NCBI RefSeq assembly: GCF_021054785.1
Contig: NZ_CP088239.1
Location: 990,001-1,022,000, forward strand
From: Tannockella kyphosi
Lineage (GTDB): Bacteria > Bacillota_I > Bacilli_A > Erysipelotrichales > Coprobacillaceae
DNA length: 32,000 nucleotides
Direction: 5' to 3'
In this document: one piece after another, positions 1 to 32,000 of the stretch
How the letters are laid out: each line of letters begins with the position of its first letter
How positions within the stretch are numbered: the stretch's first letter is position 1
Notes under the pieces: generated by a model
The model's input: the letters and a program-made list of their open reading frames with translations, nothing else
What the model was told of the DNA's origin: nothing
Database searches by the model: none
Translations under genes and position numbers: made by a program

Positions 1-2
1 GT

Positions 3-272
3 ACCCTCCCAGACATGAGAAAATATGCTTCTACATTAAAAGAATGGAAGAAAGGAATCATCCATTCATTTATACCTATAGATTCCCCTGTTCCTAGAAC
101 TGCAACCAATGCGATTATAGAAAATAGAAATAAACTAATCAAAGATATTAAACGTGGTGGTAACGGATTCCGTTGTTGGCCAAGATTCCGTAATCGTATA
201 CTCTTTGCCCTAAATAGCGAAAGCACCATGCATCTCAATCCAATAAAAAAAGAGAAACAACAAGATACCTAG
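3..272 (+). CDS. ISL3-family transposase, C-terminal fragment (5' part lies outside the window)
   Basis: The frame is open from the window edge (T-L-P-D precede the listed Met). The C-terminus ...NAIIENRNKLIKDIKRGGNGFRCWPRFRNRILFAL matches the ISL3 transposase tail pattern (IEG-N-K-IK-IKR-x-GF/YRN-F-RNRIL). Family call is from memory of that motif. Confidence 0.6.
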   Translation, partial: TLPDMRKYASTLKEWKKGIIHSFIPIDSPVPRTATNAIIENRNKLIKDIKRGGNGFRCWPRFRNRILFALNSESTMHLNPIKKEKQQDT

Positions 273-330
273 TATCATTGTCATTTCCCTAAAACATAAG
301 TTTTAAAACACTCTTCTTAGTCCTATAAAC

Positions 331-355
331 TTTGGGGTTTCGATAAAACCCCAAG
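331..355. terminator. Hairpin TTTGGGGTTT-cgata-AAACCCCAAG between the transposase fragment and the convergent regulator gene; possible bidirectional terminator or ISL3 terminal structure
   Basis: 10-11 bp stem with a GGGG/CCCC core and a 5-nt loop, read directly. The flanking T-runs are only moderate on either strand. Confidence 0.3.
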
Positions 356-445
356 TTATCTTATAGCCAAATAAGTACTATACCCCAGAACTATTTATAG
401 TGCCAAACGATATTTCTACCATTTTACAATTACTAGAGTTTTTAA

Positions 446-2302
446 CTATATTCTAAATATAAATTCCGAAAGAGAATTTGACTTAGCCAGTAGCTTCGTC
501 TTCTTAGATGTACCAAGCTTTTCTATTAATAAATACAATTTGTTTAAATTTTCATCACTTTTTATACCATTTAAAACTATTACTTCTATTTTTCTGTTTA
601 AATGATATATTGGTTTCTTTAAAACCATCACTGCTGACATTGTTGAATTACTGTCTAATAGCATGGTATGAGGAATGGCAACACCATTAGACATAATAGT
701 AGAATATGCTTCCTCTCTTTCTATTATTGCCTGATAATACTTTTCTACATCCGAAAAATATCCATATTCATACATTTTCTGTGTCAAAAAATATAAGGCT
801 TCATAATAATTCATTTCTTTTTCACCTGTGAAAAATAGTCTCTCATCAAAATAATCAAAATAGCTCTCTAAATCCACTATATTTACTGAATAGAAATTTA
901 CATACCTTTTTATTTTATTTAAATCACTTTGTTGGACAAAGGGATTTATTTTTACAATAATATCATCCCCCTTTTTCTTCAAGAGATCAGTGCTTAAAAT
1001 AATATCATACTTATCTTCTATCTCTTCATTTTCATAATATATTTTAGATACGCAATTAATTATCTCAATTTTACCAACAAAATAATTATTTAACTTAATT
1101 TTTAAATACCTCAAATTACTGTTCTCTAAATCAGAAACTATTAAGATTTTTGTTTTTATATTTATAATTTCTAGTGCTGCCGCTACATGTAAAGTTATGT
1201 ATGATATTTCTGAATCATTCATATTCAATCCATGATTTTGATGGATTATTTTTTTTAACAAGATGCTCATTTCACTAGCTAAATAAAACTTACTTTTTAT
1301 TTCTTCTGTTAACGGATTAAACTCATCAACATCGTCATTTAATCTTTGCATTAAGTAGACAATATGATAATTAATTTGTTCAATAAAGCTACTATTTAAA
1401 CTAAAATCTAATCCATAAGTATCTTTTATAAGAGATATAAACTCTTTTACATCGTCTTCAAATAAATTGGAATTTATTTTATCATCACTTTTAATGGAAT
1501 TACTAATTATTTTATCAATATATCTTAAATCATCATTTGAAAATGATGCACTAAAGTTTTTCACTATAATTTCATATACACTTTTTGTAAGTGGATGATA
1601 TCTGTCCACACTATTTGAAGATGTCCCAGGATTAAATTTATCTCTTATAACCATCAAAACACATAAAACAGTTATGGTGATTAAATTTTTATTTGATATT
1701 GTTAAATTATTCTTAGCAAACAATTGATATATATCTTTATAAGTATCTTCTACTTTCTTGGATACACTAACATCATTAGTAATATAACCAGTTATGCTAG
1801 ATAACAACACAATACTTTCCTCAGTACTTAAATAACTTTTTACTATCTCGTTAAATAAGTATATGTAATCCTTGTCTTCTTCATGTTTAGAATTCTTTTT
1901 ATACTCTAAAAGTAAATCCTTAATGTATCTTACATCATTTTGAATAGTCGTTTGAGCGCAATATAGTGTTTTACATATTTCATTAATCGTACTAAATTGA
2001 TTGACGCAGGCAAAGAAAGTAAGTAAATATACCCTTCTTTCAAATGGATCAATAGGCATATATTGATCTACTCCTAGCTTACCAATATATGCTATGACTT
2101 CATCTTTTTTTTCGATAAAATATCCTTTTTTTGTGTTGCTTTCTATGCATATCCCTATTTTTCTAAAATCAGAATTTATTTCAGAAATATCACTTCTAAT
2201 CGTTCTTGTACTAACTGATAACTCTTTTGCCAACATATCACTGGATACAAATTGATTGGAATTACATAAGATTGTGAGTATACTTAATAATCTTTTCTTC
2301 AA
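446..2302 (-). CDS. PRD-domain transcriptional regulator of the LicR/MtlR/Mga type (N-terminal HTH, PRD region, C-terminal PTS EIIA type-2-like domain)
   Basis: 618 aa. N-terminal wHTH-like KRLLSILTIL...ELSVSTRTIRSDI and a C-terminal GVAIPH motif typical of EIIA(Fru/Mtl)-like domains. Apparent TTG start preceded by AAAGGTG. Lies directly downstream of, and co-oriented with, the GH1 gene. Confidence 0.75.
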   Translation of the reverse strand: MKKRLLSILTILCNSNQFVSSDMLAKELSVSTRTIRSDISEINSDFRKIGICIESNTKKGYFIEKKDEVIAYIGKLGVDQYMPIDPFERRVYLLTFFACVNQFSTINEICKTLYCAQTTIQNDVRYIKDLLLEYKKNSKHEEDKDYIYLFNEIVKSYLSTEESIVLLSSITGYITNDVSVSKKVEDTYKDIYQLFAKNNLTISNKNLITITVLCVLMVIRDKFNPGTSSNSVDRYHPLTKSVYEIIVKNFSASFSNDDLRYIDKIISNSIKSDDKINSNLFEDDVKEFISLIKDTYGLDFSLNSSFIEQINYHIVYLMQRLNDDVDEFNPLTEEIKSKFYLASEMSILLKKIIHQNHGLNMNDSEISYITLHVAAALEIINIKTKILIVSDLENSNLRYLKIKLNNYFVGKIEIINCVSKIYYENEEIEDKYDIILSTDLLKKKGDDIIVKINPFVQQSDLNKIKRYVNFYSVNIVDLESYFDYFDERLFFTGEKEMNYYEALYFLTQKMYEYGYFSDVEKYYQAIIEREEAYSTIMSNGVAIPHTMLLDSNSTMSAVMVLKKPIYHLNRKIEVIVLNGIKSDENLNKLYLLIEKLGTSKKTKLLAKSNSLSEFIFRI

Positions 2303-2333
2303 TTCAATTCACACCTTTCTATATTGAACTATT

Positions 2334-3819
<1,486 letters not shown>

Positions 3820-4311
3820 TTGTTTTAATTACATTTTAGGGTATTAAAAATGTGAATATTATGTCAATATCTATTAGAAATGGTTAGTTAAGAAAATCAA
3901 AGAACTGATTTTTCATTGTATTGACAACAAAAAGAAACAACAGTTTAAATCATACTATTTCCTACAAAGATACATCTAGCATGAAAATGGAAATTATTTG
4001 AATTCAATTCATTTATCACTAATAATCAACCTCTACAAAGATAGTAACATAGAAATAATCATTTTGATAGAGAGCAATTATTATTTTCCTTCTACCATTA
4101 TGGGTGTAAAAGTAGAGCATATAAATATTTTGATATTAATCCGAACTCATTATTGATATCCCTCATTTTGCTACCTTGTCTTGCTACAAACCGAGTATCT
4201 ATTAACCATATATTTAATCATATATTCAAAAATATCACCTCCGCATATAAATGTCAACATTAATATGTACTTTGGGGGGCGGACAAAAAGTTGGAGTAAA
4301 AAGGCGAATTT

Positions 4312-5235
4312 ATGTATAGTGAAGAAAAGAAAAAAATTGCAGTAGAAACATATATTAAAAACGGTACAAGAGCAGCTCCAACAATCCGTGAATTAGGTTA
4401 TCCTAGTAGAAGAATAATCAGAATATGGTATAAAATATACACCGAAAATAATTCAATTTTTCCTGATAAACAAAGAAAACCAAGATACACAAAAGAACAA
4501 AGAAAAGAAGCAGTTGAACACTATTTAAATACTGGGAGATGCATTTCTTATACCACAAGGGTCTTAGGATATCCATCAAGAACCATCTTATCAAGATGGT
4601 TAAGAGAAGATGTTCCCGACTTTAAAAAAGCTTGCTTAACAGGAAAATCCAAAGTATCCTATACAAAACAAAAGAAGAAAGAAATACTTCAAGATGTAGT
4701 AATAGGTGAAAAAACGATAATATCCCTAGCAAAAGATCACAATGTAACTCCTATGGGTATATATAATTGGAAAAATGAAGTGTTATCAAAGGAAAGCTTA
4801 GAGATGATACAAGATAATAAGAAAAAGAAATCAAATATAGATATAATAACATTACAAGATGAACTATCCACTTTACAAAAAGAAGTTGCAAAACTACAAT
4901 TAGAAAAAGATATTTTAGAAACTGCTGTAAAAGTATTAAAAAAAGTAGAGGGCATTGATTACACGATCATTTCTAATATGGGAAAAACAATCATTATCAA
5001 TACCCTAAAAGATACTTATAAAATAAAAGAATTACTAGTACGACTACATATATCAAGCAGTAGCTATTTTCACTGTGTTAATCGACTAAAAAAGAAGATA
5101 AGTATAAAGAAATTCGTACTATCATGCATGATATGTTTTCACAATCCTATCAAGCATACAGTTATCGTAGAATTCATGGTGAATTATCAAACAAGAAAAT
5201 TAGTATATCTGAAAAGGTTGTACGTAAAATTATGA
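4312..5235 (+). CDS. IS3-family transposase OrfA (two HTH repeats plus leucine-zipper-like segment)
   Basis: Duplicated HTH-like segments (RELGYPSRRIIRIWY / RVLGYPSRTILSRWL). A heptad Leu region LQDELSTLQKEVAKLQLEKDILE follows. The last ~47 codons after the slippery site are out-of-frame orfB sequence. Confidence 0.7.
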   Translation: MYSEEKKKIAVETYIKNGTRAAPTIRELGYPSRRIIRIWYKIYTENNSIFPDKQRKPRYTKEQRKEAVEHYLNTGRCISYTTRVLGYPSRTILSRWLREDVPDFKKACLTGKSKVSYTKQKKKEILQDVVIGEKTIISLAKDHNVTPMGIYNWKNEVLSKESLEMIQDNKKKKSNIDIITLQDELSTLQKEVAKLQLEKDILETAVKVLKKVEGIDYTIISNMGKTIIINTLKDTYKIKELLVRLHISSSSYFHCVNRLKKKISIKKFVLSCMICFHNPIKHTVIVEFMVNYQTRKLVYLKRLYVKL

Positions 5236-5839
5236 AAGAGGAAGTCTAACTGTTTATAATAAGAAGAAAAAGAAATACTCTTCTTACTTAGGTGAAATAT
5301 CTCCAGCCGTAGAAAACTTGGTAAAAAGAAACTTTCATTGTAATGAACCAAATAAATTACTATTGACAGATATTACTGAATTTTCAATCCCAGCAGGAAA
5401 AGTATATTTGTCACCACTTGTAGATTGTTATGATGGTCTTATAACCTCGTGGTCTATTAGTCCATCACCAAATGCTCAGTTAGTAAATAGTATGCTAGAA
5501 ACAGCTTTAGATTCATTTAGTAACGATAATAGCGTTGTTATACATTCAGACCGCAGATCACATTACCGTTGGCCTCAATGGATTGAAATGATGGATAAGA
5601 ACAACTTAATTAGATCCATGTCTAAAAAAGGATGTTCACCCGATAATTCAGCTTGTGAAGGCTTTTTTGGACGATTAAAAAATGAAATGTTTTATAACAA
5701 GGATTGGACTAATATCAGTATTGATAAATTTATAGAAGAAGTTGATATCTATATAAAATGGTATAATAAAAAAAGAATAAAAAAGTCATTAGGTTGGTTA
5801 AGTCCAATAGACTACAGACGTGAAAAAGGTGTATTATAA
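5082..5839 (+). pseudogene. IS3-family transposase OrfB (DDE integrase core), disrupted by a frameshift near 5240-5249
   Basis: The OrfB frame hits TAA at 5247. Restoring one G (gaa gGt cta) would give ...MKEEGLTVYNKKKKKYSSYLGEISPAVENLVKRNF..., continuous with the 5318-5839 ORF. DDE residues sit in LLTDITEF, VIHSDRRSHY and SPDNSACEGFF. Confidence 0.7.
5088..5094 (+). promoter_or_regulatory. Candidate programmed -1 ribosomal frameshift heptamer A_AAA_AAG
   Basis: In the orfA frame the codons are ctA AAA AAG. Slipping -1 reads ...KK-EDKYKEIRTIMHDMFSQSYQAYSYRRIHGELSNKKISISEKVVRKIMKEE, a typical IS3 OrfB N-terminus. The -1 frame is open from 5082. Confidence 0.55.
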
Positions 5840-5894
5840 ACTCCAATAAAACGTCCGCACCCACTTTAGTACATCTTTATGTTAGCATTTATAT

Positions 5895-6188
5895 TGCTAC
5901 TTTCTCGCTTGTGAGACCTCCCAGGGTAAGGCTATACATCTTTCCCTCCATATATCTTCTATATTTACATTAGATAAGTACTTCATAGTCTGTTAGATTT
6001 TGTGTTGTTAAGCACACTTGTCTCTTATCTCCTGCCTGATATAGTTCGTGTTCCTAAGACCAGAGTTTTGTCTAATTCTTCCTTCAGATTCCACCTCACG
6101 ATAGACACCCTTGACTTCGACTAGTGGTTGGCGACTATTCCCCCACGGTGGACTTTCACCACTTAGATGTATACCATGCCTGACACAC
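5895..6188 (-). mobile_element. Group II intron 5' fragment (domain I), no reverse-transcriptase ORF
   Basis: Minus strand starts GTGTGTCAGGCATGG (GUGYG consensus). It contains GGTGAAAGTCCACC, GGGTGTCTATCGTGAGGTGGAATCTGAAGGAAG, AACAACACAAAATC and CTTACCCTGGGAGGTCT. I recognise these from memory as conserved domain-I motifs of Firmicute group II introns. No RT/maturase ORF or domain V was found nearby. Confidence 0.55.
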
Positions 6189-6194
6189 TAAAAA

Positions 6195-6215
6195 AATAGG
6201 AACATTGTTCCTATT
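6195..6215 (-). terminator. Rho-independent terminator of the DUF1540-like gene
   Basis: Minus strand AATAGGAA-caatg-TTCCTATT followed by TTTTTT, 17 nt after the stop codon. Confidence 0.6.
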
Positions 6216-6231
6216 TAACACTTATCTATGA

Positions 6232-6381
6232 TTATTTACATTTGAAAGTTCTACACTCTGTTTCTTTTGAATTATGAGCGTTTTCGCAAGCACAATTATT
6301 AACTATAATCGAATTGGCTTGACACTTTTCCTTTTTATTATAAACACAATTACATACATCACAACAGACATCTCTAGCCAT
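6232..6381 (-). CDS. Small Cys-rich protein, DUF1540-like (49 aa), not in the ORF track
   Basis: GGAGGTG RBS 7 nt upstream of ATG. Product is MARDVCCDVCNCVYNKKEKCQANSIIVNNCACENAHNSKETECRTFKCK. The C-x-V-x-x-C-x-YN...C-x-A-x-x-I-x-V...T-x-C-x-TF pattern matches DUF1540 as I remember it. It has its own terminator. Confidence 0.7.
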   Translation of the reverse strand: MARDVCCDVCNCVYNKKEKCQANSIIVNNCACENAHNSKETECRTFKCK

Positions 6382-6431
6382 TTTTTTCACCTCCATTGAT
6401 AGTATAAGTATTTTTATAGGAAGTATACAAA

Positions 6432-6455
6432 AAAGAGTATGTGAAGATACTCTTT
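6432..6455 (-). terminator. Rho-independent terminator overlapping the stop of the Cse60-like gene
   Basis: Minus strand AAAGAGTAT-cttcac-ATACTCTTT followed by TTTTG. Confidence 0.6.
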
Positions 6456-6618
6456 ATTCGTAAACTATCAAACAACTAAAGCTGTATTCAAGTTCATTGC
6501 TATATGTCATAGCAACTTGATAATGTAATGAAATAATACGTATTTCCGTATTTAAGAAATCATTCAAATCATCTTGTAAATCAAGTTCGTGACTTTTTTC
6601 TATTATTTTTATTTTCAT
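6454..6618 (-). CDS. Cse60-like small sporulation protein (54 aa), not in the ORF track
   Basis: Product is MKIKIIEKSHELDLQDDLNDFLNTEIRIISLHYQVAMTYSNELEYSFSCLIVYE. It resembles the Cse60 pattern (K-x-F-D-x-x-HE-x-DLED-x-x-N-x-FL...Y-x-FSA-x-I-x-Y). A terminator lies at the stop, but there is no convincing Shine-Dalgarno. Confidence 0.5.
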   Translation of the reverse strand: MKIKIIEKSHELDLQDDLNDFLNTEIRIISLHYQVAMTYSNELEYSFSCLIVYE

Positions 6619-6657
6619 AAAGACATATTATCAATGATAATATAAGAAATTTAGCGA

Positions 6658-7536
6658 TTATTGATTCACTTCAATTTTAAAACAACAACTAAATTCTTTT
6701 CCTTTTTCTAATTTACATACTCCTGCTTTTTCTTTTAATTCTCCTGTAAATCCAGCAAAATCAGTATGTCCAACCCAAGGTTCAATTGCAATTAAACCAC
6801 CAACATGTTTAGCAGCCCAAATACCTAAGAAATTAAATCCTTCCATATAAAAACGAATATATTTATCATGATTAAAAGATTTTAAATCAACATAATTAGA
6901 TTGTAATTGTTCTAAAACAATAGCATCTGTATTAAATAATTGTTGACGAATAAAAAATCTTTTTTCATTGTCTAAAAACAAACTACTTTGATCAGACATA
7001 AATCCTACAGAAGAATCAATTATTCTTTGTTTTACAGTTTCATTTTTTTCAAACTCTAAATAATAATCATTACTAGATTCATCTTCTAACAGTGGACAAG
7101 CAAAAGCAGGATGACCACCAACTTGGAAATAAATTTCTTTTGAATCAATATTTTCAACATGACAATGACAACTTAATTCTTTCCCTGTTAATTGATAAGT
7201 AACTGTTAATACAAAATGATATGGGTATACTTTTAATAATTCTTCATTTGATTTTAATTGATATACAACTTTTGTATCACTACTTTCAATTACATCATAT
7301 TCACTATGACGTGAAAACCCATGTCCAGTTAAATGATATTCTTTTCCTTCCACTCGATAGGTATCGTTGACAACTTTTCCTATAATTGGAAATAGAATTG
7401 GTGCACTATTTGCCCATTGTATTGGATCTCGTTTCCACATATAATTTAAACCATCTTGTTTCCCAATAATTTTAATGATTTCAGCTCCCTTAGGATGTAA
7501 ACCTACTTCTAAAAATTCATTTGTTAAAATATTCAT
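6658..7536 (-). CDS. Aldose 1-epimerase family protein (LacX/galactose-mutarotase-like)
   Basis: 292 aa with the typical LacX-like layout (...PILFPIIGKV...HGF.R...GGHPAF...EPW...). AAGGAGA RBS 8 nt upstream. Confidence 0.75.
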   Translation of the reverse strand: MNILTNEFLEVGLHPKGAEIIKIIGKQDGLNYMWKRDPIQWANSAPILFPIIGKVVNDTYRVEGKEYHLTGHGFSRHSEYDVIESSDTKVVYQLKSNEELLKVYPYHFVLTVTYQLTGKELSCHCHVENIDSKEIYFQVGGHPAFACPLLEDESSNDYYLEFEKNETVKQRIIDSSVGFMSDQSSLFLDNEKRFFIRQQLFNTDAIVLEQLQSNYVDLKSFNHDKYIRFYMEGFNFLGIWAAKHVGGLIAIEPWVGHTDFAGFTGELKEKAGVCKLEKGKEFSCCFKIEVNQ

Positions 7537-7560
7537 ACATTATTTCTCCTTATGCCAATA

Positions 7561-7569
7561 ATTATAGCA
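7561..7569 (-). promoter_or_regulatory. Extended -10 element TGcTATAAT upstream of the epimerase gene
   Basis: Minus strand reads ...tttttttaTGCTATAATtattggcatAAGGAGAaataatgtATG. Confidence 0.4.
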
Positions 7570-7577
7570 TAAAAAAA

Positions 7578-7601
7578 AATAATGAGAAGGCTCTCATTAT
7601 T
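7578..7601 (-). terminator. Rho-independent terminator of the rimP-...-rbfA operon (overlaps the rbfA stop)
   Basis: Minus strand AATAATGAGA-gcct-TCTCATTATT followed by a run of 9 T. Confidence 0.65.
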
Positions 7602-7941
7602 TATTTTTTTCATTTAGATCATAAATAATAGATTCAATTTTATTACCGTATTCAAGGGAACTATCAAATATAAACTTTAGTTCTGGAACACGACGAATCG
7701 TTAAGCGTTTTGATAAACAAGAACGAATAAATCCTTTTGATCTATTTAAAGCATCTACTCTTTCTTCATTATTTCCACTTCCTAAAAAGGTTACATATAC
7801 TTTGGCTAAAGATAAATCAGTTGTTACATCTATTGCTGTAATGGTACAAAAACCAATTTCTTTATTTGATACTTCTAAGCGAATAATCTCCGATAATTCT
7901 CTTTGAATTATTCCATTCATTTTATCTTTCTTTAATACCAT
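7597..7941 (-). CDS. rbfA: Ribosome-binding factor A
   Basis: 114 aa with the RbfA-like core (IQRELSEII...ITAIDVTTDLSLAKVYV...RRVPELKF). GAGGTG RBS. Sits directly after infB, as in the conserved operon. Confidence 0.9.
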   Translation of the reverse strand: MVLKKDKMNGIIQRELSEIIRLEVSNKEIGFCTITAIDVTTDLSLAKVYVTFLGSGNNEERVDALNRSKGFIRSCLSKRLTIRRVPELKFIFDSSLEYGNKIESIIYDLNEKNK

Positions 7942-7951
7942 AGTTACACCT

Positions 7952-9802
7952 CTATTTCTTTTCTACTTCTTCCATGATATATCCTTCGATAATATCACCT
8001 TCTTTAATGTCATTGTAGTTTTCAATGCTACAACCACATTCATAACCAGAGGCAACTTCTTTCGCATCATCTTGGAAACGTTTTAAAGAAGCTAAATTAC
8101 CTTCAAATACAACAATTCCATCGCGAATTAAACGGATACCACAATTACGACGAATAAATCCATCAGTTACATAACATCCAGCTACATTACCTACTTTAGA
8201 AACTTTAATTACTTGACGAATTTCAGCTTGACCAGTTACTCTTTCCACGATTTCTGGAGCTAACATTCCCTTCATAGCAGCTTCAATTTCTTCTACCATT
8301 TTATAAATAATATTGTGTAAACGAATTTCTACTTTTTCTTCATCCGCTTTTAAACGTACTTTAGCATCTGGACGAACATTGAACCCATAAATAATTGCTG
8401 ATGATGCTGACGCTAATAAAACGTCTGATTCAGAAATTCCTCCTACAGTAGAACGAATTACATTCACACGAACACCTTCTACATCAATACGTTCAAGAGA
8501 AGCTTTTACCGCTTCAGCAGTACCTTGTACATCCGCTTTAACAATGATATTTAAATCAATAATTTGTCCTGTTTGTACTTGCGCAAATAAATCATCCAAT
8601 GATAAAGCTGCACTGTTTCCACGTTCTTTATCTTGTCTTGCTTTTAAACGAGTTTCACCAACACTACGTGCCTGTTTTTCACTTTCAAAAGCCATAAATT
8701 TATCACCAGCAACTGGAACTTCATTTAACCCTGTAATTTCTACTGGTGTAGCCGGAGCTGCTTGTTTAATTATTTTCCCTTTGTCATCTAACATTTGACG
8801 AACACGTCCAAAAGATGTACCAACAACAATTGGATCCCCTGCACGTAACGTACCATTTTCAACTAATAAAGTAGCAACAGGTCCTCTACCTTTATCTAAT
8901 TTACCTTCAACAACACTACCATATGCATATCTTTCAGGATTTGCTTTCAGGTCAGCTAATTCAGCTACTACTGTTAAAGTTTCTAATAAATCTTCAATAC
9001 CAAGTTTTTGTTTCGCAGAGATTTCACAGAAAACTGTTTCTCCACCCCATTCTTCTGGCATTAATCCTAATTCAGATAATTCTCCTTTGATACGTTCAGG
9101 ATCAGCTCCTTCTTTATCAATTTTATTCACTGCAACTACGATTGGTACACCAGCTGCTTTGGCATGATCAATTGCTTCTCTTGTTTGAGGCATTACACCA
9201 TCATCTGCAGCTACAACAATAATTACAATATCCGTAACTTGAGCACCACGAGCACGCATTGCTGTAAAAGCCTCATGACCTGGTGTATCTAAGAAAGTAA
9301 TTTTCTTTCCATCTAAGTCTACTTGATATGCACCAATATGTTGTGTGATTCCACCGAATTCTCCATCAACTACAGTTGATTTACGAATTGTATCTAATAA
9401 AGTTGTTTTACCATGGTCAACATGTCCCATAATTGTTACAACTGGACATCTAGCAACTAGATCTTCTTCATTATCTACTATTTCTAATTCTTCAAAATTT
9501 ACTTCTGTAGCATTATTTTGTTTTTCTATTTCTAATCCGTATTCCATACAAATTAATTCTACTTGTTCATCATTTAATGATGTATTAATTGTAACCATTG
9601 TACCAAGCATAAATAATATTTTAATTACATTTGCTGGTGTTTGACCGATTTTTTCAGCTAAAGCACCAACAGTAATTCCGTCCTCATAAGAGACAACTCC
9701 GTCTTTTAAAACCAACTCTTCTTTTTTATTTGAAAAGTTTGATTGTAATTGTTTCTTTTTAGGAGCACCTTTTTTGTTTGCTTTTTTTACTTGTTTTGCC
9801 AT
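7952..9802 (-). CDS. infB: Translation initiation factor IF-2 (short N-terminal form)
   Basis: GTPase motifs [14 protein letters not shown] and NKID, with a conserved C-terminal IF-2 domain. AGGAGG RBS. Confidence 0.97.
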
Positions 9803-9803
9803 A

Positions 9804-10115
9804 TCAGTTACCTCCTATTATTTTTTCTTTTATTTTTTTACTGAAACCATGATCACTTATTCCAATAGCAACTCGATTATTTTTACCTATTGCTTTTGAT
9901 ATTTCATCAATAGTTCCTGCTACTACATATTGTATACCATAAAACTTACATTTATCACTTATTTTTTTAAAACTATTTTCACTTGCATCTGTTGCAATAA
10001 TAACAAAAGAACTTTCTTTTTTTCGAATACTAGCAATTAATAAATCACCACTAACGACTTTTCTTGCTCTACTAGCCAAACCTAGTAAAGAATAGACATC
10101 TTTATTCAATGACAT
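9804..10115 (-). CDS. ylxQ: L7Ae-family RNA-binding protein YlxQ
   Basis: [18 protein letters not shown]... matches B. subtilis YlxQ ([15 protein letters not shown]). I prefer the ATG at 10115 (MSLNKD...) over the TTG at 10133. The start is uncertain and overlaps the ylxR stop. Confidence 0.8.
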
Positions 10116-10359
10116 ACTCCAATAATGCAACAAATATTTCTTCTGGTATTTCTACATCAAGAGATCTTTTTAGTGATCCTCTTTTTTTCGCTAATTCAAT
10201 AGCTTCTTTGCTTCTTTTTAAGTAAGCACCTCTACCATTTAAGCGACCTGTAGGATCAATAGAAACTTCTCCTTCTTTGTTTCTAACTACACGAATCAAT
10301 TCTTTTTTTGGCAATTGTTCGTTTGTAGCAACGCATTTTCTTAATGGGACTTTTTTCAT
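10102..10359 (-). CDS. ylxR: YlxR/RnpM family (DUF448) RNA-binding protein
   Basis: The PLRKCVATNE...GRGAYL motif is diagnostic of YlxR. AGGAGG RBS. Conserved position between nusA and ylxQ. Confidence 0.88.
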   Translation of the reverse strand: MKKVPLRKCVATNEQLPKKELIRVVRNKEGEVSIDPTGRLNGRGAYLKRSKEAIELAKKRGSLKRSLDVEIPEEIFVALLEYVIE

Positions 10360-10368
10360 AACAGCCTC

Positions 10369-11766
10369 CTAATCAGCGTCGTAATATTCATCATACTCAT
10401 CGTAATCGATTTCTTCATCATATTTACTATCGTATTCTGTTTCTTCGTTTTCTTCTTCATGAATTAATTTAACACCATCTGTTACTTCTTCACCCTCAGC
10501 TTCTTCTACTGCAGGTTCAATAACAATATCAGTTAAAGTTATTGCTGGTTCTTCTTCTTTTACTTCCTCTACAACTACTTCTTCAACTACTTCTTCAATT
10601 ACTTCTTCAATTACTTCTTCAACTACTGTTTCGTCAGCTTCTGTAACTAACATAGCTTGTTCAAACTCAGTTTCAAATTCTTCATCAACTTCAACTGGTT
10701 GATCTAACGTGATTAATCCTAATGTTACAGCTTCACTAAATGGTTTAATATCAATCTTCCATCCTGTTAATCGAACAGCTAAACGAGCATTTTGTCCACG
10801 TTTACCAATTGCTAAAGATAATTGATTATCAGGAACAATAACAGAAGCACTATGTGTAGCCTCGTTAATTTTAACAGATAAAACTTGTGAAGGGCTTAAA
10901 GCATGAGAGATAAATTTAACTGGGTCACTTGACCATTCAATAATATCAATCATTTCTCCTTGTAGTTCATCTACCACATTTTTAACACGAGAACCTTTTG
11001 GTCCTACACATGATCCAATAGGATCAATGTTTTCGTTAGCAGTATATACTGCCATTTTTGTTCTTTCTCCTGGTTCACGAGAAACTGATTTGATTTCTAC
11101 TGTACCATCATATACTTCTGGTACTTCGATTTCGAATAAACGTTTTACTAAATTAGGTTCTACACGACTTACAACGATATGTGTCCCTTTTGTTCCACGA
11201 TCAACATCACTTACATATACTTTTAAATGTTGTCCTTCTACTAGTTTCTCTCCTGGGATTTGTTGGTTACTAGCTAAAAATGCACCAGTTTTTCCAATAT
11301 TTACTATTGCAAACTTTTCTTCTACACGATCAACAATACCAGTCATGATATCATCTTTTTTGTCTGCAAATTCATTGTATAGAGCTTCTTTTTCAGTTTC
11401 ACGAATTTTTTGTCTAAATAATTGTTTTGTTTGAATTGCTGCTAAACGTCCAATTAAATCAACATCTACTTCTGTTTCTACAACATCTCCAATTTGATAA
11501 TTGGCATTAATTTCTTGTGCTTCTTCCAATGAGATTTCAATATCTTCATCATCTAAATCATCTACAACTGTACGTAATTCAAATAAACGAATTTTTCCGT
11601 TTTTTTCATTAATAATTACTCTTACATTTGCATCAGGATTTAAGTAATTTTTCTTATAAGCTTTTTCAATTGCTTCTCTTAACATTTCTAAGAATGTTTC
11701 TACATCAATCCCTTTTTCTTCACTTAATAAATGTAATGCATCTAAAAATTTCTTACTACCAGCCAC
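10369..11766 (-). CDS. nusA: Transcription termination/antitermination factor NusA with a long acidic C-terminal tail
   Basis: NusA N-terminal, S1 and KH1/KH2 regions are present (...IGKRGQNARLA...GWKIDIK). GTG start 8 nt after AGGAGG. The last ~110 aa are strongly acidic. Confidence 0.95.
   Translation of the reverse strand: MAGSKKFLDALHLLSEEKGIDVETFLEMLREAIEKAYKKNYLNPDANVRVIINEKNGKIRLFELRTVVDDLDDEDIEISLEEAQEINANYQIGDVVETEVDVDLIGRLAAIQTKQLFRQKIRETEKEALYNEFADKKDDIMTGIVDRVEEKFAIVNIGKTGAFLASNQQIPGEKLVEGQHLKVYVSDVDRGTKGTHIVVSRVEPNLVKRLFEIEVPEVYDGTVEIKSVSREPGERTKMAVYTANENIDPIGSCVGPKGSRVKNVVDELQGEMIDIIEWSSDPVKFISHALSPSQVLSVKINEATHSASVIVPDNQLSLAIGKRGQNARLAVRLTGWKIDIKPFSEAVTLGLITLDQPVEVDEEFETEFEQAMLVTEADETVVEEVIEEVIEEVVEEVVVEEVKEEEPAITLTDIVIEPAVEEAEGEEVTDGVKLIHEEENEETEYDSKYDEEIDYDEYDEYYDAD
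10573..10626. repeat. 12-nt tandem repeat (AAYTACTTCTTC x about 4.5) encoding (EEV[VI])n in the NusA tail
   Basis: Read directly: aactacttcttc aactacttcttc aattacttcttc aattacttcttc aactac. Confidence 0.85.
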
Positions 11767-11778
11767 TATTCTATCCTC

Positions 11779-12246
11779 CTAAAATTTAACAGCTAATCGA
11801 ATATACTTTATATTTTTATAATCTACTACCATTTTTTTCTTAATATTCTTTACAAGATATTCAAAAGTTATCATCGTATCCTCAATAGAAATAATAGTAC
11901 CTTCTACCTCATTATTTCCTGATGTTGGTTCAATAAATTGCGCATAGACATAATGTCCAATTGAATCTTGTACCTGTTCCCAATTTTTTAATTGTTTTTC
12001 AGCTCCAGGTGATGATACCTCTAAATAATACTCATCTTTAATAGGATCTTGTTCATCCATTGCTAAACTAATTGCCTCACTAACAGTTACACATGTATCC
12101 ATATCCAATGCACCATTGTTTTTTTCAATATAAATACGTAAATACATTTCATTACCTTCTTTTACATATTCAATATCATCTAAATAAACATCATTTGTTT
12201 CTAAAATAGGTTTAATTATTGTAGTAATTTGATCAAGTAATTCCAT
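11779..12246 (-). CDS. rimP: Ribosome maturation factor RimP
   Basis: 155 aa, RimP-like (...YLRIYIEK...LEVSSPG...). AGAGGTGA RBS. First gene of the nusA-infB operon. Confidence 0.9.
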   Translation of the reverse strand: MELLDQITTIIKPILETNDVYLDDIEYVKEGNEMYLRIYIEKNNGALDMDTCVTVSEAISLAMDEQDPIKDEYYLEVSSPGAEKQLKNWEQVQDSIGHYVYAQFIEPTSGNNEVEGTIISIEDTMITFEYLVKNIKKKMVVDYKNIKYIRLAVKF

Positions 12247-12272
12247 TTTTTCACCTCTTATCCAATAATAAA

Positions 12273-12291
12273 CGAGTGGGTTTCCCCACTC
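12273..12291 (-). terminator. Strong hairpin CGAGTGGG-GAAA-CCCACTCG followed by TTTATTATT; terminator of the lipoprotein operon and/or leader attenuator of rimP-nusA
   Basis: 8-bp GC-rich stem with a GAAA tetraloop, 27 nt upstream of the rimP ATG and 57 nt downstream of the lipoprotein stop. Confidence 0.65.
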
Positions 12292-12315
12292 GCTTGTGTC
12301 TCTTAATCTAAAAAC

Positions 12316-12345
12316 ATAATATCACATTTATTTGATAAATGCAAA
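12316..12345 (-). promoter_or_regulatory. Candidate promoter TTTGCA - 18 - TATTAT with extended -10 (TGaTATTAT) upstream of the rimP leader hairpin
   Basis: Minus strand reads atatTTGCAtttatcaaataaatgTGaTATTATgttttt. The region is AT-rich, so this is weakly supported. Confidence 0.3.
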
Positions 12346-12347
12346 TA

Positions 12348-12854
12348 TTAATCAAACAATTTATAATATTCAATAGAAACTACGGCATCATCAACAAGTA
12401 TAAATCTCAATTCCATTGTTTCAGATTCGTAACTTAATAAACTACTACTCTCAGATGACGGTTCACCGTATGCACTAATTATATCTTCACTTACAGAACC
12501 GATAACAATACCTTCTTGTGTACTAACTAAATCACTTGTAAGAGTAATTAGATAAATTATGGATTCATCATTTTCTTCATAGAAAGTTACAACAAAATTA
12601 TCATATGTATAAATAATATCCATTCCATCATTCGCACAACTAGCTGCTTCAAAACAATCTGCTTCTTCTTCAAGTAAATCTACTGTTTCTTCTACAGTAG
12701 CATCAATAAACAAAGAAACGCCTTCCGTTTCAAAAACAAATCCCTCTGATTGACCTGCAGTATCATCTCCAGAACTACCAATTTCTTGTTCACTACTACA
12801 TCCTGTTAAAATCAATGTACATAAAATGATGCTAGCTAAATAAATTTTTTTCAT
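12348..12854 (-). CDS. Lipoprotein of unknown function
   Basis: Signal peptide plus lipobox (MKKIYLASIILCTLILTGC|SS). Acidic mature domain ending in a GIVIGS..EDIISAYGEP... beta-rich module. GGAGG RBS. Confidence 0.75.
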   Translation of the reverse strand: MKKIYLASIILCTLILTGCSSEQEIGSSGDDTAGQSEGFVFETEGVSLFIDATVEETVDLLEEEADCFEAASCANDGMDIIYTYDNFVVTFYEENDESIIYLITLTSDLVSTQEGIVIGSVSEDIISAYGEPSSESSSLLSYESETMELRFILVDDAVVSIEYYKLFD

Positions 12855-12865
12855 ATTTTCCTCCT

Positions 12866-13909
12866 CTATTCAACACCGTACAACTCTTTTTGTATTTCTA
12901 TGTCTTCATAATATCTTTCTAATTTTATTTCCCATAAACTAGACAGAACTTCTTCGTCGCTTCTATCTTCTAACTCAAATTGAGTAGATAATATTTCGCC
13001 AAAGTAACTTGTTAATTTAGTCGCTCCATATAAATTTAAATGGGAACCGCCATCATATGTGTCGGTGTTATAGTCCAATCCAATTTCATTTGTATAATCC
13101 AAAAAATTAATATATGTTATATCATTATTCAATGCATAGTTTGTTATTTGTTCATCCCATTCATCATACCAATAAGGGTATAAAGAAGGTGCTTTTATTA
13201 GTATTAATTCAATATCATTTTCATCACAAAGATTAGTAATCTTATCTAAATACTCTAGAACATTCTCACTAATATCATATGTTTCTAAAACGGATCCATT
13301 AGGAACACTAGTGTAAGGTTGTGTATCTACTCTTAAATAGTATCCATTATACGAAACTAAATCACTAGAAAACATATATTCAAAATCCTCAAAAGTTAAC
13401 TCACTCCATCTTGAATGATACCTCAGGATTGGGAAAACATAATCTAATAACGACTCACTTTCTAACATAGAAGTAGTAATTGAATTAATCTTAGAAATAG
13501 ACCAATTCATACCATCCAACGTCATTCGATTATACTCTTCTTTTTGTGGCTCATCATATCGTATGGTTGAAACGTTAAATACGACAACATCAGGAACTTC
13601 ATAATTTAATGTATCTTCTAAAATATAATATGATTGCCATATCAATTGTTGTGCACTTCCTCTAACATAAGAATTTATACCATATTCCTCATACAAAACA
13701 GCAGGTATGAAATTACTATATACTTCACAATCTCCTATAAAAATAACATCATGATCTTTTTCATCATAGCCTTCCTGATTATAATAATATTCTTCTATAA
13801 AGGCCCCTTCGATAAGACTTGTCATATATTTAGGAATTAGTAATAATTGTAAAAGATATAAAATCAATAACAGTATAATAATAAAGAACACTAATCTTAT
13901 TTTTCTCAT
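12866..13909 (-). CDS. Membrane-anchored SGNH/GDSL-like (DltD/AlgX-like) protein; the block-I motif reads GDC instead of GDS
   Basis: N-terminal TM helix (LVFFIIILLLILYLLQLLLI). Block-I-like VIFIGDCEVYSNF and block-V-like DGGSHLNLYGA. Fold assignment is from motifs only. Confidence 0.6.
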   Translation of the reverse strand: MRKIRLVFFIIILLLILYLLQLLLIPKYMTSLIEGAFIEEYYYNQEGYDEKDHDVIFIGDCEVYSNFIPAVLYEEYGINSYVRGSAQQLIWQSYYILEDTLNYEVPDVVVFNVSTIRYDEPQKEEYNRMTLDGMNWSISKINSITTSMLESESLLDYVFPILRYHSRWSELTFEDFEYMFSSDLVSYNGYYLRVDTQPYTSVPNGSVLETYDISENVLEYLDKITNLCDENDIELILIKAPSLYPYWYDEWDEQITNYALNNDITYINFLDYTNEIGLDYNTDTYDGGSHLNLYGATKLTSYFGEILSTQFELEDRSDEEVLSSLWEIKLERYYEDIEIQKELYGVE

Positions 13910-13939
13910 CTTTTATCCCCCTATAAAAGAATTTTAATA

Positions 13940-15199
13940 TTAATTAATCGTAGGATAATCTGATGCTGTAAAATTATGACAATAGTTATGAGAATCTGAA
14001 TATTCCAACAATGTCTCTGTATCCCACAGGAAAATAATAGTTCCATCAGAACGATAAGTTGAATCAAAATGTACCCATCCATTACCAACATCAACCAAAT
14101 TCCAATAATGACTATAATATGTTGTTGTTTCAGTAGGTGTTCTTTCTATATCAAGATTAGGAATACCAGCTTGCGTTAATAAAATTTTAGCTGTTGATGC
14201 ATATGTGAAACAATCACCACTTTGATAAACCAAACCATCATAAGCTTCTTTTATCCAATCCGTTTTATCCGAACTACCTGTGTACTTAATTGAATTACGA
14301 CACCAATAATAGATAGCTGAAGCTTTTTCTGTTAGTGACATAGAATCGTCTATCAATTCAGATAAAAGTTCATCAGCAAGGTTTTGTATTACTTCATAAT
14401 CACTTTCTTCAATTGAAGATGCTATTTCCTCCTCTTCAACAATCACATTGATTGTTTGAGTAGACGAATTTCCTAATACATCAGTTGCAGTAACCAAAAC
14501 CTCATATGTTCCTACGCTGTTAAGATTAACTTTTGAATTATCAATATCAAGTTCGTAGTCACTATCATCTGTAATAGTGATTTGTGATAAATATGAAATA
14601 GATCCCCCCACATAAACACTAATTTTCTCAGGTGCATCAATAATAGGGGCAGTCGTATCCGCAGTGATTGTGATAAAACTGGTTACTATCGTTTCATTCC
14701 CTGACTCATCGATTAATGATATATTAATTTCCTGTTTTTCATAACTTGAATAGTCAATTTCATTTATAAAAGAGTATGTAACGGTAGCCACATCATCAAG
14801 GTCATCGAATAATTCTTCTATTGTAACACTATCTAAAAAGCTTATGACAATATCTACACTACTTGCACTCGGTGCAATAGTATCCTCAACTACCAAAGTA
14901 CATATATGGGTAAAAAAACCTTTTTTTATCATTATCTCAAATTCACCTACATTAGATGCTTCATATGTTTCAATTTCATCTACAAAAGATATTTCTCCAA
15001 ATCCTCTTTTTTCAAAAAAAGAGGCAGTTACTTCGTCTCCTAATTCTACTGTTCTAGTAATACAAACAGTATCATATCCCAAATAATAAAATGCGGTACA
15101 AAAACATCCTATACTGATGACAATAAATAATAAAATATTTTTTTTAAGTTTAGACTTTTCAATAAAATTATCTAGTAAAAACTGTTTGATGTTCACCAT
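13940..15199 (-). CDS. Membrane-anchored protein with Ig-like (DUF5011-like) repeats and a C-terminal transglutaminase-like Cys-protease core
   Basis: TM helix ILLFIVISIGCFCTAFYYL. Ig-like segment APIIDAP...VGTYEVLVTATDVLGNSSTQTINVIV. C-H-D core in QSGDCFTYA, HYWNLV and WVHFDST. I place the start at the ATG at 15199 (GGGAGA RBS), not the listed 15217. Confidence 0.8.
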   Translation of the reverse strand: MVNIKQFLLDNFIEKSKLKKNILLFIVISIGCFCTAFYYLGYDTVCITRTVELGDEVTASFFEKRGFGEISFVDEIETYEASNVGEFEIMIKKGFFTHICTLVVEDTIAPSASSVDIVISFLDSVTIEELFDDLDDVATVTYSFINEIDYSSYEKQEINISLIDESGNETIVTSFITITADTTAPIIDAPEKISVYVGGSISYLSQITITDDSDYELDIDNSKVNLNSVGTYEVLVTATDVLGNSSTQTINVIVEEEEIASSIEESDYEVIQNLADELLSELIDDSMSLTEKASAIYYWCRNSIKYTGSSDKTDWIKEAYDGLVYQSGDCFTYASTAKILLTQAGIPNLDIERTPTETTTYYSHYWNLVDVGNGWVHFDSTYRSDGTIIFLWDTETLLEYSDSHNYCHNFTASDYPTIN

Positions 15200-15220
15200 A
15201 ATTATCTCCCTTTTCAAAAA

Positions 15221-15249
15221 ATAGTATCATAGGCCAAGTTGAAAGTCAA
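15221..15249 (-). promoter_or_regulatory. Candidate sigma-A promoter TTGACT - 17 - TACTAT for the transglutaminase/SGNH/lipoprotein operon
   Basis: Minus strand reads tatTTGACTttcaacttggcctatgaTACTATtttttgaaaaGGGAGAtaattATG. Confidence 0.5.
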
Positions 15250-15367
15250 TAAAACCGAACATGAACAAAAATCAAAAATTATTATCAAAATTATCCCCAC
15301 ATAAAAAAATGAAAACTATTTACAATGAAAAAATTCTTAATTTATATTCTCAATATTTTTTATTTTA

Positions 15368-16786
15368 TTAAATTAATATACTGAAACTAGGTATGTATGT
15401 CATTAAAGCCCAAACAACAACCGTCATGAGTAAGACAACTATCACCGTTAGTTTAATCCCATGTTTAAACATATACTGTGGGTTCAACCCATATCCTACT
15501 GGTATTGCACGAATCGATGTAGGCATACAATAAGATAGATTAACCCCTACACTTGCTGCCAACATATATGGAATCGGATTTAAGTTTAGTGCTAACGCTA
15601 AACTTAAAACAATTGGTATTGCTACTGCAGCAGTTGCAGTGTTACTTGTTAAATCCGATAAAACAATCGTTAATGCAATAATTACAAACACTAACATCAT
15701 TTCATTTTGAAACTGTACAGTAGAAAGTAAATTACCTAAAGCTTGTGCTGCTCCACTACCATTAATTAATGTCCCTACTGCTAAACCTCCTGCAAATACA
15801 TAAATTAATTCCCATACTATTTTCTTTTGAACATTCTTCCAAACCATTAGTTTCTCTCCATTTTCTTTTTTGAAAAGAAAACTAATTAATGCACATATAA
15901 TAAAAATATAAGCAGGTTCTAAACCTGGTAATAAATGTTCATAGAATGATCTTGTAAATGACAAGATTGTTGCAATAACAAATAATAATAAGCACATTGC
16001 TTCATTTTTACTCATCTTCCCAAGTTCTTTGTTCTTTTCAACAAAATATGCTTTTGATCCTTCTAATTGAATGTTCTTAGGTTTAATAACCAATAAGAAA
16101 GCCAAATTAGATACAATTAAAACAATCATCACAGGGAAAAATTTAATTACCCAATCAATATACATAAACTCACTTCCTGTATATTGCTCAATATAATCAA
16201 CCACTACTAAATTCATTGCTCCTCCTAATGGACTAGCCAATCCCCCTAATCCAGCACCCCAAGCAATAGTTAGTAATAAAATAGATCCCACTTCACTTTT
16301 ATTAATATTTTCTATACCAATATAGCGAAGCATTGATACAGCAATAGGTACAACTGTTGCACACACGATTGCATTTGGTAATACAGCAGACATAGCCACC
16401 GATAATACAAACCAAAATATAATTTGTGAAGTCAAAGAAGAGCCTATTAACCCTAAGAAGACATAAGCAATTCTTTTGTCTAATTCTACCTCTTCCCATG
16501 AAACTGTTAATATAGATGCTCCTAAAAGTAATAAGATTGTTTCTGAAGCATAGTTTGCTATTACACTAGACATAGATGTCATTTCAATAATCGCATTAAT
16601 TGCTATTGGTAAAAAGCCTGTTACTGCATAGTCCATGCATGAACTAACCCACCAATACGCCATCCAAGCAACCGTACCAATAGCTGCTCTCATTTCAAAC
16701 GTAGTAAAAATACTTTCTGGTAAGAATGCAATGCATGATAGAAATAGGATTGGCCCTATTAGGATATGTATAGTATTCTTTTTCAT
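15368..16786 (-). CDS. DASS/SLC13-type (ArsB/NhaD superfamily) anion/carboxylate permease
   Basis: About 471 aa and polytopic. The two-repeat architecture and motifs (ASPLGGAMNLVV, SDLTSNTATAAVAIPI) fit SLC13-family permeases. The ATG at 16786 (MKKNTIH...) lies 2 nt after the carrier-protein stop; the listed 16804 start has no RBS. Confidence 0.75.
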   Translation of the reverse strand: MKKNTIHILIGPILFLSCIAFLPESIFTTFEMRAAIGTVAWMAYWWVSSCMDYAVTGFLPIAINAIIEMTSMSSVIANYASETILLLLGASILTVSWEEVELDKRIAYVFLGLIGSSLTSQIIFWFVLSVAMSAVLPNAIVCATVVPIAVSMLRYIGIENINKSEVGSILLLTIAWGAGLGGLASPLGGAMNLVVVDYIEQYTGSEFMYIDWVIKFFPVMIVLIVSNLAFLLVIKPKNIQLEGSKAYFVEKNKELGKMSKNEAMCLLLFVIATILSFTRSFYEHLLPGLEPAYIFIICALISFLFKKENGEKLMVWKNVQKKIVWELIYVFAGGLAVGTLINGSGAAQALGNLLSTVQFQNEMMLVFVIIALTIVLSDLTSNTATAAVAIPIVLSLALALNLNPIPYMLAASVGVNLSYCMPTSIRAIPVGYGLNPQYMFKHGIKLTVIVVLLMTVVVWALMTYIPSFSILI

Positions 16787-16787
16787 A

Positions 16788-17015
16788 TTACCCTTGTAAT
16801 TCACTAATTAATTCAACGATTGCATCAACAGAATTTAAATTTTCTGGCACTAAATCCATTACATCTATTTCTACATCAAATGCAAAACTTAGTTCACTTA
16901 CTAAACTAATAATAGATAATGAATCTAAAATACGTGAATCAATTAATTTTGTCTCTTTTTCATAATCTACTCCTGGATTTACTGTGTTTAAAATCTCAAT
17001 AATTTGTTCTTTCAT
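16788..17015 (-). CDS. Acyl/D-alanyl carrier protein (DltC-like)
   Basis: 75 aa with the phosphopantetheine attachment motif ILDSLSIISLVSEL (compare DltC LLDSFGTVELL). GAGGGAAAG RBS. Confidence 0.8.
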   Translation of the reverse strand: MKEQIIEILNTVNPGVDYEKETKLIDSRILDSLSIISLVSELSFAFDVEIDVMDLVPENLNSVDAIVELISELQG

Positions 17016-17026
17016 TTTCTTTCCCT

Positions 17027-17218
17027 CTACCCTATTTTGGTCTTTCTATCAATTTTTCCATTATATGTTCTAGGAACACTATCTATTTTTATAATGCTTC
17101 TAGGTCTTTTGAAGTCTTCTAAATTATTTAGGAAATGTTCTTCTAAAATCTTTGTATCAAAGTCAACTTCTGACACTATATACAAAACAGGAACAGCTCC
17201 TATTAATGCATCTTCCCT
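17027..17218 (-). pseudogene. C-terminal 63 codons of the DltA-like AMP-ligase, severed by the IS110 insertion
   Basis: The minus-strand frame reads REDALIGAVPVLYIVSEVDFDTKILEEHFLNNLEDFKRPRSIIKIDSVPRTYNGKIDRKTKIG*. This is the adenylate-forming enzyme A8-A10 region, including NGKIDRK. Confidence 0.85.
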
Positions 17219-17273
17219 TGTATGATATTAATGATCCTTGTTTCACTAATTACATACGCTCCTTTCTTATATT

Positions 17274-17282
17274 TGTTATAAT
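17274..17282 (+). promoter_or_regulatory. Extended -10 element TGtTATAAT inside the IS110 left arm
   Basis: Reads atatttGTTATAATgg. It would start transcription near 17289, upstream of the structured non-coding region and the transposase. Confidence 0.4.
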
Positions 17283-17288
17283 GGATAT

Positions 17289-17445
17289 AGAACCTATGTT
17301 TTGATTTTTACTATGGTTTTCGTCCATTTAAGGGAGACTAATACCATGGCTCTATATTTTTAATTTATAGTTGGATAAGCGTTAATGCTTTTATGTCACG
17401 CAAGGATATAGATATAGACTGCCATGGATAGACAAGGTTCTAGAA
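17289..17445 (+). ncRNA. Candidate IS110 bridge (seek) RNA
   Basis: A 14-bp interrupted stem pairs CCATGGC-TCTATAT (17344-17357) with ATATAGA-ct-GCCATGG (17412-17427). The enclosed loop carries ATAGTTGG (17367-17374), identical to the IS right terminus (18719-18726). AAGGGAGAC (17330-17338) is the reverse complement of the right junction (18725-18733). RNA ends are approximate. Confidence 0.4.
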
Positions 17446-17460
17446 AGGTGGTCTATTTTT

Positions 17461-18624
17461 ATGACTTATTACGTAGGCATTGATATTGCCAAAACAACGC
17501 ATTATGCTTGTGTTATCACAACTCATGGTGAAGTGATTCACCAACCTTTTCCTTTTGATAATTCAAAAGAAGGGTTTCATTTATTACTTTCCAAAATATC
17601 TTCTATTGATAAAGAAGATATTCTAATTGGTTTTGAATCTACTGCTCATTACCATCAAAACTTACATTCTTATCTTTCTACTTTTGGATACCACTGCGAA
17701 CTTATTAATCCCATCATATCCAAACAGTTTCGTGGTTTATCAGTTCGTAATGCTAAGACGGATAAAATTGATGCTATGTCCATTGCTCAACTTCTTTCTT
17801 ATCAGTACAACAATTCACAAGGTCAAGACTTTCTTGTTTCTGACTTACGTGTATATTGTGATGAAAGAGTTCGTCTTACTAAACAAAAGACAAAACTATA
17901 CATCCAACTAACTGCTGAGCTAGATCGTGTGTTCCCAGAGCTTAAATCCTTCTTTAAAGGCAATTTAAAGACGAATGCAGCCCATAATTTACTAAAACGA
18001 TACGCTACAGCTAAGGAAATAAAAGAAGTTCGAAATGAGGCTTTGACAAAGTTAATTTCTAAAAATAGTAAAGGCTTCAACCTCGAACGTATCAAAGACC
18101 TTAAATCGTTAAGTAAAAATAGCGTTGGCTTTCATTCAAACGCAATCTCTTTTAGAATTAAAAATATCATACTCCAAATCGAACTTCTAGAATCGCAGTT
18201 AGAAGATGTAGAAGCAAACATCATTGAAATGATGAAAGAAATAGACAGTGCTATATTGAATATCCCAGGTATGGGCTATATTCAAGGTGCTTACATCTTA
18301 TCTGCTATCATTAGTATAGACCGATTTGATAGTCCTTGTAAAGTACTAGCTTATGCAGGATTAGATCCAATCATAAGACAGTCTGGTAATTTTAATGCAA
18401 AGAGAACACGTATGTCTAAAAGAGGAAATGCTACACTACGTTATGCGCTTATATGGGCAGCTCATAATGTGGCAAAAAATTCAACAACTATGAATACTTA
18501 CTATTTAAAGAAACGCAGTGAAGGAAAATCTCATTACAATGCCTTAGGGCATTGTTCAAAGAAACTAGTAAACTATATTTACTTTGTCTTAAATAATCCT
18601 GATGAAAAATTCATCTTAGAATAA
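17461..18624 (+). CDS. IS110-family transposase (DEDD RuvC-like domain plus C-terminal Tnp domain)
   Basis: YVGIDIAKTTH (D), GFESTAHYH (E) and AKTDKIDA (D). C-terminal IPGMG..., GLDP...QSG...MSKRGNATLRYAL is typical of IS110/IS1111 recombinases. AAAGGTGG RBS. Confidence 0.92.
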   Translation: MTYYVGIDIAKTTHYACVITTHGEVIHQPFPFDNSKEGFHLLLSKISSIDKEDILIGFESTAHYHQNLHSYLSTFGYHCELINPIISKQFRGLSVRNAKTDKIDAMSIAQLLSYQYNNSQGQDFLVSDLRVYCDERVRLTKQKTKLYIQLTAELDRVFPELKSFFKGNLKTNAAHNLLKRYATAKEIKEVRNEALTKLISKNSKGFNLERIKDLKSLSKNSVGFHSNAISFRIKNIILQIELLESQLEDVEANIIEMMKEIDSAILNIPGMGYIQGAYILSAIISIDRFDSPCKVLAYAGLDPIIRQSGNFNAKRTRMSKRGNATLRYALIWAAHNVAKNSTTMNTYYLKKRSEGKSHYNALGHCSKKLVNYIYFVLNNPDEKFILE

Positions 18625-18729
18625 TTTTTTAAAAATAGCTTATTTTACCTTTTTTAGTGCGCTCTTTTTTAAGACTTAAAAGAAATTTAATTTTTTATCA
18701 TTTTTCTCTTGAAAAATCATAGTTGGTCT

Positions 18730-19986
18730 CCCTTTACAAATACAATCATTAACACCTTCTATTTGTAATGCTAATTCCTCTACTTCCAAAGGAGAAACTT
18801 TATTTCCTCCAGTAATAATAACATCATCTGCTCTACCTAACATATAAATTCTTCCTTCTTCATCTTTATATCCTAAATCAGAAGATTGTAAATATCCATT
18901 AATAATGGTTTTATTCGTTAATTCTGGTTCATTATAATAACACTTCATTTTCATTCCACCTGTATATGAAATATATCCTGGGTTTTCTAATGAGGCATCT
19001 TCCATTTCACCGCCATTTTCATCAACAATTCTAAATTGTGAATGAACTCCTGGGTAGCCTATACAGCTTTGTTTATTATCTTTCGAATTAAAGTTCAATA
19101 TACAAGCACATCCTACTTCTGTAGAACCATATATATTATATAAACGGACATTTGGTACTATTTGTAATAAATGTTCTTTATCTACTTCTGGTATAGGTGC
19201 TGATCCAAATTGAATATAATCTAATTGATCTGCATAATTCGCAATTCGATCCCTTGTCAATTTAAAAATAATACTCATTGCAGCTGGAGCCATTGCTAAT
19301 GCTGTTACTTTATATTTTTCAATCATATTAAATACTATTTTTACAAAAAATACACCATCTAATACTATAACAGTACTCCCATTAATCATATTCGCAAAAT
19401 ATCTTCTTAAACTAAAGGAATGATTCATTGGCATCGGTATGATTTCTACATTATCCTTTTTCATCTCAACACCATACATTACATTTTCTCCTACCGCTAC
19501 TTCTGCAAGATATTCTAAAACAATACCTTTCGACTTTCCAGTAGTTCCAGTAGTAAACAAAATCATTGAATCACCAACCATATTAGAAATATCAAAAGTA
19601 TTAACTACTCCTGTATAATTATATGCATCTTCGATGCAGTAACAATCATACCCATCTATTTTCATATCACCAAAGAACTTTGTTGCTTTTGTTTCCTTTA
19701 AAATCTCTTGAACTCTACCAACATTCACACTTTTTTCTAATGGAACAACTATTCCATTTATTAATTGAATAGCGTGTACTAATACTAAATAAGGAACAGA
19801 TTGACTATTCTTTACAACAATGCACTCATTGTCTTTTACACCTATTTCTAACAAATAACTAGCAGCAATATTTATCTTATCCCAATATTCTTGATAAGTT
19901 AGTTCTATCTTAACATCAATGATTGCTAGTTTATTGGGTGTACTTATTGCATGATTTCTAATACATTCTACTATTGATTTATTCAT
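18730..19986 (-). pseudogene. N-terminal 419 codons of the DltA-like AMP-dependent ligase (the listed ORF runs on into IS sequence to 18676)
   Basis: Adenylation motifs FTTGTTGKSKG (A3), NIYGSTE (A5) and GYLQSSDLGY...GRADDVII (A7/A8). GAGGAGG RBS. The last 17 residues of the listed ORF (RPTMIFQEKNDKKLNFF) are read from the IS110 right end. Confidence 0.85.
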
Positions 19987-20030
19987 CTGATTCCTCCTCT
20001 AATTCCCCAATATATCAATAGGAGCATTTT

Positions 20031-21641
20031 TTAAAATGCTCCATAAATAAACGCGCTTGCGTCATAACCAGCACCATACATCCCAAATATAATTACAATC
20101 ATTATTGCAACATAATAAATAATCCATCGAACAATTATATTTTGTTTTCCAATAGACTTTCTAATTTCAACCCCTTTTTCGTGTAAGATATCTACACCAA
20201 TCATACACACAACTCCTACGATTATAACAATAAAGTGTTTTTCAGTTAGGAGCGTACCATACAAATCGTGATTATAAACAATACTATTATTAAATATTTG
20301 CTTAAGTAATATAAAGAACCCTGTTGTAGTGCCAGTAATAGTAATCATTCTTCCTATACCAAATAAAAATATTGTTCTAAACATACAAAAAATATGATAA
20401 CAAAAGTTATTGCTTATAGAAATATTTTTAAATAATTTATCTGCTATTGGTTTAGTTTCTTTCGAAACAGTCATGATAGCACACCAATATAATCCCCATA
20501 AAATATAATCTATACCTGTTCCGTGCCAAATACCAGTAAATAACCATACTGTAATCAACGGGACAAATGCATTAATGAAAGATGCCCTCCATAGCTTTCC
20601 TGACTTTTTTAATTTCATCGTATATTTCATAAACTTTGAATTTACTGCTATAGGAAAGTAAATATAGTCTTTTGTCCAAGTTCCTAAAGTCATATGCCAT
20701 CTTGCCCAAAATTCAGAAGCACTCTTAGCAAAAAACGGTTGTTCAAAGTTTTTATCTAACTGTATACCGATTATTTCTGATATCCCTCGAACTATATCCA
20801 TACATCCACTAAAATCAGCATACAACTGAATAACACAAGAAATAATAGCTATTACTATTTCTATTGATGAATACTCTAATGGATTGGCAAATACAACAGT
20901 AGTATATGTTGCAATATAATTAGCAACAATTAATTTCTTACCATATCCCCATAGCATTAACTGTAACCCATGACAAGTACGATCAAAACTAAGACTAGGA
21001 AGGTTTTTCATTTGTTCTATTAATTTAGAATACTTACTTATCGGCCCTTGTACTATATGTGGGAAATAAATCATAGCAGCAAATAGATTGATAAAATCTT
21101 TTTCTGCTTCCGTTTTTTTCCAATATACATCCAACAAATATCCTATTGAAGATAAAGTGTAATAAGATATTCCTAAGGGAACTAGAATACCGAACCCAAA
21201 AGTCATGTTTGATATTTTTTCTAATATTTCAAAACTAAGTAATTTTGTAATTTTTACATAACCCCATATTGAAACAATCGTAAATATGGCAAGTTTCAAA
21301 TAAATAGTTGCTTTGTTTTTATATTGACTAAATAAGACTCTTTGTTCTTTAGGTGTTAGTCCTTGTTTTTCTTGATCAAACTCTTTATACACTTTTTCTA
21401 TTTTTCTAGATGAAAGATATACTGTTAATGCTGTTCCTACAACAATAATAGATGCTCCAACCCCATTCCAAAAATAGAATATCATACTTGCAATTAATAC
21501 TAGATATTTTCTAAGATTTGCATTTGGTAAAACAGCATACACTATAATAAAAAACATCAAACAAATCCCAAATAATCCTGATGTATAACTCAATTCTGCA
21601 TTCCACATCAATTGAGCAAAATTCAATATCCTATTTATCAT
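20031..21641 (-). CDS. MBOAT-family membrane O-acyltransferase (DltB/AlgI-like), 536 aa
   Basis: Polytopic, with MBOAT His motifs FWARWHMTLGTWTKDYIYFP and FTGIWHGTG. GGGGGAGG RBS. Confidence 0.85.
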   Translation of the reverse strand: MINRILNFAQLMWNAELSYTSGLFGICLMFFIIVYAVLPNANLRKYLVLIASMIFYFWNGVGASIIVVGTALTVYLSSRKIEKVYKEFDQEKQGLTPKEQRVLFSQYKNKATIYLKLAIFTIVSIWGYVKITKLLSFEILEKISNMTFGFGILVPLGISYYTLSSIGYLLDVYWKKTEAEKDFINLFAAMIYFPHIVQGPISKYSKLIEQMKNLPSLSFDRTCHGLQLMLWGYGKKLIVANYIATYTTVVFANPLEYSSIEIVIAIISCVIQLYADFSGCMDIVRGISEIIGIQLDKNFEQPFFAKSASEFWARWHMTLGTWTKDYIYFPIAVNSKFMKYTMKLKKSGKLWRASFINAFVPLITVWLFTGIWHGTGIDYILWGLYWCAIMTVSKETKPIADKLFKNISISNNFCYHIFCMFRTIFLFGIGRMITITGTTTGFFILLKQIFNNSIVYNHDLYGTLLTEKHFIVIIVGVVCMIGVDILHEKGVEIRKSIGKQNIIVRWIIYYVAIMIVIIFGMYGAGYDASAFIYGAF

Positions 21642-22083
21642 TATTCCTCCCCCTTAATATCCACTAGAACACATATTTCAACATGTACTAAATAAAAACT
21701 ATAATATATTATTTCTCCTTAACCATAGAGTATCTGCAAAGATGAAATGATTTCTATTGTCGTAATTATATCAATAACAAATTATAAAATAATATCATAA
21801 CCTCAACAACACATTTACTTCACTGGGATAAAAAACAAGACTTTAACAATTAATATTTATTAGATTTAAACAATCTCCATATTACTCTTATCTTGTGCCA
21901 TTTTTCATCCCACTATAGCATATATTATTTTAAAATTTAAATTATTTACATAAAACATTACTCTAGCTTGAAACAGTGAATATAATAACTTACGATAAAA
22001 ATTTATTTATAAAAAAGAGACTTTTATAATACTTGAGTTTTTATCATTCAGTCATCTTATATTTTTATCATTAAAATATTTAA

Positions 22084-22136
22084 AATAATGGATTCTAGTA
22101 AAGATATATATATCTTTTATTTAAGAATCCATTATT
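22084..22136 (-). terminator. Two-tier hairpin after polC (13-bp outer stem AATAATGGATTCT/AGAATCCATTATT enclosing an AAAGATATA/TATATCTTT hairpin)
   Basis: Read directly. It starts 3 nt after the polC stop. The downstream tract is only moderately T-rich, so terminator function is tentative. Confidence 0.45.
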
Positions 22137-22139
22137 ATT

Positions 22140-25100
22140 TTAAAACAAACTCAGCTGATTAGTCTCTTGCATATCTTTAAAAACACCCATTGATGTTAGT
22201 AACTTAATATGAGAGTTATTTAACTTAGTACGTTTTGTAACATCTTCAATTGATAAGAAAGCTCCATTCTTTCTTGCTTCAATTACAGTATTTGCAACAT
22301 TCGTACCTAGTGAATCCAATGCTGAAAAAGGTGGTAATATACCAAACTTATCATCAGGATCTAACGTAAAAGAATCAGCAGCAGATTTATCCAAACTAAT
22401 TGGGTTTAAATGATACCCTCTTTCAAACATTTCTAATACAATTTCTAATACATCCCATAAAGATTCATCTTTATTTGTAGCATCTCTATTTTCTCTAGCA
22501 ACTACTATTTGTTCACGTCTTTCTAACACAGCTTCTTTCCCACTACACATAGCCTCTAAATCAAAGGCATCACATCTAGTAGAAAAATAAACAGAATAAT
22601 ATTCTCTAGGATAATAAAGTTTCCACCAAGCAACACGAACAGCTGATAATACATAGGCAGCAGCATGTGCTTTCGGGAACATGTATTTAATTTTTTTACA
22701 TGAATCAATGTACCATTGAGGAACATTATGTTCCTTCATTAATTCTTCATATTTTTTAACAGGGAAGACTTCGGAAGACCTACCCTTTCTTACCACTTCC
22801 ATGATATCAAACGCAGCTTTATTAGGAAGTCCTTTTTCAATTAAATAAACCATAATATCATCACGACATCCAATTACTTCAGATAAAGTACATGTTTTGT
22901 TTTTAATCAACATTTCTGCATTACCTAAATAAACATCTGTACCATGAGAAAGCCCAGAAATAATAACTAAATCATTAAAATCTTTGGGTTGTGTTTGATC
23001 TAACATTTGACGAACAAAAGATGTACCAAATTCAGGTAAACCTAAAGCTCCATTTTTACAGTTAATAAATGATAAATCAACACCCATCTCTTTGGTTGAA
23101 GTAAATAAACTCATTACTTTTTTATCATTAGTAGGTATCGTTTTAGGATCAACTCCTGTTAAATCTTGTAAAGCACGTATCACTGTAGGATCAACGTGTC
23201 CTAGTATATCTAATTTTAATACATTATCATGAATAGCATGGAAATCAAAATGTGTTGTTTTCCATGGAGAATTTAAATCATCTGCAGGAAATTGAACTGG
23301 TGTGAAATCATAAACATCCATATCATTAGGTATTACAATAATACCTCCAGGATGTTGTCCAGTCGTTCTTTTAACTCCTTGACATCCTTTTGCAATACGT
23401 TCCAGTTCAGCTCCTCTAATAGAATCTTCTCTTCCAGTTAACTCACTATATCCCTTCGCATAACCATAAGCAGTTTTTTCAGCAACCGTTGAAATAGTAC
23501 CAGCTCTAAATACTTTATCTTCACCAAATAAAACTTTTGTATAATCATGTGCTTTTGATTGGTAAGCACCTGAGAAGTTTAAGTCAATATCTGGCACTTT
23601 GTCTGCTTCAAATCCTAAAAAGGTTTCAAAAGGAATATTATGACCTTCTCCTTTAAGTGGTTTCCCACAAACAGGACAATCCTTATTTTCTAAGTCATAC
23701 CCGTTGGCTACAACCCCTTCTTCCATAAATTCATTATAACCACAACTCAAACAAACATAATGTGGCGGTAATGGATTAACTTCTGTTATTCCAGACATCG
23801 TTGCTACAAATGAAGAACCAACAGAACCCCTTGAACCAACTAGATAACCATCATCATTCGATTTTTTTACTAACTTATGAGAAATATAGTATATTACTCC
23901 AAAACCATGTTTAATAATATTCCCTAATTCTCTTTCAAGACGTTTTTCTACAATATCAGGTAATTCTTTTCCATATAATGCATGCGCATTATCATAACAA
24001 ATAGATCGTAGATTTTCATCAGCACCTTCAATAAATGGTGTAAATAATTTATCATGAACCGGTTTTAATTCTTCAATCATGTCGGCTATCAAATTCGTAT
24101 TTGTAACAACATACTCAAAAGCTTCTTCTTTATCTAAATAATGAAAAGCATCTAACATTTCGGTAGTTGTACGTAAATATTGATTGGGTGTAAAAGCTTT
24201 AGGATTCTTACGATCACATAATGGATGTGCTTTTCTACTAATTCCAATTGTTGGATTGGAAATAAAAACATCACGATATATTTTATCTTTTGGATTTAAG
24301 AAATGGACATCTCCACTTGCTACAATAATTTTATTTTGATTTTTTGCTTCTTTTATGATTCTTAAAATAGATAGCTTTATTGCTTCCATACTATCTACTT
24401 TCCCGCGTTCCACTAAATGATAGTAATCTTCTAATGGTTGAATTTCAATATAATCATAATATGCGATAGCTTCTTTTAAAGACTTATCATTACCATAAAG
24501 AGCAATATCAAAAACATCACCTTGATAACAACTACTTCCATATAATAAACCTTCTCGATAAAAATCCAAACGTTCTTTAATAATTAACGCTTCTCTATGG
24601 TAATAAACAGTATTCGCTTCTGTTACTATCTTAAATAGATTTTTTAATCCAATTTTATTTTTTGCTAAAATAGTCATATGATTTGGGAAAACATATTTAT
24701 AAGCTTCCTCACTACTAATAGCTGTAACATCTAATAAGTTAAACTTGTTTTCATCAATCAATTGATAAATCATCATTGTTAGTACATCACCTAATACTTG
24801 CGCATCATAATCAGCTCTATGTGCTACTTCATCATCATAAGGCACCTTATATTGACGACATACATTTCCTAAACGATATGATTTCATTGGTTTTAAAATC
24901 ATTCGTGCTAATGGTAATGTATCAATAACAGGATTTGTTATTTCAGGTTGTCCCATTCGACTAAGATTTTCATTTAAAAAACCAATATCAAATTTCGCAT
25001 TATGTGCAACTAAAATACAGTCATCAAAGAATTCAAGAATTTTAGGCATAAACTCTTCAATCGTAGGAGCATTTTTTACCATTTCATTAGTAATACTAGT

Positions 25101-26462
25101 AAGATTACTAATTTTAGTACTTATTTGTTTTTGTGGATTAATAAAAGATTGTAAACGATCTACTACTTCTCCATGACAAATCTTCACTGCCCCAAATTCA
25201 GTAACACCATCATGAAATACAGATAACCCTGTTGTTTCTAAGTCAAAAGAAACATAAGTAGCATCTAATAATGAACAATCTTTCGAATTATAAACAATAT
25301 TCATTTCTGGATTCACAAAATTCAGTTCCACACCATAAATCATCTTTACATCATTTTTAGCACATGCTTGTTGGGCATCTGGGAAAGATTGACAATTCCC
25401 ATGATCACAAATAGCAATTGCTTTATGACCCCACTTCGCAACAGTTTTTACATAATCACCAATTTCATTAATTCCATCCATTGCAGACATTTTAGAATGT
25501 GTATGTAATTCAACGCGTTTTTCTTTTTCATTATCATTACGTTCTTTAGGTGAAGGCATACTTTCTATTTTACGTGCCATAATTGTGTTTTCCCCAGCAA
25601 AAGTATCAAATCGAATTTCACCACGAACTTCAACCCATCCTTTTGCTTTTTCCAACACTTTCATTTCTTCTACGCTACATGATCTTTTGTTTTCAAAACG
25701 TTTTACAATAATCGAATCTGTATAGTCTGTAATCCATAATGTTTGAATATGGCTACCAGCTTTTGTTTTTATTAAATCTGTTTTAAATATATATCCTCTT
25801 ACTAATACATTTTTTTCCATCGTACTAGAAGTAATCTCTGATAATAACATTTCAACAGATTTTCCTGCTTGATAATAATTATTTCCTGAAGAACCAGAAT
25901 ATGTTTTTGGTGTTTCATTCTTAGGGATTAAATCAGAAATATCGACTGTCGCTAATTTAACAGACTCCATTTCTTGGGTAGATTGAATATAATCATCATT
26001 TTTATCATCAATTTCAAAACTAACTTTTTTATTAATACCAATAATTTGAAACTGAGATTCAATATATTGTTTTGTTTTACAAATCTCTTGATAGTGACTT
26101 TTATTTACCGCTTTTATTATTATTTTATCTTTTATTTCTATTGGACAAAAAGTTAAAGAAGGTAAAGTAGGATAATCTGTTTCTAGTTTTTTTAATACAT
26201 AAGTTAAATAACTATTTATTTCTTCTTCATAATACTCATTTCCATCATTTACAAATTCAAAAGTACAAGGAAATTCAAATTTATAAGCATTTGATAATAA
26301 TAAAGCAAAATCACAATATGGTAATAAATTAGTAGAATAAATAGTAAAATGAAAGAAGTCTTTTGATCCTACTATTACCCGTTGAAGTGAAGCATCTTTT
26401 AATGCTGTCACCTGTTGTTCAATTTCTAGTTGTTTTAATAAAATATCAATCTTATTATTCAT
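22140..26462 (-). CDS. polC: DNA polymerase III alpha subunit, PolC type
   Basis: 1440 aa with PHP domain (ELHTHSKMS), inserted DEDDh exonuclease (FDLETTGL...HNAKFDIGFL...HRADYDA) and a Zn-finger segment (CLSCGY...CPVCG). AGGAGG RBS. Confidence 0.98.
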   Translation of the reverse strand: MNNKIDILLKQLEIEQQVTALKDASLQRVIVGSKDFFHFTIYSTNLLPYCDFALLLSNAYKFEFPCTFEFVNDGNEYYEEEINSYLTYVLKKLETDYPTLPSLTFCPIEIKDKIIIKAVNKSHYQEICKTKQYIESQFQIIGINKKVSFEIDDKNDDYIQSTQEMESVKLATVDISDLIPKNETPKTYSGSSGNNYYQAGKSVEMLLSEITSSTMEKNVLVRGYIFKTDLIKTKAGSHIQTLWITDYTDSIIVKRFENKRSCSVEEMKVLEKAKGWVEVRGEIRFDTFAGENTIMARKIESMPSPKERNDNEKEKRVELHTHSKMSAMDGINEIGDYVKTVAKWGHKAIAICDHGNCQSFPDAQQACAKNDVKMIYGVELNFVNPEMNIVYNSKDCSLLDATYVSFDLETTGLSVFHDGVTEFGAVKICHGEVVDRLQSFINPQKQISTKISNLTSITNEMVKNAPTIEEFMPKILEFFDDCILVAHNAKFDIGFLNENLSRMGQPEITNPVIDTLPLARMILKPMKSYRLGNVCRQYKVPYDDEVAHRADYDAQVLGDVLTMMIYQLIDENKFNLLDVTAISSEEAYKYVFPNHMTILAKNKIGLKNLFKIVTEANTVYYHREALIIKERLDFYREGLLYGSSCYQGDVFDIALYGNDKSLKEAIAYYDYIEIQPLEDYYHLVERGKVDSMEAIKLSILRIIKEAKNQNKIIVASGDVHFLNPKDKIYRDVFISNPTIGISRKAHPLCDRKNPKAFTPNQYLRTTTEMLDAFHYLDKEEAFEYVVTNTNLIADMIEELKPVHDKLFTPFIEGADENLRSICYDNAHALYGKELPDIVEKRLERELGNIIKHGFGVIYYISHKLVKKSNDDGYLVGSRGSVGSSFVATMSGITEVNPLPPHYVCLSCGYNEFMEEGVVANGYDLENKDCPVCGKPLKGEGHNIPFETFLGFEADKVPDIDLNFSGAYQSKAHDYTKVLFGEDKVFRAGTISTVAEKTAYGYAKGYSELTGREDSIRGAELERIAKGCQGVKRTTGQHPGGIIVIPNDMDVYDFTPVQFPADDLNSPWKTTHFDFHAIHDNVLKLDILGHVDPTVIRALQDLTGVDPKTIPTNDKKVMSLFTSTKEMGVDLSFINCKNGALGLPEFGTSFVRQMLDQTQPKDFNDLVIISGLSHGTDVYLGNAEMLIKNKTCTLSEVIGCRDDIMVYLIEKGLPNKAAFDIMEVVRKGRSSEVFPVKKYEELMKEHNVPQWYIDSCKKIKYMFPKAHAAAYVLSAVRVAWWKLYYPREYYSVYFSTRCDAFDLEAMCSGKEAVLERREQIVVARENRDATNKDESLWDVLEIVLEMFERGYHLNPISLDKSAADSFTLDPDDKFGILPPFSALDSLGTNVANTVIEARKNGAFLSIEDVTKRTKLNNSHIKLLTSMGVFKDMQETNQLSLF

Positions 26463-26504
26463 TGTATTCCTCCTTAATGTAAAAAAAGGAATACTCTTCC
26501 TTTT

Positions 26505-27590
26505 TTACCCAAAAATCCTTGATAAGTCTTGTACTGTAACAACCAACATTAGTCCTAAAACCAAAGCTAACCCTGCTACTTGTAAAGCATATTTTATTTT
26601 TATTGGTAATTCTTTACCAATAACACCTTCAATTAAAGCAAATATCACTTGGCATCCATCTAAGCCAGGAATTGGTAATAGATTAAATATTCCAATATTA
26701 ATTGATAATAAAGCCATCAATGAAAGAATAGTTGCAATAGAACCAGTTTCCGTTACTTGTGCTGTTATTGTATAAATCCCAGCTGGTCCTGATAATTGGC
26801 TAATTGTCTCACTTGAATTAGTTACTAATTCACTAAGTGTATCAAAAATTAATAATGCTGAATCTTGAAAACTCATAAGAGCTATTTTTATTGCATTGCC
26901 AAAAGACAAGGAAACATATGCTGGTGTAATTCCTAGTATAAAAGAATCATAGGAACTATCATAAACTATCTTTGAATCAATATTTACTGTTTGACTATCT
27001 CTTGTTATTTCTAAAACTATATCTAAATAATCAGGATCTTCTACTTGCAAAGTTTCATTACTAAATAGTGTTTGAATATCACTAAAAGAAGCAATAACAT
27101 ACTCACTTCCTAAAACTGTTATTTTATTAATAACATCGCCTTCTTCTAACCCAGCAATACTTGCTTGTGAATCTTCCGTAATTGTTCCAATTATTGGATT
27201 AGTTGATTGCACTTCCGTTGTTGCATAAATACCAATTAATAATGTAATAGCTAGCACAAAGTTCATAAATACACCAGCCAACATAATAACACAACGTTTC
27301 CAAGTATGAATTCCTTTTAGTGTTCTCTCTAAAGGGATATCCTTCATCATTTCATTTTCTTCTTGGTCAGCTTCTCCAGCCATGATTACATAACCACCGA
27401 TAGGGAGTAATCTTAATTGATATTCTGTCTCTCCACGTTTCACACCAATTAACTTAGGACCCATCCCTAATGAAAATTCAGGTGCATAGACACCAAATAA
27501 TTTAGCAGTTAAAAAGTGTCCTAACTCATGAATAAAAATAATACCACCTATAATTAATATAAAAACAATAATATTTATAATTGTTTGCAT
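26505..27590 (-). CDS. rseP: RIP (site-2) zinc metalloprotease RseP/RasP
   Basis: HELGH motif in TM1, an internal PDZ-like region and NLLPIPGLDG near the C-terminus. Confidence 0.9.
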   Translation of the reverse strand: MQTIINIIVFILIIGGIIFIHELGHFLTAKLFGVYAPEFSLGMGPKLIGVKRGETEYQLRLLPIGGYVIMAGEADQEENEMMKDIPLERTLKGIHTWKRCVIMLAGVFMNFVLAITLLIGIYATTEVQSTNPIIGTITEDSQASIAGLEEGDVINKITVLGSEYVIASFSDIQTLFSNETLQVEDPDYLDIVLEITRDSQTVNIDSKIVYDSSYDSFILGITPAYVSLSFGNAIKIALMSFQDSALLIFDTLSELVTNSSETISQLSGPAGIYTITAQVTETGSIATILSLMALLSINIGIFNLLPIPGLDGCQVIFALIEGVIGKELPIKIKYALQVAGLALVLGLMLVVTVQDLSRIFG

Positions 27591-27635
27591 TCTTGTACCT
27601 TAAAAACAAAAAAGTATTTGTTTTCCTTTCTTTCC

Positions 27636-28778
27636 TTAAAGAATCTGATTAAATACAAATTCCCTTGTTTCTTTATCAACTTGTATAAGTTGTTCTAAAG
27701 AAGGATTTTCAATAGATTGATGATTCTTCATTGCTTTTTCAACCAACTCCTCAATCATCAAAAATTCTATCTTATTTTTTTGAAATAAATCATTTGCAAC
27801 TTCATTTGCTGCATTTAATACACATGGCATACTTCCACCAGTTCTACCTGCTTGATAAGCTAAATCAAGTGCTTTAAATCTTACTAAGTCAGGTTTTCTA
27901 AAGTTCATTGTTGCTACTTTTGCTAAATCTAAACTTGTTGCATTAATGAGTTTTTTTCTAGTAGGATACGTAAAAGCATATTGTATTGGTAAACGCATAT
28001 CAGGATTCCCTAATTGAGCAATAATAGAAGTATCCACAAATTCAACCATTGAATGAATAATACTTTCAGGATGAATTAACACTTCAATTTGATCATAGTT
28101 TAAATCAAACAACCATTTTGCTTCAATCACTTCCAAACCTTTATTAAATAAAGTAGCACTATCAATTGTTATCTTTGCTCCCATAGACCAATTAGGATGA
28201 TTCAATGCTTGTTCTACAGAAACTCCTATCAATTCTTCCCTTGATTTATCACGGAAACTACCCCCACTACATGTAAGAATAATTTTACGTACATCTTTTT
28301 TACTTTCTCCATTCATAGATTGGAAAATAGCAGAATGTTCACTATCAACCGGCAACAAACGAACATTATTTTGTTTTGCTAAATCACAAATAATATGTCC
28401 AGCAACTACCAATGTTTCTTTGTTAGCAAGTGCGATATCTTTTTTTGCTTTTATTGCTTCAATCGTTGGTAATAACCCAGCAAAACCTACAATTGCATTT
28501 AAAACAATATCAACATCAGGTAATTTAGCAATATATTCTAACCCCTCATTACCAAAATAGAAATTACGATCTGGATATTTCTCTTTTAAATAATCACAAT
28601 CTTCTTTCTTAATAACACAAATATGCTTAACAGGTAACAAAGTTAAAATTTCTTCCACTTTTGAAATGTTTTTTCCTGCAGACATAGCTTCAATTACAAA
28701 CTCTGGGTGATGTAAACATACATCCACGCATTGCAAACCTATCGAACCAGTTACTCCAAGAACAGTGATTTTTTTCAT
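27636..28778 (-). CDS. dxr: 1-deoxy-D-xylulose 5-phosphate reductoisomerase
   Basis: GVTGSIG NADPH motif, LPVDSEHSAIFQ and NKGLEVIEA motifs. Confidence 0.95.
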   Translation of the reverse strand: MKKITVLGVTGSIGLQCVDVCLHHPEFVIEAMSAGKNISKVEEILTLLPVKHICVIKKEDCDYLKEKYPDRNFYFGNEGLEYIAKLPDVDIVLNAIVGFAGLLPTIEAIKAKKDIALANKETLVVAGHIICDLAKQNNVRLLPVDSEHSAIFQSMNGESKKDVRKIILTCSGGSFRDKSREELIGVSVEQALNHPNWSMGAKITIDSATLFNKGLEVIEAKWLFDLNYDQIEVLIHPESIIHSMVEFVDTSIIAQLGNPDMRLPIQYAFTYPTRKKLINATSLDLAKVATMNFRKPDLVRFKALDLAYQAGRTGGSMPCVLNAANEVANDLFQKNKIEFLMIEELVEKAMKNHQSIENPSLEQLIQVDKETREFVFNQIL

Positions 28779-29564
28779 TTATACTACCCCCGCAATTAAC
28801 ATAAATAGTGCCATAATAATAGCGTTATATAATAAACTATCTAATCTATCTAACACCCCACCATGACCTGGTAATAATTGAGAATAATCTTTGACATCAA
28901 AACGTCTTTTAATAGCACTAAAAATCAAATCCCCTATTTGACTAGTAAAAGTTAAAATAACACAAGCAGTAATTAATAAAGGGTATTGATTTAAAATTCC
29001 TGTATAAATACCATATAAGATAGCTAGTGCAGATCCTAAAACAATCCCACCAATAGAACCTTCTACTGTTTTTTTAGGAGAAAGTCTTGGTATTAATTTA
29101 TTCTTACCAAAGAAATAACCTGTAAAATAAGCTCCTACATCACTACCATAAGTTGCAATCGTTACTAATAACAAATATTCTATACCAAACTTGAATAGAA
29201 TAATACATAATATATGAAAAGCACATCCAATTAGTACTCCCACACTAATAATATAACCAACACGATTTACCGTTAGTTCTTCATCAAAAATACAAGCTCC
29301 AAAGATAATAACAGAATAAAGTAAAATTGGAAGTGAACTAATAAAAATAGCGTTTTGTTCAAAATAACAACAATATCCAAAAAAACAAAAAACGACAGGA
29401 TATAAATAATATTTTAGTTTTGGTTTTGAGCAAATATGCAATAATTCATAAGATGCCATACCAATTGTTAAAACTGTTAAAATTTGAAAAGGTACTCCTT
29501 GAAAGTAAACCGCAGGGACAACTAAAACAGCTAAAATAAAAGCTGTAATTATTCTTTGTTTCAT
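28779..29564 (-). CDS. cdsA: Phosphatidate cytidylyltransferase
   Basis: Polytopic, with the CDS signature SAIKRRFDVKDYSQLLPGHGGVLDRLDS. Its stop abuts the dxr start. Confidence 0.9.
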   Translation of the reverse strand: MKQRIITAFILAVLVVPAVYFQGVPFQILTVLTIGMASYELLHICSKPKLKYYLYPVVFCFFGYCCYFEQNAIFISSLPILLYSVIIFGACIFDEELTVNRVGYIISVGVLIGCAFHILCIILFKFGIEYLLLVTIATYGSDVGAYFTGYFFGKNKLIPRLSPKKTVEGSIGGIVLGSALAILYGIYTGILNQYPLLITACVILTFTSQIGDLIFSAIKRRFDVKDYSQLLPGHGGVLDRLDSLLYNAIIMALFMLIAGVV

Positions 29565-30310
29565 TATTTTAAACCTCCAAATCTACGATCTCTATTTTGA
29601 TATAGCCAAATACATTCATATAATTCTTGTTCATCAAAATCAGGCCAATAAGCATCTGTAAAAATAAATTCAGCATACGCTAATTGCCATAATAAAAAAT
29701 TAGAAAGGCGTTGTTCCCCACTTGTACGAACCATTAGTTCAATAGCTGGTAATCCATCCGTCATTAAATAGGACTCAAAAAGAGATTCATTAATAGATTG
29801 AATATCTTGTTTACCATCGATACAGTCCTGTACTAAATTTTTAGTAGCATGAATAATTTCATCACGACCCCCATAAATAAAAGCAAAACAAAGCTTTAAA
29901 CCTGTATTCATCTTTGTTTGTTCCATCGCACTTTTAATAATATTTTGTGTTGCTTCTGGTGCTAATTCAAGATGACCAATCATACATACCTGTACATTGT
30001 TATCAATTAATTCTTGAAGATACAACTGAAAGAACTCTTTTGGTAATTTGAAAATAAAATTAACTTCACTTTCAGGACGTGCAAAGTTTTCGGTAGAAAA
30101 AGCATAAATAGTCATTGCTTGGACTCCTAATTTATTTGCCTCTAAAGCAATTTTACGAATTGTTTTTGTTCCTTCATGATGACCAAATGTTCTAGGCATA
30201 TTTCTTTTTTTAGCCCATCTTCCATTTCCATCCATAATAAAAGCAATGTGACGAGGAATGTTTGTTAAATCAATATCTTTAATTGTTTTTTGTTTGTTTC
30301 TTTTTAGCAT
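29564..30310 (-). CDS. uppS: Isoprenyl transferase (undecaprenyl diphosphate synthase)
   Basis: HIAFIMDGNGRWA and RTSGEQRLSNFLLWQ...YAEF motifs. Its stop overlaps the cdsA start (TAATG). Confidence 0.93.
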   Translation of the reverse strand: MLKRNKQKTIKDIDLTNIPRHIAFIMDGNGRWAKKRNMPRTFGHHEGTKTIRKIALEANKLGVQAMTIYAFSTENFARPESEVNFIFKLPKEFFQLYLQELIDNNVQVCMIGHLELAPEATQNIIKSAMEQTKMNTGLKLCFAFIYGGRDEIIHATKNLVQDCIDGKQDIQSINESLFESYLMTDGLPAIELMVRTSGEQRLSNFLLWQLAYAEFIFTDAYWPDFDEQELYECIWLYQNRDRRFGGLK

Positions 30311-30392
30311 AATCTCCTCCGCTAACTAACCTACATTATAGCATAACCACTCCACTTCAACAACACTTTTAAAACATTGATAGTAAGCAAAA

Positions 30393-30415
30393 AAAAGGTC
30401 TAGACTAGACCTTTT
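30393..30415 (-). terminator. Rho-independent terminator after frr
   Basis: Minus strand AAAAGGTCTAG-t-CTAGACCTTTT followed by TTTTGC. Confidence 0.7.
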
Positions 30416-30421
30416 AGAGAG

Positions 30422-30967
30422 TTAAACAGTTAAGATTTCTTTTTCTTTTACTTTACCGATTTCATCAATTTCTTTTACAAATTTATCAGTTAATTTTTGA
30501 ATTTTATCTTGTCCATCTTTTATTTCATCTTCACTTGCTTCTACTTTTTTAATGTCATCATTGCAATCACGACGAATATTACGGACAGCAATTTTTGCAT
30601 GCTCTGCAAATTTCCATACATTTTTCGCAAATTCTTTACGACGTTCTTCAGTTAAAGCAGGTACATTAATACGAATTACTTCCCCATCATTTTGAGGAGT
30701 TAAACCTAAATTAGCTTCATAAATACCACGTTCAATATCACCAACTGTTGAACGATCATAAGGTTTAATTAACAATTGTCTACCTTCTACTACAGAAACA
30801 CCTGCCATTTGATTGATTGGTGTAGGTGATCCATAATACATCACTGAAACACGATCAAGCATAGAAGGATTAGCTCTACCTGTACGAATAGTCGCTAAAT
30901 CTCTTTGATAAGATTCAATCGCTTTCATCATTCTTTCATTAGCATCTTCTAAAATCATATTAATCAT
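30422..30967 (-). CDS. frr: Ribosome recycling factor
   Basis: ...[16 protein letters not shown]...LTEERRKE... typical of RRF. AGGAGG lies 8 nt upstream. The ATG overlaps the pyrH stop (ATGATTAA). Confidence 0.95.
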
Positions 30968-31685
30968 TTTTTAGTCCTCCTGAAATTGTAGTTCCTATTA
31001 CAACACCTTCACAAGCTTTTGCAATATTCCCTCTTTCTGCCATATTAAATACACATAAATCAATATTATTATCTTTACATAAAGTAATTGCTGTTTGATC
31101 CATAATTTTTAAATCTTTAGTCAAAACATCATGATATGTAATACTATCAAAACGTTGTGCATTAGGATCTAATTTAGGATCAGCTGAATAAACACCATCT
31201 ACCCCATTTTTTGCCATCAAAATAACATCAGCTTGAATCTCTGCAGCACGAAGTGCAGCAGTAGTATCTGTTGTAAAGAAAGGATTCCCTGTACCAGCAC
31301 CAAAAATAACAACACGTCCTTTTTCTAAGTGACGTACAGCACGACGACGAATATAAGGTTCGGCAACTTGTCTCATTTCAATTGCTGATAATACTCTAGT
31401 AGGAACTCCAATAGCTTCTAAAGCGTTTTGAACAGCTAAACCATTCATTACCGTAGCAAGCATTCCCATATAATCAGCACTTGAACGATCCATACCCATA
31501 TCAGCACCAATTTTTCCACGCCAAATATTTCCACCACCACAAACAATAGCTATTTCACAACCTGTATCTACAGCATCTTTAATTTGGTGAGCAACATCAG
31601 CAACTGTTGTAGCATCGATTCCCATTTTTTGGTCTCCTGCCAGTGCTTCTCCACTTAATTTTAATAATACTCGATTATATCGCAT
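30960..31685 (-). CDS. pyrH: UMP kinase
   Basis: [19 protein letters not shown] and VDGVYSADP motifs. Confidence 0.95.
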
Positions 31686-31721
31686 ATATTTCTCCTTATT
31701 ATATTTTAAATTTTATAATAA

Positions 31722-31746
31722 AGAGGACACAATAAAAGCGTCCTCT
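31722..31746 (-). terminator. Hairpin AGAGGAC...GTCCTCT after tsf
   Basis: 7-bp stem starting 6 nt after the tsf stop, followed on the minus strand by TTATTATAAAATTT. Confidence 0.5.
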
Positions 31747-31751
31747 AGTTT

Positions 31752-32000
31752 TTATCCACGCATTTGTTGCGCTACTTCTTCAGCAAAGTTTTCTTGTTTC
31801 TTTTCAATTCCTTCACCAACTTGGTAACGAGCGATAGAAACAATAGTTCCAGTTCCTACAAATTGAGCTACAGTTACATCAGGGTTTTTGATGAATTCTT
31901 GATCAACTAAACACATTTCTTTTAAGTTTTTGTTTAATCTACCTTCTACCATTTTTTCAATAATGTTTTCTGGTTTAGGTTTTGCACTATTTGCATTTTC
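31752..32000 (-). CDS. tsf: Elongation factor Ts, C-terminal part (continues beyond the window)
   Basis: The frame is open to the window edge. ...[36 protein letters not shown]... matches the EF-Ts C-terminal region. Confidence 0.9.

Follow-up and report, generated by a model that had tools for sequence, protein, structure and literature searches.

A putative carrier-dependent MBOAT acylation locus with a linked DASS-type permease in Tannockella kyphosi

In the window analysed here (a 32,000-nucleotide stretch of Tannockella kyphosi DNA), genes for an MBOAT acyltransferase, an adenylating ligase, a small carrier protein and a DASS-type permease lie together on the minus strand. This arrangement raises the question of whether the locus is a rearranged D-alanylation operon or a system that attaches a different acyl group to the cell surface. 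The first-pass annotation had proposed the latter and had treated the four genes as one operon. All four open reading frames were recovered where it had placed them, in the ORF list and by domain matches, but the unit probably comprises seven genes rather than four, as three same-strand genes downstream appear to belong functionally with the first four.

Layout of the locus and the interrupted ligase

The features of the locus are as follows.

21642-22139, minus strand: upstream leader from the polC stop to the MBOAT start, 498 nt, intergenic, presumed promoter region
20031-21641, minus strand: MBOAT acyltransferase, 536 aa, PF03062, motifs WARWH and GIWHG
18730-19986, minus strand: adenylating ligase, 5' part, codons 1 to ~420, AMP-binding match (E 4.6e-47), motif TTGTTGKSKG
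17219-18727, plus strand: IS110-family element, 1509 bp, with the transposase at 17461-18624 (plus strand)
17027-17218, minus strand: adenylating ligase, 3' part, last 62 codons, motif A10 NGKIDRK
16788-17015, minus strand: carrier protein, 75 aa, PP-binding, phosphopantetheine site LDSLS
15368-16786, minus strand: DASS/SLC13-type permease, 472 aa, Na_sulph_symp and CitMHS matches
13940-15217, minus strand: membrane-anchored transglutaminase-like protein with Ig-like domains, 425 aa, Transglut_core
12866-13909, minus strand: membrane-anchored SGNH-fold protein, 347 aa, Cys at the nucleophile position
12348-12854, minus strand: lipoprotein, 168 aa, lipobox LTGC

The permease coding sequence is taken from the ATG at 16786 rather than from the GTG at 16804 given by the ORF lister, because this ATG is placed next to the carrier stop codon (TAA, 16790-16788), with one base between them. 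The 2-nt offset first reported is therefore correct, and the start agrees with the N-termini of homologues. The 498-nt leader shows only weak promoter-like sites and no Rfam family above threshold. Minus-strand ORFs of 20 aa or more are absent from it, so that it offers no candidate for a DltX-like microprotein.

The ligase gene is split by the IS110 element, the transposase of which matches DEDD_Tnp_IS110, Transposase_20 and NF033542 (209.7 bits, cut-off 140). The element is bordered by CT at both ends, and the 5' reading frame of the ligase continues into it to a stop at 18676. In silico removal of the element and one CT yields an uninterrupted 482-aa ORF, in which the 3' part continues the frame of the 5' part and aligns to the C-termini of intact homologues. 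The insertion is clean and recent-looking, with a fully restorable reading frame, and the six genes besides the ligase are intact, full-length ORFs. Because the element splits the ligase ahead of the catalytic A10 lysine, the sequence supports the earlier proposal that the pathway would be inactive in this strain. The ligase at the locus of the closest MBOAT relative (L001) is likewise IS-truncated.

Ligase, carrier and MBOAT compared with known systems

Judged from its sequence, the ligase is acyl-CoA-synthetase-like and not a DltA, in favour of the first-pass reading. The best NCBIfam models of the window ligase are fatty-acyl-CoA (PRK06187) and MenE-type ligases, and DltA models are absent among the 25 best families listed. 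Intact homologues reach 142-153 bits against the DltA models (cut-offs 476 and 560); the acyl-CoA and MenE models score above these, with all scores below cut-off. The A4 motif reads PMNHSFSLRR, with a His and no equivalent of Asp235. Amino-acid activators have at this place an Asp for binding the alpha-amino group, and the DltA-like ligases of related loci read FDFDVSV. A conserved Arg lies five residues on in the pocket region; it is also present in ligases of modules with no linked permease (L007 and L020) and is therefore no marker for permease-linked systems.

The carrier has a PP-binding match of 22.7 bits and is 37-44% identical to the carriers of related modules. Its best NCBIfam match is DltC; it is not called a DltC because both scores lie below cut-off (36.6 bits, cut-off 68; 20.5 bits, cut-off 52). 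Weak matches to ornithine-lipid and cispentacin carriers are also observed.

The MBOAT (34.5 bits to PF03062) has DltB as its best NCBIfam match, at 130.5 bits to TIGR04091 (cut-off 375) with only residues 112-428 covered. In the AF2 model (pLDDT 81.8), the closest PDB match of which is DltB (6bug_C, TMt 0.69), extra C-terminal helices span residues 467-488 and 502-525, and the tail at 530-536 is disordered. This tail terminates with FIYGAF, an instance of the FxYxxF acyl-shuttle motif found in DltX and PatA, for which a role in both proteins has been published (PMC12148441). F531 and Y533 of the motif (F531-x-Y533-x-x-F536) are invariant in 26 homologues, and FxYxxF is found at the C-terminus in 99 of the 120 best-matching homologues. 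The MBOAT is predicted to consist of a DltB-like core, two extra C-terminal helices and the terminal shuttle motif, and its extra length is attributed to the fused, DltX-type tail.

The module shares with the Dlt system (DltX-DltA-DltB-DltC-DltD) an adenylating ligase to charge a small phosphopantetheinyl carrier, an MBOAT for which DltB is the closest solved structure, an acyl-shuttle motif with a tyrosine and, as probable final transferase, a membrane-anchored protein of the SGNH fold. It differs in several respects: its ligase resembles acyl-CoA synthetases and has no Asp for amino binding, the shuttle motif forms the C-terminal end of the MBOAT and is not borne by a DltX microprotein, a dedicated DASS permease is included, the SGNH protein has Cys rather than Ser, and the proteins fall under the cut-offs of all Dlt equivalog models. 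These scores, far below cut-off for ligase, MBOAT and carrier, agree with the original view of a Dlt-like system that would not carry out D-alanylation.

A long MBOAT that has two additional helices at its C-terminus and an FxYxxF end, together with a separate SGNH protein, also characterises PatA/PatB, AlgI/AlgJ/AlgX and cellulose acetylation (PMC12148441). These acetyl-CoA-dependent MBOAT-SGNH pairs draw on acyl-CoA and, according to the published account, have no carrier protein (PMC12148441). In contrast, carrier and ligase are co-encoded in 25 of the 29 loci of the window-MBOAT clade (genome loci with an MBOAT of at least 224 bits against that of the window; carrier gene within 10 kb) and in none of 51 loci with a more distant, AlgI/PatA-like MBOAT. 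Recruitment of a DltA/DltC-like ligase-carrier pair for a surface modification other than D-alanylation is known from AlmEFG of Vibrio cholerae, which adds glycine to lipid A. There, the acyltransferase AlmG works on lipid A at the cytoplasmic face and is not part of an MBOAT-SGNH relay; the group transferred is an amino acid, and no importer is known to be linked.

The permease and the downstream genes

The permease matches Na_sulph_symp (136.8 bits) and CitMHS (139.9 bits) and is 59-76% identical to the permeases of related modules. With DASS/SLC13 transporters (VcINDY, NaDC1, NaCT) it has in common the fold family and the second SNT hairpin motif; it differs in the first motif, where SNT is replaced by an invariant PNA, and in its score against TIGR00785 (151.6 bits, cut-off 198.6). 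Because of this low score and the loss of one SNT, the permease may carry a substrate other than a classical dicarboxylate. Its closest solved relatives are mostly di-/tricarboxylate transporters (NaDC1, INDY, NaDC3, VcINDY and NaCT), and the sulfate carrier SLC13A1 is also among them.

Compared with these DASS/SLC13 transporters, this permease is tied genetically to an acylation module and not to catabolic genes. The conservation of this tie, implied by the first-pass annotation, was borne out by a permease-centred metagenome scan (22 clusters at 90% identity). Among the 28 loci with long flanks (at least 6.5 kb on both sides), MBOAT, carrier, ligase and SGNH-like genes are all present in 24, and in three more only the carrier went undetected. 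At least seven gene orders are observed, and the permease, ligase and carrier genes are kept together despite this repeated shuffling. The five-gene module is found repeatedly among Clostridia of the gut, in many of them, and lacks a racemase or D-Ala supply gene. Its flanking genes vary between loci and do not point to an acceptor. In a single locus (L004), the module lies beside sulfate-activation and arylsulfotransferase genes. No paper describing this permease-type acylation system was found.

The three downstream genes of the window have orthologues in a second module class, a racemase-type operon of Lachnospiraceae for which no published description was found. It encodes a transglutaminase-like protein, an asp_race-family racemase (TIGR00035, 182 bits), an amino-acid ligase with Asp235 and Lys or Arg at position 239, a carrier, an MBOAT, a Cys-SGNH protein and a lipoprotein. 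Identities to one such operon (L166) are 41% for the transglutaminase-like protein, 60% for the SGNH protein, 49% for the lipoprotein and 44% for the carrier. In contrast, the MBOAT is 30% identical and the ligase 22%, and the acyl group is supplied by a racemase and an amino-acid ligase rather than by a permease and a carboxylate ligase. The transglutaminase-like protein (49.4 bits to Transglut_core) corresponds to the first gene of L166 and is 35% identical to its counterpart in L167. The lipoprotein has no significant Pfam match and is 47-49% identical to the product of the gene after the SGNH gene in L166 and L168 (30% in L167). The transglutaminase-like gene also adjoins the MBOAT modules of L017 and L031, where the lipoprotein gene is present as well.

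The SGNH protein shares 60-64% identity with its counterparts in racemase-type operons, and the fifth conserved gene of the DASS modules encodes a homologue of it (27-29% identity, E about 1e-27). G59-D60-C61-E62 (GDCE) and D286/H290 are invariant in 30 homologues, and the AF2 model (pLDDT 76) gives Foldseek matches to GDSL lipases, DltD (6pfx, 3bma) and PatB (7tlv). The protein is probably the final transferase, in keeping with the DltD role suggested for it at first pass and with that of PatB. It is of the Cys type; every other permease-type module has a long, Ser-type SGNH protein. The C-terminal domain of these long partners has weak ILEI-like matches, and the ILEI-like fold binds glycans.

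By sequence relationship, the locus appears to be chimeric, with a front half (MBOAT-ligase-carrier-permease) from the permease-type module and a back half (transglutaminase-SGNH-lipoprotein) from the racemase-type module. This origin was absent from the first-pass annotation, as were the FxYxxF tail, the seven-gene extent and the Cys nucleophile. Cooperation of the two halves is uncertain, because the SGNH protein belongs to the other module class, and one further gene and a 150-nt gap holding a promoter-like site lie between it and the permease. The halves might be unrelated remnants that never worked together as a pathway in this organism: the front would be an orphan cassette that lost its SGNH gene and then its ligase, and the back a left-over operon minus its racemase, ligase, carrier and MBOAT. 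Besides the gap, such a history would fit the disrupted ligase, the same damage in L001 and the occurrence of the transglutaminase, Cys-SGNH and lipoprotein genes in the window only among about 90 permease-type loci examined. It is nevertheless unlikely. The halves are exactly complementary, the SGNH step being the only one missing from the front and the one retained by the back, and both module classes have the FxYxxF tail that the SGNH protein would need to recognise. In addition, no terminator-like site was found between the halves, conserved residues of the intact genes are preserved where checked (FxYxxF; GDCE and D286/H290), and the recent-looking insertion leaves a restorable frame.

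Proposed pathway

With moderate confidence, the seven genes are proposed to encode a carrier-dependent MBOAT-SGNH pathway that would esterify an extracytoplasmic envelope polymer with a non-alpha-amino carboxylic acid. The free acid would be imported by the DASS permease, or recaptured by it after release from the polymer. The ligase would then adenylate the acid and couple it through a thioester bond to the phosphopantetheine arm of the carrier (75 aa). From the carrier, the acyl group would leave through the His-containing tunnel of the MBOAT and pass, on the external side of the membrane, onto the tyrosine of the MBOAT's own FIYGAF tail, which would do the job of the DltX microprotein in D-alanylation. 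Finally, the nucleophile of the membrane-anchored SGNH protein (Cys61 here, Ser in most other modules) would take the acyl group and hand it on to the polymer. The analysis shows the domain identities, the fused shuttle motif, the SGNH fold, the five-gene linkage in many Clostridia and the non-DltA character of the ligase. We infer the transport direction, the acceptor and the biochemical function of the module, and the order of the acyl transfers by analogy with the published Dlt and PatAB mechanisms.

It is improbable that the target is not an envelope polymer but, for example, a glycolipid of the membrane or a small secreted molecule, or that the acyl group comes from elsewhere and the permease exports a product or takes up sulfate or another anion. 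The carrier's weak ornithine-lipid and cispentacin matches, the atypical PNA motif with the low DASS score and the gene neighbourhood of L004 would suit such a role; however, the sulfur context is confined to that one locus, and permease, ligase and carrier stay linked through gene-order shuffling. The weak ILEI-like match of the long SGNH partners, to a glycan-binding fold, also argues for a polymer. Moreover, characterised bacterial MBOAT-SGNH pairs all act on extracytoplasmic polymers (PMC12148441). A rearranged housekeeping dlt locus that places D-alanine onto teichoic acids is extremely improbable: although the Dlt logic of ligase, carrier, MBOAT and SGNH protein is matched and DltB and DltC are the best matches, the equivalog scores (DltB 130/375; DltC 36.6/68; DltA 142-153/476-560 in intact homologues) are far below cut-off, the ligase lacks the Asp for the alpha-amino group, no DltX gene was found at the locus, and the module is bound to a DASS permease with no racemase or D-Ala supply gene.

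For the proposed esterification pathway, the orthology of the accessory genes to those of asp_race operons, in which the amino-acid ligase has Asp235 and a Lys or Arg at 239, together with the dicarboxylate-type relatives of the permease, gives a hint that the acyl group may be acidic. The best, though tentative, candidate is a dicarboxylate of the C4/C5 class, for example succinate or malate. If such an acyl group is transferred, the modification would add negative charge to the polymer.

Layout of the locus and state of the ligase

The locus is a seven-gene insertion (12348-22139) between polC and rimP, within a block that runs uppS, cdsA, dxr, rseP and polC and continues with rimP, nusA and the following genes. 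This uppS-cdsA-dxr-rseP-polC-rimP-nusA block is conserved in Firmicutes. GC content is about 30% across the window, and no compositional signal is seen at the locus. A Tannockella kyphosi protein matches the MBOAT at 100% identity, which assigns the window to this member of the Erysipelotrichaceae. ORF and domain searches recover the four open reading frames of the first-pass annotation, with their quoted motifs, where it had placed them. The four genes it assigned to the operon stand, but the further extent of the locus had been missed.

22140-26462: polC, one border of the insertion
20031-21641, minus strand: MBOAT, 536 aa, with WARWH and GIWHG motifs
17219-18727, plus strand (opposite to the ligase): IS110-family element, 1509 bp
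17027-17218, minus strand: 3' part of the ligase (last 62 codons), with motif A10 (NGKIDRK)
16788-17015, minus strand: carrier, a PP-binding protein with the DSL serine
16786, minus strand: start ATG of the DASS permease
12866-13909, minus strand: Cys-SGNH protein, 347 aa, with a predicted SGNH fold and an N-terminal anchor helix
11779-12246: rimP, the other border of the insertion

The permease ATG had been placed 2 nt after the carrier stop, which holds: a single base separates the two, and the N-termini of homologues fit this start. The ligase had also been described as broken by an insertion sequence, leaving the system off. The element is bordered by CT at both ends, without a long target duplication, and its removal together with one CT yields a continuous 482-aa ligase ORF, whose product can be aligned with intact homologues over its full length. 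The transposase scores 209.7 bits on NF033542 (cut-off 140) and contains the DEDD and Transposase_20 domains of the IS110 family. The 5' part of the ligase retains an AMP-binding match (E 4.6e-47), and the break precedes motif A10. Given the known behavior of this enzyme family, we take it that the 5' fragment cannot adenylate. As judged from sequence, the ligase is inactivated in this strain, in agreement with the earlier reading, and because the transposase gene is opposite in strand to the operon, expression of the downstream carrier and permease may be impaired as well. Intact copies of the module exist in other loci.

Ahead of the transposase ATG at 17461, the IS110 element has a 242-nt non-coding left end. 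IS110 elements encode a guide (bridge) RNA in such a left end; no Rfam match was found in this element at the gathering threshold. In the locus with the closest MBOAT relative (L001:8001-10279, 59% identity), an N-terminal ligase fragment of about 44-47 codons is followed by an IS3-type transposase gene, which is read as a second, independent IS disruption in this small clade. The window also contains a second mobile region (4312-6105), made up of an IS3-type element (4312-5839, plus strand) whose ORFs match HTH_Tnp_1 and rve and, on the opposite strand, a 120-bit match to group II intron D1-D4 RNA (5932-6105).

Comparison of the MBOAT, ligase and carrier with Dlt proteins

The DltB equivalog model TIGR04091 reaches 130.5 bits on the MBOAT (cut-off 375) and covers residues 112-428 only. 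DltB is a protein of about 400 aa with no C-terminal shuttle motif, the motif of Dlt systems being found on the separate DltX. In contrast, the 536-aa MBOAT of the window carries a fused motif, FIYGAF, at its C-terminus. The greater length recorded in the first-pass annotation is accounted for by two C-terminal helices and this tail. FxYxxF is the acyl-shuttle hexapeptide of DltX, PatA and other long bacterial MBOATs, and in the long MBOATs it is carried on two extra transmembrane helices that are absent from DltB (PMC12148441). In the AlphaFold model of the window protein (pLDDT 81.8), helices at 467-488 and 502-525 precede a disordered tail (530-536), and the best solved structural match is DltB (TMt 0.69). 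His316, His373, Phe531 and Tyr533 are invariant in an alignment of 26 homologues, and 99 of the 120 best database matches end in FxYxxF. The window protein therefore has the conserved His and the C-terminal FxYxxF on two extra helices that are expected of bacterial MBOAT-SGNH polymer O-acyltransferases of the PatAB/AlgIJX type. Neither a riboswitch nor a DltX-like ORF was found in the 498-nt leader upstream of the MBOAT by Rfam search and ORF listing, and both were rejected; on the minus strand, this leader has no ORF of 20 aa or more that could encode a DltX microprotein. With a DltB-like core, a terminal FxYxxF on extra helices and no upstream DltX ORF, the MBOAT is predicted to join a Dlt-like donor side to a PatA-like acceptor side.

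The ligase is likewise distinct from DltA. The 25 best families listed for the window ligase include no DltA model, and the intact homologues from loci L002 and L006 score 142-153 bits on the DltA models, for which the cut-offs are 559.85 (TIGR01734) and 476 (NF003417). The intact homologues score 180-214 bits on MenE models and higher still on a fatty-acyl-CoA ligase subfamily (278-287 bits for L002 and L004, 237 bits for L006). In DltA, an Asp residue binds the alpha-amino group of the substrate. The A4 motif of the window ligase, PMNHSFSLRR, lacks an equivalent of this Asp235, and the pattern of its family is P-[ML]-[NS]-H-[SA]-x-x-[LIM]-R. DltA-like ligases of related loci have F-D-x-S at A4, with the amino-binding Asp present. 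Based on the DltA scores and the A4 motif without Asp, the substrate is very unlikely to be an alpha-amino acid, and the view that this ligase falls outside orthodox DltA is borne out. By sequence, the nearest PDB entry is the NRPS adenylation domain of LgrA, with FadD5 and MenE next, and these matches do not point to a substrate. The Arg that follows the A4 His was considered as a pocket clue and set aside: it is conserved, yet it is shared with module ligases that have no linked permease and so is not diagnostic.

The carrier scores 36.6 bits on the DltC model NF003464 (cut-off 68) and 20.5 bits on TIGR01688 (cut-off 52.35), and is a generic PP-binding protein. With the DltA, DltB and DltC models all below their cut-offs, the earlier proposal that this is not a canonical Dlt system withstands the HMM comparison; every Dlt equivalog model falls far below its curated cut-off, and the module is accordingly classed by sequence as not dlt.

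Permease linkage, related carrier-dependent loci and the SGNH partner

Loci with MBOAT homologues of 45-52% identity also encode a carrier, a ligase, a permease that shares 59-60% identity with that of the window, and a protein of 518-547 aa for which database records list no Pfam family. A permease-centered scan of metagenome contigs returned 80 loci (58-63% identity), and the permeases, pooled with those of the earlier loci, form 22 clusters at 90% identity. Flanks of at least 6.5 kb on each side were available for 28 of the scan loci; 24 of these contain the MBOAT, carrier, ligase and SGNH-like gene, and a further three lack only a detectable carrier. The permease is thus kept next to the module in relatives, as had been anticipated. 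The order of the five genes varies, with at least seven arrangements seen, and this favors selection for linkage over common descent of a single arrangement.

By Pfam, the permease is clearly a family member (Na_sulph_symp, 136.8 bits; cut-off 27), but its score on TIGR00785 is below threshold (151.6 bits; cut-off 198.6). In hairpin 1, the SNT motif is replaced by an invariant PNA, and the SNT of hairpin 2 is kept. By these features it is classed as an atypical DASS member. The genes flanking permease-type modules are not conserved and gave no clue to the acceptor. In an enrichment analysis of the 87 proteins around 10 such modules, the sole recurring class was that of two-component regulators (5 proteins), and the immediate neighbors vary by locus, including an OmpR-type two-component system, LysR, MerR, fumarase-like genes and ribosomal genes. 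Two neighborhoods are suggestive, yet not conserved. In L004 (1-4764), genes for CysN/C-type sulfate activation, an arylsulfotransferase and a sulfonate-type ABC transporter lie beside the module. In L150 (3416-4969), a Fumerase_C-domain gene (4433-4969) is directly upstream of it, preceded by a 310-aa ORF (3416-4348).

Among envelope acylations, D-alanylation is so far the only one known to depend on a carrier protein. The MBOAT alignment was scanned against one genome per species, and the 80 loci returned were searched for partner genes. Where the MBOAT scores at least 224 bits against that of the window, a carrier lies within 10 kb in 25 of 29 loci, nearly always together with an adenylating ligase; no carrier gene was found in the 51 loci with more distant MBOATs, which mostly end in FIYFQF and often have an SGNH-like gene as sole partner. 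The ligases of the clade are of two classes, one acyl-CoA-synthetase-like, as in the window, and the other amino-acid-adenylating, DltA-like but below the DltA cut-offs. In a 2025 mechanistic study of PatAB, MBOAT/SGNH pathways other than Dlt are described as lacking a carrier protein (PMC12148441). PatAB and AlgIJX use an acyl-CoA donor and no carrier, whereas the window module co-encodes carrier and ligase genes, and the gene content of the 25 clade loci departs from those systems in the same way. A search of open-access papers turned up nothing relevant on a carrier-dependent non-Dlt MBOAT, on an MBOAT with SLC13, or on succinyl groups, MBOATs and teichoic acid. The window module belongs to a broader group of MBOAT systems of gut Firmicutes that depend on a carrier, a clade that seems not to have been described. 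Many Clostridia (L008, L010-L013, L016, L022 and similar loci) have a simple ligase-carrier-MBOAT-SGNH module with a long MBOAT and an FxYxxF tail. Their ligases are DltA-like (270-317 bits; cut-off 476), and since some have no Asp235 equivalent (FYFSMSV), their substrates may differ too.

The 347-aa protein was earlier put forward as a DltD-like partner. It shares homology with the conserved 518-547-aa module proteins over their N-terminal 320 residues (E about 1e-27), and its model has a predicted SGNH fold that matches GDSL lipases, DltD (6pfx, 3bma; TMq 0.35-0.42) and PatB. The homology and the DltD and PatB matches favor that role; no Pfam DltD match was found. In related loci, the SGNH-like gene adjoins the MBOAT or sits within the module, and in the window it is encoded 6 kb downstream on the same strand. 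Instead of the Ser-His-Asp triad of DltD, the window protein has a Cys within GDCE (residues 59-62), which, like Asp286 and His290, is invariant in the homologue alignment. The invariant GDCE places Cys where SGNH enzymes have the nucleophilic Ser; other module SGNH partners read G-S-S or G-N-S here. The Cys-SGNH family is large, with good conservation. The search matched 6810 proteins at E <= 1e-8, and identity to the window protein is about 58-67% in the 120 best listed. A thioester intermediate would be implied. In the long Ser-type SGNH partners of the permease modules (L002:11338-12981, L004:6433-7989, L006:7371-9434), a C-terminal domain is present once or twice. Its ILEI-like Pfam matches are weak (24-25 bits; cut-off 27), and this domain may bind glycan.

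Among the matches listed, the closest relatives of the 347-aa protein belong to a distinct operon of Lachnospiraceae.

L166:1495-8578 and L167:975-8730 (Acetatifactor muris): racemase-type operon

This operon encodes, in order, a transglutaminase-like protein, an asp_race-family racemase, an amino-acid ligase, a carrier, an MBOAT, a Cys-SGNH protein and a lipoprotein. The racemase scores 182 bits on TIGR00035 and 185 bits on CuyB (cut-off 190), and the ligase has LDACFK or LDACLR. The operon has the look of a Dlt-type pathway whose substrate is an acidic D-amino acid; no description of it was found in the literature searched. The transglutaminase-like protein (425 aa) and lipoprotein (168 aa) of the window are 41% and 49% identical to their L166 counterparts. 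The window MBOAT and ligase are only 30% and 22% identical to those of the operon, and none of the other permease-type loci examined contains the transglutaminase or the lipoprotein gene. From these comparisons, the window locus is read as a seven-gene chimera, in which a permease-type front lacking only the SGNH step is followed by a racemase-type back that retains SGNH. The transglutaminase-like protein has a Pfam Transglut_core match and candidate Cys, His and Asp catalytic residues.

Proposed relay and its acyl group

By analogy with the Dlt and PatAB relays (PMC12148441), the permease would take up an acid, which the ligase would adenylate and load onto the carrier. The MBOAT would shift the acyl group to Tyr533 of its own tail, and the SGNH protein would accept it on Cys61 and hand it to a polymer. 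The module is read as a hybrid of the Dlt and PatAB relays that has its own importer and a ligase of non-amino-acid type. Three indirect hints suggest that the acyl group is acidic and dicarboxylic: the known substrates of the DASS family, the presence of MenE and malonyl-CoA synthetase among the nearest annotated ligase subfamilies, and accessory genes that normally accompany an aspartate-racemase-family enzyme and a ligase with Asp235 and Lys/Arg239. From adenylation-domain specificity codes, the latter pair presumably fits acidic amino acids. As to the acceptor, the weak ILEI-like matches in the C-terminal domain of the long Ser-type SGNH proteins hint at a glycan.

A broader proposal, which we regard as tentative and rather less probable than its negation, is that gut Clostridia and Erysipelotrichia possess an unrecognized set of carrier-dependent MBOAT-SGNH pathways that attach acidic acyl groups to envelope polymers through ester bonds. 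The permease-type modules would use an imported dicarboxylate, and the racemase-type modules D-aspartate or a similar acidic D-amino acid. Either group would make the polymer more negative, the reverse of what D-alanylation does. The chimeric Tannockella locus suggests that one supply cassette (importer and ligase, or racemase and ligase) would be exchangeable for the other.

Taken together with the wider MBOAT clade, the module suggests that acylation through a carrier is the work of a pathway family that varies in acyl group and is common in Firmicutes of the human and animal gut. If the acyl group is an environmental anionic acid, these bacteria would tune their surface charge with a gut metabolite, which could affect cationic-peptide resistance, phage adsorption and host immune recognition.

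Follow-up and report, generated by a model that had tools for sequence, protein, structure and literature searches.

The closest described system is IS621 of Escherichia coli and its bridge RNA (Durrant et al. 2024, PMC11208160; Hiraizumi et al. 2024, PMC11208158). Such bridge or seek RNA mechanisms have been in the literature since 2024, as have cases in which related elements were naturally reprogrammed (PMC11187229, PMC11208160). For IS621, the layout of the guides, the inclusion of the core in the pairings, and a promoter formed across the joined ends have all been described (PMC11208160). Excision of IS621 regenerates the original target, although its efficiency is far below that of insertion (PMC13626964); a preprint from 2026 instead holds movement to be mostly by copy-and-paste (10.64898/2026.08.31.748434). 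A second point of comparison is provided by IS900, IS901, IS902, and IS116, which are high-GC elements of the Actinobacteria Mycobacterium and Streptomyces. In accounts dating to 1989 and 1997, these members of the IS110 family reportedly occupy, always in the same orientation, the gap that separates a ribosome-binding site from a start codon, with the consensus CATGN(4-6)*CNCCTT. Both the membership of IS900 in the IS110 family and its host-expression-dependent antisense open reading frame (ORF) are documented (PMC8141618).

Here, we analyzed a window of 32,000 nucleotides of the Tannockella kyphosi genome (contig NZ_CP088239.1, positions 990,001 to 1,022,000), in which the gene for an adenylate-forming ligase is interrupted by an insertion sequence (Table 1). 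Taken as a whole, the locus is best explained, and we hold this with considerable confidence, by an IS621-like, bridge-RNA-guided insertion of the IS110 family that split the ligase gene. The element is an ordinary case for the family except for a one-letter change in its guide RNA that matches an unusual landing spot.

Table 1. Coordinates of the element, the split ligase gene, and the surrounding cluster (positions in the window)
Feature	Position	Strand	Remarks
347-aa protein, DltD position	12866..13909	-	No Pfam match; BLASTP 27% identity, E=2e-14 to L049:4917-5999
DASS-family anion:sodium symporter	15368..16804	-	Overlaps carrier gene by 17 nt
Small carrier protein (DltC-like)	16788..17015	-	11 nt downstream of ligase stop; Pfam PP-binding; NCBIfam DltC 36.6 bits (cut-off 68)
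Ligase gene, 3' part	17027..17218	-	63 codons plus stop; AMP-binding_C 2e-4, 22.7 bits (cut-off 24.5)
CT core, left copy (target side)	17217..17218	+	CT at both junctions; right copy 18728-18729
IS110-family insertion sequence (IS110 group, IS621-like)	17219..18729	+	1511 bp including one copy of the CT core; ends common to 4 genome copies
Candidate bridge RNA core	17288..17442	+	Constrained fold projected on 19 related left arms
Left target guide (LTG), candidate	17304..17312	+	AUUUUUACU; directly 5' of 4-bp hairpin 17313-17316/17324-17327
Right target guide (RTG), predicted	17328..17336	+	UUAAGGGAG; G at 17332 (IS position 114), A in 3 sister copies
Left donor guide (LDG), predicted	17367..17374	+	AUAGUUGG; identical to right-end ATAGTTGG at 18720-18727
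Right donor guide (RDG), candidate	17395..17405	+	GUCACGCAAGG; CAAG complementary to CT+TG of left-end junction
Recombinase/transposase	17461..18624	+	387 aa, intact; Pfam DEDD_Tnp_IS110 2.6e-36, Transposase_20 9.2e-21
Putative junction promoter	18709..18714 (-35); 17221-17226 (-10)	+	TTGAAA and TATGAT; formed on circularisation; sequence only
Ligase gene, 5' part	18730..19986	-	419 codons; Pfam AMP-binding 3.9e-47
MBOAT membrane acyltransferase (DltB-like)	20031..21641	-	First gene of cluster; Pfam MBOAT; NCBIfam DltB 130.5 bits (cut-off 375)

The left junction reads ...GCATCTTCC-CT/TGTATGAT and the right junction ...CATAGTTGGT-CT/CCCTTTACA. Three further copies of the element are present in the genome (98.5 to 99.3% identical), each beginning with TGTATGAT directly after a flanking CT and ending in TAGTTGGTCT, so that CT flanks all four. 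Three copies have a T directly 5' of this dinucleotide, whereas the ligase copy has a C; the common core is therefore CT rather than TCT. The CT/TGTATGAT left end also occurs in approximately 20 related elements from other genomes within the order, and their right end was ATAG(T/C)TGGTCT in every one for which it could be found (12 elements). The two ends are not inverted repeats of one another, and the four copies have only the 2-nt core common to donor and target, with no multi-base target duplication. The initial annotation had called this an IS110/IS621-type insertion with a CT core and boundaries exact to the nucleotide, and had named the ends of other copies as the place where it could fail; sister copies and relatives alike bear it out.

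Other features of the element agree with the IS110 group. The left noncoding arm is long (242 bp) and the right arm short (105 bp). The IS1111 group has the opposite of the IS110 group's arm layout, in which the long arm lies upstream of the recombinase gene. The recombinase combines an N-terminal DEDD (RuvC-like) domain (PF01548) with a C-terminal Tnp domain (PF02371), scores 209.7 bits against the NCBIfam model "IS110 family RNA-guided transposase" (NF033542, cut-off 140), and has an open frame in all four genome copies. This domain pair, the CT core, a left end starting with TGTAT, and a long left arm predicted to encode a guide RNA are all features of IS621, although the two elements come from different bacterial orders and their left arms are too divergent to be compared by eye.

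We propose that the element inserted by conservative recombination at the CT core inside the ligase gene, which would have parted codons 419 and 420 with no loss or gain of host bases besides the shared CT. The translation of the 5' part ends in ...NDCICKG, and that of the 3' part, REDALIGAVPVLYIV...NGKIDRKTKIG*, aligns with intact homologues at their C-termini; the halves share one frame and add up to 482 aa (419 + 63). As it now stands, the 5' part runs on for 17 codons into the element, giving a 436-aa ORF (18676-19986). Intact homologues, the best of which is 81% identical and also 482 aa long, run through the break without a gap as CICKG-K/R-xDALxGAVP, which confirms the in-frame restoration to 482 aa proposed earlier. 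Furthermore, of 166 columns invariant among 10 homologues, the joined halves retain 165, and neither a further stop codon nor a frameshift interrupts them. It could be argued that the ligase was already dead, or was two separate genes, when the element arrived, and that the insertion had no functional consequence: the cluster was searched for in two other species of the genus and not found, which makes it accessory and perhaps dispensable. Given the frame, length, and residue conservation of the joined halves, as well as the intact neighboring genes of the cluster, we regard this as highly improbable. Under the favored reading, disruption of a working gene, the ligase would now be inactive, and excision could restore it.

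The initial annotation suggested that the event was recent and possibly reversible. The absence of decay in the joined gene speaks for a recent insertion, but this copy of the element differs from its three sisters at 10 private positions and therefore is not itself brand new. Reversibility agrees with the published excision of IS621, and restoration of the target, which is established in that work, could follow here as well; the copy-and-paste argument of the 2026 preprint weighs against it. The comparison with an empty site succeeded for proteins, but no allele of this species free of the element was found. Forty relatives contained no close ligase (best 27% identical), a search of 5.8 billion proteins returned the 81% identical protein as the nearest intact one, the exact 24-nt empty-site pattern had no match in metagenome contigs, and a protein-guided scan of such contigs recovered only a 45% relative. 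The empty site at the nucleotide level is therefore a reconstruction. Because the target site is specific to this lineage, with the motif AAAGGGAGG absent from the DNA of the homologues at the break, the homologue loci cannot serve as empty sites.

The left arm appears to encode a bridge RNA of the IS621 type. When the predicted fold was projected on the related left arms, 74.5% of cells paired, compared to 39 to 50% with partners slid, a control that favors the fold since alignment and fold derive in part from the element's own sequence. Across the same 19 arms, both partners have changed in 20 pairs, and pairing in the two distal stems reaches 99 to 100% of cells. Rfam 15 gave no match at E<=1 between positions 16500 and 20500. 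In the fold, the target-binding loop lies within a multibranch loop whose outer stem also encloses the donor hairpin; a base stem directly flanking LTG and RTG was looked for and not found, and an outer stem around both loops fits better.

The donor guides are predicted to pair with the ends of the element itself. The LDG matches the right end adjacent to the core region at 8 of 8 positions, and where relatives carry ATAGCTGG in place of ATAGTTGG in the guide, their right end reads ATAGCTGG as well, so guide and end covary. For the RDG candidate, pairing is partial and becomes discontinuous further in, as published for IS621 (PMC11208160), whose right donor guide likewise contains ..GCAAGG; relatives of the present element conserve the ..CGCAAG motif. 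Joining of the ends through RE-CT-LE would also create a sigma-70 promoter like that of IS621, here recognized from its hexamers, with a 17-nt spacer contributed by 15 nt of the right end and 2 nt of the left end. Relatives have TTGACA at the position of the -35 hexamer.

The evidence for what directed this particular insertion comes from the right target guide, which would pair with CT and the next five target bases. In the ligase copy, the guide AAGGGAG is the reverse complement of its own target, CT-CCCTT (CTCCCTT), at all 7 positions, whereas the guide AAAGGAG of the sister copies is the reverse complement of theirs, CT-CCTTT (CTCCTTT). IS position 114, which distinguishes the two guides, faces the third base beyond the core, and this base is C in the ligase target and T in the three sister targets. 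We calculate the chance that one of the private substitutions would fall at that position with the complementary base as 10 x 1/1511 x 1/3, or ~0.002. For 12 of 14 insertions among relatives, the base at this third position is the one that the guide predicts. All three elements with a G in the guide (the ligase copy, L025, and L027) have C there, compared to none of the 11 other insertions (Fisher estimate, ~0.003). Of these, L027 has the target CCCTT, and L025 has TCCTT, with T instead of C directly after the core. Other guide letters find their counterparts as well: for L029, guide and target are both CCTTG, while guide-derived CCAAA faces CCAAT for L035 and CCATT faces CCACA for L036.

The left target guide seems to contribute less. 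It matches the left flanks of the four genome copies at 4, 4, 2, and 4 of 7 positions. Across relatives, identity averages 3.9 of 7 to an element's own flank and 3.07 of 7 to the flanks of other elements (permutation p=0.002). A register shifted by 1 to 2 nt improved the match for L003 and L002 but not for the set, and the register directly 5' of the hairpin was retained. Target choice seems to rest mostly on the right guide, which pairs over 7 bp here and over 4 in wild-type IS621; in IS621, by contrast, every position matters. This guide alone fails to explain why the ligase was hit, because the genome contains 142 CTCCCTT sites.

We consider it probable that the single A-to-G change in the RTG redirected the element from CTCCTTT, as found in genuine ribosome-binding sites, to a site in coding sequence that reads CTCCCTT. 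The G variant would then have preceded and directed the insertion into the ligase. Since rG can also wobble with dT, the change may have widened the target range rather than switched it. Alternatively, an element with the A guide could have hit a site with one mismatch, the substitution arising later or having no bearing on the event. Such tolerance is on record: IS621 accepts single mismatches, its off-target sites typically have 1 or 2 (PMC11208160), half-match insertions have been reported (10.64898/2026.08.31.748434), and the left guide is poorly matched in every copy here. Yet coincidence would have to place the sole guide difference exactly opposite the sole target difference, in complementary form, and to produce the same association in all three G-guide elements; we judge it unlikely.

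The predicted target guide of the family is essentially the Shine-Dalgarno sequence, AAAGGAG, so that the elements would normally land antisense in a ribosome-binding site, 7 to 10 nt upstream of a start codon. The sister copies sit in AAAGG^AG, 7 to 10 nt before the starts of ORFs of 116, 335, and 365 codons. IS621, by comparison, targets a REP element. In the geometry of its target, CAT-N5-7-CT*CCTTT, the element resembles the consensus reported for the IS900 group. IS900 carries a long antisense ORF (hed); once the present element sits in its target, an ATG in its right end lies 7 nt beyond the host ribosome-binding site and opens an ORF of only 14 codons. The ligase site (AAAGGGAGGgaagATG) is internal to the gene and reads AAAGGGAGG-gaag-ATG on the coding strand, with CCC matching the variant guide. 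It has the geometry of the sister sites, but its ATG is out of frame; it is a look-alike of a ribosome-binding site, at which the G-guide copy (AAGGGAG) now sits.

The gene that was hit belongs to a conserved cluster. Its cast is that of the Dlt systems of Gram-positives (DltA-D): alongside the adenylating ligase it encodes an MBOAT protein, a small carrier, and one further protein that occupies the position of DltD. More than 25 related loci show this arrangement. The protein in the DltD position is homologous to the gene found between MBOAT and ligase in related clusters, and from its position it may act as the fourth partner. The exact MBOAT sequence of this genome is carried by 9 contigs. 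No protein of the cluster reaches the NCBIfam cut-off of its Dlt counterpart. The label "DltA-like" given to the ligase by the initial annotation suits its neighborhood, but the enzyme is not a DltA orthologue. DltA is absent from its best 25 NCBIfam matches, all of which fall below their own cut-offs, and from the best 60 PDB matches listed, which are headed by LgrA, FadD5, MenE, and 4CL; the ligase more closely resembles adenylating enzymes of the fatty-acid, o-succinylbenzoate, and NRPS types. In most related loci, a DASS gene accompanies that of the ligase, and this conserved anion transporter suggests a carboxylate substrate other than D-alanine. Because the genes of the cluster overlap or abut and the element lies antisense, a polar effect on the genes for carrier and transporter is plausible, and both may be underexpressed. 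A consensus promoter scan returned fewer promoter-like matches than in shuffles, and a terminator scan yielded no useful terminator.

No new principle is at stake here. What is new is a candidate bridge RNA that covaries across ~19 related elements, the A/G polymorphism of the right guide at position 17332, and the internal Shine-Dalgarno look-alike as a target. Together they offer a clean, testable pair of natural guides one base apart with their natural targets, in a lineage of Gram-positive anaerobes outside the E. coli model. They also mark a conserved, uncharacterized Dlt-like cluster with a DASS transporter as probably switched off in this strain. A family whose predicted target guide mimics the Shine-Dalgarno sequence would explain the old IS900-type target of ribosome-binding site plus start codon in bridge-RNA terms. 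If the proposed order of events is true, the ligase insertion would be a natural minimal case of guide drift that opened a new target and caused damage of a new kind, in that a gene is disrupted where translation would otherwise be silenced.

An IS110-family, IS621-like element splits an adenylate-forming ligase gene, and its ends can be read to the nucleotide. The left junction (17208-17226) reads ...GCATCTTCC-CT|TGTATGAT and the right junction (18718-18738) ...CATAGTTGGT-CT|CCCTTTACA, exactly as transcribed in the initial annotation. The proposed in-frame restoration to 482 aa also holds, as both ligase parts share one frame and total 482 codons. The nearest intact homologue in the protein collection has 482 aa as well (identity 81% over the 5' part and 79.9% over the joined halves), and many further intact homologues of 480 to 490 aa share 60 to 70% identity. 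When homologues are aligned to the two halves, DCICKG-K-xDALxGAVP spans the break without a gap, and the joined halves retain 165 of the 166 columns invariant among ten homologues; we therefore see no decay of the gene beyond the insertion. The reading frame now runs 17 codons into the element (436 aa), and the last 63 residues, among them the C-terminal subdomain that carries the conserved NGKIDRK lysine motif, are cut off, leaving a protein that is very probably inactive. No insertion-free allele of this species was found, two metagenome scans returned nothing close, and a collection of 15 billion proteins contains no second member of the 90% cluster of this genome's PolC.

The label "DltA-like" fits the neighborhood of the ligase, with its MBOAT and carrier proteins, but not the ligase itself. 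We rejected it as an orthologue of DltA: in NCBIfam it comes closest to long-chain-fatty-acid, o-succinylbenzoate, and similar ligases, scoring well short of every cut-off, and among solved structures it comes closest to an NRPS adenylation domain, FadD5, MenE, and 4-coumarate ligases. Genes for MBOAT, ligase, carrier, and mostly a DASS symporter are grouped, in varying order, in >25 loci from Oscillospiraceae, Lachnospiraceae, and other Clostridia MAGs (L049-L083), where a 360-aa protein that matches no Pfam family sits between MBOAT and ligase. The corresponding stretch here is a conserved, uncharacterised Dlt-like cluster; it was not found in two other species of the genus. Linkage to the DASS transporter points to a carboxylate other than D-alanine as the group added to a surface polymer. 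Because PolC is encoded directly upstream, the cluster promoter must lie within 21642-22139. The element lies antisense between this region and the carrier and transporter genes, on which its position predicts a likely polar effect.

Features of the split ligase, its cluster, and the mobile elements (window coordinates)
Feature	Position	Strand	Details
Dlt-like cluster	12866-21641	-	MBOAT, ~350-aa protein, ANL ligase, carrier, DASS symporter
MBOAT protein			upstream of ligase; best match DltB, 130 bits (cut-off 375)
Ligase, 5' part	18730-19986	-	419 residues, C-terminal end NDCICKG
Ligase, 3' part	17027-17218	-	63 residues, REDALIGAVPVLYIV...NGKIDRKTKIG, then stop
Carrier protein			75 aa; 11 nt downstream of ligase; best match DltC, below cut-off
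DASS anion symporter			overlaps carrier gene
~350-aa protein	12866-13909	-	no Pfam match; 27% identity (E=2e-14) to 360-aa protein of related loci
Inserted element	17219-18729		1511 bp
Left target guide (LTG)	17304-17312		AUUUUUACU; variable 9 nt immediately 5' of 4-bp hairpin
Right target guide (RTG)	17328-17336		UUAAGGGAG; five variable bases plus conserved GGAG, 3' of hairpin
Left donor guide (LDG)	17367-17374		AUAGUUGG; identical to right-end sequence
Right donor guide (RDG)	17398-17405		..CGCAAGG; complementary to CT+TG at left-end junction
Recombinase ORF	17461-18624	+	both domains of IS110-family recombinases
Right end read antisense	18676-18729	-	ATG 7 nt past split host Shine-Dalgarno (AAAGGGAG-ACCAACT-ATG)
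IS3-type ORF pair	4312-5839	+	HTH_Tnp_1, then rve integrase core; surrounding host genes all -

The genome, a single contig of 2.26 Mb, carries four copies of the element, matching over all 1511 bp at 98.5 to 100%. The recombinase, which scores 209.7 bits against the NCBI model "IS110 family RNA-guided transposase" (cut-off 140), is open in all four. Alignment of the flanks places the TGTATGAT start directly after the flanking CT and the end at ...TAGTTGGTCT in every copy; since the preceding base is C in the ligase copy and T in the other three, the core common to the copies is CT. Joining of the ends in a circle would bring TTGAAA (18709-18714) and TATGAT (17221-17226) together across a 17-nt spacer, forming the junction promoter expected for a circular form. 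Ten differences from the three sisters are private to the ligase copy (element positions 34, 99, 114, 465, 479, 848, 1277, 1454, 1457, and 1459). That at position 34 (17252) weakens the left-arm 5' hairpin GTATGA/TCATAC, and those at 1454, 1457, and 1459 (18672-18677) cluster ~35 nt upstream of the right-arm -35 hexamer. A second IS110-family recombinase, 32% identical to this one, is present in two copies (G000:C1:472459-473601 and 1401403-1402545, on this genome's contig).

In ~20 genomes of the same order we found relatives with 66 to 75% DNA identity, whose left arms can be aligned well and show conserved blocks alternating with variable ones. We assigned the guides of the candidate bridge RNA after the published IS621-type scheme (PMC11208160). 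The LDG changes to AUAGCUGG in every relative with ATAGCTGG at its right end, and in no other. When a fold predicted with the guides constrained to stay unpaired was mapped onto 19 arms, pairing was found in 74.5% of cells, compared with 39 to 50% for slid partners; 20 pairs have changed on both sides, and the two distal hairpins pair in 99 to 100% of cells. Rfam gave no match to the candidate RNA. One further locus (L032:1362-1661, minus strand) contains a 300-bp element that lacks a recombinase gene: the left arm of a relative (bridge-RNA region, guide AAAGAAG) runs straight into its right end (TTGACA...ATAGTTGGTCT). The element follows CATAATTTCT, its right flank begins with CGTATGA, which is similar to another left end, and it is a possible miniature derivative with the RNA alone.

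Within the guides, the four copies differ only at element position 114 (17332), which faces the third base after the core and is G in the ligase copy and A elsewhere. The ligase copy's guide, AAGGGAG, pairs perfectly with its own target, CT-CCCTT, as does the sisters' AAAGGAG with their CT-CCTTT. By our arithmetic, the chance that one of 10 private substitutions in 1511 bp gives the complementary base there is ~0.002. In an independent test that draws on the relatives, the guide predicts this base in 12 of the 14 insertions with guide and right flank both known; C is found in 3/3 elements with a G guide (the ligase copy and loci L025 and L027) and in 0/11 others. Where a guide specifies A or G at later positions, the target agrees as well (L035 CCAA, L029 CCTTG, and L036 CCA). 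The LTG predicts the target much more weakly than the RTG, matching the flank at 4, 4, 2, and 4 of 7 positions in the four copies. Over the set of relatives, an element's LTG has 3.9/7 identity to its own flank versus 3.07/7 to those of other elements (p=0.002). Outside the four copies, the genome contains 142 CTCCCTT and 632 CTCCTTT sites, and the guide therefore narrows site choice without fixing it. We infer that the guide change preceded the insertion.

Seen on the opposite strand, each of the three sister copies interrupts AAAGG^AG, 7 to 10 nt upstream of a GTG or ATG that starts an ORF (116, 335, and 365 codons), and CAT lies 5 to 7 nt left of CT in nearly all relatives. These elements thus enter, in antisense orientation, a target made up of a Shine-Dalgarno sequence and a start codon. 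IS900-type elements, whose target is CATGN4-6*CNCCTT, share this geometry; IS900 belongs to the IS110 family and has an antisense, host-dependent ORF. On the coding strand, the ligase site is AAAGGG^AGGGAAGATG, an internal look-alike of such a target with its ATG out of frame; none of the ligase homologues has this motif at the corresponding place. The ATG in the antisense right end opens a 14-codon ORF at the ligase site, in a geometry reminiscent of the host-expression-dependent ORF of IS900, and every relative seen retains, in its right end, the CAT that supplies it ('tcATAG').

The inactivation had been called recent, a term that needs qualifying: the gene's lack of further decay favors it, but, given its private differences from the sisters, the element copy itself is not newly arisen. 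Reversal would in principle be possible. In IS621 excision, the two junctions recombine and regenerate the original target, far less efficiently than insertion (PMC13626964); a 2026 preprint (10.64898/2026.08.31.748434) describes excision as mainly single-strand and copy-and-paste, the donor site staying occupied. Overall, the initial annotation's observation is confirmed, and its interpretation is supported once these two points, the ligase's identity and the timing of the insertion, are corrected. Here one genome offers a neat example from nature of guide and target matching at a single base, but no new principle.

Follow-up and report, generated by a model that had tools for sequence, protein, structure and literature searches.

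A very likely bridge RNA in the left arm of an intact IS110-group insertion sequence of Tannockella kyphosi

The left non-coding arm of an intact insertion sequence of the IS110 group in Tannockella kyphosi very likely encodes a bridge RNA at positions 17285-17449 of the plus strand, as judged from sequence comparison; positions refer throughout to the window, that is the whole analyzed stretch of 32,000 nucleotides (contig NZ_CP088239.1). A bridge RNA acting with its recombinase has been described for IS621 of E. coli (Durrant et al., 2024, PMC11208160; Hiraizumi et al., 2024, PMC11208158). A guide RNA of the bridge type had been proposed for this arm in a first-pass annotation of the DNA, and the proposal is borne out by a conserved and covarying structure, by two loops bearing guides and by covariation between these guides and the DNA.

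The insertion sequence, its recombinase and the interrupted gene

The element occupies 17219-18727 on the plus strand (1509 bp) and is flanked at either end by a CT core dinucleotide, the left copy lying at 17217-17218 and the right one at 18728-18729. The genome carries four copies of 98-100% identity, and the sequence common to them is exactly CT-TGTATGAT...CATAGTTGGT-CT; the same termini recur in about 100 relatives. The two termini show no inverted repeats to each other, and the longer of the non-coding arms (242 nt on the left, 103 nt on the right) lies upstream of the gene, which, together with the core dinucleotide on both sides, is the organization of the IS110 group. Upstream of CT-TGTATGAT the four copies diverge; here the left target half (ATCTTCC-C) and the left core copy are found at 17209-17218. 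On the other side, 18719-18736 comprises the right-end terminus ATAGTTGGT, which represents the left donor, followed by the right core copy and the right target half CCCTTTA, as read from the sequence and from comparison of the copies. Excision of 17219-18729 (1511 nt) rejoins ...CICKG to R-EDALIG... in frame by direct reading, so that both the shared ends of the four copies and the restored frame of the host gene agree with the element limits and the CT core as first annotated.

The single gene of the element (17461-18624, plus strand) is intact and encodes an IS110-family RNA-guided transposase of 387 amino acids. Its product was recognized by the Pfam models PF01548 (2.6e-36) and PF02371 (9.2e-21) and by the NCBIfam model NF033542 'IS110 family RNA-guided transposase' (209.7 bits at a cut-off of 140), in accordance with a DEDD (RuvC-like) N-terminal domain and a Tnp C-terminal domain with the catalytic Ser. 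Identity to the IS621 recombinase (326 amino acids) amounts to 25%, and all five catalytic residues are conserved, D8, E59, D101, D104 and S308 being aligned opposite D11, E60, D102, D105 and S241 of IS621, the roles of which were established by Hiraizumi et al. (2024, PMC11208158).

The window copy disrupts a minus-strand gene for an AMP-binding (DltA-like) protein. This gene belongs to a minus-strand operon (15368-21641) which also contains genes of an MBOAT protein, a DltC-like carrier and a permease. The adenylating ligase is cut by the insertion after residue ~425, which probably leaves the operon without function in this strain. When the flanks of the window copy were joined, the resulting sequence had no DNA-level match in 80 genomes of the family, and no orthologue of the region was found there at this level. 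Likewise, exact empty sites were not found in genomes of the same genus, in which sequences 65-77% identical could be aligned loosely across or up to the junctions of the copies L003 and L004.

Conserved and covarying structure of the RNA

Relatives of the element (about 100 loci, 43-58% recombinase identity) were collected by protein searches in 400 genomes of the same order and in one scan each of genome contigs and metagenome contigs. They all have the left end CT-TGTATGA and the right end CATAG(T/C)(T/A)GGT-CT, and their left arms align well from approximately position 17285 to the start codon. A covariance model, R1, was made from eight relatives, none of which came from this genome. It matched 17285-17449 over the full length (127.8 bits, E 1.7e-24, model positions 1-164), retrieved the four copies of the element and nothing more from the whole genome, and gave 84 matches across the related loci.

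In the alignment of 76 distinct relatives, which was fitted to the structure, standard pairs filled 94.2% of the cells, compared with 67.6% in column shuffles. Changes on both sides were present in 27 of the 28 pairs, all five helices covary, and the covariation score was 0.734 versus 0.258 after shuffling and no more than 0.154 with the partners slid by 1-3 columns. As the alignment behind the pair counts was fitted to the structure, two independent checks carry weight, namely RNAalifold and the comparison of cognate with non-cognate helices. RNAalifold run on a plain MAFFT alignment recovered only the short hairpins of the target loop and of the donor loop, with compensatory changes, missing the long-range helices because indels misalign them; the helix comparison and realignment by the covariance model were therefore used. 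All 80 distinct sequences formed 6 bp or more between their cognate strands in both long-range helices, for which 50 and 61 different helix sequences were counted, and cognate strands paired over greater lengths than non-cognate ones (8.05 versus 6.08 and 8.25 versus 6.88). The minimum free energy (MFE) fold of the RNA has -42.1 kcal/mol (z = -2.25).

The outer helix P1 pairs UAGAACCU (17288-17295) with AGGUUCUA (17435-17442) and encloses both loops; all eight of its pairs change on both sides, and it accounts for the 50 distinct helices mentioned above. Helix 2 is the hairpin of the target loop, AUGG-uuuucgu-CCAU (17313-17316 with 17324-17327), paired in 99.0% of cells with GC/AU and AU/GU/GC exchanges. 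The donor loop stands on a basal stem of two parts, CCAUGGC (17344-17350 with 17421-17427) and UCUAUAU (17351-17357 with 17412-17418), separated by a CU bulge at 17419-17420. This stem of 7+7 bp (17344-17357 with 17412-17427), which had already been noticed in the first-pass annotation, is present in the MFE and centroid folds and corresponds to helices 3 and 4 of the family, paired in 92.2% and 91.4% of cells and changing on both sides at every pair. Helix 5, AAGC-guuaau-GCUU (17377-17380 with 17387-17390), is the hairpin of the donor loop (99.3% paired; AU/GC/UA/CG exchanges). The inner hairpin GCGT/ACGC previously drawn inside the stem found no support and was replaced by helix 5, because it competes with the conserved AAGC/GCUU and takes up bases (ACGC) of the right donor guide. 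Taken together, covariation supports a structured RNA of this arm in which two internal loops are formed. A basal helix of the target loop alone (17298-17302 with 17334-17338) was considered and rejected; pairing was confined to invariant or wobble columns, with the flanking pairs formed in 45-51% of cases.

A search of Rfam 15 at E ≤ 10 yielded only two chance snoRNA-like matches, both inside the transposase gene, and R1 gave no match to the IS621 RNA, also when the filters were switched off, so homology of the RNA to a characterized RNA or a curated model was not detected by either route. The assignment as a bridge RNA rests therefore on the recombinase family, on the layout of the RNA and on its covariation with DNA.

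The target-binding loop

The right target guide UUAAGGG, the core-binding AG (17335-17336) and the putative handshake guide AC (17337-17338) follow one another at 17328-17338, with contiguous pairing from 17330 to 17334. Handshake guides are the two bases 3' of the core-binding bases; after strand exchange they pair with the non-cognate left half, at its last two bases (PMC11208158). The 9-mer AAGGGAGAC at 17330-17338 is read as AAGGG-AG-AC, corresponding to CCCTT of the right flank, to the CT core and to GT, the last two bases of the element. The composition assigned earlier to the junction opposite it (2 nt of the element, the CT core and 5 nt of target) is recovered in the three parts of the guide. 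Its exact reverse complementarity across the right junction was also confirmed, the position of the match being shifted by one nucleotide from 18725-18733, as originally given, to 18726-18734; 0.09 such matches are expected by chance in the window.

The left arms of the four genomic copies differ at three positions only, and one of these is 17332, where the window copy with its right flank CCCTT has G and the other three copies, with right flanks CCTTT, have A. Among 76 distinct guide/flank pairs, complementarity at RT+3, RT+4 and RT+5 reached 80%, 75% and 43%, compared with 55%, 47% and 30% when the flanks were permuted. The sum over RT+3 to RT+7 was 196 versus 144.8 ± 6.4, a value that none of 5000 permutations reached, and the contiguous run past the core was 3.86 versus 2.83 ± 0.09; in both cases the permutations ignore relatedness among the elements. 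In locus L032 the otherwise invariant GGAG is replaced by AAAG and the flank reads CT-TTCTAAA, which results in a perfect match of 9 nt.

It could be argued that AAGGGAG is a mere ribosome-binding site (RBS) of a small leader peptide (MALYF, ATG at 17346), given a Shine-Dalgarno-like motif 9 nt ahead of this ATG. Such an explanation is hardly credible, as the ATG is buried in the CCAUGG stem and is replaced in relatives, which have CCACGG, CCATCG, CTGTGG or CCACAG, no open reading frame is conserved, and it is precisely the variable positions of the motif that covary with the flank. We consequently retain the reading of this segment as the right target guide.

The left target guide GAUUUUUA with the core-binding CU (17303-17312) lies directly 5' of the hairpin. 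It was recognized by its identity to the left flanks over the whole family (384 versus 312.9 ± 12.8 permuted, relatedness among elements being ignored), with perfect matches of 10 nt in loci L116 and L117. At the four left flanks of this element it agrees in 2-4 of 8 positions, as many as on average after permutation, i.e., at the chance level. The target loop is accordingly exact and covarying on its right side, and on its left side significant family-wide and at chance level at its own four sites, so that the recognizable specificity of this element resides in the right half-site; we infer that its own sites are recognized mainly in this way. Insertion of IS621 is supported by half-matched substrates according to a 2026 preprint, and by analogy this may be relevant to the weak left match observed here. 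The putative handshake AC would pair with GT of the right end in this element; in the family AC was found in only 11 loci and AG, of which one base pairs, in 33.

The donor-binding loop

The left donor guide AUAGUUGG (17367-17374) is identical to the right-end terminus at 18719-18726. As was pointed out in the first-pass annotation, the 8-mer ATAGTTGG occurs exactly twice in the window, at these two places. With 1.35 matches expected window-wide the repetition is unremarkable alone, and what counts is its position and covariation. At one position the right ends of the family have either T or C, and the guide agrees with the end there in all 81 loci; three loci ending in ...GCAGG carry CAGG in the guide as well. 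A subgroup ending in ...GTAGG keeps UUGG in the guide, a standing mismatch in 8 of 8 loci. The identity of guide and terminus ends at GG, the RNA reading GG-AUA versus GG-TCT in the DNA, i.e., 3 nt before the end of the core. Thus, across copies and relatives, the guide nucleotides covary with the flanks on the right target side and with the end of the element on the left donor side, as had been anticipated for a bridge RNA.

The right donor guide is UCACGCAAG (17396-17404), and the adjoining GA (17405-17406) is the putative handshake guide of the donor loop. By direct reading UCACGCAAG forms seven Watson-Crick pairs, one G-T wobble and one mismatch with CT-TGTATGA, so that the second loop offers 8/8 matches to the right end and 7/9 plus one wobble to the left end. 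GCAAG of this guide is invariant in the family and occurs also in AUUUGCAAGG of IS621; the left end opposite this guide is invariant in the family too. The donor-loop handshake base is complementary to the last base of the left flank in 43% of 88 pairs versus 29% after permutation (p ~8e-4). The two partner guides which had escaped detection by eye have thereby been located, at 17396-17404 for the right donor and at 17303-17312 for the left target, with the proviso that the latter matches its own flanks at chance level. The order of the loops, target-related and then donor-related, is as first described and is that of the published target and donor loops.

In one relative, locus L055 (G381:C12), the whole donor-binding loop has been cleanly deleted, the target loop and the transposase gene being kept.

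One may ask in this connection whether the target loop alone (~17289-17343) is the working guide, as a short species of the 'seekRNA' type, with the second loop otherwise used or needed for some steps. For ISEc11, an RNA of 70-100 nt comprising the target-recognition regions and no more was reported to be sufficient (Siddiquee et al., 2024, PMC11187229), partial transposition with an RNA limited to the target loop is described in a preprint on CazIS110-1, and L055 has dispensed with the donor loop and not with the target loop. These observations are to be set against the conservation and covariation of the donor loop in 76 distinct relatives and against the left donor guide, which follows the right end in 81 of 81 loci and would be needless without a role in donor recognition. 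We consider a working guide of the target loop alone improbable and prefer a bridge RNA in which both loops serve as guides.

Promoters, leader and other features of the left end

An extended -10 element, TGTTATAAT, is present at 17274-17282, as initially noted, 5 nt before the outer helix, and represents a candidate internal promoter of the RNA. Sixty of 76 relatives have a -10-like hexamer at the same place before the RNA, 29 of them with the TG extension. A second promoter would be formed only on joining of the ends: in the sequence, when right and left end are fused with a single CT between them, TTGAAA (-35, 18709-18714) comes to lie 17 nt from TATGAT (-10, 17221-17226). Of 84 distinct right ends, 82 place a TTGAnn at 17-18 nt from TATGAT.

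The leader contains a conserved segment, CTCCTTTCT (17259-17267), identified from the family alignment, whose complement is found both in the transposase RBS and in the right target guide; in the MFE fold it pairs with AGAAAGGUGG. Its ability to pair with the RBS, together with the overlap of the RNA with that same site (GAAAGGUGG), could be taken to mean that the left arm is a cis-regulatory leader acting on transcription or translation of the transposase gene, the 8-9 nt matches being transposase-binding repeats at the DNA level or chance, all the more so as an 8-mer with 1.35 expected matches is not rare in the window. Repeats internal to the DNA cannot, however, explain why 17330-17334 covaries with host flanks specific to each insertion, and the matches are situated in unpaired strands of the loops and on the very strands predicted by the published model. 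A cis-regulatory leader of this sort is consequently very improbable as an account of the arm, and the bridge RNA remains the preferred interpretation.

On the minus strand CTCCTTTCT reads AGAAAGGAG and is followed by an ATG pointing out of the left end (17247-17267). The outward frame ends just before the host TTG in L002, overlaps the host ATG with its TGA in L004 and runs in frame into the host gene in L003; the window copy, in which position 17248 has changed from T to A, reads ATG-TAA. A translationally coupled outward open reading frame was considered for the left arm and not borne out, since the Shine-Dalgarno sequence and ATG are conserved but the frame mostly stops after 1-5 codons inside the element.

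At the start of the left end (17220-17257), GTATG and CATAC form the arms of an inverted repeat that has further pairs inside and a T-rich run behind it, and the same arrangement is seen in relatives, e.g., GTATGAT...ATCATAC in L021 and L033. This repeat could terminate read-through from outside, and transcripts of the junction promoter, starting inside the hairpin, could escape it.

Insertion-site preference of the family

With few exceptions the loci have CAT plus 5-8 nt at the end of the left flank and CC(T/A/C)T at the beginning of the right flank; for the subfamily the target can be written as CAT-N5-8-CT-CC(T/C)TT (flanks of loci L021-L139). The opposite strand of the site reads AAGGAG-AG before the insertion point and AG-spacer-ATG after it. 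As read from these flanks, the family targets genes on the opposite strand and inserts between their Shine-Dalgarno sequence and start codon, which in the integrated state are severed from each other. The family right target guide (AAGGAG) is itself a look-alike of the Shine-Dalgarno sequence, which would explain why the elements land at such places. Three of the four copies in the genome occupy sites of this kind; the window copy lies in the Shine-Dalgarno-like AAAGGGAGG within the DltA-like coding region, and its guide has the G that matches AAAGGGAGG.

Insertion sequences of the IS900/IS901/IS902/IS116 group of mycobacteria and Streptomyces use the stretch from the RBS to the start codon as insertion site, in one orientation and with a consensus resembling CATG-N4-6-C-N-CCTT. 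The site type is the same as CAT-N5-8-CT-CC(T/C)TT here, the hosts being distant.

In three loci (L031, L065, L090) the right end is followed by CT-TGTAT..., resembling the start of a left end, which suggests an insertion beside a left-end remnant or else a tandem or junction form.

Taken further, this branch of IS110 elements in Firmicutes might home to RBSs by means of a right target guide copying the Shine-Dalgarno sequence, the right half-site being perhaps enough for insertion of elements like the present one, and the conserved outward Shine-Dalgarno sequence and ATG, with a frame ending on or fusing to the host start codon (L002-L004), might replace the severed translation signals and rewire the host gene. 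We mention this as a speculation of rather low probability.

Proposed mode of action and significance

By analogy with IS621, transcription of the RNA and its binding by protein may be assumed, and the following sequence of events can be proposed. The RNA, closed by the outer helix and with the target-binding loop first and the donor-binding loop second, would be bound by the DEDD/Ser recombinase encoded just downstream. The donor loop would pair with the junction at which right and left end are joined in the excised element, the target loop would pair with a site in the chromosome that reads (left flank)-CT-CC(C/T)TT, and strand exchange would take place at the CT core.

The element provides a clean natural case of targeting by a bridge RNA in a branch far from IS621 (25% recombinase identity), in which a difference of one base between the guides of copies in one genome matches a difference of one base between their targets. 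With about 100 related elements for which guides, ends and flanks could be compared, the 2024 model extends to this branch, and variations within it come to light: the nested architecture, the offset of the left donor guide from the core and the weak requirement for the left target in some elements. Because insertion is directed to RBSs, the elements sit at gene starts, and knowledge of this is useful for annotation. The bridge-RNA mechanism itself has been known since 2024, and the present element very probably adds a well-supported example to it, leaving knowledge of the mechanism unchanged.

Comparison with seekRNA systems and IS621

The seekRNAs of elements of the IS1111 and IS110 types (Siddiquee et al., 2024, PMC11187229) are likewise RNAs of a non-coding region associated with the transposase, with short segments matching both target strands, and in the IS110 type the non-coding region lies, as here, upstream of the gene. 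They were described mostly for IS1111-type elements, with the RNA downstream of the gene, subterminal inverted repeats and a reverse order of guides, none of which applies to the present element.

The RNA of the IS621 locus of E. coli, read in the same way, is ...AUCGGGCCU...UGCGUAGAU...ACAGUAUCA...AUUUGCAAGG. In one IS621 locus (L140, positions 1575-1720, E. coli ETEC-2264) the first ~65 nt of the left arm are partly duplicated in tandem, CT-TGTATTATCCC...GGGCCT occurring twice. IS621 differs from the element studied here in several respects. Its RNA, undetected by the R1 model and accompanied by a recombinase of only 25% identity, folds into two tandem stem-loops, whereas here one outer helix closes both loops and the donor arm is nested. 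The left donor guide of IS621 runs into the core, whereas that of the present RNA ends 3 nt before the core end. Unlike in IS621, a leader of 66 nt and a possible internal promoter precede the RNA, and the target is an RBS rather than a REP-like sequence.

Other features are shared. In both systems the RNA is encoded in the left arm, upstream of a DEDD/Ser recombinase; the core is CT and the left end starts with TGTAT; the target loop precedes the donor loop, and both loops repeat the top strand on their 5' side and complement it on their 3' side. Both right target guides have next to them AG for the core and 2 nt at the handshake position (UGCGU-AG-AU in IS621, AAGGG-AG-AC here), GCAAGG is found within the right donor guide, and a promoter sequence is rebuilt over the joined ends. 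The strand rules, the order of the guides and the positions of the 2-nt handshakes in the T. kyphosi element thus agree with those reported for IS621 (PMC11208160; PMC11208158).
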